From positions 103,976,001 through 104,040,000 of the forward strand of contig NW_024704742.1 in NCBI RefSeq assembly GCF_018977255.1: 64,000 bases of DNA, in the 5' to 3' direction. This stretch comes from Callorhinchus milii. Lineage: Eukaryota. Within the stretch, counting starts at the first letter, position 1. The number at the start of each line of letters is the position of its first letter. The translations under genes and the position numbers were made by a program. The notes beneath the pieces were generated by a model. That model worked only from the letters and a program-made list of their open reading frames with translations. It did no database searches and was not told where the DNA came from. Of the stretch, positions 1 to 64,000 are shown piece after piece.

Positions 1-330
1 GAGAATCTTAAGGTGCTTCACAGAATATACTGTAAGGTGAATTGACTGTATATTTTGTGGATGGAACGCGGCAGTCAGTTTTGTACAGCAGTGTCCCACA
101 AACAGTCATGGATTGAGTGACCACATTTTTTTAAAAAATGTTCTTTGAAGGGATTATTACCCCCAGAAAAGCAATTCACCATTCGACTAACAACCTAGGT
201 TCCTACTTACTGCTAGGTCAACAGAGGCGTGTGGAGTAAGGAAACTTGGCCAGCGTTTCACCCTGCCGGGAATCGAACCCAGGTCCTCTCACTTACGAGG
301 CAAGCGCTTTAACCACTAAGCTACAGGACT
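1..330 (-). mobile_element. tRNA-derived SINE with L2-type tail (tail truncated by the window edge)
   Basis: Minus-strand head has A box TAGCTTAGTGG and B box GGTTCGATTCCC; body shared with other copies. Confidence 0.85.
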
Positions 331-1314
331 TCACTGTACATAGAAATGTCATGGCATAGCCCACTTAATCCAATCCGGTGTTTATATCTCACATGAGTTT
401 CCACCTCCTATTTCCTTTTCCAATAAATTCTCTATTTCCTTCTCCCTTATGTGTGCATCAAGCTTCCTCTTTATTTTGCTTTGTGCGCAGCTTCTGCCAG
501 CAAGTTCTACGTTCTCACCACCTTGTTCCTCGTAAATTCCCTTTTAGATCTACTGCTGGCTATCTTACATTTGCGCCCCCTTGTTTTAGACTCGCCACCA
601 AGTGAAATAACTTATCGATCACCACCCTATTGAATCCTTTCTTAATCTTAAAATCAATTAGAATTTTTACAAAGAGCTCACAATGTGAAATATTTTGATA
701 TGAAAGCTAAGTTCATGATTCCTCTGCTTTATTAAATTTCTACTAATTTGGGACAAATGGCTACCAGCTCCTCGTATTTACAAATGTAGCCATTTCTCTG
801 TTGTCAGTTTGTATCTATTTGTATTGAAACCTTTGCAATTGTTATCAATTTTACTCATACATAGTTTTAATCAAACGTTATTGCTAGAAAAGTTATTTGA
901 AAATGCTGCTGAAGATAAACTTCAAAGACACTTGTATTCCACAGTTAATGTCAAGAGTCACCCATAGGCATTTTTGTCCTGAGTTGATTAGGTCAAAAAG
1001 ACGGGTTGGTGTGACATACATTTGTTTTCTGGAAGGAGTCCCCATTTGAACTCCTCTGGTTCCTTTTTAAGGAATTGTATTGCGGAATCCTACAAATTAG
1101 ACTTGCACTCCTTTTGCTGTAATTGTCACTTTATATTTTTCAGAAGTAGGATTTAAATCCTGATGCCTAATATGTGGCTGAAATGAAATCTACTTTATTG
1201 CTCCACAACAGCCAATACATTTTTAAGCATGTTTTCTAAGAACCTGTGATTATAAATACCCTTATACCCACTTTCCATCCTTGTGAAGCTCTCCGAGGTG
1301 TTGTAAAGCTATAC

Positions 1315-1555
1315 AAAGGGATTTGCACACACAGGATAGTGTAAATCTGAACCTTTCTCCCCCAAAAGGTTGTGGATGCTGGATCAATTCAAATTTTCAA
1401 GAGTGAGGTAGATAGATATTTGTTAGGTCAGGGTATCAAGGGATATGGCCCAAGGGCGGGTAATTGGAGTTGAGGTACAGATCGGCTATGATCTAATAGA
1501 ATGGCGGAACAGGTTCAAGGGGCTGAATGCCCTACACCTGTTCCTATGTTGCCTA
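1315..1555 (+). mobile_element. CR1 3' fragment
   Basis: atctgaacctttctcccccaaaaggttgtggatgc...gggctgaatgccctacacctgttcctatgtt, similar to the CR1 3' end. Confidence 0.7.
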
Positions 1556-2377
1556 CATGAAGGGAGCTATAAGAATGCAACTTGTTATTGTTTTCAGTAT
1601 TCTTTCTCATAGACACCACAGTGGCTTTTCAATTGTTTCAAATCCAATCCTAAGCATCTCTTTTCACTGAAAATTTGCTGATATAAAGGAGTGGCCAGCA
1701 TCACAAAGTGCAAAAAACATTACATAATTCCTTAATCACGGACTCCTGCACTCGATTCTGCTACACTGCACAAATCAGACGTGAAATTATTTGCTGAATA
1801 TCAGAAGTCTAGTTCTAGCAATCAGTCAAACAATAATCTCAAGGAAAACTTCGTCATAATTATATGAACCTCTGTGTGGGCAATATTTTATTTAAAATAT
1901 GTTTCGAATAAATCATTCCACAGTGAAATGATTCAAATTCACTTACAGCTCCCACAAAAGTCCAGTGTTTTCCCAGTGAGGAGCCGAGGTTTCCTGTGTT
2001 CAAGTTCATGCTAGGTTAGTTGATCTCAGCTGTGACAGGACTAGGGACATTACTGTTTATATCACTCTTGATCAATATCAGCTTTGGTGCTTTCCATTAA
2101 CCTGCTACATGTTCACTGTCACAAAGGAATAAAGGTACCGTGGAATTCAGTACATGTAAAAAGGAGCCTTCAAAAACAGACGAGTTGGTTAAAAATGAAC
2201 ACCTGAATGTTATTTCGATATGTTCGTTTATGCTGAAATATTTTTCTTACATTAACAAAGCAGCTCAGACAAAGCATAATTGATGCAAATCTTTTCATGT
2301 AACCTGAAAACCATTGTCTTGACACCTGCCTGTATCTAGTTCAGTATCGGTGGTGGTATAGCTCTAAGGCAACTTGA

Positions 2378-2665
<288 letters not shown>

Positions 2666-5600
2666 TAAGCAAACTGACCAATTGTGCGCCGCCTTCACTT
2701 TTGCGCTGTTCTCCAGCCTCCGCTAACCTTAGTTTACCATTAATTAATCCTTACATTACATTAATTAAGCCTTTCACGTTAGCAGGATGTCTCAACGTTT
2801 CCCAGGAAATACTGAAAAGTATTGACATTACTGCCAATTTGTACAAACAACCATGAGGTGAATGATTTTAAGATTGTTGTCCAGGACACCGGGAGAAACT
2901 CCCTTCTCTTTTCAAGAAGTGCCATGGGATCTTTAACATCCATTTGAACAGGCAGTGTACATACTCCATTCACCACAACCTGTGCTGCACAGCGATGGGG
3001 AGAAATCCGACTGCCTCCAGGTTTACTTTGTATACATAACATTTCAGAGTTTCCAAAACATAGCCAAATACTGAATTCAAACTTAATCTGGTTTTCTGTA
3101 GTTCTTAAAAGCATTTAGAGAAAAATAGTTTCAAAAATGAAAGTTGTATTTAAAATTCACCAAATTCTGGAAGCTCTGAAATTCTACATTGACCCAGGTG
3201 GCATGTCTCCCCGTGCATTGTTTAGTAATGTAAATGCAAGCTGCTGTTACTTACAGCTAAGGGGTAGATGCAGAGTTAATATTGACGACATGGTTTATTA
3301 ACTAAACCCAGCTTTGAACTGAGGTGCATTTCTTCTGCTCCAGTAGTAAAAGCTCATTAACAATTAGGCTCACTCTAGCAACTGAAGAGGTTACTGTGTA
3401 GCAAATGAAAACAGCCCTGTCTTGGCTGTATTCAACATGAAGTCTGCTCACAGGTTTTGATAAAATTGTTTCTAATATTATTAGGGGTTTGCTACTTCTG
3501 TACTCGAACAGCTTTTCTTTCATTCAGAATGGAAAAAATCCCTGCCTCCAAATGACTGGTTTGTTTCTTTGAGACATCTCAATGACATGAAAGGCACTAT
3601 ATCAAATGCAAAGATTATTATTATCATTATTATAAGGTCCCTTCTGAGATGACTACATTCAAGACTGAAGAGCCCTAGTTTTTCTAATCGTTGCTCAATT
3701 AATCTTAACTCCATCTGATACTGATCACACTCTGTGAAAAGTGTTTTAGATGTGGTTGGCATATTGTAGAGAGCTGAAGTGCTGGATTAACCACTTTTTT
3801 AAAAAAAACACACGCACATGAAAGATAGCTTTGAAAGATGTTTTCCTGTTGTTCCGTTGCTTCAACTGGTTGCACTGCATGAATAAACACTACAACGGTG
3901 AGAGGATACTCCAGTGTGAAGAATTTGAATGAAAACAGGATAAAATGAAGATATTCTTCTTGCATATTTTCATACCAATTCATTATCTTAAAATGTTAGT
4001 GTGTCTTTATAATCGATTGAATTTTGGGAAATTCTTAAATTCACTCAATTTGGAAGCTGGTTGTTTTTACAGATTTTTAGGAACTCTGGTGCACAAACCA
4101 ATTAAATTTCTGTGAGTAGGTGCATAAAGCAGAACTCTCAGTCCTGGTCCAGATACTCTTAAACGTATCAATGGATTCCCACTTGTGTAAGACCCCAAGA
4201 GTACTTGGTCATCGCAATGACAGTCCTCCAATACTATCCTTAAGTAGATACTTATCTATCTATTTTGCTTTCCATTGGTGAACTGAATTATTCTTATGTT
4301 GTCCTCAAGCAACATTGCTGAAGAGGAGCTGGTCACAAACCATAAAAATGGCAGCAAATGTATTTTTCCTATTGTCTGCACCTCCTTTATCACATAAGAT
4401 AAACACAGCATGAAGTAAAGGAGAGAATTTGCCATTCTTTATGCTTCATTGCTAGGATCCTGCAAATTGCCAACCAAACACTGGCAAATATTTATCAGCT
4501 TCTCTTTCTGAAGGAGTTAATTGAACAACATCAGCTGCTTCTGTTTGGAATCTGTTCCACATATCCACTACCGTGTGAGAATTGCATTTGTAATCTAATC
4601 TCTAGCACTGAAGCGTGTTCATTTTAAACTAATGGCCACAAGCTCTGCTTTCATGTCAGATAAACCCTTTATGCAGTGGAGCTCCATTATAATTTGATTG
4701 TCAGGAACTATAAAATCCCAACAATTCCTAAAACAGGACATGATTGCATTCAATACATCTGAATTCACTGTGTGTATCTGCAGAAAGATAAAATGCTAGA
4801 AGAAAAAATGGCCAACTTCTGGGGCATCAGCTCACCATCAATGTCACTTTCTGCCTGTTGTCCATGTGCAGCTGATAGGAAGTGACTTCAGTAGTGACCT
4901 GATAACCTGGGGGTCAGACATTTTGGCTGTTTCCCCCTCATGCCAGCTGGTATTTTCAAGTGGTGATGCAGCTGGCCTCTGTATTTGGGATTTTATGGAT
5001 AAATAAATGTGGGGGCCTATGCCCACACTTTTTTAAAAAAAAGTGAAAATACATTGTAATGAAGCACTTTATAACAACAAGGTTCTACTGTATTTACATC
5101 ATTTATACCTTATCATTTTGACATGTTCTAGAATCTTACATCAGAAATGTGTTTTCACATTCAGGCAGTGTATTTTCAATGATACAAAGTACCGTAATTT
5201 AGGATTAAGTCTATATTTTAATAATAATCCTTACATTTGATATAGAGTCATATTACATTGTTGAGACGTCTCAAAACACTTTACGGAATATGTTGTAAAG
5301 TGGATTGATTGTGTATTCTGTGGGCGAAACACGGGTGCCAATTGCGCACAGTAGATGTTAAATTCATCCTTCATTTTAATTTGGTTTGTGCTTTCTTACA
5401 ACACAGAATGCAAACAGTGTCTGGTTGGCTCACTTAGTAATTCCATTAGCTAGTGTGAACCTGAGCATCATCAATACTAAAATTAACATTCATTTTAGCG
5501 AAGTTCACATTGAGAGGATGTCCCAAGGCACTAATTAATAATGATGATGAAGAGTCTGAGGTTCTAATAATACTGATCAGTCGTGGCCACAGTACTTGGG

Positions 5601-7290
5601 AGAAAGATGTAGGTTGAGCAATATGGCTGCTGGACCACTGTGACTGTGCTATGAAGATGGGCAAAGAAAAATCTCACTGGAAAAAACAAAATGGAGCAAC
5701 AGGATCCAAGTTTTTAAAATAATCACAAAATCCCAAGATTGGTTCGGATGAAGAAAGCCCTTCAGCCAATTTGATCTCATCCTTCCATGATACCCACTCT
5801 ATTGTCTACCCATCACAGCATCAAGCCTCAACCACCCTTCCTGGCACCCTATTCCAGTCATTGATAGGAGCTAATTAATTTCATGCAGGAAGATATTTTG
5901 GACTGGGGATTCAGGAATTAACCAGTTAAATTAATAAATAGCTTCTTCATACAGAACTACATTTTCTGATTCAGTTCAAAGAAGAAGGATGTGGCATTGG
6001 GTTTTATATATTTTTAAATGGCCAAATGTGCTGATATGTTGCTAGAACAGGATGTGGTTAGAGCTGATTCTGCCTTGTACTTGTGTTCCTGAGCACTTCA
6101 AAGTGTATGAAATCACATCCAATTAAACCTGGTTAAAACAGCTTTTCACATCATGTGTCAGTGAAAACTTTAGCAATAGAAAAAGGGAGCATTAAATGGA
6201 GTAAACCTGGGGTGGGGGGAGAATGGATGAACCATTTTGTCCAAAGACCAATTTTTTTTGGGGGGGAGGGGTGTAGAAATTATTGAAAAAAAGATCAAAT
6301 TGCATTGCCCAATTTCCATTACCTCAAGACCTTGAATTTGTTCTATTCGTTTCACCTTCCAGCTGTACCCTCATCACTCATCTCTGTTGACAGTATGGCT
6401 GACGTGGTTTTAATCGTTCATGACTTTTCTCGCCAGTCACTATTTCTCTTCTAATTGTCATCCATCCTCTTACTTAAGGCATTTCCCTTCTACTGGGATA
6501 CAGTTCTATGGTTACGAGTGCACTTCAGTACCTTGCTCAAATGTCCAGTATTCGTGTGTAAGCTTTCTCTGAGAATATTAGTTGATTATTAACTGTGAGT
6601 GAGTCTTGGCTGACCCTGTCCTCACCCAACATTAATACGTACATACCTTCTGACAGTTTAATTATCTGACCTGCGTTGTTATGAACCTGTATGTCGCTAG
6701 ACTTTTTCTAACCCTCAAGCCTCTTTGTAGGTTTGTTTCCCTTAGGCCATTTATTGATAATGCTCAGGTTTCCATTTTCTTCCTTAACATGTTTTGTTGC
6801 TCCTCTTGACCTATAATGGCCTGACTGATCTCCCTATCCTGCCTCCCACACATCCCTCCATCTCATACAATGCTCAGACAGTAGGCTCCGCGCTGAGACA
6901 TCAAACGCAGACCAGGGCGGTTCAATCAATAGCACTTTTCCAGTACTCTTGCATGCAAAAAAAATGGAGAAAGCCAACCATATATCTTTGGCTATATAAA
7001 CTTGAACTGCAATTTCCCGGTCGTGCTCCTGCTTCAGGCAAGGTAGACAGTGGGAGATGTTTATATGAATTAAAGGGCTGTCTCCAATGACAACCAATGG
7101 CAATAAAAATAAAATACTAGTGGAAATAAAGCAATCAAATTGGAATTTTAAACTATCAGTAGTCAAACATGTGATTGACCATATCGTCAATGTTTAAACT
7201 CCTACATATTGATGTTTAAGACATTGAATGATTTGTATCCAATGACAGCCAGTTATCTTAAAACCACAATTGTCTCTTCCTCTGTTACAG

Positions 7291-7459
7291 TGTGTGTTCC
7301 TGGTTTGGTGCATGGCTCCCACCTCTTCTAATGGTTCTCAACTGATCTACAAGCGCTTTATCCGCCCCTTCTTTATCAAGCATGGGGATAAAGTGGATCG
7401 TTTTGCGAAGGATTTGACCAACAAGGCCTCTGAGGCTGCAGACAGCATTTCAAGTGTTG
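7291..7459 (+). CDS. REEP5: REEP5 coding exon 4, 169 bp
   Basis: ttacag|TGT GTG TTC...GTT G|gtatgt; CVFLVWCMAPTSSNGSQLIYKRFIRPFFIKH...; phases match the flanking exons. Confidence 0.95.
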
Positions 7460-7829
7460 GTATGTTAATGATGGTTGTAATGTAGGTGTTTCAAAATGTA
7501 AATGTGTATAGATTTACATAGATTGTACAGCACAGAAACATCCCATATGAGATGTCACTCCCTCATCTCATATAACATCCATCACATGATCCCTCAACCC
7601 CATACACACCCTTCTCCTGACCTCCCATCTCTCCCTCCTTGCCCCTGTGTTATAAATCTCTCTTTGTTCACCGGCACAGCTGTCATCACCTACCCCCTCT
7701 TTTTAAAACAAATCCCTCGTCCCATCGACCCATCCTTGTCAGGCTCATGCATGATGAATGGTCACTTGTGTGAGGAGCTGCTCAAACCCAGATAGAACTG
7801 ATGCACTCAGAAATTACAAAAATATCTTA

Positions 7830-8440
7830 TCCAACAACAACAAATTACATTTGTATAGAGGATGTCTCAAGCTGGAGGATGTACCAAGGCACTCGACAAT
7901 CAGGGATTTTGACCTGAGCAGGGGATTGGGATCAAGAGGGGTGTAGGGCGCGGAAGGTAGGGATAAAAGGGTGACCAAAGGTGAGGTTGAAGAGGAGGGT
8001 CTTGAGATAGGCTTTGAAGCTTTATGAATTTCGTAAAGGCATGAAGCGATTTGTAGATGGGTTTGAGGATTTTGAAGTTAATCTGTAATGGAGCCAGTGG
8101 AGCCTGGCAAGGAAATGTGTGATAGTGGTATTGAATATTAGTGTGGAATATTAGTAAACAGGTGGTGGATATTAGTAAATAGCTGTTGGTCAGGGACTGG
8201 TTGTGGGATACAAAGGACAGTTGTGGGTTGAACTGACGCCCAGGTTACTCACAGGTTCAGTAAATTCAGTAAGTCTGAGGAAAAGACCGGGGCAGTTGGG
8301 AAGGTCAGGTACGCAGGAAAGAAGAGTATTAATAGGAGCTAAGGGGTATGGCTTCCGTCTTGTCAGCGTTCAATTGCAATATTTTTATGCAAGTGAAGGG
8401 GCTGTGGGATGGAGGTCCAGAGGTTGGAGGCTGAGAGGCT
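7830..8440 (-). mobile_element. Decayed L2 in REEP5 intron 4
   Basis: (CAA)n tail at about 7832, L2 3' end and ORF2 remnants. Confidence 0.7.
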
Positions 8441-8591
8441 GATCGCCAATGATCCAGTTTACTTTTATATTTCATTTTGATGTGATATTGGGCTACCTTA
8501 TAAATACGTATTTAAAACATTGCAGTCTGTAAAGATTACTTTTTAAAACCCACATTGTATTGTACATTTGTTGCGTTTTGTGTCTTTCCAG

Positions 8592-8641
8592 CCAAGAAAG
8601 CAACAGCAAATATACTTTTGGAAGAAAAGAAAAGCACTTAA
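8592..8641 (+). CDS. REEP5: REEP5 last coding exon, 50 bp including TAA
   Basis: tttccag|CC AAG AAA...ACT TAA gives AKKATANILLEEKKST*, matching the REEP5 C-terminus (KKxx-type end). Confidence 0.93.
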
Positions 8642-8958
8642 AGATTGCGTGAGAAAGCTTGTCTCCTCTATCCTCACTTCTTCAGGATGCAGAAGAACAC
8701 GGGATATTGCCTTTGGAAAGTTTTTTTTAATGCACACTTTGAATGTGTCTTTGTTACACTTGTAACCCCTGTGCTGATTTTACCAAGAATCCATAAAAGT
8801 GAGAAATGTGTATGGTACTCAAACCGCAATGTAATATTACAATCAGTGTTTAATCGCTTGTTACAAATGGTCATGTTCTCTCACCTTTGTACAGGTTTTA
8901 GTCCTGTAATTGATTGTTTGCTGGCCTGTAAGTGTCCTCTATGGTCTGATATGTGCCC

Positions 8959-8964
8959 AATAAA
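8959..8964 (+). terminator. Candidate REEP5 polyadenylation signal AATAAA
   Basis: AATAAA about 320 nt after the stop codon, followed by T/GT-rich sequence. Confidence 0.55.
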
Positions 8965-9930
8965 CTTATAAAGTCCCTTCTGCTGTTGTCACCGTCTTTT
9001 TTTAACTACCATATATCTTTAGCTTGTCATCCTTCATCCCTTCCACTCCAGTCAGTGTGCCCCAAAACTCTGGAACTCCCTGCCTTAATTCCTTCACATA
9101 TAGGGTGCTTCATAAATGTGTGTGTCAGTTTAGCTCAGTGACCACCCCTTCCTCAAAATCTACCACTCCACTCTAGTCTCGGCCATGTCGTCCTTCGACT
9201 CCAGGATAATCCTGGAGGCGAAGAACAACCCCGGGCTTCTGTTTTCTACTACATAATAATAATCCTTGCATTTGATATAACGCTTTTCACGTTTTCGAGA
9301 CATCTCAAAGCGCTTCACAGAATATACTGTAAAGTAAATTGACTGTATATTTGTGGGCAAACGCGGCAGCCAATTGTGCACAGCAGTGTCCCACAAACAG
9401 TCTTTGATTGAAAATGACCAATTTATTATTGTTTTATTATACCTTTACATTGCACACATTAGCACACCAAACCTTCAAACAAAGTGAATAATGATATCAG
9501 CTCACGGACTCCATTTAAGTCCTGCTGCAAAATTTAGAAGAGTTCTGTACAAACGGTCAGCAAAAGTTATATTCAAAGACAATTCAGCCACCTTTCAAAA
9601 CTGATGCCCCACCTTGTTCAGGCTCCCATTCAATTTCCATTGAATGCTTTCGAGTTGTTCTCCTCCGTGAAAACCTGGTATATAAATGGTTCTTGTCATG
9701 AAAGCTGGGCATGCTGCTTTAATGAGCAAAGCTCTCAGCCTTCCTTTAAGTGTTGCTGCAAAATTCCCAGATATTTAGCTCATATTAATATTCTAATTCT
9801 AAACCATGGGTGTACATAGTTCAGTAGTTTTTAAGGAGAGCCTATAGGGAATAAATACACACAAATACACCTTTCCCATGTACACATCACAGCAAGTATC
9901 CCATATAAAAAATAATGAAGACTCGAGACC

Positions 9931-11855
9931 TAAAACTCAATTTCTCTCACATCCCGACTCCTCCGTCCCCCCTGCCACCCCGCACAGGTCAAGTCCTCCA
10001 ACCTTCACTGTGAGGAGATGCTGGATTTCCTTGAATCCAAAATCAAGGGAATCCGCTCCGCGGTCACTTCCCCTCCAACCTCCACCCACCCCCACCCCCT
10101 CCCTCCCACACTCCGACTCCTACCCATCCTCCCCTGCACACCTTCGAACCCATTTCCCCACCCTCTGTCACCAACCTCATCCTGTCCCTGAAACCCACCA
10201 CCTGCTCCCTTGACCCCATCCCCACTCCACTCCTTATCTCCCAGCACCACCTCCTTGCCCCACATATCACAGACATCATCAACCTGTCCCTCTCCTGTGG
10301 CTCTGTTCCCATTCCCTTAAAAACTGCCACCATCACTCCCACCTTGAAAAAACCCTCCCTTGATGCGTCGCAGCTATCAAGCTACCGGCCCATCTCCAAC
10401 CTCCCCTTCCTGTCCAAGGTCCTTGAAAGAGTTGTCGCCTCCCAGCTGCGCTCTTTCCTCTCCACCCATTCATTATTCGAACACCTTCAGTCGGGTTTCC
10501 GTGCTGCCCATAGCACAGAAACTGCCCTGGTCAAGGTCACCAATGACATCCTGACCATCTGCGACCAGGGCTCCCTCTGCCTCCTCGTCCTCCTCGACCT
10601 ATCGGCAGCATTCAATACGGTCGACCACACTATCCTCCTCCACCGCTTGTCCTCCCACCTCAACCTTCAAGGCCCTGTCCTTGAGTCGTTTAGGTTGTAC
10701 CTCTCCCACCGTCTTCACTATGTTTCCACGAAAGGCTTTTCCTCCACCCCCCGCACTGTCTCGTGCGGTGTCCCTCAGGGCTCTGTCCTCGGTCCCCTCC
10801 TCTTCACCCTCTATATGCTCCCCCTTGGTGACATCATCCGCAGACATGGGGTTAACTTCCACATGTATGCGGATGACACCCAACTCTACCTTTCCTCCTC
10901 TACCCTCAACTCCACGACCACCGATGTCCTGACAGCCTTCCTGTCTGACATCGAGTCCTGGACGAGAGACAACTTTCTTCAGCTCAACGTGCGCAAAACT
11001 GAGGCCCTCCTGATTGGTTCGTGTCAGCGCCTCCGCACCTCAGGCGCTGACACCATCAGCATCCAAGGCTGCACTCTCCACCTCTCAAAGACAGTCAGGA
11101 ACCTCGGGGTTCTGTTCGACCCTGAGCTGTCCTTTCTCCCTCAAATCCGCGCCACAACTGGCACCACCTTCCATCACCTCTGGAATGTCGCCAGACTACA
11201 GCACTACCTCACCCCTCACGCTGCTGAAACTCTGGTCCACACCTTTATCACCTCAAGGCTGGACTATGGGAACTCTCTCCTCGTCGGCCTTCCCGGCACC
11301 TCCCTCCACAAGCTGCAGGTCATTCAGAACTCTGCAGTTCATGTACTGTCCCGCACCAGGACCACATCACTCCCACCCTCGCTCGCCTCCACTGGCTCCC
11401 CATCCCCCAGAATTCAAGATCCTCATCCTCACCTACAAGGCCATTCACGGCCTTGCTCCCTCCTACCTCTCCGACCTACTATCCCCCTATCTACCTGCCC
11501 GTACCCTCCGTTCCTCTGGCTCCGGTCTGCTCCACATCCCCCGCCCCAACCGCCCTACCATCGGTGGCCGGGCCTTCAGCCTCTCAGCCCCGAGGCTCTG
11601 GAACTCCATCCCCCAGTGCCTTCGCTGCCTCCTCCCTTTCCTCCTTCAAGGCCGGTCTCAAGACCTTTCTCTTTGACCGAGCCTTCAGCTCCCCTCTCGA
11701 CTCTCTACCCCCTCCTCACTCCCTCCCTTCCCTCCCCTCACCCTGACCATTTCCCCCCAATGCTCGGGTCCTGACCCAACTGTACAGCGCCTTGGGACGT
11801 GCTCCCGACGTGAAAGGCGCTCTATAAATGGAATCTTGATGTTGTTGTTGTTGTT
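9931..11855 (+). mobile_element. L2-clade LINE, 5'-truncated, RT domain largely intact
   Basis: ORF 10344-11774 has [34 protein letters not shown] and YADD motifs; frame break near 11365; L2 3' end and (GTT)n tail; possible TSD CGAGACC at 9924-9930 / 11857-11863. The 5' boundary is approximate. Confidence 0.9.
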
Positions 11856-12044
11856 CCGAGACCACTCTTGCTTCTATGTCAGATGATTGTGGGTTGATGC
11901 TTCAATGCAGTGCTGGGAATATCTTGCATTGAGGGACGTGCCATTCTTCAGATGTGACATTAAACCAAGGTCCCAAGTGGATGACAAAGATCCCAAAGCA
12001 CTATTCAAAAATAGGAGATTCTCCTACGGTCTTGGCCAACAATC

Positions 12045-13000
12045 CAGGTCGGCGGAGTGGGGAGTAGGCAGGTTAGAGAGCAAGGGGAGTGCCAAGGCAT
12101 GAAGCGATTTGTAGATGAGTGTGAGGATCTTGAAGTTAATCTATTCTGTGATGGAGTCAGTGGAGCCTGGCAAGGAAATGTGATTGTGATATTGAATATT
12201 AGTGTGGAATATTAGTAAACAGATGGTGGATATTAGTAAACAGCTGTTAGTCAGGGACTGGATGTGGGATATAAAGGACATTTGTGGGTTAACTGACGCC
12301 CAGGTTATTCATAGGTTCAGTAAGTCTGAGGAAAAGACCGCGGCGGTTGGGGAGGTCAGGGACGCAGGAAAGAAGAGTATTAATAGGAGCTAAGGGGTAT
12401 GGCTTCCGTCTTGTCAACATTCAATTGCAATAAGTTTGCGCTCATCCAGCCCCTGATGGAGCAAGCAAACTGACAGAATATCAGTGGACCTCGAGTCACA
12501 ACTGGAGAAGTTGCCACAAGTGAGTGTGTAAATTTAGGAAAAGAATGGGGCCAAGGATGGTAGCCTTGAGGTACGCTGCAGATCACCCAGCGGATCTGGA
12601 GGAAAAATCGTTAGAGATGAAGTGATGGCAGGAGGTTAAGTAGGACTCAAACCAGGAGGGTGTGGTCCCACTGAGATGGATGAAGGTGATGCAGTGGAGG
12701 AGGATGGGGTGATCGACTGTTGTCAAATGCAGTGGAGAGGTGCAGGGGACAAGGAGGCGGAGGGAGCCCTGGTCACAAAGAAAGGACATCATTTGTGACT
12801 TTGCCGAGCGCTGTTACTGGGCCTTGTGAGGGTGGAAACTAGACATGAGGGGCTCATGTGGGGAGCAGAGGAGAGGTTTGACCGAAGTTGATTAGCAATA
12901 ACACATTCCCGAACTTTGGCAAGGACAAGTTAGAGATGAGACGGTAGTTTATAACATTAGAGATCGAGGATAGATTTTTGAAGAGTAAATCTTTGAAACA
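12045..13000 (-). mobile_element. Decayed L2 RT fragment
   Basis: Minus-strand peptides CDQGSLRLLV, WMSANLLQLNVDKTEAI and NYRLISNL. Confidence 0.75.
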
Positions 13001-13326
13001 AAACTGTCCTACCTTTGATGCATTCAAGTGATCAATCAAATTTCTTTTGAATCAAACCACCACGCCGATTTAGAATGCTTAAGACTTTATTTACATCCGA
13101 TATTCTATCACCTTATAGCTTTAATATTGTCTGCAATTATTCATATTTTAACTGTTACATTCAGTTAAAGTAAAAGGTCAAATTTGGATTCCATTAGAAT
13201 TCCCAGCAAACTGTGAAAGGGTTGGTTTGACTTACTCCTTTTCCTGAAAAGAAGTTGCAAAATTCGGATAAGGAACCCCATCAAGAAATACCATATTAGT
13301 CTTCACAGTCTTCCCACAGAAACTGT

Positions 13327-13332
13327 TTTATT
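13327..13332 (-). terminator. Candidate SRP19 polyadenylation signal (a second one at 13086-13091)
   Basis: AATAAA on the minus strand about 270 nt past the stop codon. Confidence 0.45.
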
Positions 13333-13601
13333 TCAGCCAATACCAGATACAGAATGTGAACAGTAATCAGGTATTTGTTAAATGACACCAACTCAAAAAC
13401 TTGTGTAATTACAAGAACATGACTGAAATGGTGACCGTGCCAAGACAAGTAAACTGATTTCCTGAACTGATTTAAACCAATTGCACTGTTACAAATTCTC
13501 CCCAAGCTATTTAGTTGAAGGAATACAATTATAAAACCAACATTGCCAACAGTGCTTTTATCAGAATAAATAGTTTGACATCAGCAACATTACCCACAGA
13601 A

Positions 13602-13732
13602 TTATTTCTTCTTCTTCTTGCTCTTTTTGCCACCTTCTCCTGGTTGTGTGTTCTGATCCCCTCCTCCAGATTTCTGGGTCCTGGTCTTCAGCTTGGGAAT
13701 CATCTCTGCTACGTACAACATCACTGCCTTAC
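13602..13732 (-). CDS. SRP19: SRP19 exon 5 (last), 131 bp including TAA
   Basis: cccctcag|GT AAG GCA GTG ATG...; (R)KAVMLYVAEMIPKLKTRTQKSGGGDQNTQPGEGGKKSKKKKK*. Confidence 0.95.
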
Positions 13733-14566
13733 CTGAGGGGATTCAAAAGTTTCCAACACATCTTCAGTGCCAATAAACATTTCAGATAGTAGAGTGGTTC
13801 TCCAACACTCGGAGCACTATAAACTTCAAAGCTAGAACTATGCAATAGTTTTGAACATGACATCAATACCAAGATTGATCATTTTAAGTTTCCCTAAAAT
13901 TAAACATGGCAACTTAAAGAAATGCTAATTGCCATCTGAATTATTGTCTTTTCAAACATATACAACAGAATTTTGCAGAACATATAGTCAGTCCAAATCA
14001 ACCTAGGCTGTAGAACAGAAAGGTGGCAGATTGAAGCCATAATAATCTGTTTGTCAGCAGATTAACTTTATTGAATTATTAGAAAAAGGTTGGAATGCAA
14101 ATAAAAACATTATCATGTTTCCCAGACTTTGAGACCAATCAAAACTCAATTTGTTTGAAAGTTGCTCCTGCTTATAAAATGGAGATGAAAGGAACTAGAA
14201 TAAGTAGATACGGGCCAATTTAGTAAACTTTCAATATGTATCATAATGAATTACGGCGAGCACAGAATCAGGATGGGCTCCTGATACACGTTTGCGTGGA
14301 ACACCTCTTATGATTTGGGCTTCCAGATGATTGGATGAGGTACCAGAAAAGTGCCTGTGGCTATGATAGTCACCGTCGCCTGGAGATAGGGAATTTAAGG
14401 TTCAAACAATTTCTTTTAAAGATCGAGGAAATATTTCAAACTAAGTTCAGTGACAACCAAGAAACAAAATCTTAACCATCCAAACCTCTGCCAGCAGAAT
14501 CAACTTGCCTCTCCAGTGCAAAATAATCAACTCAGAAACACAATATTTGGCCTCCAAAACTCATAA

Positions 14567-15040
14567 CAACAACAACAACAAGATTCCATTTATTGAGCGC
14601 CTTTCACGTCGGAAGGACGTCCCAAGGCGCTGTACAGTTGGGTCAGGACCCGAGCAAGGGGGAAATGGTCAGGGTGAGGGAAGGGAGGGAGCGAGGAAGG
14701 GGGAAATGGTCAGGGTGAGGGGAGGGAAGGGAAGGAGCGAGGAGGGGGTAGAGAGTTGAGAGGAGAGCTGAAGGCACAGTCAAAGAGAAAGGTCTTGAGA
14801 CCGGCCTTGAAGGAGGAAAGGGAGGAGGCGGCGAAGGCACTGGGGGATGGAGTTCCAGAGCCTGGGGGCTGAGAGGCTGAAGTCCCGGCCACCGATGGTA
14901 GGGCAGTTGGGGCGGGGGATGTGGAGCAGACCGGAGCCAGAGGAACGGAGGGTACGGGCAGGTAGGTAGGGGGATAGTAGGTCGGAGAGGTAGGAGGGAG
15001 CGAGGCCGTGAATGGCCTTGTAGGTGAGGATGAGGATGAG
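14567..15040 (-). mobile_element. Young L2 3' fragment in SRP19 intron 4
   Basis: Near-identical reverse complement of about 11420-11855, with (CAA)n tail. Confidence 0.9.
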
Positions 15041-15107
15041 CCGTAAGTTTGCAATATAAATAGAATACCATGACTAGCACAACCCGAGTGATAAAACATA
15101 AACTTAC

Positions 15108-15216
15108 GTGTAGGAAACTGTTCAAAACATAAGGTTCCATCTTCATTTTTTAGTTGAATACGTATTCTGCCTCTGAACTGAACATCTCTGTTCCATTCTC
15201 GTGGGTATAGTTTATT
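15108..15216 (-). CDS. SRP19: SRP19 exon 4, 109 bp
   Basis: cttttcag|AAT AAA CTA...ACA C|gtaagt; NKLYPREWNRDVQFRGRIRIQLKNEDGTLCFEQFPT. Confidence 0.95.
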
Positions 15217-15318
15217 CTGAAAAGAGTTTAAAAGATGTGTAAGTATAGACCATTTATTTGATTCTTTTTTGAAGATCCTTCAGAAATAGCACAAATATTA
15301 ATTTAAAATGAAGCATAC

Positions 15319-15390
15319 CTCGACAACCACATTTAGTCCTGCTGCTGTGCAAACATCTCGAATCTCTCCAAATGTTGGGTTTTCAACAGC
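15319..15390 (-). CDS. SRP19: SRP19 exon 3, 72 bp
   Basis: gtgcag|GCT GTT GAA...GTC GAG|gtatgc; AVENPTFGEIRDVCTAAGLNVVVE. Confidence 0.95.
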
Positions 15391-15439
15391 CTGCACACAA
15401 CAAAAAAGCATCACAAAAGACCAACAGATTTTGCAATAG

Positions 15440-15783
15440 AAATGGAATACAAAACGAGGGGATTTGACTGGGTAAATAGTGAGAAGCTACGTCCACTGAT
15501 TAGGGAATCAGTAACAAGAAGACATAGATATAACATAGTCATAAGAGTCAGAATTTAGGAGATTTTTTAATAGTTATTGGGATGGAAATGTCCTGTCAAG
15601 CGGGTGGTAGAGACAGAGTCGATTGTGAGTTTCCAGAGAGAAGTAATTAAATATATGAAAAATTAAGGCTTGAGATGGGGCCTGTGTATAGGGCCGGGCA
15701 GTGGGATTGAAAGCACAACTTGCTCTGAGCTCCGATGCAGACTCAATAGGCCTAATGGCCTCCATTCTATGATTTTATGATCT
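15440..15783 (+). mobile_element. CR1 3' fragment in SRP19 intron 2
   Basis: Similar to 51355-51720; ends ttctatgattttatga. Confidence 0.7.
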
Positions 15784-15807
15784 AGAAAACACAGTATCAA
15801 TCTTCAC

Positions 15808-15883
15808 CTTTTCTACTGGTATTCTCCTGCCATCTGAGAGGGTCTTCTTGTTGTTTATATATGCTGGATATATACAAATAAAC
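15808..15883 (-). CDS. SRP19: SRP19 exon 2, 76 bp
   Basis: tttgcag|G TTT ATT TGT...GAA AAG|gtgaag; FICIYPAYINNKKTLSDGRRIPVEK (SRP19 signature). Confidence 0.95.
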
Positions 15884-15989
15884 CTGCAAAACGGAAAGAC
15901 AAGAAAGTCCATTTAGATTTTGAACCCACCTAAAATCATAATCATACAGATAAGCCATCATCAGTCCACCCCCAATTATTTTTGAAGTA

Positions 15990-16470
15990 GTTCTGATAAA
16001 GTAGATAAATGCAGAGGATGTGATGCATATGGATTTTCAAAAGGCCTTTGATAAGGTGCTCGTGGCTAGAACCAGGACGTGTGGAATCATGGAAGACATA
16101 GTAGAATGGATTGAAAGAGGGTGGTAAACAGAGGAGTAAAGGACAGTGAGTAAGAATTGGAAAATGCTGGTCTGCAAAGGTTCACTGCTGTTCACCAGGC
16201 ACAGAAATGATTAGGAATCAAACACAAGAGGTATGTCAAAATTCACCGAGGGCACTGAACTGGTATGGGAAATAATGTATGCCAAAAGACGCAGGAGGGC
16301 AAACAGACTTGCAGAATGGGCAGATGATGTTCAATATAGAAACATGTGAAGTGATTTACTTTGGTAAGAGGAAGTTGGCAGTTCGTGCCCAGATAAGGCC
16401 ATAAAATGAAACAGCTCAACTGTAGTTAGACCACATTTTGAATACCGGGTACAGTTGTGGTCACAGTAGG
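15990..16470 (+). mobile_element. Decayed CR1 RT fragment in SRP19 intron 1
   Basis: atggattttcaaaaggcctttgataaggtgc (DFQKAFDKV) and gttagaccacattttgaatac remnants. Confidence 0.65.
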
Positions 16471-16489
16471 ATAATGAGGGCCATTGACT

Positions 16490-16925
16490 GTTGAGTATGA
16501 CTCAGCAGATAGCTAACTTGCCTCTGAGTCATAAGATTGCGGTTCAAGCCTCACATCAGGACTTAGAACTATGCTTACACTCCGATGCAATGCTGGGGAT
16601 GTGCTGCACTGTGAGATGTTGCCCTTCGGCCGAGGACCATCTACTTGTTCAGGCAGATGTTAACAAAAACAAATTGCATTTATATAGTGCCTTTCATGTC
16701 AGAAGGATCAAAGATCCCATAGGGCTGTTCAAAAAGAGTTACTCCTGGTGTTTTGGTCAGTAACTTATCCATTTCACTTATGGCTGTTTGTGGGACATTG
16801 CCATGTGCACAGCTCAGCTGCCACATTCGCCCGGTCAGTTCACCTTACAGTAAATCCTGTAAAGCGCTTTGGGACGTCAAGAGGTGAAAGGTGCTTTACC
16901 AAAAACAAAAAAATTATTATTGTAT
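16490..16925 (+). mobile_element. Older tRNA-headed SINE with Deu-like centre and L2-type tail (related pieces at about 11865-12045 +, 2875-2950 - and 20145-20235 +)
   Basis: ctcag...ctctgagtcataagattgcggttcaagcc head, aaagatcccat...ttcaaaaagag centre, aaagcgctttgggacgtc tail; family assignment from recall. Confidence 0.55.
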
Positions 16926-17099
16926 TACAGGAAGGGAGAGAGTTCAGTTTAGATTTATTTGGATGTCACAAGGGAAGAGAGGATAGAACCATCAGGAGAG
17001 TCTGGACAGGATAGGGCTTTTATTCCAGTGCAGATGAGTGATACTGACATGAGGCCTTTAAATTTATGAAGGGGAGAGCAAATAAGACTGTTTGCACCT

Positions 17100-17283
17100 G
17101 TGAGTGAGTGAGACAGTGAGTGAGTGAGACAGTGTGTGAGACAGTACCATGTATGAGACAGTGGGTGAGATAGTGAGGGAGGGAGACATTGAGTGAGTGA
17201 AATCGTGAGTGAGGGAGACAGTAAGTGACATAGTCAGTTAGTGAGGGAGGGAGACAGTGAGGGAAGGAGACAGTGAGTGAGAA
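17100..17283 (+). repeat. (GAGT)n / GAGACAGT degenerate tandem repeat
   Basis: Repeated gtgagtgagacag units. Confidence 0.8.
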
Positions 17284-17517
17284 ACAACAACAACAACAAC
17301 AAGATTCCATTTATAAAGCGCCTTTCACGTCAGGAGGACGTCCCAAGGCGCTGCACAGTTGGGTCATGACCCGAGCAGGGGGGAAATGGTCAGGGTGAGG
17401 GGAGGGAAGGGAGGGAGCGAGGAGGGGGGAAATGGTCAGGGTGAGGGGAGGGAAGGGAGGGAGCGAGGAGGGGGAAGAGAGTCGAGAGGGGAGCTGAAGG
17501 CACGGTCAAAGAGAAAA
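17284..17517 (-). mobile_element. Young L2 3' end in SRP19 intron 1
   Basis: Same 3' UTR and (CAA)n tail as the 14567 copy. Confidence 0.88.
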
Positions 17518-18170
17518 GTGGGGGGATGGGGGGTGCTGGTGTGGGGGGGGGTGCCGGTGTGTGTGGGGTGGGAGGTGATGGGGGGTGCTGGTGTGGGGGG
17601 GGTGGGAGGTGATGGGGGGTGCTGGTGTGTGTGGGGGGTGCCGGTGTGTGTGGGGTGGGAGGTGATGGGGGGTGCTGGTGATGGGGGGGTGCTGGTGTGG
17701 GGGGGGTGCTGGTGTGGGGGCTGGTGCTGGTGTGTGGGGGGTGGTGCTGGTGTGGGGGGGGTGCTGGTGTGTGTGGGGTGGGAGGTGATGGGGGGTGCTG
17801 GTGTGGGACGGGGTGCTGGTGTGGGGGGGGGTGCTGGTGTGTATGAGGGGGAGGTGATGGGGGGGGGGCGTGCTGGTGTGTGTGTGAGGGTGTGTGTGTG
17901 TGGGGGGGGTGAGGGGGGGTGATGGGGGGGGTGTGGTGATGGTGAGGGGGGGTGAGGGAGGGTGAGGGTGAGTGAGGCTGAGGGGGGTGTAGGGGGTGTG
18001 ATGGGGGTGAGGGGGGGGTGGTGATGGTGTGAGGGGGGGTTGAGGGGGTGTGTAGGGGGTGTGAGGGGGGGGTGTAGGGGGTTGAGGGGGTGTGTAGGGG
18101 GTGTGAGGGTGAGGGGGGTGTAGGGGGGTGAGGGGTGTAGGGGGTGTGAGGGGGGTTGAGGCTGAGGGTA
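17518..18170 (+). repeat. G-rich low-complexity / minisatellite tract
   Basis: Degenerate GGGGGTGCTGGTGTG and GAGGGGGGTGTAGGGG units; very few C in the distal half. Confidence 0.9.
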
Positions 18171-18185
18171 AATGCTGATCTTTAC

Positions 18186-18223
18186 CTCTCTTTATCCGCG
18201 TGAGTTTTGTCCAAATAAACCAT
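18186..18223 (-). CDS. SRP19: SRP19 exon 1 coding part, 38 bp
   Basis: acaacATGG Kozak context; MVYLDKTHADKE(R)|gtaaag. The five exons total 426 nt = 141 aa + stop. Confidence 0.9.
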
Positions 18224-18227
18224 GTTG

Positions 18228-18560
18228 TCTCGCGCTGCCCCGCCCGCCCGCCCGCCCGCCCGGCCCCGCCCCCTCCCGCACAGCCACCGGGACAGGATGT
18301 CCCGCCTCTAACCCGCACCTGATTGGTCGATACCGACCATCCCCGAGACACCTTTGTTGAACGCAACTTCCGTTCTGGAAACGCCACGACACCTTCCGGT
18401 CTCTCCGCCGCTTCACTCGTGTGTCGCCCGCAATACCGTCCCCAGAGGAACGAGTGGTGTCAGCGTTTAGTTCCCACCCCCTCAGCCGGGTGTCTGACAC
18501 GTCACCATGTTTAACCGCATCCAAACCGAGCTGAGCTTTTCCTGTGTCCCACCTCCATCC
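18228..18560 (-). promoter_or_regulatory. SRP19 CpG-rich promoter / 5' UTR
   Basis: CpG-dense stretch directly upstream of the ATG with GC boxes (CCCGCCC repeats at about 18238-18272), CCAAT on the minus strand at 18322-18326, and ETS-like CTTCCG motifs near 18368 and 18393. Confidence 0.75.
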
Positions 18561-18665
18561 GGGAATCCCAGTGGGTTGGAATGGAATGTACGGTCTCTGC
18601 CCGAAGAGCACCACCCGCTCACCTGAATCAGCAGAGTTTTACACACACCTTTGTGGTGACCTCAG

Positions 18666-18957
18666 AGAGTGTGTTGGGGTACTCCTGGAGTCTAACCAGC
18701 TAAAGCCGCATAGCTTGCCATTGATTTTGCTGTCTGGCAAGCTTTCCCGCTGCTTGTCCCGCTAGGACTACCCTACCCTTTAGAGCTTTGGGCTATAGGG
18801 TTAACAGGAGTTGAGTGCGATGACTCCCTGCCCCAGTGACTGGACTGCCCTTCCAGGTCCTGCTGATGAGCCAGACTGGCTGTGCTGTCACCAGCAGTGC
18901 TCTGGAATACTGTGGACCCGCTTGGCTCAGGAACCGGTCTACAGAGACCACCACAGC
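18666..18957. repeat. Unclassified interspersed repeat (second copy at 57950-58165)
   Basis: Shared blocks such as ctggagtctaaccagctaaa and ctgcccttccaggtcctgc. Confidence 0.75.
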
Positions 18958-20010
18958 GGACTTTCGATTTTGACGCTCCATCGCCAGGCATGTCACCTTG
19001 GAGCCAACTGAGCCCAAATAAGCTCTGATGAAAACAAAAATGAACTTTCCCTGTGACGAGTTTCTGCTTCTGCTACAAGACAAACCCTGTGGCTCATAAC
19101 CCAAACTCTCACACTCAGGATTTCCCAATGTTGACTGCTCTGCAGTAGTCACCTCCTCTGTCTGCCACCATCAGGTTTGAAGATTATTATTTTTTTTACG
19201 GAAGCACCAAGTGGAATATGTGCCCGAGGAGATTCAGTTAATCCTTTTTTCTCCTTAAGTTTTGCCACTGTGGATTTCCCAAAAATACATATTCATCTTC
19301 GAATGGTTAAAGTATGTTAATATTGATAATGAAGGCTATTTTGTTATTATCTAATCAAATGTGATTTAACAATGTGACCCATTATTAGCCCCGTTAGCCA
19401 TAAAATTTGCATAACATTTGAATGCACAAAAACTGAAACTTTCATTTTATAATTGGTGAGCTTCCTTTATAAAAGTTGTGATATAGTTTTCACAGTGTAA
19501 TGTCTCACCCAGTGGAGATTCATTTGCTTTTGATTTTTATAGCATGACACAAAGAATTGAAGTTGTCCCAGTGAAGCAAGATCACATGAATCTGGTTCAA
19601 ACTCTTATTAGTAGTGAGATTATCATAAATAGGCTTTGTTGTGTCATGTCCTGAAGTGCAAAAATATAGACTTTCAACCACACTGGAGTTAAATTGCATT
19701 TGATATTATCACATCACATGTTTGATAGGTTAACCTCCCTGACGCTGTTCTCAAATAGTAACATCCATGAAACTGGGCTTTGGACTTCCAGCTCGTCAAA
19801 TATCTGCAAATGTTTGCGTATTATATAAGCAAACCATTATGAATGAATGCAGACAATAGGTAAAAAAAAATTCAAAATTCAAAAGCAGTTTTAATGCAGC
19901 ATAAAGCACAGAACCCTATATTAATAGTGTATTGTTTTTTGTTTCTTTCTTGAGTCTTATTTACAGTGAGTGAATTTACTGTAAACCTATTGCTAACTCA
20001 GACATCCATC

Positions 20011-20028
20011 TACCACAAGAGGGCAGTG
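20011..20028 (+). promoter_or_regulatory. CTCF-like motif
   Basis: taCCACAAGAGGGCAGtg closely follows the CTCF core consensus; lies between the APC 3' end and the SRP19 promoter. Confidence 0.55.
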
Positions 20029-21396
20029 TCTTAAAATAGGGTAACTAACTTGAAATCATCTGGATTGGATTCTCAAATATTCTTTTATGAAAACAAGCTA
20101 ATTTTTTGAGATATTTATTCATTTGGATTATTTTGAACTTTAGGTGTGAGCTTGGCTCAGTTGGTAGCATTCTCGCCTGAGAAGGTTGTGGGTTCAAGCC
20201 CCATGTCAAGAATTTCAACTCCAGTCTTCAGTACACTGCTGGTGAGGAGGGGTTTCAACTCTGATGTGGTATTTGTGATCTCATCCAAGGTGTGGTGTGC
20301 AGGTGTTCACAAATGGCAAGAGCAATTTACAGGAAAGGTTGGAAAATTGAGGCTCAGAGAAGAAACCGGTCATTTTACCTACAAGAAAATGGATCAATTA
20401 ACACTGCAACTGAAGAGGAACTAAAGACTTCAATGCAACCATGTGTATTGCACCTACTCACCCTCAACGTCCTTAGAAGGCTGTAGTGATAAAATACGTG
20501 TTAACATCAGCATATTCTGAGTTCTGTAGATTTTAGAACCCTTTACAGAGCCTGGATGGACAGGTTGTCCTCACCGACAATTATATATCTACAAAGATTT
20601 GAGCCATATTCTTTGGGTATATTTTAAATAGATATGATCTAAAAGTGATTTTTCTCCTTTTAGTTCCCTCAAATACAGGCATTTTTCCTGCAATGGACAG
20701 TTATGGAGGCATATAAGATTTTAAAATGGGATTGAGAAAATAAACCAGACCCACATGGTTTGGAACTGGACTATTGAGACCACCACAGTGGGCCGTCTGA
20801 ATTCAAACAGTCCATTGTTGGCATCTTAAGGAAACCCTGCAAACCTTCACCCCCCACCCACAGGAGACTGGGTATGAGAACAGTAGCCCGTGGACTGTAT
20901 GGTCTCATTGTGTGGGGGATTTTTAGGACATTATTTGATGAAATTGACCTCTTTAAAATAGCTACTAACAGGATCATTAATCTCAATTATTTTAGGTATA
21001 GGTAAATGCACTCTGGTGTTGTCATTCTGCAAGAAACCATTGGGTCTGATCAAATAGCAAAAAAAGTGCAGATCAGGTTGATTAGGAGTCTGGTGCTTTT
21101 TGTAATAAATTTCTTCGATGGACATTTTGAAAGATCTGGAAGTCCAGGGTAGATGTAGTCTGAGATCTAGAATGATATTGACAGTGTCAGTTGCACATGT
21201 GCATAGTTTTTTGAATTTGTGAGAATGAGGTTCATAAGACAAGAGTCTGGAAATTTGCGCATCAGAAACCGGTGAGAGCTTCACAATTCTGCAGATTTGA
21301 CAACTTAATGAACAAGCCCAAAAACAAGTTTTCTTCCATGTGAGATTAACTTTGTAAACATTCAACTGACGCAAAGAAAAATACATACAGTAATAA

Positions 21397-21402
21397 TTTA
21401 TT
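21397..21402 (-). terminator. Candidate APC polyadenylation signal
   Basis: Minus-strand AATAAA about 920 nt after the TGA, followed by TGTATGTATTTTTCTTTG (GU/U-rich downstream element). Confidence 0.5.
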
Positions 21403-22146
21403 CTGAAATGTTCATTTAGTTCTTTTGAGACGATTTCCGTCTCATTCATAAAAGAGCAGCCATCTCACCTCAAATAACAATATACAACAAGTTACAGCAT
21501 AGCAATGGGTCTATCTACTTTCTGATGAAATCTAGATCAGAAAAGAAAATACTCCAGTCCAAGGCTGCAAGGTTACAGACAATCTCTCTTTGCAGCGCGC
21601 GCACACACACACAGCAGTGTACATGAATACACCGTAGCTATCTATGCACATCATATGACCACAGAATTGAGTCATTGCTTTGGACAACATACCATCCAAT
21701 CTGATCATGCAGAAGAGCAGGCTGGGGAAGGCTGTTGTGGCAGAAATCATGTCTGTGAATTTCTGAATTTCACAGCTGCATGATTCTTCACAAGGTTAGG
21801 GTACTTCACAATTACAAATGTGGAATATTAATAATACTCATTTCATTCACCTTTTTGCATGGATGTAATTAGATATCTAGTTTAAAACTCCCTGCCATTT
21901 TTTTTGCTATTAAATTGTTAAACATGATTGGTACAGCATTATACATTTTAATGGATTTGCCTAAATCATTTCCAAGTATGTTTTTTTTAGTTATAAGCCA
22001 AGCAATACATAAAGGATCATGGCAGGAACTCTTAATACAGAATACATGTAAAACGGACTGTACAATGGGTTTTCTTTGACAGCTGCAATGACCTCAAACC
22101 TCATAACCAAATGCATCTCCACCAGCATTAACAGTTTTCTAACAAA

Positions 22147-22154
22147 TATGGCTT
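22147..22154 (-). promoter_or_regulatory. miR-135 8mer seed match in the APC 3' UTR
   Basis: Minus-strand AAGCCATA, complementary to the miR-135 5' end UAUGGCUU. Confidence 0.6.
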
Positions 22155-22322
22155 CCTGAACAAAGACCCTTTTGCAGAGAGAGAAAAAAAACAGTAAGAG
22201 ATATTTACAGAACATATCCAAGTTGATAGGTAATTATTGTAAAACCAGCAGTCATCTCAAATATCAGACATTTGTACCAAAATCCTACATAATAATCAGT
22301 TTCCTACAATCACAAAGTTCTC

Positions 22323-25300
22323 TCAAACAGAAGTCACTAAATAGGATCCAGAATGACGTTTTGGGCTTTGATTTCCACTTGATTCGGTGCTTTCAGGTTT
22401 AGAGTTCTCCTTTTTCTTGGTGCTGGTTACAGGGGTTGGAATCTGTGATGGTCTGGAGGCGCTGCTGTCGGTGCTGCTTTTACGAGGACTGGGGATATAG
22501 TTGAATGGGGTAACTCTGGCAGCTACGGTACCGCTAGGTGAGCTGTGCTTGCTTGAGCTGTTTGAACTAAAAGGCGTACGCTCGGTGACGATATTGTTCT
22601 CGATCTCCGGTGAAGTAGCAGAACTGTTCACAGCAGACTTCAATTCTGTTGCCTTCTCGGGACTATCCGTCTGAAGAAATGAATTCAAGCGGTGCTCCAT
22701 TCGTGGAGCTCGAGGAGGGGTTCCACGTCCTGGCATTTGTCTATTCTGTGAATCACCTGAACCCTCATCATCTGGAGACATTTCGGGCAAATCATCGATA
22801 ACTGGGGGTGTATTAGTTGATGGGGATTTTCCTGGCCGAGGGTTGTTTATTGGACAGTCTTCAATTCTCACCCACACATCCTCAGTCTTTGACACAGGAG
22901 GAGCCATCTGGTAAACTAAACTTTTGGATTCATTACTATTTGCAGCTGAACTCTGAGGGTGGCTGCTCATTTGTAGAATTTCATTATCTTTTATTTTTCT
23001 CCAGGTTCCCCTCAAGGGCACTGCACTTTCCTTGGGTTGTTTATTGCCGTGGGTAAAACTTCCGAGATGCGGCTTCTCATCTTCACTTTTGGCCTTTTCA
23101 CTCGATTCTGAAGAAGCTGACAGAATTGATGAGGAGCTCCCTGTTCTTCGCCATGTGCTTACTCGAGGAAGGGATGAGGAATGTTTGCTATGTTCACGTT
23201 TCCATGTTCCTGATCTGTTCACAGGAAGCCTCGAAGGACTTTCAGAATGAGAACGAGCTATGTCAGGCCTCCTCATTGCCCTCCCATCTAAATATTCTGC
23301 AGTGAGGTTCTGATTTGGAGGTACTTTCCTCCAACTGCTGGTTTGGTTGGATAAATGACTTAGCATCATATCTTGATGCTGAGATGGACTTAAAACTGGA
23401 GTCTGGGTTTGTGGTCTGGTTGGCGAGGCAGGTCTGGAGGGCGGCGATAAAGATTCAAAAGAAGTTGATTCCTCTAATTTCCTCCTCAACGTTGGACTCG
23501 GGGCTTCTTTTATAAAAGTTGACTGACGCATTAAAGTGGGTCTCTCCGACCTGTCAGACTCACTGCCACTCGACTTTGTTGAAGACATTCTTGATAGTTC
23601 CACTCTCTTAGGTGGTACAGTGTTATTGGCACCCTGGTTGAATCCCTTAGGGCTTGATTCACTTCTTGTGATAGAAGCTGTGTTCTTTCCTAGATTAGTT
23701 TGCCTTGATGGGGCCTGCTGGCTCAGCGATCTCCCTGGAGATGTGTAAGTCATTCTACCTGATCCTCCAGGTTTAGCTGAGGCAGAACCTGGAGAAGTCG
23801 TCCGTGGCAGCTGTGATATCTTGTTAGTGGGGCTGATCCCATTTCTTCCTGGAGAGATGGAACTTCTACCAGGAGACTGCAACGGTCTAGACAAAGACTG
23901 TGGGGATGGTCTAGAAGGTGTGGAATCTCTGGATCCTGATCTTGAAGATCCTTTACTGCTTGATGCTCCCGGAGTCCCTGTGTGCTTGGCTGTAGGACTT
24001 GGGTCAGGTTTGATTGGGCCTTTGATCCCTCTTGGTGAATTACTTGAATTCTGTCCTGGGCTTGGACTTTTAGAGGCTGCATTTTTGGGTGGAGTCTTCT
24101 TTGGAATAGGGCTGGTGCTGGGTGAGCTGTTCCTTACACCTGGTATGTGAATCATGGTCCTTCCACGTGAGATCATGGGCATGTTTGTCTGTTGGTGGTG
24201 TTTAGCCAGACTAGAAGACTCAACATTGGAACGGGCTTTCCCAGTAATCAAACTTTTATATACTTTTTTACCTCCTCGAATAGCTTTTACATTTTCTTCT
24301 TCATTCTTTCTGTTGTCACTTGTGTTTTTCTCTCCCGGTTTTACAATTTTAGGGCCCTTATTAGAAGTGAAGGGCTTTTCCTCCTGGTCAGGTGTAAGGT
24401 GAAAGGGCGATCCTAGGGAGATACCAGATTTAAGAGACAGGATGGAATCAGAATCAGAAGAACCTTGTCTTGACAGGCAAGCAGCAGCCTGGTGCAAACT
24501 ACTAACTATAGAGTTAGCGCCCTCTTGAATGGCTTTCCAGTCAAAGCTTTCGGAATCCGGAGAGAAAGCCTGTTCTGGAATAGGGCTATGCCCTTGTTCT
24601 CTCATACTCATCCCCTCATCGGTGTCCTCACCACCCAAACTGCCACTATTAGCTGCATTTTCACGTTTACTCTTACCTTTTGCAAAGAGTTTTTTCTTTT
24701 TGGGCATGGCTGAAGTGATACACTCCTGTAGAAGATCATCCTCAGAGTCGATGCTGAGAGAGCTGAGGGAGCTGTTTCGAGAAAAGCACACTGGTGTGTC
24801 TTCCACGTGAAATGATTTGGGAGCATAACCGGAACCCTGGGCTCTATTTACAGGCACTGGTTCTCCCTGTTCAGGCTGAGCCGGTGATTTTTTATTATTG
24901 TTCTCCTGGTCAATATCACTGAGAGAGCTAAGCGAGGAATTGCGGGAAAAGCAGACAGGTGTGTCTTCAATCGCAAAATTTTGCATTTTCTCGTCTGTAA
25001 CAGTATCTCTGACACTCATATCTTTTGCCGTTTGAGAGAAAACCGCCTGTTTTTGTAACTTTGACGGTCCTCGGGCCAGCAAGGACTTGTGACCTGGTTG
25101 TTGCCTTCCAGCGGGGAGCTGACTATTGGGGCGCTGTTCATTGTGACAATTCTTTACATCACCAGCGGCATACTTATCTTTTCTGTCTTTCTCTTTCTTC
25201 AGCTCGGCTTTCTCTTTTGTGAGATCCGTGTCATCATCATCAAAGTCGAGTGAGCTCAGGGAATCATTTCGTGAAAAACAATATGGAGTTCCCTCAATTG

Positions 25301-28300
25301 GAGTATAATGATGTGGGGAGTCGAACACAAACCCACCACGTACACGGTTATCGTTACTCTGTGGTTTATCATGAAAATCCCCACGAGAACCTTTTGTGGG
25401 TTGCAGTTTGCTACACTTTTCCATATCTTTCTTCTTTTCTGAGTTGCTGCCTTCTGCAGAAAAACTACTTGGAAGATCAGACACACTTTGTTCCATTGAC
25501 CTGGTCTTATACTCACTGTTCTTGGGCATTGGTTTCACTGGAGAGGTCGGTTTCCTTTTCTCCGCCTCTTGCTGACTTGCATGATTGACAGGAGACGCTG
25601 ACGGCAGCTGCACCTGATTCATTATTTTCTTAACTCTGTAGGGTTTATGGCTCTTTCCTTTTGGCATAGCAGAGTTTATACATTCAGCTAGAATGTCACC
25701 TTCCTCAGTTTTATCATCATCTTGCCCTGACTGAGGACCAGCATATCCTTTTGCTGCCTCAGCATCGTCCATGCTCCTCCCCTCAGTTGGGATGGTATCT
25801 CTCTTTTCCATTATTGCAGAACGAGTTCCTTCTGAATTTGCCAATTCATTTGGGGGTGACTCGATCGTGAGATCACTTAGTGACGTAGCTGTCGAAAAGT
25901 TTATGGGAGTTCCTTCAACACAATACACTCGGGGCATATCTTCCCGAAATAGATCATGGTTGAAGCTGACGTGCTTTTGAGAATGGATTCTATTTTGATT
26001 GGAGAGAAGTTTGTACACAGGCAACTGACTCGGTTTCCTTGCCACAGGAGGGGGTAACCGTGGTGCATTGCCAGCAGATTTCTTTGCTTTACTTGAAGAT
26101 TTTGTTGGCATGGCTGAAATAATACACTGTTCCAAGATTTCAATATCATCATCGTCATCGTCATCTTCCAACATGTCCTTCTCAGGTTCACCAGCTTTTT
26201 CTACTTTGCATTTAATTTTCTCACTTGTATCTTCCTCCTTATCAGGTTCATCGTTTCTTTGTTCGTCTTCATATACAGGAGGCATAACTCGGAGTTCAAG
26301 ATCTTTCTGAATAAACGGCTCATCAAGACTAAGAGCACTCAAGCTGGATGCACAAGAAACACCATCTGGCGTGTTTTCTGTGGCAAAATGCATCAATATA
26401 TCACTGTCCTGAGGAAGCTGGACTCTTTGAACAGCTGCATTCACAGCCTCTTGCCTGTGACCCGTCTCTCTGCTTTTAACGTTACTCTGTTCCTTGCTTT
26501 TATGCACTTCTCTTTTTAGCTGAGTCGGTTGGGGTGGTGGGGTTTTACTTCTGCTCGGAGGCATCGTTGGCCTGGGCTGTCTGGAAGATCACTTGGACTT
26601 ATGACACCGCTAACCATTTCACTGCAGGGTTCACTCTGAATAGAACTGGCAATTGACTGGCTCTCAAAACTGCCCAGTGAACTGACTGAACTGCATCTAC
26701 TGAAGACCAGAGGAGTTTCTTGCACATAGTGATCTGGTGGGCTCTTCGGAGTCTGAGCTCCACTTTTAGATGGTGATTTGGCACCTGAAGAGAACTCGAC
26801 AGCTTTCTGCCTGGACATGTCAGGCTGAGACACATTGGTGGCATGCAGCCGATTTTGTTTCATTCGTTGGTGATGGGAGGCAGAGGATGTCTCACTTATA
26901 CCTGTTTCATTGGGTAATGCCGCACGATTTTCCTTAAGGTCAATGATCTGCAGAGTGGTTCCATCATCTGATACACGCTTAGCTTGACCACGACCTTCCA
27001 TTTCATCCTCTGAAGACAGTGAAGATAGTGAACTACATCTTGAAAAGCAAATAGGTGTGTCCTCTACACAATAGGTCTGCATAGTTTCTTGGTTAATTAA
27101 AGGAGTCTTACAAGCCGACGATTTCTGTCCCGCGGGGTTAGGGGCAGCTCTAGAATGTGCAGAACTGGGGTGCAGGCAGTTTTGCTGACTAGATTTGCTG
27201 ATTTTGGAGCTTGGTGTGCTGGCACAACTGGATCCTGTGTGATCCTTTGTTGTGCTTTGAGCTGAAGAGCCTTTCGAATACATGAAAGCCTGGTTCTGTG
27301 AAGAGGGAGGAATTTCTGAGGAGTACTTCAAACTGTAGTCGATGGGCTGTTCAACATGGTGCTCCTCTTCTGTAAACTTCATACTGTAGTTTGTGGGCCT
27401 GTCCTCATCAGCCTGCTCTTCTTCAGAGTAACGCTCGCTGTAATTGGTTGGCTTCTCATCTTCATAATCATCCACCTGGCAAATAGACTGGTTCATTCTG
27501 TGCTCAGAATCCACCCGGATCGGCTCGGAGTTGTTGTGCACCCTGGCGCTATAAGAGGAGCAGTCTGACTGGCTAAACCGAGGCTGGAATTTGATGCGAG
27601 ATTCCTCTGCACTGCAGCCACTTTCACAAAACATGGAATAGCCGGAGCTCGGTTTCCTCGACTGTTTGTGTTCATTCCTTTTCATCTCTTCCTCTACAAT
27701 ATGCTTTGGTCGTGCCCATTGTTCATTCTGTGATGGGCTCTGCCGGCCGGAATTTAGTTGTTCATCTGAGTATTTGAGACTGTAGTTAATTGGCGTGTCT
27801 AGCTCAGCATCGTTGTCATCCAGATGATTCGCATTGTGAATTTTGTGGGCGAGATCTGCTGGATATTTTCCATAATTGCAGAACTTACTTTCATCATCCT
27901 CTGAATAAGATTCAATCGATGGTTTCATCTGCCCCCTCTTACCATACCCATCACTGCTGCTAACGCTATTCAAACTATCATTTGATGACCGCTTGTACTC
28001 GTTTTTTCCATAAGGCATGGAGCAGGTTCTGTTGGGGTTTTCAGGTTTATTATAATTAAAAATATTAGAATGGGGGTGAGAGGACGACGCTCGCCTTAGA
28101 CCGGTCCTGTCCTCTGACACACAGTGCAGGTCGGAAGCAGATCCGGAGCTTCTATCCTCAGAGGATAAATGCATATTTGATACCTCTTCTATGACCTTGG
28201 CTATTTGAGCTACACTGGTAGTCATCTGTCTTCCAATTCTTTTAGAAGGATCGGACACAATATCAGATGAATGAAAGGTATCAGTTCCTCTTCGATCTCT

Positions 28301-28898
28301 TTCAGCACTTCGGTCTTTTTCTGCTCTGAAGCCTTCTACACTGCCCCTGCCATCTCTTGAGGACGAAGTCATATATGGCGACAACACAGTCACATTTCCA
28401 GTGTTGAAGCTCTCAGACCTGCATACCCCATCATCATTGTGCCTTCCAGAATCCAAAACATACTCACTGAACCGGCCTGGTTTGTGTCTTGGTTTACTGC
28501 GATGTGATGTTTTGGGGCTCAAATTATCAATATTATCAAAAGTCTCCGATAGCTGTTGAGCATCCAATTCTGCTTCCAGTGCTTTCTGTTTCCTAACATG
28601 TAGAGATGGTAGGCTCGATCCTGGAGACATGATGTTGGCATCTTTATACTTAGCAGGTCTGTTGGCCATTAGGTTTCTCAAAGCTGCAGCACTTCCCATT
28701 GCAATCATTTTATGTTTAGAATGAATTAGATTTTTGAGCATACTAACTGCTCCCATGTCCCACAAAGCCTCCTGGTCCTTGGCATTTCTAGCAGAGAGAT
28801 TCCAAAGGGTTCCACATGCATTACTGACAATAGTCAGGCTATGGGACTTTAAGTGCTGTAGCAATGTCTGTAAGCAGTTATTTTCACGCAAGATTTGC
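22323..28898 (-). CDS. APC: APC last giant exon (legacy exon 15), with an apparent 1-bp frameshift at about 26567
   Basis: ctcctgcag|G CAA ATC TTG. The two ORFs (26516-28891 and 22323-26564) together encode the final armadillo repeats, four 15-aa repeats, seven 20-aa repeats, three SAMP motifs, the basic region, the SQIP EB1 motif and the C-terminal VTSV PDZ ligand. Confidence 0.97.
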
Positions 28899-30144
28899 CT
28901 GCAGGAGAAAGGCAGCCATTTAGAAAAAAATTTTCAAATCAAATCGTTAAAAATACGGCAACTTTATATGGATTACGCTTGCATGCATACATGGATTACA
29001 TTTGCCAAATTCAGTTAACCAATATTTCGAAGTAATTTATTACTGTTCATATTCTCCCCAATTACACGAACATTATCATTGGTCACAATGAGGAAACCAC
29101 AATGTTTATTCATATATTTATATGCCATGGTTAGGTAATAGGTGTTTCAGTTTAAATACATGATCCAAGTTGTTTTTGGGGGGGACTTAAAGATATGAAA
29201 TGGTTTTTTTTAAACAAATCTTATTCATACAATTGTTAAAAAAGGGTTCACAAATAGATGATTAATAACATTTAATCTAAGTGCAATTCTTAATATATTA
29301 AGAACTGTCAATGAAAGAGAACAGCAGTAAAGTATACGACTAGTTCTGTCCGATTATCTGGGCTTGATCTTTGTGACTCCATGGAAAAAGGAACAAAGGC
29401 ATTTGGCTAGATGAAAATGTTTTGCTATAAATAACAATATTGGAAGCATTAGAGGGTAAATAGCAGTGTATTAAATAACCAAGGTGGAATCCTCAGTAGA
29501 GAACAGTCATCTCACTTAACCCATCAGTCCCAAAAGGCATTGGATTTTAAGATTTTTTTTAGCTCACTGTTCAGTATTAACAACAGCAAAGTAAGGACTC
29601 AAATTTAACACGTTGGCATTTGACCTTCAAGGTGCCACTTTGGGAAGAGTAGGGGTGGATGATAATTTACCAGTGTTAAAATTTTTGAGCTATTTTAAAT
29701 TAACAGACAATTTTCCCGACTAAAAATATGATCGTAGTACGGTCTTAATTCAAGAATGCAAGCATTTTACACAAAATACACAATCAATCCACTTTACAAT
29801 ATACTCTGTGAAGCGCTTTTGAGATGTCTCAATGACGTAATAAGGTGCTATATCAAATGCAAGGATTATTATTATTATCTCCATACCCTGATAGCATTGG
29901 AAGAAAGGTACATTCAAGAACAATTTGTTTCTAAGAATGAATGACTAGGGTATTGTAAGCAAGTCCATATGTTAAAATTGGTAGGTGCCATTGGTGTAGC
30001 AGAGGTAAACGACCTATTCCACTGCGGGATATATTTAAGATTTCAGAAAAGGCATTTCTTTCCAAAATTCAAAGGAATGCAACTTGAGCAGAACTATTTT
30101 CACAAAGTAATAGTATTTTTTTCAAATCAAACTATTGCACGTAC

Positions 30145-30359
30145 CTGTGATCTTCATTTGTAGCAATCAGACTGGAAACATTGCGTAGAATACCACCTCC
30201 ACTTTCAATGATGGCCAGTGTATTGGTTTGGCTTCTGTAAGTTAAAGTGCCTACTAAGAAGGCAAGGGCACCATCGACAGCACAAATGTCAGCCTTATTT
30301 TCAGTACAATGTGCAGATAAATTCCACAGAGCACTTAGAACACTCTTTAGAGTTGATTC
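30145..30359 (-). CDS. APC: APC legacy exon 14, 215 bp
   Basis: ttgaag|GAA TCA ACT...CAC AG|gtacgt; ESTLKSVLSALWNLSAH...NEDHR. Confidence 0.96.
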
Positions 30360-30900
30360 CTTCAATAGAATTGAGGGGGACAAAAATTAATGTTCTACAC
30401 TAGAAATTGTTACTATAAATTGTATTGGAAATATTTCAGAATAGCTTCCAAATTATGAACATTTGGTTAATATGAGATTTTTAAATTGAACTTTCCTTAT
30501 TTTCTCTCAAAGAATTTTTAAAATATATTTTAGAAATTTTATAAAATTTACATTTGATAAATACTGTATCTATACAGCTCAAAAGAAGTCTTAATTAAAA
30601 ACAGTGAATAAACATACAATTCTTTCTCATACGTGTTAATAATTTTGAGTGGCATGTCACATGGGTACAAAATGAGTAAAACAATTCTATTGACAGACAA
30701 TTATCCCTCTGAAACATTACAAACACGAGGAAATAATTATTCTTCAGATTTTTTTAATATCAAACCCAATTTAAACTTCAAGAGGATAAAATAGCATATG
30801 GCAGGAAAAAGTCAAAATGTTTCCAGAACACATTTTATAAATATGCTTGACTGAGTAGAGCTGTAATTTTCACTGTCAGTGAAGGGAGATTGTTCCCTAC

Positions 30901-31017
30901 CTTTTTCACATCGAGTGCACATTCCATTAAGGCGCTCACACTTCCAACTTCACGCAAGATCTTTTTACTGTTCACATCTGCTCGCCATGATAAGTTTCTC
31001 AATACACTGGCAATGAC
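30901..31017 (-). CDS. APC: APC legacy exon 13, 117 bp
   Basis: ttccag|GTC ATT GCC...AAA AAG|gtaggg; VIASVLRNLSWRADVNSKKILREVGSVSALMECALDVKK. Confidence 0.96.
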
Positions 31018-31909
31018 CTGGAACAGATCAATAATTCAGTAAATAGGCAGCACTCCAGTGCTTTCCCTGACAAGTTTAACTTATTTTCCATTTATCTTAT
31101 AAATTAGTCTTTATAGATTAACTCTTTCTCGCAGTTGTAGCATACAAGTGATTATGCAAACTCACTATTGTAAAGGTTCTGGTCTGGCACATGGATTGTA
31201 TAAGATGATGAGCTGAGGATTTTCTGATCAATCCAAAGGGATTTCAGCGCTACATAAGATGCTCTGAGACTCAAGGAAGGTGGTCAATAATAGCCAACAT
31301 TTGGACCCTAAAATGCACATTTGCTGGACCGCTGGAGGTCAACCAGTTAAAACTGCATAGTTTGCCACTATGAAGCCCTGGACACCAACGATGCATTATC
31401 ATTTCCTCCTCCGAAAGCAATAGTTCTCGGTCGCAGAAATTTGCGTTATTTACGCTAATTGTGCAATGAACTGGTTTGCAAGAAAATGGGCTTATGCCTA
31501 AACCTTGGTTCTTCACTGCATAATAATAACAATAACAATGAAATGAAGAATTTAAAGATGTTAATCATACCTAGGTTTTAGAAGGAGATGGATGTGATTT
31601 TGGAACAGATTTCTAGATGACAGGGGCATAATTGCTGAAGGCTTGGCTACTAATAGTGAAGCGAATTATCACCAGAGTCAGAAGGAAAAGCCTTGAACGG
31701 GCCAGGACTGGAAGGAATTGAGGGCCATTACATGGATTGGACAATAATCTTAAACCCAATGAGTTTCTGGTAGCGAATGGAGCTTGATGAGAGTGGGGAT
31801 AATGAGTGTGCAGGAGAGAACTCAGGCTCTCAAGCTCTTGATCAGTCGAAGCTCCTGGAGAGTTTAATAGGGAAGCCAGTGAGAAAAATATTCGAAAAAA
31901 AATTGATCC

Positions 31910-32238
31910 TTAATAATAATAATAATAATAATACTTGCATTTGATATAGCACTTTTCACGTCGGGAGGACGTCCCAAAGCGCTTCACAGAACACTGTAAA
32001 GTGAATTGACTGTATATTTGTGGGCGAACGCGGCAGCCAATTACGCACAGCAATGTCCCACAAACAGTCGTAGATTGAAAATGACCAATTTAATTATTGT
32101 TTTTGGTTTTTATTTGGAGGGATTATTATTAGGCGTGTGGAGTAAGGAAACTTGCCCAAGGTTTCGCCCTCTGCCTGGAATTGAACTCAGTTCTCTCGCT
32201 TGCAAAGCGAGTGCTCTAATCACTGAGCTACAGGACTT
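31910..32238 (-). mobile_element. Same tRNA SINE family, internally deleted, (TTA)n tail
   Basis: Head at about 32170-32238 and (AAT)n at 31911-31932. Confidence 0.85.
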
Positions 32239-32975
32239 CACAGGTATGAATTAAGGTATGAATGAAGGTGTGCATTGGAGTGGTGGGGTAGTAAGTGGGT
32301 AAGCAAACTACAAGTGTAGGTCTTGGCAAAGAACCAGATGTTTAAAACCCATCTCAGGGTTAAGCAGCACATCTGGTCCAGCTTGAGCGAGCAGAGAGGT
32401 TGAAGGAAATAGAATAGAAACAAGCAGATGACAAGGAGAAACCACCAGGTTCACCTCAGCGTTGTTAAAAGTTCAGCTACAATTCAGTTATGGCTCACCC
32501 AGGACTTGATGTCACACAGGCTGGTCAATCAAACAACAGTCCAAAATGCGAGAATAAACTTCAATAAATCTGCTTGTACCACTGTCTTCCCATGCTAAAA
32601 TAAATGTCTGTCTCCAATTCAATAGTTCATACTGAATCACATTAAATGGAAGTTCTATATCTTGTCTTATAAATAAGAGGCAGGTTATATTGCTAATGCT
32701 CTCAACCTTTATTTATGCCATTTAGTTTTTTTTAAAAAGCCTATTTTTCAGAAAGATATATTCATCAAATAATGTTTGGTTGCTTCATGTACTTAGAAAA
32801 GATAGACGACTTCAAATGCTTTTAAGTTTATCATGCTTATTTTCAGAGAAATTAATGGAACAGTTGATTTTCAGAATTGCACATGCCGAAGATAGGAACT
32901 GTACACAGTTTAGAGAAATAAAGTGACCTGCCAATGATTAAACTAAAATACTAAAGTGTTTATACATCTTTTTAC

Positions 32976-33053
32976 CTGTTGTAGATCTTCACTTTCCGAT
33001 TTAAGTTGAGCTACCATTGCTCTCATGCAGCCCTTCATAGAACAGAGTGTAGC
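32976..33053 (-). CDS. APC: APC legacy exon 12, 78 bp
   Basis: gacag|GCT ACA CTC...CAA CAG|gtaaaa; ATLCSMKGCMRAMVAQLKSESEDLQQ. Confidence 0.96.
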
Positions 33054-33337
33054 CTGTCAAGAAAAAAACATTACATAAGCAATTCTGGCACTTTGTTGAA
33101 CTTTACTTTGATTAATGTGAAATTGTCAAAACAAGATAACTAAATAATTTCCCTGCAATTGACCAATAATGGCCACAAATTCAACCCACCTTACATTACT
33201 ATACTAGCATGCCATTCCACATGAATGAGTTTGATTTAACTACAACTTCTGTGATAGTTTTTTTTAAAAAAACACGTTCTCAACCTGAGTGTATCAATCA
33301 TGATAATTTGAAATTACATTGTGATAAATTGACCCAC

Positions 33338-33477
33338 CTTATTTGCAACATCCCCAAAGGTTAAATTTGTAAGTGCCATTCCTGCATAGCGGCGCAATGT
33401 GACACTGTAGTGGTCACTGGTGAGTCCATACATTTCACAATCCACTTGCAACAATTCAGCTATAGCCTGTAAACCAC
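33338..33477 (-). CDS. APC: APC legacy exon 11, 140 bp
   Basis: cccag|GT GGT TTA...AAT AAG|gtgggt; GGLQAIAELLQVDCEMYGLTSDHYSVTLRRYAGMALTNLTFGDVANK. Confidence 0.96.
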
Positions 33478-34429
33478 CTGGGAATGAGAATGTCTATGGT
33501 TAAAACAGAGTTTTCATAAAGCTATTTCCAATTAGAAATATCAGAAATAACATGAAAGATATTTTAAAATTTAGCTTTGGTTTGAAACATTAATCCCCTA
33601 ATTTTGTATTTATTTAAGACCATTGCTGTATAATGTTCAAATCACAAACCTGATTAAACAATAGATTTACAACAAATCATTTTCAGTACATATGAGGACT
33701 GCAGTGCAGATATTGCAGTGACAAACAATATTTCGAAGGAAAGCTAAAGGATATGGGCATAGAGGGCCAGAGTGATTTGATATAATATACATCTATATAT
33801 CAATCATCCTGAGAGTCTGACCAAATAACTTTAATAACATATTGTGAAGGACAACAGATTCTATCTATACTTTACATTTCAAGTTTAAAACTATTTTCTC
33901 ATATTTTAGAAACAATTTATTTAATTGCATCTAAAAGCTTATTGATGTTTCCCCTTCTAACATGTTGGCAGTACCAAGGACAAAGGAGGTCAGAATTAGT
34001 AATTGCAGTAGATTTTCTGTGCTGGGCTCAGCTGGTGCAACCTGATCGGATAAAATGCTCTGCAAGACAAGATCATGGCCTTCCGTCTTAGAAACCACAA
34101 TAGATTTATATCAAATTTAGATAATAGGCATTACAAATTAAACTTTTTACTCTACTCTCTTTCCTGGAAGAAATATATAAGCAAACAGCAAGAGAACAAG
34201 GTGAGCTACAGCTTTATTATAATATACCAAACAACTGATGACTATAGATTTCCAAATCAGACAAATACTGCCCACTCCACTCTTATTGCTTACATTATTT
34301 TATTCCCCCATTCCCCAATTAATGGTTCAACCATTAATGTTCTCTACAGCTGCAACTTTGAGTCACAGTCGATCGAGGACACAGCTGCCTCTATCAGTCT
34401 TGTTTACACAACATAAAACAGCTAACATA

Positions 34430-35040
34430 AGGTGCATTCGGTTCGACCCACAGCTATCCTTCCTTCCCCACATCCAGTCCCTGTACCGCTCACCTGGGTT
34501 ACACAAAGCACACCTCGCAGGTCTCCCCAGTGCCACTATTCAAAAACTCCAGCTCATTCAGAACGCTACTGCCTGCATACTGACTGGGACCAAACTCCGT
34601 ACCCACATCTCACCAGTTCTGGCCAGGCTCCACTGGCTCCCCATCACCAAAGGGATCGACTTCAAGATCCCCACACTCGTGTTCAAATCCATTCACTCTC
34701 TGGCACCTCCCTACCTCTCCGACCTCCTCACTCCCCAATCCACCGCCTCCGCTGACTGGCACCGGCCTTCTGCTCGTCCCTCACACCCTCCGGCCTGCCA
34801 TCGGAGGACGCGCTTTCAGCCACTGTGCCCCGAAACTCTGGAACACTTTCCCTCAAACCCCCTGCCTTGCCCCCTCTCTCCCCCTTTTCAAGTCCTGCTG
34901 AAAACCTTCCTCTTCGACTGTGCTTAAGGTCACCTACCACCACCCCCCCATTCTGAGTCAGGCTCTGCCATTGTTAAGCACTCGGAGACGCTGCCCTATG
35001 TGGAGGGCGATATATAAGTGCAAGTTGTTGTTGTCGTTGA
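34430..35040 (+). mobile_element. L2 3' fragment in APC intron 10
   Basis: FDPQLSFLPHI and LHWLPITKGIDFKI peptides plus (GTT)n tail. Confidence 0.85.
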
Positions 35041-35109
35041 TGCATTCTGGTGGAGCAGGACTGATCATTTTTCACACTTTTCTCTTAAGTCACTGCAGCA
35101 GTCTGCCAC

Positions 35110-35776
35110 TGAATGATTGCCAGACTCTGCCACTGCCTCACCTCTCAGGCTGCCAAAACCCTCACCCACGCATTTGTCAGCTCAAGGCTCGATTACTGGA
35201 ACTCCCTCCTCATCGGCCTTCAAAACTCTTCCCTTCACAAGCTGCAGATCATCCAAAACTCTGCAGCTCATGTACTCTCACACACCAGGCTCCGCGACCC
35301 CATCACTCCCACCCTCGCCCGACTCAACCGGCTCCCCATTCCCCAGAGGATCGAGTTCAAGATCCTCGTCCTCACTTTCAAGGCCATCCATGACCTTGCC
35401 CCCTCCTACTTCTCTGACCTGCTGACTCCCTACCAACCTGCCTGCTCCCTCCATTCAGCCGACTCTGGTCTGCTCCATGTCTCCTACCCAACCCGCCCTA
35501 CCATCAGTGGTCGGGCTTTCAGCCTCTCTGCCCCCACCCTCTGGAACTCCATCCCACGGTCCCTTCTCCTCGCTTCCTCCCTTGCCTCCCTCAAGGTCGG
35601 TCTCAAGACCCTTCTTTTCAATCATGCCTTCGGTCGCCCTCCCACCTCTCTGCCTTCCCTCACCCCTACACCACCACTCCCCCATGCTCGGGTCCCGACA
35701 CCTGACTGTTCAGCGCTTTGGGACGTCCTCCCGACATGAAAGGTGCTCTATAAATGTAATTTTGTTGTTGTTGTCG
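35110..35776 (+). mobile_element. L2 3' fragment in APC intron 10 (second, tandem)
   Basis: ORF 35113-35739 SSRLDYWNSLL...APTLWNSIP and an L2 tail. Confidence 0.88.
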
Positions 35777-36001
35777 TCTCTATTGAACAACCTGGCAAAA
35801 TTCATTCAATAGGGCTGTATGCGATTTCAAAATCAATTAAGACAAGAAATTAAATTGATGTCCCTTAAATAGGAGTCCGACAGGAGGCTACAAATCTCTT
35901 TTCTCCCAAACTCTGAAACAAAACATCAGGAATTTTAATATTTGGTGCAGGTTGTTTTTGATTACATGAAACGAGGGAAACAAATGTTGACATTATCTTA
36001 C

Positions 36002-36097
36002 CTAGTTCATTCATTGCATGCCTGTGTTCTTCTTCGAAGGAAAGCTTCATAAGTACACACACTGCAGGACATATCTGGTGTTCTACTGGAGATGGCA
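36002..36097 (-). CDS. APC: APC legacy exon 10, 96 bp
   Basis: gatatag|TG CCA TCT...CTA G|gtaaga; PSPVEHQICPAVCVLMKLSFEEEHRHAMNEL. Confidence 0.95.
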
Positions 36098-36409
36098 CTA
36101 TATCAATATAATGCACATATAAATAAACAGGATTCAATTCAGATTGTGTACTTGTGCTACCATGGATTCTGTCAACTAAGGTCTAGGTTTATACAAATTT
36201 TTTTTTCAGTATTATATTCCCACCCCTAAACACACACATTTTACTGAACTCTAAAATAGATCAACTTCACTCTGGCTAATAAATATTAATCAAATGAATG
36301 CACTACTTGGCAATAATAAAAGTAACTTGTATCATTACTCTTACCAAACTTAACAAAAGCTTATTATATTATAGTCACATCTACGTTTTCTGCCTCATTG
36401 CTCGTCGCG

Positions 36410-36843
36410 ATCTGGTCAGACCACACCTAGAGAACTACATACAGTTCTCTTTACTACGACATAACAGGGCTGCGCAGGCTTTCGAGATAGTGCAGCGTAA
36501 CAAGGATGATCTCCAGTCAGAGGAATGAGCAAAGATTAGACAAGCTAAGGAGTTGACCCAGAACAGAATTTGAGGAAGCACCAAGACAGTACACCTAGGT
36601 TTAGAGTTTAGTTTAGAGTTGCAAAGGCCAATTTCAGGACAGATACCAGTAAGTTTTCTTTCCCTCACGGGTAATTACAACTGGAACAGGTTGACTGGAA
36701 GAGTAGTTGAGGCCAGGACACTGGATTAATTATGAAAGCAGTTTGGTGCTATGATGGGAGGACGATAGGGTGGCTATTCTGGATGGATGAGATCAGATGG
36801 CCAAAGGACCTTCTTCATCCAAGCAAACTGTGATCTTGTGAGA
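36410..36843 (+). mobile_element. CR1-like 3' fragment of a second tail type (related pieces at about 42995-43138 + and 5722-5865 -)
   Basis: LVRPHLENYIQF peptide and a shared tail gatgagatcagatgg...ccttcttca...atcttgtga. Confidence 0.65.
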
Positions 36844-37283
36844 TTTCACTAATCTGGTCTTTTCCCTATTTCCTCATCTCATGACAATGAAGAGGATGGA
36901 GCCTGCTGTAAAATTGCTTTGCAACGATTACCCTACCTACCTACATACAGACACACACATGAACACAGACTGACTTACAGAGAGGAAGAGAGAAAGACTC
37001 TCCAGCCAGGGTTGATGCATGATCATTGCAATCAGAAACCCTGGCTGATTTTGCCTTCACAAGCACAGGGCTTTCAAGCCAATTGAATCACCCATATCCA
37101 AACCAATCTGGTTTAAATCACCTCACAGCACTGACTGGAAATGAACTTGACCATTTTGGTCTGAAAGGCTCAACTGATCACTGAATTCAGCTCACCGAGC
37201 TGTTAGACAAGCCTATAGTTCATTCTTTTAAAATAGTTTATTTTAAATACAAAAATGCAATGATACCCCCAAAAAAGTCGTAC

Positions 37284-37662
37284 TTGGATTTTTGTCTTGG
37301 TCCACACCACGTTCGTGTGCCTCCTGCCATTCCCAACACGTCTCACAATAAGCACGGATTTGTTCTAATAGGTGAAGAACACGGGTCTCCCGTCTGCCGC
37401 GCTTGTCGTCTGGCTGCGAATGGATGATATTGTGTAGTGCAGCACTGGCCCTTGCACGGGCCTCCTTGCTACCACGTGAATTGCCCAGCAGCACAGAGTC
37501 TTTATCATTGCCGTGCAAAAGCTGTATGAGCAGCGGAAGACAACCAGACTGACGCATAGCTATACAGCTGTCCTGAGAACTAGACATTGCTAGCAAAGTT
37601 CGTGACATATCATCCTTGTCGTGTGTACCAAGCATCGATAGCAGCGAGTATACCATTTCCAC
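37284..37662 (-). CDS. APC: APC legacy exon 9, 379 bp
   Basis: ccatag|GTG GAA ATG...CCA A|gtacga; VEMVYSLLSMLGTHDKDDMSR...DQDKNP. Confidence 0.96.
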
Positions 37663-38184
37663 CTATGGCCCAAGTGAACCAAACAGGTTAAATTCTGTCT
37701 AAGAAACAAGGTTAACAATAGCACAGGCTGAAATTAAATCAAACTACTGAGCATTTCATGTAAAGAACATAACACAAGAGTTTTTGTTTCAAATCTTTTG
37801 AGCTGCATTGAATTTATGAACATTTTCTGGTAATAATTTGTGTTGGCAATGATACTTACCACCTGCACGCAGCAGGACATTGGATACAACAATTCCCACT
37901 AGTTCAACTGGCTTTGATCAATAGTATTACATTTATCCGTACACTCAATACTCCAATAGAAGGACGACAATGCAATTAGACACGATCAAAAGGTTCATAT
38001 CCACTCAAATGGGATCAATTCATTGATTTTTGTCAAGAGCTTTCTCTGCTTCATTAGGAAATACTATAAAGTACTGCACAACTATTTCTCTGGCTATGAT
38101 CACTTAGATTACACAATATGATGTATGAGCCAAATGACTCACAAATTTGAGATAATACAATTAATCCATTTTGTTATTAACAGA

Positions 38185-38505
38185 TACAATACAAAATTAC
38201 ATTTGTATAGCGACTTTCACAATGGGAGGATGTCCCAAGGCGCTGGACAGTCAGGGATTTTGACCCGAGCTGGGGGTCGGGTTCGGGGAGGATGGAGGGT
38301 GGACTAAGGCTTGGTCGAAGAGGAGGTTTTGAGATGAGCCTTGAAAGAGGCAAGGGAGAGAGCGAGGCGAAGGGAATGTGGGATGGAGTTCCATAGGGTG
38401 GGGGCAGAAAGGCTGAAGGCCTGGCCACCGATGGTGGAGCGGGCCAGATGGGGGATGTGGAGTAAACTGGAGCCCGCTGAGCGGAGGGAGTGGACAGGTA
38501 GGATC
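38185..38505 (-). mobile_element. L2 3' end in APC intron 8
   Basis: Reverse-complement L2 3' UTR (cagcgccttgggacatc...gtgaaagtcgctatacaaatg). Confidence 0.8.
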
Positions 38506-39901
38506 TAAACAGTATGTTGCTTGTCAGTAAAATCAAGCAAGAATTCAAAAGTAACTTACTTGGGAATCAGCAGGTTAGGGTAACGTAGAATGCTTATATT
38601 TTGTATAGCATAACCCCAGCCATAGAGGCAATAATCTGGTTTTCTATTCACAATTCAGTGACTGGCTCTACCAGTGACACATATTTTAGAAATGCAATTT
38701 AATTCAGACTTTTATACACTTCAAAAATCAAAATTATCAGCAAATCCTGTAACCCAGCAAATGGATTAAATAACAAAATCTAATAGTGTATTTTACTTTT
38801 TTGTCAAAAAGAAAACCAAGGTTTAGAAACTGGATTTTCCACAATCACTGCCTCTTCCTTCAGTCTCGGTAAGATAATTTGAGCCACAGATTTCATCACA
38901 GACCTCCACTGATATGCTTTCATGACAAGCTGACAGGGAGGTATGCTTCAGTGTGGTGGGCTTGGCCCCACTAGTTGTTCCTCTCCCTCGAGATGAAGCG
39001 TTCCAGCACCACAGGGTGCTCCAATCTATTGTGCCCCCTGACAAGACAGCAGAGCAATGCTGACTATGAGGAATCAATCTTCGTTGACTGCTGAGCCTGT
39101 GCTTCTCAGCATTGCAGAGTGACGGTGGTATATTACTAGATCACTCTGGTAAGAATTGTGTGCAACAGCTAAAAATTCACTGCAAATCATTACAGAAAGC
39201 CAATTTTAAAGTTTAACAAGCATACATGGATATCGTCACTTGTCTATTCAGTTATTTAATCCTATTTACTGATCCCGTTGCTAATTTATTACCCATTCAG
39301 CAGCACGACCGAGTTCAAATTTAAAATAAAGTCACATTAGAATCATAGCTTTAGCAAACAAATCCATGTTCAAAGAGCAGAAAACTAGCTACAGCAAAGC
39401 AAGCAAAGCTACTTTTGTAGATGAGATTAGAATTAGTAGTAACATGAAGAAATAAATTATAACATCTGGATCATCGTCAGAACTCTTGAGAATTGCTCAC
39501 CTTTCCCTTCGTTATTCAAAATAGTATTTTGCATTTTGAATTTTCATCATGTAAGAATGAATTATTAAATACTTTTATGCGTTCAGGAAAATTATTCTGC
39601 TGCGAGATCAGCAAATTGGGGCCCTTAACTTTTGCTAGAATTCTTTCAGATTTCTGACACAATTAGATTAAAATACTGTATAGTCCTTACTGTGATCTTT
39701 AACTTCTGTCGACATATTCAATGATTGTCAATCATTACATAAAGCACCATTTTAAAAATACTCAAAAGGACACAGTAAGGAACATTACATGCATTTGTTA
39801 ATAACAGCAAAACATACTGATAAAGCAGCCAAAGCACTGTTAAAATTGATGTATTAGAAAAAATGCAGTGTAGCGACCTGTAGTCTGGAATCTTCGGTTA
39901 C

Positions 39902-40000
39902 CTTGGTACCCAGGTGACTTGTCAGTCTTCGAGGAACTGAGTAAGAACTACTACAGCTCATCACACTAGCAGCGTCTTGCTCAACCCGTGCCCCTGAACC
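39902..40000 (-). CDS. APC: APC legacy exon 8, 99 bp
   Basis: ttttag|GGT TCA GGG...ACC AAG|gtaacc; GSGARVEQDAASVMSCSSSYSVPRRLTSHLGTK. Confidence 0.95.
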
Positions 40001-40186
40001 CTAAAACATACAAAAAAGGATTAGAAGCGTTAAACCACCTCATCAATAATACAATATTTCTGGAAATGTAATCTTGCATGAAATTGTGAAAATGATTCAC
40101 GGTGCCCACTTCATTAAAACTACTGTGGCACAGTGGTTAGAGCACTCTCCTTGCAAGCGAGAGGACATGGGTTCCATTCCCGGGCA

Positions 40187-42095
40187 ACAACAACAACATC
40201 AACTTTACATTTGCATACGCCTTTCACGTCGGGAGAATGTCCCAAGGCGCTGGACAATCGATGTTTCGGACCCAAGTTGGGGATCGGGGAGGGTGGAGGG
40301 AGGGCGGGGTGGGGAAGGAGGGTGACTGAAGGCACGGTCGAAGACAAGAATCTTGAGACGGGGGGGGGTGGGGGTGAGGCAGAGCAACTGTGGGATGGAG
40401 TTCCAGAGGTGGGGGCAGAGTGGATGAAGGCCTACCTGCCAATGGTGGGGCAGGCGAGACGGGGACGTAAAGCAGGCTGGAGCCTGCTGAGCGGAGGGAG
40501 CAGGCAGGTTGGTAGGGTTAGGAGGTCAGAGAGGTAGGGGGAGCAAAGCCATGGAGGGCTTTGAAGATGAGGACCACAATATTGAATTATATGCTCTGTA
40601 TCAGGGGAGCCAGTGGAGACGGGCGAGGATGGGGCTGATGGGGTCTCGGAGCCTGGTGCAGGAGGGACACGGGCTGCAGAGTTCTGGATGATCTGCAGCC
40701 TGTGGAGGGAGGAGTTCGGGAGGTCGACAAACAGGGAGTTTGCATCGTCAAGCCTGGATGTTATGAATGCGGGTATGAGGGTCTTGACGGCCTGCAGTGT
40801 GAGACAGTGGTGGGAGCTGGGCAATGTAGCAGAGGTGGGGGAAGGCAGAGCGGGTCATGGCACAGATGTGGGATAGAAAGGATAGTTGAGGGTCAAACAA
40901 GGTGTCATGGTTCTGGACTGGCTTAGTAAGGTGGAATGAGCATCCTTGGATGGTGATGCTGTCAGTGCCTGAGGTGTGGATGTGCTGACGGGAGCCAAGC
41001 AGGAGGGCCTTAGTCTTGTTAATAATAAAAATAATCCATGCATTTGACACAGCACTCTTCATGTCTTCTAGACGTCTCAAAGCGCTTCATAGAAGATACT
41101 GAAAGTGAATTATTTTTTTTGGGAGCGAAACGCGGCAGCCAACTGCACACAGCAGTGTACCCACAAACAGTCGTGGATTGAAGTGACCAATTTATTATTG
41201 TTTTTTTTCTTGAGGGATTATTATCAGGTGTGTGGAGTAAGGAAACTCGGCCAGGGTTTCGCCCTGCCGGGTATCAAATACTGGTCTCTCACTTATGAAG
41301 CGAGTGCTTTAACCACTGAAATACAGGACTCCACGTTGACGTTCAACTGAAGAAAGTTAGCTCTCATCCAGGACTTGATGTCTGACAGACATTCTGTCAG
41401 GACAGTAGTGTTCCTGGAGTTGAGGGTGGAGGCAGAGAGATAGAGTTGGGTGTCATCCGCATACATATTGACTCCACGTCTGCTGATGATGTCACCAAGA
41501 GGAAGCATATTGATATTGAAAAGGAGGGGACCAAGGACAGAGCCCTGAAGAACTCTGCACTAGATGGTGCGGGAGCTAGAGGAAAAGTTATTTGTGGAGA
41601 TGAAGTGGAGACAGAGTGAGTGGTACGATCTGAACCATTCAAGGACAAAACCATGAAGGTTGAGGTGAGAAGAGAGGCGGTGGAGGAGGATTGAGAGGTC
41701 AACATAGGAACAGGAGTAGGCCATTCGGCCCTTCGAGTTTGTTGCCCATTTAATTAGATCACGGCTGATCTATACCTCAACTAATCCTTTCAATTCTAAT
41801 TTACCATTTTCTCCGCATATCCCTGACCTACCAAAAATCTATCAACGGTATCAAAGGCAGCAGAGAATCAAGGAGAACGAGGAGGCAGAAGGAGCCGTGT
41901 TGCAGATAGACAGAATGTCGTTCGTCATTTTGACCAGAGCTGTTTCTGTGCTGTGGATGGCATGGAAGCCCGATTGGAGGGGTTCCTGAAGGGAGAGGAA
42001 GGAGCGAAGCTGTGAAACAACGACTCATTCCAGGACCTTGAAAAGGAAAGGGAGGTTGGAGATGGGGCAGTAGTTTGAGAGCAGTGATGGGTCCA
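40187..42095 (-). mobile_element. L2 (about 1.9 kb) inserted into a SINE and itself carrying nested inserts
   Basis: (CAA)n tail at 40187; ITSRLDDANSL and [10 protein letters not shown] peptides; GGGCA at both flanks (40182-40186 and 42096-42100). Confidence 0.85.
41020..41331 (-). mobile_element. Same tRNA SINE family, nested in L2
   Basis: Head and tail recognisable; L2 sequence resumes on both sides. Confidence 0.85.
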
Positions 42096-42402
42096 GGGCA
42101 GGGCGAAGCCTTAGGCAAGGTTCCTTACTCCACACACTTTTTTACCTAGCAGTAAGTAGGAACCCAGTTGTTAGTCAATTGGCGGATCGCTTTTCCGGGG
42201 GTAATAATCCCTTCAAAAAAAACCAAAAATAATAATGTGGTCACTGAATCGACGACTGTGGGACACTGTTGTGCACAATTGGCTGCCGCATTTTTCCCAC
42301 AAAATATACAGTCACTACACTTTAAAGTATATTCTGTGAAGCGCTTTGAGACGTCTAGAAGACATGATAATGCGCTATATCAAATGCAAGGATTATTATT
42401 AT
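42096..42402 (+). mobile_element. Body and tail of a tRNA SINE whose head lies at about 40122-40186
   Basis: Starts gggcgaagccttaggcaagg, the sequence that follows the B box in intact copies. Confidence 0.85.
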
Positions 42403-44707
42403 AGGAGGATATAGATTACAAGAAGAAGAGGGAACTTGGTTGTGGTCAATACAGAACAAGAGCATTATTTTCCCATGTTCTGGAACTAGAAAAACACGGG
42501 CACAAAATGCTTCTTCAATACTAACTGATAAAATACAATGCAGGTAGAACAAAACAAAAAAACTCAACATTTATACAGATTTAATAATTTAACTGCAGCT
42601 GTATGTGATGACAGGTCATTCAACCTTGGCAAAAATGCCGGGCAATTCACTTGCAAAACTGTAGAAAGATTTATCTGGAAAGATACACACATGAATCTTT
42701 TAACATTTCATCTGTTTGAGATATAAGCATATCACCTACTCATTAGCCTGTGTAAATCTTTTTAGATACTGCAAATGCAAATCAATTCTTATTATAAAAT
42801 CCAACTTGAAAATAATTGTATCCAAATTCTACATAACACTCAAAATGGGGTAGAATTATTTTTACAGTATAAAAATTATTGCACACGATTTAATATATTC
42901 TCCTTAGGGGTGGCTCAACAGTTGCAAAGCTAATGTAGAAGATCGAAATTGTGATGCATTCAACACGAGTGTAATTTACGATTGAAACAGATGACCAAGA
43001 AGGGTGGTTGAGGCCAGAACCTGAGACTCATTTAAAAAGCAGCTTGATGCTGTGGTGGGAGGCTGATAGGGTGGTTATTCTGGAGGGATGAGATCAGATG
43101 GGCAAAAGAGCCTTCTTCAACCGAAGAGATCTTGTGAGAAGATTTTCCAAGGGATGCATCTTCCAGTCCAGGGTGGGTCAGCTAGTGTGTTAACCAAGAC
43201 ATGGCACTAACAGTATCAAAGATAGGTTGGGCAGTCTCCTCATGATGTAAATAAGGGCAGAGTTTAGGATAATGAAGATAGAACAGATAAAATGCCATAT
43301 TCCATTTGTAACCAGGATGTGAATTATGAACCATTTACAGCATTAAGCTACAAAAGAAGATTGATAAAGAGCAGGAATAAAAATAAAAATACTGTAATAT
43401 CTGTGATCCAACATTTGAAACTGTCAGATCAATTTTACTTCCAACAATACTGGAGCTTGAGTTACATATAAATTATAAATGAATATTTGTAGCACAGTAC
43501 TTTAAAGAGATTTGCAATATCTTGGAGCACAGACCTACAGAAACTGAGATTTACCCACTGCAGAATGTACCCTGCTATCAAACCAACAATGGCAGCACAC
43601 ACCCTTTAATGCTGTAATTTAGTGCTTCCTGTTCTGATCTAAACATTGAATGATTATTCCTAAAAAGACACTTCAGGATGCATTATCAACACTGATCAGC
43701 AAGGAAATAAACAGGAAGTCATCAATCTGATACAACCAATCCTTTAATCCTCGTTAATGTGATGTTTAGCTCACCATTTTGCCACTCGCTGAATTTGATG
43801 TAAAATAAACCCAGTTCAGTTTTTGCTGCTTGTGGCAGTGCTGCTTCTGCCCCCCAGCTAAACATTTGCTGCTGCTGCTACCTTAAGCAATGAAAATCCT
43901 TCACACAACGGGGTACAGGTACAAATTGAATGCAGCGGCCACTGGGAGAGGGACGGCGTGTTTGATGAGTGTCAGAGACACAAGCTAAGCATCAGATAAC
44001 ACAGCAATCACTGAAGATCAGCACATAATGAGTGAGCTTTTAGATGGATTGCGTAATCAGATCCACCCTACAAAGCATCTGTTCTCTGCTCTGCTCTAAT
44101 GGATTGCAAAGCCAAGGAAACCATTATTACTAGCCTTGATTGGATTTTTTTTCAATTTTGTTTTCATGGTCATATAAGGGTCTTTTGCTGAATACTGATA
44201 TTTTACTGAATATATAAATATGTGCCTCAAAGGGTCGATAATAGGGTTCAACGTAAAACAAAGTTTAAATTCAGCTAATCTGAACATTATAATCAAAACA
44301 GCAAGCCTACAATTTACATCCGGCCATCACCCTTCTTAACCCTTTGTGGTACTCTCTTTGCACATCAGTCTAAAAACTGTATTGTTAGCATGAACTATAA
44401 ATGCGCATACCAACAACACCAACAAACAACAAATTCCAAACATATCCAGTATTATTTTCATCATATTTTAGAATATTTAATAAAATTTTCATGGAATCAA
44501 GTTCAGGAAAATATATTTATCAGAACAATTGAGTACTTTGAGCTGCAGAGGATTAACCTAAACGATATTTCGAAGAGTACATTTATAAAAATACTCACTA
44601 TACTTCAGTTACTTAGGATGCAAACCCAGAAACAAGAAATGCACCAAATCCACCCCTGCCAGCAACCTTGTAATTCATAAGAAAAGGATTAAAATACCGT
44701 GGCTTAC

Positions 44708-44815
44708 CTGGCCACTCCCTGTGGTACCCATGCTGGCTTCTGTTGTTTCCTGACAGTCACTCGGCCCTTCTGCATCACGTGGCACCGGCTGTTCATGCTT
44801 ATTTTGCGATGCCTT
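44708..44815 (-). CDS. APC: APC legacy exon 7, 108 bp (105 bp with the NAGNAG acceptor)
   Basis: taaacag|AAG GCA TCG...GGC CAG|gtaagc; KASQNKHEQPVPRDAEG...GSGQ. Confidence 0.9.
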
Positions 44816-46257
44816 CTGTTTAAAGAAAAGCCTCGGCATTAAATTAAGAACATAGAAAAGGAGAAACATGGGGATTAGATGAAGCTCTCTGTGCCTCCAT
44901 GCTGTGGCTCTGCAGTGAAATTATGCTTGATGCTGTTACTCCTTAACCTCTGGCCTCAATAATTAGCAGCAAGCACATCCCCTCAATGACATGCTGAAAG
45001 TGCAGCATGTCCACTGAGATATAGCAGTCCATTACACGTTGCGGAGACAAAGGATATGTTCAAAAAAGCTACAGACCTCGTCCTTCTGATGAATCTTCTA
45101 ATGAAGGTTACACATAGAACATTAACCTAGTTTTCTCCTTCAGTTTTGCTGACTCTGCTGTGCATTTCCAGAGCTTTCTGTCTTTTTTATTTAACATTTC
45201 CAGCATTTTTTAAAACAATAAAATCACAGGACACCATGCTTTCCTGGCTGTGCAGTTAAAATGACAGGAAGGAAAAAAAAACTGTCTGAGGGATGGATGC
45301 AGAATGCATGAAGCAGCTCTGAGAGCATTCAGTCACATGACAAACATCCTGAGAATCTCGGGCCAATAAGCTACTACACGCTGAATGGCTCGTAATAAAA
45401 TAAAAACGAAATGGCCTCGGGGTAGACAGAAGCAGTCATCCTTTTTAGCACATACATTTAGAACAGCACTGCCATTAAAAATGTGTATTCCTAAAAAGTC
45501 TTTTCTGCGAATAGTTGGGTTATCAGAAGCACCACTCTTGCCTAAAAGCAAAAAAAAACTGTATAATAAAAGCCCAGCAGTCTTGAATATCTAAATTAAA
45601 AGCATTAATTACCCACTGGAACTGAAATTCTGCAAATTTAAGCAGCAAGCTACCTCTAGGTCAACAAACCTATTCAGGTAACAGATACAAGAATTCGGTG
45701 AAACTCCAAGGATTTTTTTTGTCATTTTGCAGCTGCAGCAGGCGTGAAGCCCTCTGAATACATCAAACTAGTTATATTTATAGAAATATGGAGAACATTT
45801 GATAAAAGGGAAAAATGAAAACCAGTCGCTTATGGGCTAGCAGAAAAATTGCATTTGCAAATTGATTTTAGAAATGTGCTGGAATCTGACATTCCCAGAG
45901 GTAGTCACACTATTCTAAAATAAAGCTTAAAAAAAATCTCTTTGACCTTGCCTTTGGTCAACATGGTTTAAAATTCCCTTTCCCTGGTCAATGCTCACTA
46001 TTAGATTTGTCAAGCATTTTGGAAACTTTGCATGAAAAGCACAATATAAGCTATTATAGATTATTATTAATAAATAAATATTATTATTGAAACAGTTACC
46101 AAAATATAGTAGTTACCTACTTGTTCCTTTTATTCCATATTACTGCACAAAGCCAATAGAAATTTACTTGATGTCAGATTTAGTCAACTACAGCACAAAA
46201 CAAATGCAGGGTTTTGTCATTTGCAGGCTCAAAGTGTCAAAAATGGTTTTATACCAA

Positions 46258-46584
46258 CCCACCCGTTCCCTCCTCTCAGCCGGCTCCGGCTGCTCCACGT
46301 CCCCCGACTCACCCACTCCACCATTGGCGGGAGAGCCTTCAGCCACTCTGCCCCCAACCTCTGGAATTCTATCCCCCAATCACTCCGCCTCGACCCCTCC
46401 TTAGCCTCCTTCAAGTCCCGCCTCAAGACCCTCCGCTTCTACCATGACAGCGGCCACCCCCCTTCCCCTCCCCTCCCTTCCCCACTCAATCCCAGCTTGG
46501 CTCTGAAATGTTGTTCTCTGTCCAGCGCCTTGGGACGTCCTCCCAATGTGAAAGCGCTAAACAAATGTAATCTTGTTGTTGTTA
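46258..46584 (+). mobile_element. L2 3' fragment in APC intron 6
   Basis: GGRAFSHSAPNLWNSIP peptide and L2 tail. Confidence 0.85.
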
Positions 46585-48222
46585 TAGAAACCAGGCTCGC
46601 AGCATAAATGCAGTTACCACGCAAGCTGCCAGTCTATCCTTATTCAACACCGAGACTCTCTCTCATCTGGTTCATCTTTTAAATATATGCACCCGACGTG
46701 ATGAATGTCCAGAAACCTAGCTTCAAATAATAATGATCCTTATATTTGATATAGCGCTTTATCAAGTCTCAAAGCGCGTCACAGAATACACTGTAAAGTG
46801 AATTGTTTGTATATTTTATGGACGAAATAATGGACAACAATGCCAAATTGGGCTCCAGCTCCATTACCAAGTAGGGGCATGAATACATCTGCCAAAAAAT
46901 GGGCAGAAAGTAGCTCCCCTCATTACCTGTCCAGTTTGAGAATGTAATCAAATCTTAGGACTGAACAGAGAACATCCATTTCCACAGAACATGCCTTGAA
47001 TGGTCATTTTCAATATTAGATCATCCTAAAACTCCACACTAAACAATTAAGCATGAGGGCTTAATACTTATCTCGTCTCCATTTCAAAAGGCCGAGTTTA
47101 GAATGTTATAGTGCTCACCAAGCAGTTTATGATCAAAGCCTAGCAAAAATAGATTTAACCTTCAGATTAGAACGCGCACATTACCAGTCCTTCACAAATC
47201 AAGAGTACACCCATCATTACAAATGTACTCAAAATAGTAACCAAAGGGAAGATCAAATGTTTCTTTAAAGATTCTATGGTGTTTAATTATTCTGGATTTG
47301 TGATGGATATTTGAAACCACAACTCTATAACTCTGATTGCTCTACAGATGAACTATGCAACTATTTTGTTGATACGACCCATTATCAAAAAATGCACTCC
47401 CCCCACTGCAGTATTAAATATCAAATAGTTAAACATGCAGAAACTCCAGAATTTCTATTGCCACCATCAAAATGTAAAAATAGTTGTTCCACCAAAGTCA
47501 CTGAACAAGTTATTCCGATATATAATTGGAAGCAAAAAATTTAATTGTGTTTATACAGGAGGCATTGATCATGCCAGTCTATCTTCTGCCCTGCATAGCT
47601 GAGCACAGTATTATGAATTTGTGAATTCATTATGTTACACAGATTTATTTCACAATGACGTTTTTATTCACAGCCACTTCAAAGCCCCAAATCATCTGAA
47701 AGAGCTACCAATAAATATAATCAACATTCCTTGTAATCAGACAGTGCTGGATCAGTGAACTCATCCACAATTTGGAGGGTTCAATCTGGAAAAAGAAGTT
47801 AATGATCCAAAAGTGCTTTAGTGCAATTTTGTGGTTCAAAGCAGATTTACATTGTTTTTTTGGATGCGCTTCATAAAAATCACATTGTACATTTTGTGTC
47901 ACATTCTCAAATACAGCAGTCAGTATTTTGACTGCATACAGCATTGTCTGTTTTTATCTTGAGGAAGGGAAATTGTACCTACACATAAACAAAGTTTTCA
48001 TCTGGTCAATTTTCAGTTGCTTTATCATCATCAATAATTTAAGAGAGAATTGTTTTTTTTTTAAAAAAGAAGCAGGATCAATATTTTCTAAATGAATCAG
48101 CATCAATTCTTATTCATGGAATGAAATGTGAGATGCTCTGAGTCTAACTAAACAAATCAGCCACACACTTCCAAAAAAAACATTATTTCAAAGCAAACTA
48201 ACAAAGGATAAAAGGCACTGAC

Positions 48223-48306
48223 CTCGGATTCCGTTGTCTGGGACTGCAAGTGCTGTCGTAAACGAAGCATGTCCTTTTCGATTTGCTGAATTCGTATCAC
48301 CCTCAT
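48223..48306 (-). CDS. APC: APC legacy exon 6, 84 bp
   Basis: ctgcag|ATG AGG GTG...TCC GAG|gtcagt; MRVIRIQQIEKDMLRLRQHLQSQTTESE. Confidence 0.95.
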
Positions 48307-48830
48307 CTGCAGTGGGATGAATTTGAGTCAGGTAAAATGGAACTTGGGGTCCAGGTTCTTAAAATGCTGGATGAATGCAATTTATACAGTTTTGACTCAA
48401 ACATGGATGCTTTAACTGAATGCAAAATGTTATTACTGTTATAGGACTGATGTGTTACTACCTAGAAAAGATCCAATTAGGGCAGAAATCCAATTTGCAT
48501 CCAATACTGATTCTAGAACTCCCTCCCTCTCACCCTATCGAAAAACCTACCACTTTGACCATGTCATCTCCCTCACTCCCCCTACCGCACTCAGTTTCTG
48601 GCACAGTCTCTGTAAAATGCTCAAAGACATTAGTTTAAATGAAGGATGCTGTATAAATGGAAGTTATTGTTGGATAGTCAGGGCTCATTCCCATCTTTGG
48701 ACGTCCTATCTTTATTGATACAAAACCACAGAAATAGTTTGGCAAAAAACGGATTTCACTGTACAAGCTTTTAATTATTCCATATGACGTCATCTCGACG
48801 TTCATAGAATTTGTACAATTGCAATGATAC

Positions 48831-48944
48831 CTGAGCTCGTTTCTCCATGTCTTGACAGGTTCCCAGTTGCTCTTCCATTGCAGATCGAATCTGTCGTGCT
48901 TCGTACTCTAACTGTCTTCTAGTCATGTCTGTCTGCAGAGAAAA
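48831..48944 (-). CDS. APC: APC legacy exon 5, 114 bp
   Basis: ggacag|TTT TCT CTG...GCT CAG|gtatca; FSLQTDMTRRQLEYEARQIRSAMEEQLGTCQDMEKRAQ. Confidence 0.96.
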
Positions 48945-50278
48945 CTGTCCAAAGATGGCCAATCAATGTAATTACTGTTTGCTCCTCTGGAGGCTTACAA
49001 AGGAACTTTAGGTATCGAACAATTACAGTATATTAATCCCAATAGATACAGAACCCAGATTTCAATAATTAAATAGAGAGAGAAAAAAAATGCAAAGGCA
49101 AGTCAGGGAAGAAAATGCAATTTTATAAAAGTCTTCACATTTAGAGGGGAAATATATTCATTGGGCAACCAGAAATAAAAAGTATACAATTAAAGAATTC
49201 AAATATCAAACACTTGAATCATCCATGCCATTAATAAAATTATAGAACATTAGTTGTTCAAGTGAGATAGCTTTGGGAATTGTGTGGAACCTTAAAAACA
49301 AACAGTTTAAAAACTTTAGTTACATAGAATCCATTTTTTTTACATTTAAATATTTTTTTATGGCCAAATATTTTTATTTGAAATAGTGTACTTCACTCAG
49401 CCAAAAAAGGCCACAAAAACGTTGCTCTCAATCGAAACAACCATAAAGCTACTGCTAGCAAAATCCCTCTGTAGACATGTTCCAGTCATTTTTGATGCCA
49501 GGTACAATGGAAACAACCATACTTTAGCTGGGTATAGGGAATACATAGATACAACACAAAATACCCACAGACGTCTAACATTTTCAAACTTTCCACCCAC
49601 TGCAGTGCTAATCCCCATACACTAGAATTTAAATATTATGGGAGAAAGCTCATGGTGGTTAATGATTTAAGTTACAATCACATCTTATTCTATCAGAGTG
49701 AGCAATTTTTGCACAGTCCAATGAAGTCTTACATTTCTATACCGCTATTTAATTTTCACTCGTGAAATATTGCTAGTTGTGGTCCTGCACCCAACAGCCT
49801 AGAATTTCAAGAGTTGACTAAGTTATAGGAAGCTACATTTCAACTGTTCTCTCATTTGAGTAAAATATACAATTCATGTGCATCAGAAGCATTGGAAGAG
49901 GTTCTCAAACTTATGAAATGCACTTACTGATTAATGAGAAATACTCAGTTAAATGTATTCAATTGTACATATTTATGCAAACAACATCATGATCGTTTGC
50001 TAGAACCGATGCCCATGTTTAACCATTCCAAACGATGACATCCTGGTATGAAAAACTGCATCACGCAATGCTTACTTCCTGCTAAAGAGGTCACTCATAT
50101 TATTTCAAGCAGGGGGGATTTTTGGTATCTTAAAAAAAAGCTAGACTTTTTTAAAAATATATACAAATGCAAATCCATGTGTGGAAGTTCACCTCAGCAT
50201 TCTATATTCTATGTTTGAATTTGGGTCACAATAGTTATTTTTTAATGGTAAGAACCCGACAATCATAATCAACTGATT

Positions 50279-51721
50279 ATGATTACTCCCCTGTACAAAA
50301 AGGGGCAGAAGGACAAACCTGGGAACTACAGGCCAGTCAGCCTAACATCAGGAGTGGGGAAACTCCTGGAGACTATAATCCGGAACAGAATAAATCTTCA
50401 CTTAGAAAAATATGGGTTAATTAGGGACAGGCAGCACAGATTTGTTAAAGGCAAATCTTGTCTAACAAATCTGATAGAATTTTTCGATGAGGTAACGGAG
50501 AGGGTGGATGAAGGTAGTGCAGTCGATGTAGTTTATATCGACTTTCAAAAGGAATTTGACGAAGTGCCACATAAAAGACTTGTAAGAAAAATAGAAGCCC
50601 ATGGTATAAAAGGGACAGTGGCAGCTTGGATCCAGAAGTGGCTGGGAGACAGAAAGCACAGAGTTGTGGTGAAAGGTTGCTTTTCTGACTGGAGGTAAGT
50701 GTACAGTGGTGTCCCCCAGGGATCGGTATTGGGACCACTGTTCTTAATATATATATATAAATGATCTGGACTTGGGTATAGCAAGTACCATTTCCCAGTT
50801 TGCAGATGACACCAAATTAGGTAGGGTGGTAAACAGTGAGAAGGATAGGAGTTAACTGCAGGAAGACATAGACAGAATGGTAAAATGGGCAGACACATGG
50901 CAGATGAGTTTCAATGTGGAGAAATGCGAGGTAATGCATTTTGAAAGAAAGAATGAGGGGAGGCAATACAGGCTGGTAATACAATCTTAAGGGGGGTAAA
51001 AGAACAGAGAGACCTGGGGTGCAGGTAAATGAAAACTTGAAGGTGGCAGGACAGGTAGATAAGGCCGTAAAAAGAACAAGTGGAATTCTAGGCTTTATAA
51101 ATAGGGGCACAGAGTACAAGTCAGGAGGTTATGATTAACCGATATAAAACACTGGTTAGGCCTCAGTTAGAATACTGTGCCCAGTTCTGGGCACCACACT
51201 GTAGGAAGGATGTTAAGGTATTGGAAAGGGTGCAGAGGAGATTTACGAGGATGGTACCAGGACTGAGGGACCTTGATTATGAGGAAAGGCTAGAGAGGCT
51301 TGGATTATTGTCATTGGAGCAGAGAAGGTTACGAGGAGACCTAATAGAGGTCTTCAAAATCATGAGGGGATTTGATAGGTTAGAAAGGGAAAAACTGTTT
51401 CCACTGGTGGGTGTGTTGTTGACTTGAGGTCACAGATTTAAGATAGTTTCTAAAAGAAGCAGAGGAGAGGTGAGAAGAATTTTTTTCACGCAGCGGGTTG
51501 TTCGAATCTGGAACGCATTGCCTGAAAGGGTGGTGGAGGCCGATTCGATAACAACTTTTAAAAACGCGGTGGATGGGTATTTGAGGAGGACGGGTTTGCA
51601 GGGTTGGGGGGAAAGGGCTTGGGAGTGGGATTGACATTACATTGCTCTTTTCATAGATCCGGCACAGACTCGATGGGCTGAATGGCCTCTTTTTGTGCTG
51701 TACGATTCTATGATTCTATGA
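50279..51721 (+). mobile_element. CR1-clade LINE ORF2 3' half (degenerate) in APC intron 4
   Basis: [41 protein letters not shown] and LVRPQLEYCAQFWAP motifs; ends in the (ATTCTATG)n octamer tail typical of CR1. Confidence 0.92.
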
Positions 51722-51954
51722 AATACTCTATCCGGAATCTAAAACAATGTTTAAATTTCTGCCAATGTACTTGGTCTGAATTTAAATTAGCTGAAAAAGT
51801 TAAACACACACTTTATAACAATCTGATAAAATAATTAGTGTAAAATCCAAGCTTACTTGGTTAATGAAATTCAGGAAATGACATTTTTAAATTACATGCT
51901 AGCATCTGTTTGATTACCTCTATGCTATATCCGCATAAATCAAATGGAACTTAC

Positions 51955-52063
51955 ATTTTCTATAAGAGGGAGATTATCGATCCGCTTAGTGAGATTCTGA
52001 AGTTGTGCATAGTACCAATCCTTTTCCTTCTCTTCCTTTTCAATCTCAGCCAGTAACAAAGAC
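51955..52063 (-). CDS. APC: APC legacy exon 4, 109 bp
   Basis: tgtcag|G TCT TTG...GAA AAT|gtaagt; SLLLAEIEKEEKEKDWYYAQLQNLTKRIDNLPLIEN. Confidence 0.96.
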
Positions 52064-55000
52064 CTGACAAAGAATACATCTGAATTAGAATGTAGTTTGT
52101 TCAGTGGCAATACAGTTCAAGGGGACCCAAATGTTAGCATTAGCACTTTTCAGCTGAAAGCTTATTTTGGATAATGAAGAAAATATGATGAAAATATACT
52201 TTTACTTCTCTGCTTTCTTTCACTGGAAACCCATATCCTTTTGTCTCAGGCTGTTCCTGTAATATATACTATGGGAGGAGCACGTTTAGCTGGAGTTCCT
52301 ACATTGAGTTAAATAAAGACAGTCCTTTGAAAATTCTGTACCAGTAAATATACAGCCAATACTGCACAACAGTGATGAACACATCCCACTAACCATTTAG
52401 CTAGTTATTTCCCAGGGAGTGAGACAGTTGGCCACAAGTAGCTGTGAATCATTATATACAAACAACCCTTTGCATTGTCTACGTTGAAAGCCAGTTATTT
52501 CATTAAGACACCTATATTCCTGATGAGGATGTACGAAAAGTATGGATGGCCAGTTTAAGATAGATACATGAAATCACTAATGGGGTGTTGTGTCACCCAA
52601 ATTTAATGGGGTGTTGTGTCACCCAAATTAATCACTGCAAACAATTCTAGCAACAAAACTGCACACACCACTTCTGGCTGATTCGCCCCAGACAATACAG
52701 TTATCTAGATCTCTATCTCCTGTAAGTAACTGTTCAAATGACATTCGCTATAGCTTTATGAACCAATTCTTGGGGTATTGATAGGTTCTCGGAAAATCTG
52801 TTTTGCCCACAAGCAGTAATGAATACATTCTATAAGTCTATTTCTGTTCCTAGTCACCCAGCAAGGTCAAGTTTGTCAAACCATACAGTACCCATATATT
52901 TGCGTTTAATTGCCATGAGCAATGGCACAAAGCATAGAACTGTTGATGAACTGGCCAATGTGTGTGAATGTTTGTGTGTATGTGTGCATGTGTTCTGCAA
53001 GACAGGTGGATGAGGAGGGCTATCAATACAATATTTAAAATTGTACACATGAATAAAACTACACATATGGATAAAACCTAATCAATTTACGTGGGCTGTT
53101 ATGTATTACCCATTTCATAGGGATTTTTTTTACAGAAATGAAAGCAATATCGATTCCAGTAAAACTGGTTTGTATTTTTTTAAGAAATGGTATGAAGAGC
53201 AAGACCAAGACAGATAGGGCATTAAATTTAGCTTCTTATTGTCTCAGAATTAGAATGGCAATTTAAAAAAATTACAAAGGAATATGATTTGTCTCTTTGG
53301 ATTCTGTTCCCCAATTTTCTTTTTTATTACTCTTTATAGTAAGCCTTAGTAATACTAACACCAGTGGGAGCCTGGTTTGGAAGAAACTGCTACAATGGAT
53401 CATGCAAGAAAGGTTTTTACATCAACGGAGACCATTAATTCAGAATGCTTCCTTTCCCTTATATGGTTATGCTAAACCATTGTGTGTAATATTGCCACAA
53501 AGCACGAAAACAGCTAACACCTAATTACACATTAATCTCCAAAGAAAGCAGTACACAATATATTCATGGCATCACTCTCAAACATCAATCATATTGAAAC
53601 ACAGTACTGTACTGATTTGTCTCTCAAGGTGGTTCAATAGTCCTAATGAAATTAACTGACTCATGGCTCCTGCTTCCTGCTTTTTGCTTCCTCTCAGTAC
53701 AATCTCTATTCTCTTCCCAGCTCCTGTTTTGGCTCTATCCAATCTCCATATCTTTGAACCAATATCTAGGCTTTAAAGCTGTTGTCTCAGCTGTGCCTGC
53801 TCTGCTTTCAAACTGTTGAAGTTTAAGAGGATATTAATGTATTTTAAGGATACTTACCGGAAAGAAGAATATTTTTATTTTAAAAATTACTGGTCTTACA
53901 AAGAAATTATAAGTGCTAGAATTGGAAGTCAATGTCAACCAGCAGTGAAACATTGACATTTCAAGTACAAATGGCCAAAATCCATTTGCCACAATTTTTT
54001 TTATTGTGCTAGTTTTTTTCCTCAGATAGGAAAGAGAAAACAAAACAATACTTGTATTTTCTAGCATCTTGCCACATTGCCACTTCACATATAATTTTTG
54101 TCAGGTGCAGTAACTGTTTTTATGGGCTATCAGAAGCTATTGCACCATCAAGGTCTCAGAACAGCCATCATATGATTGACACAGGATTGTTGGCCAAGTC
54201 ACCGGGAGAAACAATCTTTTTTTAATCATGTCATGGGAACAAGTAGATAATACTCTTCGCAATTGCAGCATTGCACCCCAATGAAGACAACCTCCCAGTC
54301 ATCTCTAAATGCTCCCAGGTTTACTTGGTAACACAAATGTTCTCCCTCTTCCTGTGGGATTCTGGTCACAACTCTCTCTCTCCCCCCGTCTCCACTGCGC
54401 ACCTCCCCACCCCCAACACACACATACACAAAATTTATAGGTAGGAAACATTTAGCGGCCGTCTGGGTAAGTAAAGCAAACATTTTGAAAATAGTTTTAC
54501 TGTTCATTGGAATGGATTGGATCAAAAATCTCCATTGCAATGGGAGTTACCACTTACCACCTTCAAAAAATGAATTAAAATTTTAGAAACAAGCATAGCC
54601 CTTCAAATGTATTTCAGTAAATTTTACATTTCCAGAGCTATGATTTATTGGGTCAAGATATTACTAATGAAACTGAAATTAAAGCTCACGGGTTTGAAGC
54701 CTTTGTGTAGCTTGTTGTTCTGGTCCTACATATTAACCATAGGACATTTTTATTACATTATGTTTATAAAGCACGAATGAGAAATCAGTGTTGCAACCAA
54801 TGAAAGCTGGAAAAATATCCACATTTAAACAAAATCTAATTTTAGCCAGAGCGTCTGATCCAAACTCTATCCCAGCACTCAGCAAGGGTGGAACTGAGTG
54901 GAATGAGACTTTCATGTGTAATGACCTAAAAAGCAAAAGCAAGTAGAGCTACTACTTAGGCAGAAGAGAACAAAAAAAACCTTTTAATGCTGGTATCTGC

Positions 55001-57186
55001 ATGCTCTGCATTATAAAATCCTATCAAAATTGTGCTTCAGAACAGTACTTATCACATTTTTAAATTGTTGTTTTTCATTGGTAATTAAATGTTTCCATGA
55101 CACATGGCAAAAATTATAGCTGCTTAGTGTTGTGAAGCAACACTTCAAAATGGTGTGCGAACAACTGTGAACATAAAATAGCTCTTACTGAGACAGTCCT
55201 TCAGCGGCTTAACTGTCACATTTTACTTCATCTGTAGCCTCTGGATGGAGTGAGTGTTTAAAAGATTTTTTCTTTTAAAAAGAAAACGAATACTGCCATG
55301 CACCCTTTGAAAATCAGGAATGTGGAAACAAATTATTTCCTATACACATGGCTGATTCTTTATGCAGCACCATCCTCTCAACAGAGCTCGGGGCAAACCA
55401 TGTGCATGGTGTTGCACTGATATAGCCAAAGATCTGATCAGTACAAAAATCCTTGCAGAAATCAGTGCTGAAATAACCTTGAATTTGTTAGATGAAGCAG
55501 TAAATGGTGCCCAATTCAATTTGTTTCAAATGAACAAAATGCCTCAAGTACCTAATGTTACATTACCTATCTCAGGCTATGTAGTTCTTATTCTTTAAAA
55601 GCTCAACCAACGCAGCACTAAACTAATATTGACAGAAAGTTGCTGGTTTGATTCCTGGTATGTGCTGAGTTAGCTGCTTTCAGTCAGGGAAGCAATGCTC
55701 CAAATGGCCTCAGTGACCCTGAGCTACAGAGATTGAATTCCAATATCCAGTAACTTCTTCCAGAAAGTTTTGAGGCATTGATGTCTACATGACTGTATGC
55801 GTGCGCGTGTGTGCGCGCGTGCGCGTTGGGGGGTGGGGGGAACTAATCAAAACTCTGTTCTTTTAAGAAAATCATACTTTCTTATATAGGTTATCAGATG
55901 ATGTTTCCTAACTCCATTCACATAAAATCTTATTATGAGCTATTCCCTGGAGCCAGAGAGATCAAGACCCCCAAGCTCCAGTATTATTTTGGCCTGTGTG
56001 TCTGACAAACAATAAAGCAGTTCTAAACCATAGTACATCAGGAAGGTAATATAGGTAGACTAAGAGTGATGTAAAGCAGCAGCAATTCTTTCAAGGAATG
56101 AGCAAGACTTGCCCTTGGTAGATAATTTACCACCTTTCCTTAGTTACATATCAAAGCAGTACAAGAATTGGCAGTGAAACTGAAGAACTTTAGTTTGAGG
56201 GTTCTTAGGCCAATATGAAGCAAAGTGTTTTACTACCTTCAGTTGTCAAGATGAGGCAATAATTTGATGTAAATATATGCATAGTGCTTCAGATCACAGC
56301 CATGTAGAAGGCTTAAACAAAGCCTTTTCACTGTGCAGATCGAACAAACATTTAACTTTCTCTGATCAGTCCTTTCCACCACTCCCCTCATCCAAGAGGG
56401 GGGCAGAAAAACCTCTTAATCTCAGGTCAGTGTTGGGTTTACTTTGAAACATGTTTCAGAAGAAAAACATCTTACTGCATTGCTGTAACTATGTCTACTT
56501 CTAAGGTTAGTGAGCTGTACACATTCAATATAAGACGTTTGTGAAATTATGGAAACAAAACATGAAGGAAAAGAGAATGTGAAAGTGGTGTGTGTACTAA
56601 ATAGGAAAGAAATTCTAGACATAATAGATCTACAAACGTGACTGAAACGGATCAGTTTCAACACCAATTAGAGTGATGTACAGTAAACACATGATCACAT
56701 TCATTTAAAGCACAAGATGTGAGCCCCTTTTAACTTTGGAAATATTTCATCAAAGGAGCTACAGTACTTTCGGAAACAAGCCCTTCATTGATATCTTTGC
56801 ATCACAGAGCATCAAGATGCTTGTTCTTGTATAGCTGATCAGTACCTACATTAAGGCTGCTCGTGATGTCAAGCCACAGGACACTGATCACGTCATTTGC
56901 ATCGACATTTAACCACTTTTGTTTCTCCTGTTGTTTCACGTTTCTCTCTGTTACGCAGTTGCCTCTCATGATGACTGAGGATATGAATGTTCATGCAGCA
57001 GTCTTTTCCATAGCTATCCTTCCAGTCAATGACAAAAGGCCACCATTTTAAGATAGTTAGCAAGGTACCAAAGGGAGAGAATAGGAAGATTTTTTCCCAC
57101 AATTCCTTGGATGTGGAATGGTTGAGGTGGTTAAGGCAGGATCCATAACCATGTTCATCTCCAAATCAAGGAGGAATGGTACTGGA

Positions 57187-57561
57187 AATAATAATAACCC
57201 TTGCATTTGATATAGCACCTTATCACATCTTCGGGATGTCTCAAAGCGCATCACAGAATATACTCTAAAGTGAATTGACTCTATATTTTGTGGACAAAAC
57301 ACGGCAGCCAATTGCGCATAGCAGTATCCTACAATCATGGATTTAGTGACCAATTCATTATTTTTTTTTGAAGGAATTATTATCCCGGAAAAACGATCCA
57401 CCAATCGACTAACAACTAGGTAGCACAGTAGGTTTCCTACTTACTGCTAGGTAAACAGAGGCGTGTGGAGTAAAGAAACTTGCCCAACATTTCGCCCCAC
57501 CAGGAATCAAACCCAGGTCTCTCGCTTGCGAGGCGAGTGCTCTAACCAATGAGCTACAGGA
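57187..57561 (-). mobile_element. Full-length tRNA SINE
   Basis: A/B boxes, central body, L2-like tail and (TTA)n. Tail-only copies occur at about 3565-3633, 5218-5352, 9253-9440, 29775-29878, 46727-46825, 58298-58400 and 61915-61970. Confidence 0.88.
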
Positions 57562-59086
57562 TAAGTTAGGAGAAAAGATATTAACAAAGAGTTGGTATCA
57601 CTATCATACTGTCCTTTGGTTTTGCATGCAAATTTAATCCAGTTCAGACAAAGAATCAAAGATTCATCTCTGGGCAACGTTACAACTGAAAGATATTGGT
57701 AGTTGAAATCCAGTTTCTGCTGATTAACTGACACAACTGATTTTTTTCAGTCAGTTGGGTGTCTGACACATGCGGAAATCCATAACCATGTTTAAGAGTA
57801 TCCAAACCAAACAGAGTTCCATGCATCCCCACCTATACGGGGAAATTCCAGAGATGATTTGCTGGAATGGAATGCACATTCTCTCCCTGCTTACCTAATT
57901 TCAGAAAGTATCAGGCACAGCTTAGCAAAAGCCAAGGCTTGGGGACCCTAGAGTGTGCATTGGTACTGCTGGAGTCTAACCAGCTAAAACCACATAGTTT
58001 GCCATTGCTGGGTTAATCAGAGCTGAGTGGGATGATTCCCTGCCCCTAGTGACTGGTCTGCCCTTCCAGGTCCTGCCGATGAGTTAGGCTGTCGTCAGCA
58101 CTGGCCTGGAATACTACGGACCCAGACTACTCAGGAACTGAACTGGACTACCGAGACCGCCAGAGAGAGGGATAGTCACTTGTTGATCATTTGACATCCG
58201 GCATGCGTGGGTTTGAGCCTTCACTTGATGGATGGCAGACAGATGACACAACTGACATTCTAGGCCACAATGAATACCGCAAAGTACAATCATCATTTTG
58301 CCCACAAAATATACAGTCAATTCACTTTAGAGAATATTCTGTGATTTGAGAAGTCTCCAAGATGTGAAAAGGCGCTATATCAAATTCAATTATTATTATT
58401 GCATAATTTATTAAAAGTATACTATATAAACTCAAAACTGTTTATTATTATAATTAACTGGAAATTTTTACCAGGAGACCCTTCCAAGTGTGCACAGTTG
58501 AATTATTTATGCCCTATTTCATACTGTGCTAGAATTGATGTTATACAATATAATTCATCCTGCATAAACACGCCTGACTCCTCAAAATGTCAAAACTAAC
58601 CTTGTCACATCTATCATGTGACCATGCTGATCTTTACATTTGTAGCACTTTGGCTGAAACAGCAGCATTTACAGACAATTTTGTTCCAGAAGCTAGTTTT
58701 TCCAGGGTTGATTCCACTTCTAAAATGTAACATGGGAAGGGCAAATAACTGGTATTTTTAATGTCATGGAAAAAGGAGATTATATTACTTGGATAAAATA
58801 AACAAAGTAAATGGAGGCAATTGAAACATGGTACCCAGAGTTTACAATTCTTAAACAAAATTAAGTATTAAGCATTTAAATGGGGCTTATTACAACATCA
58901 AAAAAGCTATTTCTGACAGTTATTCTGCAACTATAATATGAATATTTCTGCAGTAGTGAATGATCTGAAAACTTAGCAAGTCAGGCCAGAAACATTGACA
59001 TGTCCCAGGACATGCCAGCAGTCTAAGAGTTAATAGCAAATACATTTTCTTGCAATAACAGAAGGATTGTAAAAAATAAGATTTAC

Positions 59087-59288
59087 CTCTCTTTTTCCAG
59101 CTCTTCTAAATAGCCAGTGCCTTCTCGGCCTCCATTGACAAAACCTCTTCTTGGAACTGAACTCCCTGGAACAGGGCTACATTCTCCTGAACGACCAGAC
59201 ACGGATCCCTCTCGGCTTCCATATGAGTGCAGTGACATCTTAGTCCTTAATTTTATTGCAGGAGAATTCGCACTGTCCAAGTTCAATT
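59087..59288 (-). CDS. APC: APC legacy exon 3, 202 bp (upstream exons not found in the window)
   Basis: tttcag|AA TTG AAC...GAG AG|gtaaat; LNLDSANSPAIKLRTKMSLHSYGSREGSVSGRSGECSPVP...LEELEKER. Confidence 0.96.
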
Positions 59289-59807
59289 CTGAAAGTTAAG
59301 CAACATATATTTTAATAGTCACCATTTGTAAAATTAAATTTGCATTTTTTTAAAATGTAAAATGACATACTTTTTAAAAAATTCAAGAATGATACATCAA
59401 CGTGGACTTATGGAAAGAATGTGAAAAACAATAATTCAGAAAGTCTCAAGGCCGTAGTAATGTTTTGCACCAGTGAATCAAATCTAGTGTATCTATCCAT
59501 TTTGTATATTGCTCATCACCGGTAGGAAATTATTCTGGATAAACAAACTACACTATACTTATGTTTCTTCGTCTTCTCATCTCTGGATGTGAGTGAGGGA
59601 ATTTATTATTTGATTTATAAACAGTCACCTGATGTTGTGAGCAACAATATATCAGATTGTTTTAATATAACACATATAATGTATGTCAGTAAATCAATCC
59701 ACTACAGTTTACCTGCAGCGCTGTTAACAAAAACAACATTTATATAACGCGCTTTACACAGCATAGCATCTCAGAGTGCTGACCCCAATAATGGAAATGA
59801 TTTAGCC

Positions 59808-61040
59808 ACAACAACAAATTGCATTTACAATTGCATCCCCAAATTGCATTTTGGGACAGTCATTTTGGACGTCCCAAAATTGAGGATTTGCACCCAAGCT
59901 GGGGATTGGATTGAGGGTGGGATAGAGAAAAGTTGAATGAAAGTAAGGTCAAAGAGAAAGGTCTTGAGACTGGCGTTGAAGGAGGCGAGGGAAGGGGCAA
60001 GATGGAGATGGAGTGGAGGGAGAATGAGGATGTTGAACACAATCCTCTGGTGAATGGGGAGCCAGTGGAGCCGGGCGAGGATGGGGTGATAGGCTCTCGG
60101 AGCTTGAAGCAGGAGATGACATAAACTGTAGAGTTCTGTATGGTCTGCAGCTCGTGGAGGAAGCAGTTGGGATATCTGATGAGCAGAGAGTTTGCGTATT
60201 CTAGCCTGGACATTATAAAAGGATAAGGATCTCAGCGGCCTGAGAGAGAGGTAGTAGCAGGAGCAGGCAACGTTGTGGAGATGGCAAAATCTGAATAGTT
60301 AAAGAGCATAAATGCGTGTTTTAAAGGACAGATGAGAGTTGAACAAGACATTGAAGTTCCGGATTTGCTCCGTAAGGTAGAGTGCGCACCCATGTAGATT
60401 AATGCTGTACAAAATACTGCAGATGCTGGAAATCTGAAACAAAAACAGAAGTCGCTGGGAACACTCAGCAGGTCAGGCAGCTTCTATGGAGAAAGGAAAG
60501 CGAGTCAATGTTTCGAGTCCATGACCCTTCGTCAGAACGGGTCGTAGGCTCAAAATGTTCTGACGAAGGGTCGTGGACACGAAACGTTGACCCACTTTCC
60601 TTTCTCCATAGATGCTGCCCGACCTGCTGAGCGTCCTCTAGATTAAATAGAGAATAGTCCTAAATAGAGAAGGCGCTGAGGGGAATCAAGCAAAAGAGCC
60701 TCTGTATGGAGAAAGTTAGCTCTCAACCAGCACTTTATGTCTGATAGGCATTTGGTCAGAACAAAAGTGGTCTTGGAATTGTGGGTGGAGGCTGAGAGAT
60801 GGAGCTGGTTGTCATCTGCATAAATTTGTAAGTTAACCCAATGCCTGCAGATAACATCGCCAAATGGGAGCATGTAGATATTAAAGAATAGAGAACCGAG
60901 GATAGAGTCCTGAGAATGTTGCACGTGATGTTGCGGAGGCAGGAGAAGTGGAGAAATGAAGATAGGTAAGAATGATACCAGGAAACGACAGAACTGTGAA
61001 GGTGGAGCTGAGAGGAAAGGTGGTGGAGAAGGATAGAAAG
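59808..61040 (-). mobile_element. Decayed L2 interrupted by a hairpin element
   Basis: SRLEYANSLL and IYADDNQLHL peptides on the minus strand. Confidence 0.75.
60403..60638. mobile_element. Palindromic Penelope-like non-autonomous element with hammerhead-type motifs
   Basis: 75-bp inverted arms at 60464-60538 / 60557-60631; TAGATTAA direct repeats at 60395-60402 and 60639-60646; CTGACGA...CGAAAC cores. Confidence 0.7.
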
Positions 61041-64000
61041 GCTGACAGATAATCCAGAAAGGGTGGCTTTTACTTCAGGTTAATTTAAACCAAGTCTGAA
61101 ATTCCTATGTCACCTTTTAATTTAGTGGGCAGTCTTTCCAGAAAACCTTATTAAACCAATTTGTTTGGGAGTCAGTATATCACTAGTGCAAGAAGTTTGG
61201 TGGAATCTTATTTTATTAACAACATAGCATTATTGAATACCCTGCAACGCAACTACCTATAACTATCAATAATTTTACCATCAAAGAGGAAAATAATCTT
61301 GTATTATAATCACCACACAACAGATCAACCAACAAAAAGCACCTCTTAAATCTGTATTTTGAATATCAGCTGCTCTCTCACAATACAGAGTACAGCTCAA
61401 TAAACCGGAGCTCGATATCGTACATGGAATATAATTCACTAACAAAGTTTGTTGACCAAAATGACCATATACAGTTCCAACAACCTGCTTGTTAGCTATA
61501 AAAACAATGAATTAAAATAATTCCTAACAAACACTTAACAATTCCGACAGTAGATATGTCCCTAATTAAAATCGTATTTTCATAAGCTCAGCTTCTGAAC
61601 TCATTCCTTAAATGTTACAATCCCCTTATGCAATTTTTCTGTTCCCAATATTGTACACTGACCCACTGCATGATCTAAATAGATGAACTAATAAAGGAAT
61701 ACAGCCAAGATAGACAATGATAGAATCAAAATAAATAATGCAATGAACAGCATTATTCATTATTCATTCATTAGAGAACAGCAACCTCTAATGAGAAACT
61801 TTCTTCAGCTTTCTTTTTGCAATATTGACTGCACTGTAGACCGTTAACTACAAGGAGCGTTATCTGCACTGCACTTAATCTGATAGAAATAACATCAGAA
61901 GCACCCTATCACGAATTTGAGACATCTTAAAAGCGCTTCACAGAATACACTGTAAAGCAAATTGACTGTATTATATATATATATATACACACACACACAT
62001 TATTTTCAGCAGGTACATTGCCAACACATGAAATGTCAAGACCATCAATGTAGAAAATGGAAATATTACATTGCTACAGGTTTATATCCTGAGGTTGGTG
62101 TCCAGGCATATTTTTATGGGACAGGGAGTATTGGTAGCATTTACTCAATTTCTAAATCGTGATATACAAACCTAGAAATGGCAGATATGGATATTCTAAG
62201 TCCTATGCACTGGATCAGTGTTGGCTAACCTTTATGGCCAATAAAATAAATATTTCTTGATTGAATATTTCTTGATTTATAGCATAAATCTATGCTATTT
62301 TGTTATTTCTAGGATATTTGGGGCATTCAGTAGTGCACAAATGCACTAGATATTCTGAGTCAAGATGGTTTAACTGGCAGCCCACGGATGCCATCTGGCC
62401 TGGGGGACGATTTCATTCAGATTGTGAACCGTTTTCAACTCCATTGCCCGATTAGTAAATACAGTTCCCAAGCTAATCAGGACACGGTCACTGGGGGCTC
62501 AGGCACAAGAGTGGCTGATCAGGATAAAATATTGCTTATGCTGCCCATGGAATTTCTCAAATCCAGCATCTGGCCCTCAGCAGCCAATAGGTTGGACCAG
62601 CCTGTTCTACATAATCAATATCCCTTCTTGAGCATTCATATTGCTTTACTGACAAGAGAAAAATTCAGAAAACCCAAATTCATTCCAGTGTCAACATTTT
62701 ACTCTTTTGCTGCTGTTTTCATACAACGCACAAATTATAAGTCACATGTTACACATTTCATTTATAAATCTATGTTTGTTTCAAAAGTTGATACTATGCT
62801 GGGATATGACTTTTATGGCTGGCCAACAATTTTTTTTCTTGATTGAATATTTCTTGATTGATGCCATATTCAATCAAGGAAAAACCGAAAACACACTCTT
62901 GACCTACCTAGACTAGTGTGAATGTTCAGGAGGTGCTTCTAGACAGCCCCATGGGCTACAAGGTGGCCACCACTTGTTTAAATATTAATGACAATGGTCT
63001 CTAGCTAAAATTTGCACAGGTAAAGAAATTACACCACAGCTGTATAGTGGTAAAGTGCTGGTTTGTGTGTTGGACTACAACTCTGCCTGCAGCCAGGAAA
63101 TACAAAGAGGTGATTTTAATATATATACATTTATAATATATATACATATATATTTAATATAATGTATATATTATATACATAGATTTAAAAATATGTTGCA
63201 ATGACATGGGTGAACTATTGAGAGTACCAGTCAATGAAATTAAGAACATTAAGCATAAATCCCTTCTACTTTTGCAGATAAATATCACTATAAATAGGGC
63301 ATTAAATAAACCGAAAGCCTGATTTACAAAAATAGAGGATTACAACCAATTAGTGGAACAGTCCTTCTGTTGTCCTTCGTACATTCATGATGTGCTTAGT
63401 ACAATATCAAAGGACACTTGGGATCTTATTCAAAGGATACTTATGATTTCAAATAAAAGGCCTGTATTTTATCAAGCGGACAACAACATTCAGTTATATA
63501 GCCCTCGCCAAACAGGAAAATGCCACAACATGCTTCAGAGTCACTGCCAAAGTAGGGTGGGAACTGACCAAGGGCACAAAACTAGGTTTTTAGAAAGGTT
63601 TTGAGAGTAGAGAGTGATGAAAGGAAAGATTTAGCGTTCCAGGGAGCAGGGCAAAATGGCTGAAAGCCCCACACCAATGGCTGAACTCAGTGTGTGAAAT
63701 TCTTATCCATTCAAGTTTGATTTTTTCAACACCCTCCAAAAGTGTATGTATGCCTTACTAGTTCATTCTTCCAGATTGTCCAGAATTCCACAGACCATGT
63801 CTTTTCCACGCCAGGCTCCACAAGCTCATCATCTCTCTCCATTCTTACCAGGCTTCTCTGGCTCACTATTCCCTTGTAAACTGACATTAAAATCCTTGAT
63901 CTAATCCTCAAATGCCTCCACACCCTCACAATGTGCAGAATTTGGTATGGGTAAGGATGTAGGCAGCAGAGCTTTGAATGAGCTAGACCTTTTTTGATGG

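Follow-up and report, generated by a model that had tools for sequence, protein, structure and literature searches.

We found that the last coding exon of the APC gene of the elephant shark (Callorhinchus milii) is one base short in the RefSeq assembly GCF_018977255.1, and that its reading frame is broken at the position equivalent to human Gln1429-Thr1430. The window analysed is a stretch of 64,000 nucleotides (contig NW_024704742.1, positions 103,976,001 to 104,040,000 of the forward strand), and coordinates are given as positions within it. The evidence makes it highly probable that the break arose in the consensus of this assembly as an everyday sequencing error rather than as a true mutation. 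With the same high confidence, and jointly with the dropped consensus base, we regard the locus as the ordinary APC gene of the elephant shark, present once and functional. One base would have been lost from the assembly consensus midway along the long last exon of a working gene, and the reads behind the assembly would carry the intact allele. The break is most likely no biological feature.

The APC locus and the missing base

The minus strand of the window carries the last coding exon of APC, which starts at 28898, just after an AG acceptor, and ends with the stop codon at 22323 (coding part with the stop included, 22323..28898). The exon starts in phase 2 and its 6,576 nt are one base short of whole codons; these values had been given in a preliminary description of the sequence and came out the same when they were recomputed. 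Using APC isoform X3 of C. milii (XP_007895594.1, 2,849 residues) as the reference, we found twelve upstream APC coding exons on the same strand (30145..59288), which encode residues 78-658, have AG/GT ends as expected and are all unbroken. Downstream of APC, exons 2-5 of SRP19 (13602..15883, minus strand) served as an internal control; their phases are consistent and they chain in frame, and the first coding exon of SRP19 was not found. Two REEP5-like exons on the plus strand (about 2416-2554 and 7290-7460) face the SRP19 exons. The SRP19 and REEP5-like exons were named from their motifs, and the order APC, SRP19, REEP5 is that of the human genes. The window sits on a piece of more than 103 Mb, which suggests a chromosome-scale assembly.

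The top match of the homologue search was C. milii APC XP_007895594.1, with 100% identity over the searched region, and shark and ray APC proteins reached 81-83% identity in the same search. Pfam analysis of both exon halves together gave four APC_15aa, two plus five APC_r and three SAMP matches, as well as APC_basic and EB1_binding. The domain set, the best matches and the adjoining SRP19 point to the orthologous vertebrate APC rather than APC2, because the APC2-like proteins among the matches listed reached only 36-38%.

The missing-base site lies at 26567..26569 on the minus strand, at Gln1435-Thr1436 of isoform X3, and the missing base is an A or a G. When the site was read again, the minus strand gave CCA GGC CAA CG ATG CCT CCG, with TT at 26567-26568 of the plus strand, exactly as previously described. 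The upstream frame (26516..28933) ends in SPGQRCLRAEVKPHHPNRLS-stop, with its premature TAA at 26518-26516 (26516..26518, minus strand) after 16 foreign residues, and the predicted truncated product has 1,451 residues in isoform X3 numbering. The second frame (22323..26588) carries TMPPSRS and is open through the normal end GSYLVTSV-stop. The place of the shifted-frame stop and the 1,413 open codons counted from the Met after the break, both stated before, also proved correct, and the downstream residues are conserved. We tried all single-base insertions and found that two of them restore the same-species peptide, CAA ACG (missing A) and CAG ACG (missing G). A missing A would belong to a run of three, and a missing G to no run. 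The initial reading of one lost base is upheld, but the loss of an A from a run of three is not, as CAA ACG and CAG ACG both fit. Since the protein is the same for a missing A or a missing G, the term "homopolymer error" is a guess at the cause.

Both exon halves match isoform X3 without any difference, the part before the break (26569..28898, minus strand) over residues 659-1434 and the part after it (22323..26567, minus strand) over residues 1436-2849, where 1,414/1,414 residues are identical. In total, 2,770/2,772 isoform X3 residues map exactly onto the window; only residue 566 and one residue whose codon is interrupted by an intron do not. The 12 upstream APC exons and SRP19 exons 2-5 yielded no further coding indel. 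This is not the pattern of a pseudogene: the lesion is single, the downstream half is intact, and the lesion is absent from 9/9 C. milii models. Such near-complete identity without further lesions indicates that the gene is not long dead.

Domain consequence and comparison with known alleles and errors

In this exon, the end of the armadillo region precedes the break, as do the four 15-residue motifs and two of the 20-residue repeats placed by Pfam. The other five 20-residue repeats follow it, with the three SAMP motifs, the basic and EB1-binding domains and the C-terminal VTSV. This placement agrees with the earlier claim that a truncation at this point keeps the 15-residue motifs and two 20-residue repeats and loses all SAMP motifs. 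The Gln at the break is 1,415 residues from the C-terminus in the human APC isoform and in C. milii isoform X3 alike. With a human canonical APC length of 2,843 residues, the equal C-terminal distance gives codon 1429, in accordance with the original assignment of the break to human Q1429/T1430 within the mutation cluster region.

According to the available part of PMC3787794, the mutation cluster region comprises codons 1282-1581, or 10.6% of the coding sequence; truncations in it leave one to three 20-residue repeats and no SAMP motif, and codon 1429 is among eight human hotspots, at 50-fold over the average. The SAMP repeats are the Axin-binding sites removed by such mutations, as stated in the accessible part of PMC3983206. 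The break has the features of a cluster-region truncation, with human codon 1429/1430 affected, two 20-residue repeats kept and no SAMP motif left. Because the cluster region takes up 10.6% of the coding sequence, this position is a modest coincidence; a random coding indel falls there about one time in ten.

The break can be compared with three kinds of known lesion. The human cluster-region alleles, as far as the available part of PMC3787794 describes them, affect the same codon 1429/1430, with two 20-residue repeats left and SAMP lost. They have been confirmed in tumours or patients, whereas the allele of the window is known from one consensus only and is contradicted by the same-species models. 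The zebrafish apc MCR allele is a truncation in the same region of the fish APC, and it was induced and verified, whereas the window allele is known from sequence alone (zebrafish data from the available part of the review PMC8112447). The gene-breaking assembly indels in the accessible part of PMC8574707 likewise consist of one isolated missing base with conserved protein on both sides; those assemblies are microbial and protist PacBio assemblies in which most deletions removed a G or C from runs of at least four, whereas the run here is at most three.

Intact APC models and the cause of the break

All nine C. milii APC models (RefSeq XP_007895588/93/94/95 and five UniProt A0A4W3 entries) read SPGQTMPP at the site, with no X and with the normal C-terminus, and no low-quality flag stands in their shown (shortened) names. 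As they are isoforms, probably from one older source sequence, they were counted as one witness, and this same-species evidence is at the protein level only. In annotation pipelines, a model patched over a missing base usually shows an X or a dropped residue, which indicates that the sequence behind the C. milii models has the base. XP_007895594.1 and its eight sister models are the same as the window over 2,770/2,772 residues; they differ from it in being unbroken at Gln1435-Thr1436 and at residue 566, which is Gln in the models and the conserved Lys in the window (30961-30963, minus strand). Lys is present at this residue in 112/120 listed homologues, while seven are without the motif and one is C. 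milii isoform X3 itself. The difference at residue 566 implies that the source of the older models differs from the window; either the residue is polymorphic or the older sequence is wrong there.

At the junction itself, Gln-Thr is kept in 120/120 listed homologues, and 114 further proteins gave 108 with Gln-Thr, one with His-Thr and five without the motif, many of the rows being isoforms and not independent. Protein searches over 427-3,885 residues returned no split or truncated C. milii APC entry among the matches listed, and the searches with the narrower length ranges of 777-2,475 and 427-1,360 residues listed no transcript-derived one either; such blanks are weak evidence. They neither bear out nor contradict the earlier claim that automated annotation would split APC here.

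A consensus error is favoured because the same-species models carry the intact protein; at the protein level, they supply the intact independent sequence that is expected for an assembly indel. The errors that typically persist in long-read assemblies are single-base indels, which truncate predicted proteins, and more than 70% of them were in homopolymers in six microbial and protist genomes, according to the available part of PMC8574707. A rough prior, with an assumed consensus quality of 30-60 and an assumed carrier frequency of 1 in 1,000 to 1 in 10,000, put an error ahead of a carrier by odds of 9:1 to about 20,000:1. Some points stand against an error. In the absence of a second coding indel, the window gives no sign of an indel-rich assembly, and the run of three is short, with no run at all if the G is missing. 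The window has the conserved residue at 566, so the older sequence may have errors of its own, and the prior rests on assumed numbers, of which the least favourable setting gives only 9:1. Broken APC models are not rare in databases, 5/120 listed rows being flagged low quality, in a search whose length filter favoured broken models. Among the 24 public runs listed, 14 of one organism contained 0.38-0.97 of the exon's sampled words, and 12 runs from three studies, apparently of C. milii, contained 0.77-0.97; these shares are too coarse for the site, as one missing base affects about 0.5% of the words and the best runs lack 3%. No RNA run holding the exon was on record among the runs listed.

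The main alternative, which we consider unlikely, is that the animal was heterozygous for a real and rare allele, whether from the germline or from a somatic change in the sampled tissue, and that the haploid consensus happened to represent it. The product of such an allele would be an APC of 1,451 residues that keeps two 20-residue repeats and lacks SAMP motifs, as with a human polyposis allele, and with the stop in the last exon the mRNA should escape nonsense-mediated decay. The difference from the older models at residue 566 fits this explanation, in that the window may represent another haplotype or animal, and so does the finding of no further coding indel in the window. However, human carriers of truncating APC alleles number about 1 in 10,000, and with such carriers rare, a single consensus indel in 8.5 kb is far likelier on the assumed inputs. 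Zebrafish heterozygous for an allele of this kind reach adulthood and develop intestinal adenomas, as reported in the available part of PMC8112447, so a heterozygous shark carrier is biologically possible. The 50-fold excess at human codon 1429 also speaks for an allele, but the hotspot is not described as a deletion in the available part of PMC3787794, and a cluster region covering 10.6% of the coding sequence makes the location weak support. There is only a small chance that the sequenced elephant shark carried a truncating APC allele at the codon equivalent to a human colorectal-cancer hotspot.

A truncation that is fixed or common in the species, with the C-terminal half lost homozygously and perhaps covered by APC2, is very improbable. 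What speaks for it directly is only the window's own sequence, and short APC models in three rays indicate that broken models occur in cartilaginous fish; but the ray models break further downstream and keep the SAMP domain match, the nine C. milii models are full length, and there are 0 differences in the 1,414 downstream residues. In zebrafish, homozygous carriers of a truncation in this region do not survive beyond 96 hours, according to the available part of PMC8112447, and this lethality makes a fixed loss very unlikely. It is also scarcely credible that the short DNA is real and that the frame is rescued by a -1 ribosomal slip or a small cryptic intron. The two frames overlap by 70 nt, and at least 12 GT...AG pairs of frame-restoring length exist. 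A -1 ribosomal frameshift was rejected because the slippery heptamer is absent from the overlap of the two frames, and no X-XXY-YYZ slippery site was found in 26516-26640. For a cryptic intron, the acceptors are weak (pyrimidine share at most 0.6) and at least 131 nt of conserved coding sequence would be removed. No gap at the junction suggesting rescue was seen among the listed homologues, and neither a ribosomal slip nor a cryptic intron is needed, because intact models exist. With the consensus error retained as the explanation, the preliminary order of causes (a consensus error ahead of a recent heterozygous allele, and a fixed pseudogene discarded) holds, and the homopolymer cause that came with it corresponds to only one of the two possible lesions.

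Significance and other features of the window

If the break is an error, the finding has value for curation. Vertebrate gene studies often take C. milii as an outgroup, and APC would be falsely scored as broken in screens for gene loss or cancer-gene variants that rely on this sequence. A real allele would amount to a natural polyposis-type mutation of APC in a cartilaginous fish and to a wild counterpart of familial adenomatous polyposis, and tumour predisposition in this group would become testable. Should the allele also be present in other individuals, a slowly evolving, long-lived vertebrate would tolerate a polyposis-type allele. The curation reading is far more likely than a real allele. 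A search by title and abstract, with paywalled papers and supplements outside its scope, found no published account of this APC site in the elephant shark.

Several other features were observed in the window. In one APC exon, the donor of isoform X1 lies about 24 nt beyond that of isoform X3 (about 39875-39902, minus strand), which adds eight residues. About 1 kb of G-rich tandem repeats with periods of 9-123 and strong GC skew (17100-18160) separates the APC 3' end from SRP19 exon 2 and occupies the place expected for the first exon or first intron of SRP19. An open frame of 579 codons at 10035-11774 on the plus strand is LINE reverse transcriptase-like, the family being judged by eye, and related repeat pieces lie near 14565-15037, 34223-35777, 40123-42402, 46252-46583 and 59947-61041.

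The APC models of other cartilaginous fish also showed irregularities. Those of two Mobula species lose their match to Hemitrygon APC at a common position, near its residue 1930, and continue into a foreign tail that is almost identical in both; both are flagged low quality. With two assemblies sharing it, this break may reflect a true event in the lineage, for example an insertion, a rearrangement or a truncated copy. The Hypanus sabinus APC models end near residue 1615, just past the first SAMP motif. Hemitrygon APC is full length, and the Mobula and Hypanus representatives keep the SAMP domain match. In Scyliorhinus torazame, the name "signal recognition particle 19 kDa protein" has been given to a 2,812-residue protein that carries APC domains, and this misnaming probably comes from a merged APC-SRP19 gene model.

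Follow-up and report, generated by a model that had tools for sequence, protein, structure and literature searches.

A hairpin insert with hammerhead ribozyme motifs on both strands lies close to a coding exon of APC in Callorhinchus milii, which raises the questions of what kind of element inserted there, how its inverted arms arose and whether its ribozymes could act. The window, i.e. the whole stretch of DNA analysed, comprises 64,000 nucleotides, and the features of the locus are listed in the table below. The locus is very probably a single dead insertion of a high-copy Penelope-like element (PLE) family of cartilaginous fish, in which two 5′-truncated 3′ ends stand head to head within an 8-bp target-site duplication (TSD) and one of them carries a tail.

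Features of the insertion and its surroundings (positions are those of the window)
Feature	Position	Strand	Remarks
Nearest APC coding exon, residues 76-145	59086..59295	-	APC protein mapped onto window
Decayed LINE, host of the insertion	59947..61041	-	Paralogue in window at 10035-11771 carries Pfam RVT_1
TSD, left copy, 8 bp, AT-rich	60395..60402	+	TAGATTAA
Filler or variable end between TSD and outer end of family, 6 nt	60403..60408	.	Family contigs end at 60409/60410
Penelope-type 'tail', segment between the two 3′ ends of the family, about 28-32 nt	60409..60440	-	Left side only
Long copy of the repeat's 3′ end, 5′-truncated at GTT/CTGA	60409..60538	-	Left arm is 60461-60538
Minimal type I hammerhead, APC-sense	60504..60538	-	Stem II of 5 pairs, one of them G-U; stem I of 3 pairs
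Mini-palindrome TTC-4 nt-GAA with an additional C	60528..60538	+	Inherent in hammerhead core; apex of inner fold-back
Spacer (60539-60556) and the GTT shared with the right arm, together a 21-nt partial copy of stem II-GAAA-GTT	60539..60559	+	
Right arm, short copy of the repeat's 3′ end, starting GTT/CTGA	60557..60634	+	Without last ~50 nt of family end
Minimal type I hammerhead, antisense to APC	60557..60591	+	ACGU intact; predicted cut after 60588
TSD, right copy	60639..60646	+	TAGATTAA

The earlier note on this DNA had described an insert of about 236 bp between direct repeats, and the interval between the two copies of TAGATTAA was found to be 236 bp. An 8-mer common to two random 18-nt windows arose in 65 of 20000 trials. 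With the insert excised and one repeat retained, the flanks aligned with two LINE paralogues in the window with a net difference of +1 nt. The alignment scores for zero, one and two repeat copies were 109/111/108 and 113/112/109; as they are nearly equal, the empty-site test depends on length and not on score. Since the flanks are colinear within 1 nt with both paralogues, the repeat is a true target duplication. Contigs of four runs (four organisms; 4 of 24 runs) were aligned on positions 60230-60830, and both outer junctions of the insert were bridged by contigs of run X1, with 0 and 1 other letters. Mis-assembly is therefore excluded, with the proviso that X1 may share its source with the window. 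For organisms B-D the flanks were not covered by contigs, and no empty-site joint was seen among the best 15 of 500 joints.

The host LINE, which we take to be of CR1/L2 type, is represented elsewhere in the window by a best-preserved copy at 10035-11774 (+) with an open frame of 579 codons that matched Pfam RVT_1 (E 1.4e-33). A dispersed SINE-like repeat of about 330 bp was also observed, in at least 10 fragments (e.g. 9253-9435, 31917-32241, 41020-41334, 42101-42402 and 57187-57561). APC lies on the minus strand of the window, where a 471-residue stretch was 100% identical to a named APC record; the next 11 protein matches to this stretch were all from sharks and rays (77-79% identity) and the matches below them reached at most 65%, a pattern suggestive of a chimaera. 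In APC sense the exon that encodes residues 76-145 follows the insert at a distance of 1.1 kb. Because residues 1-75 fall outside the window, we infer the intronic position, which is in keeping with the earlier placement of the element within an APC intron. The large last APC exon appeared in two reading frames at about 26447-26588 (-), while the matching protein record is continuous; the split is probably an assembly frameshift.

Inverted arms had been reported with a length of 75 bp; the arms are present, but each measures 78 nt, and they stand 18 nt apart. They differ at 8 of 78 positions, and as 5 of the 8 differences are in CpG context, neutral decay is indicated. The inverted repeats are not terminal, since 58 nt are unpaired on one side only. 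Together with the GTT that it shares with the right arm, the spacer is a partial direct copy of stem II-GAAA-GTT (16/21 to the right arm, 15/21 to the left), which confirms the earlier description of it as a decayed partial copy. The same 21 nt are complementary to 60507-60527 and stop where the cleavage triplet lies. At stem II position 11.2 the spacer has a letter in common with the left arm that is absent from about 96% of the family depth. Hammerhead positions (11.2, 15.2-16.2 and 17/1.1) follow the standard numbering scheme.

A motif descriptor built from the published consensus of PLE minimal hammerheads was run on both strands. It matched exactly the two motifs already noted on the two strands and nothing else in the window, and gave 0 matches on both strands of 150 Markov-simulated 64-kb windows. 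The CUGANGA core, GAAA, NUH and stems I and II were present in both motifs. At 15.2-16.2, where a palindrome would serve stem III of a dimer, the plus motif has ACGU and the APC-sense motif has ACAU in its place, as first described; the plus motif has a G-A mismatch in stem II. The metazoan PLE consensus consists of CUGANGAH, a G..C stem II, GAAAN-palindrome-NUH and a 3-bp stem I (PMC4209133), and the fit to it supports the earlier assignment to the Penelope-type minimal type I hammerheads. The likeness comprises CUGANGA with the extra A, a stem II closed by G-C, GAAA, the palindromic 15.2-16.2 of the plus motif, NUH and a 3-bp stem I, whereas the two motifs of this locus are decayed and trapped. 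Dual minimal hammerheads on opposite strands are known in PLEs (PMC4209133). An Rfam scan of 60000-61000 returned no hammerhead family and two unrelated matches far below thresholds. Besides the hairpin, the window contained one copy of the repeat family, a more decayed related repeat end at 45084-45217 (+) with a broken hammerhead motif, a short TTCTGATGAA duplication at its 5′ edge and a local score of 102 against a shuffle maximum of 71 (n=500).

Alignment of the four runs yielded 12361, 23007, 25025 and 10527 contigs, matches to the LINE flanks included. Depth over the arms was 1e4-6e6 versus 0-800 on adjacent flank bins; these figures derive from contigs, and contig depth is not copy number. 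Among the best 24 of 1452 loose ends, all four runs showed a pile at 60409/60410 and three of them a further pile at 60437/60441 (X1 counts at these positions: 149, 428, 211 and 203), so that the family has two 3′ ends about 30 nt apart, with A/T-rich letters beyond them. At the other end of the arms, upstream sequence past 60538/60557 was common to all four runs, with low consensus agreement (0.36-0.47), and this common continuation identifies both arms as truncated copies of a longer element. Both arms are thus 5′-truncated ends of a repeat that is found in four organisms at very high copy. With the letters that prevail in the family at 60516 (95-97% of depth), 60579 (95-97%) and 60592 (97-99%), stem II becomes a perfect 5-bp helix and stem I gains in length, so the family motif is better than either copy at this locus. 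None of the variants listed fell at hammerhead core positions, and the loose-end consensus behind 60499 contained GAAA and ACGT, or a one-letter variant, in the four runs (agreement 0.48-0.58). Depth also fell near the predicted cleavage site, an observation that was not used because contig depth cannot reveal ends. Family patterns gave 0 matches in viral contigs and 0 in metagenome contigs; two matches in bacterial genome contigs were taken as chance.

The truncation points admit another reading, in which the hammerhead-to-tail segment of about 130 nt forms a short non-autonomous unit by itself, resembling a SINE or retrozyme and mobilised in trans, and the locus is its fold-back copy. Both arms begin at the same base, the second copy in the window likewise begins at the 5′ edge of the motif, loose ends pile at 60538/60557 (73-254 contigs) and family depth is very high. 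The pile at 60538/60557 was forced, however, because the reference has no family sequence past those points, the loose letters continue identically and non-randomly in all four runs, and a head-to-tail array is absent at the locus; a short unit of this kind is improbable. The hairpin as a whole fares no better as a mobile entity. Spacer depth at 60546 was 53, 569, 301 and 18 in the four runs, and in X1 the value of 53 compares with about 1e4-6e5 on the arms, which speaks against the non-autonomous unit of its own that the earlier note had proposed. As this junction is rare among the copies and other head-to-head junctions were seen among the best 15 of 500 joints, the hairpin is not a propagating unit, and the rarity of its spacer junction shows that it is not a retrozyme.

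A truncated insertion of a PLE, the preferred reading, agrees with the described anatomy of these elements. PLE insertions are reported to have an inverted 5′-truncated copy and a tail of 30-40 bp at one end (PMC8557442), or TSDs of 8-10 bp and a 31-bp tail, with head-to-head as the commonest arrangement (PMC3846280); two RT start sites define the Penelope tail, and targets are AT-rich (PMC11167929). PLEs were detected in all 23 vertebrates studied in PMC4350176, elephant shark included. The insertion itself displays the TSD with its empty site, membership of a high-copy family, two 3′ ends about 30 nt apart, truncated arms and decay. Four features of PLEs were thus found: the inverted 5′-truncated head-to-head copy, two 3′ ends about 30 nt apart and a tail at one end only (the left extension being 58 nt in all), a short TSD in AT-rich DNA and a minimal hammerhead in the terminal repeat. 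A direct pLTR pair or a tandem of whole ends was absent, the only direct repeat being the internal partial one of 21 nt, but such a pair is not required of truncated copies. Two measurements count against the PLE reading: the one-sided extension of 58 nt exceeds the usual 30-40, and the right arm ends about 20 nt short of the nearer family end. No ORF for RT or GIY-YIG was found at the locus, and truncated copies are expected to be without one; nor was an open frame found from an ATG or GTG in the stem II loop, where an in-frame stop follows, so that a Poseidon-type ORF start was not seen. As this ORF link is lacking, the tie to Penelope is one of anatomy and literature. The earlier derivation from Penelope is supported to that extent, by the tail, the inverted truncated copy, the TSD and the motif consensus.

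Compared with EN+ PLE insertions (Penelope/Poseidon and Neptune; PMC3846280, PMC8557442), the locus is alike in its inverted copy, 8-bp AT-rich TSD, strong 5′ truncation, extension at one end, 3′ ends about 30 nt apart and junction palindrome; it differs in having no ORF left, an extension of 58 nt and a nested, aborted 21-nt copy at the apex. Non-LTR retrozymes (PMC7229834; bioRxiv 10.64898/2026.07.22.740005), which the available texts report in one chondrichthyan, are likewise non-coding, hammerhead-bearing and PLE-related, with a TSD of more than 4 bp. They are head-to-tail tandems with a ribozyme in each unit, whereas an inverted pair with one motif per strand was found here. The non-LTR retrozyme was rejected for want of a tandem array, and the label 'retrozyme-like' was dropped with it.

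The same class of motif was sought in metagenome contigs, where the scan gave at least 118 loci with 124 motifs among the matches listed. These loci come from other families, which resemble the one studied here in the motif alone, and an intact motif was the basis of their selection. Stem II had at least 4 pairs in 115 motifs among the matches listed, 3 pairs being imposed by the pattern. The matches listed comprised 111 distinct contexts, 104 of them with at least 100 nt upstream. Among these matches a head-to-head copy within 300 nt was present in 47/104 contexts (43 loci, four counted twice) and a tail-to-tail copy in 0/108, so head-to-head architecture is the common outcome for this motif class. 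Enough flank was available for 41 fold-backs among the matches listed, some of them duplicates; 19 had a candidate TSD of at least 7 nt (background 363/3000), and 9/41 combined a TSD of at least 11 nt with a one-sided extension of 30-58 nt (background 28/3000). Of the ORFs of at least 130 aa beside the motifs listed, 0/68 matched a PLE domain (RT or GIY-YIG), the families being unrelated.

Several metagenome loci showed features of their own. L066 (52-245) and L099 (124-237) contained head-to-tail repeats with an 80-nt period and a minimal hammerhead per unit, i.e. very short retrozyme-like tandems, and L099 carried an inverted copy as well. In one family (L008, L018, L062, L064, L084 and L103) the inverted copies ended 18-23 nt into the motif, inside stem II, which may be a second hot spot for fold-back. 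In L011, L013, L014, L019, L025, L034, L060, L067, L078 and L094, ACGT was separated from the apparent stem I strand by two additional letters, possibly a variant with a short palindromic helix III. At about 2029 in L009, some 13 nt of the sister copies were absent directly after the predicted cleavage site.

How the inverted copy arose may be read from the nested junction. From known PLE biology, the GIY-YIG endonuclease of an autonomous PLE would make a staggered cut in AT-rich DNA, and the RT would start copying the element RNA at the outer initiation site and stop shortly beyond the hammerhead. The anatomy of the locus suggests that the cDNA end might then snap back on the TTC/GAA mini-palindrome, 21 nt being copied, and that the new GTT end would slip and re-pair with AAC at 60536-60538, whereupon the 78-nt arm would be synthesised and linked to the opposite target side. 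We put the chances of this snap-back chain as a whole at about even. In the observed register, 60528-60530 pair with 60535-60537, C60538 is looped out and 60507-60527 pair with 60539-60559. The inner fold-back covers 24 consecutive positions (18 Watson-Crick pairs and 6 transitions) and then stops abruptly, and re-pairing of GTT with AAC accounts exactly for the 18 nt of the final loop and for the long arm. Against the snap-back, the priming hairpin has only 3 bp and one bulged C, and the DNA fold of 60520-60538 prefers another stem of 4 bp. The register suggests that the spacer is an aborted first fold-back, primed by snap-back on cDNA. That the nested 21-nt and 78-nt copies are the fossil of a Penelope RT that snapped back twice on its own first-strand cDNA is a tentative and rather doubtful proposition. 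Among 18 junctions listed, the four short-loop fold-backs of one metagenome family (L021, L036, L110 and L117) were seen by eye to turn close to a short palindrome that lies 15-20 nt upstream of the core. Arkhipova et al. interpret the palindromes at such junctions as the result of self-priming on an antisense template (PMC3846280); priming on cDNA would fit them equally well, and among the papers listed by our literature search none stated the cDNA version.

Twin priming would produce a head-to-head pair by another route: both nicked strands prime RT on element RNA, the cDNAs are joined and the spacer is a repair patch. An anole PLE protein, a predicted dimer, cleaves and extends both strands in vitro (PMC11167929), and junctions vary within the family; but the end of the right arm (equivalent to about 60457-60461) fits neither listed family end (60409/10 and 60437/41), and the spacer matches the left arm in the precise register of a fold-back, rare letter included. 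Twin priming is accordingly possible but somewhat unlikely. A template switch to a free 3′ end that genuine ribozyme cleavage had produced, with the spacer as an in vivo footprint, would account for a partial copy that stops exactly at the cleavage triplet. Yet the arm contains GTT only twice, so microhomology suffices to predict the junction, and the case is a single one (n = 1). Such a partial copy was present in 0/104 metagenome contexts among the matches listed, where the 4 direct matches were all 80-nt tandems, and for the anole PLE the available text of PMC11167929 reports no RNA ends found at the cut site. We consider a footprint of this kind very unlikely.

Whether the insert could act as RNA depends on its fold. 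The earlier expectation of a long dsRNA stem was borne out by fold energies of -148.5 and -152.9 kcal/mol for the two strands (z -16.7 and -18.7), which were equalled by 0/200 shuffles on either strand. Each strand has one ribozyme motif, and its own antisense copy is transcribed first. Forcing the ribozyme fold within the whole element costs 42.6 (plus) or 45.8 (minus) kcal/mol, and the pair probabilities of the hammerhead stems were below 1e-13. Given this predicted cost of about 43-46 kcal/mol and the damaging changes in both motifs (palindrome lost in one, G-A mismatch in the other), self-cleavage at the APC-intron locus is unlikely, contrary to the earlier suggestion that it possibly occurs. 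In a transcript spanning the insert, the antisense arm would be made first and the motif would be trapped, so that no cleavage would be expected. On this reading the hammerheads are passengers from the pLTR, and the insert decays neutrally. According to the available text of PMC4209133 and the review PMC6765202, PLE minimal ribozymes act slowly, and only when a second copy is present, and the anole PLE ribozyme required its protein (PMC11167929). When the two 35-nt motifs were cofolded, the lowest-energy structure was not hammerhead-like; as a stem III of 2+2 bp is beyond the nearest-neighbour model, this result was given no weight. An intramolecular dimer with the spacer was ruled out, since the spacer has no CUGANGA and its GUU is already needed for stem I.

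An exapted function in APC pre-mRNA, be it as a dsRNA stem or as a self-cleaving switch, or an origin as a MITE-like DNA element, might be suggested by the very stable stem on the APC-sense strand and by the distance of 1.1 kb from a splice acceptor. The 8 single-sided arm differences are mostly CpG decay, however, both hammerhead motifs are damaged, the 58 unpaired nucleotides leave the inverted repeats non-terminal, and Rfam found no RNA family; these readings are extremely unlikely. A MITE or fold-back DNA element was rejected on the 58 nt unpaired at one end and on a spacer depth of 18-569 versus 1e4-6e6 on the arms.

The APC-intron locus is an ordinary leftover, one of many dead PLE copies. 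Through it, cartilaginous fish (here probably a chimaera) join the lineages in which PLE-type minimal hammerheads occur: in PMC4209133 such fish are absent among the species in the available text of Fig. S3 and Table S1, and a literature search with subscription papers, Repbase and Dfam outside its range found no description of such motifs in sharks or chimaeras. The formation of inverted copies and second strands by PLEs is described as unresolved in PMC8557442 and PMC11167929, and the only wider value of the locus is mechanistic, in that its nested fold-back junction yields a specific, testable snap-back model. If general, head-to-head pLTRs would result from hairpin-primed second-strand synthesis on cDNA instead of arising on the antisense RNA templates that were proposed in 2013, and every head-to-head PLE insertion would be born with its ribozyme trapped.
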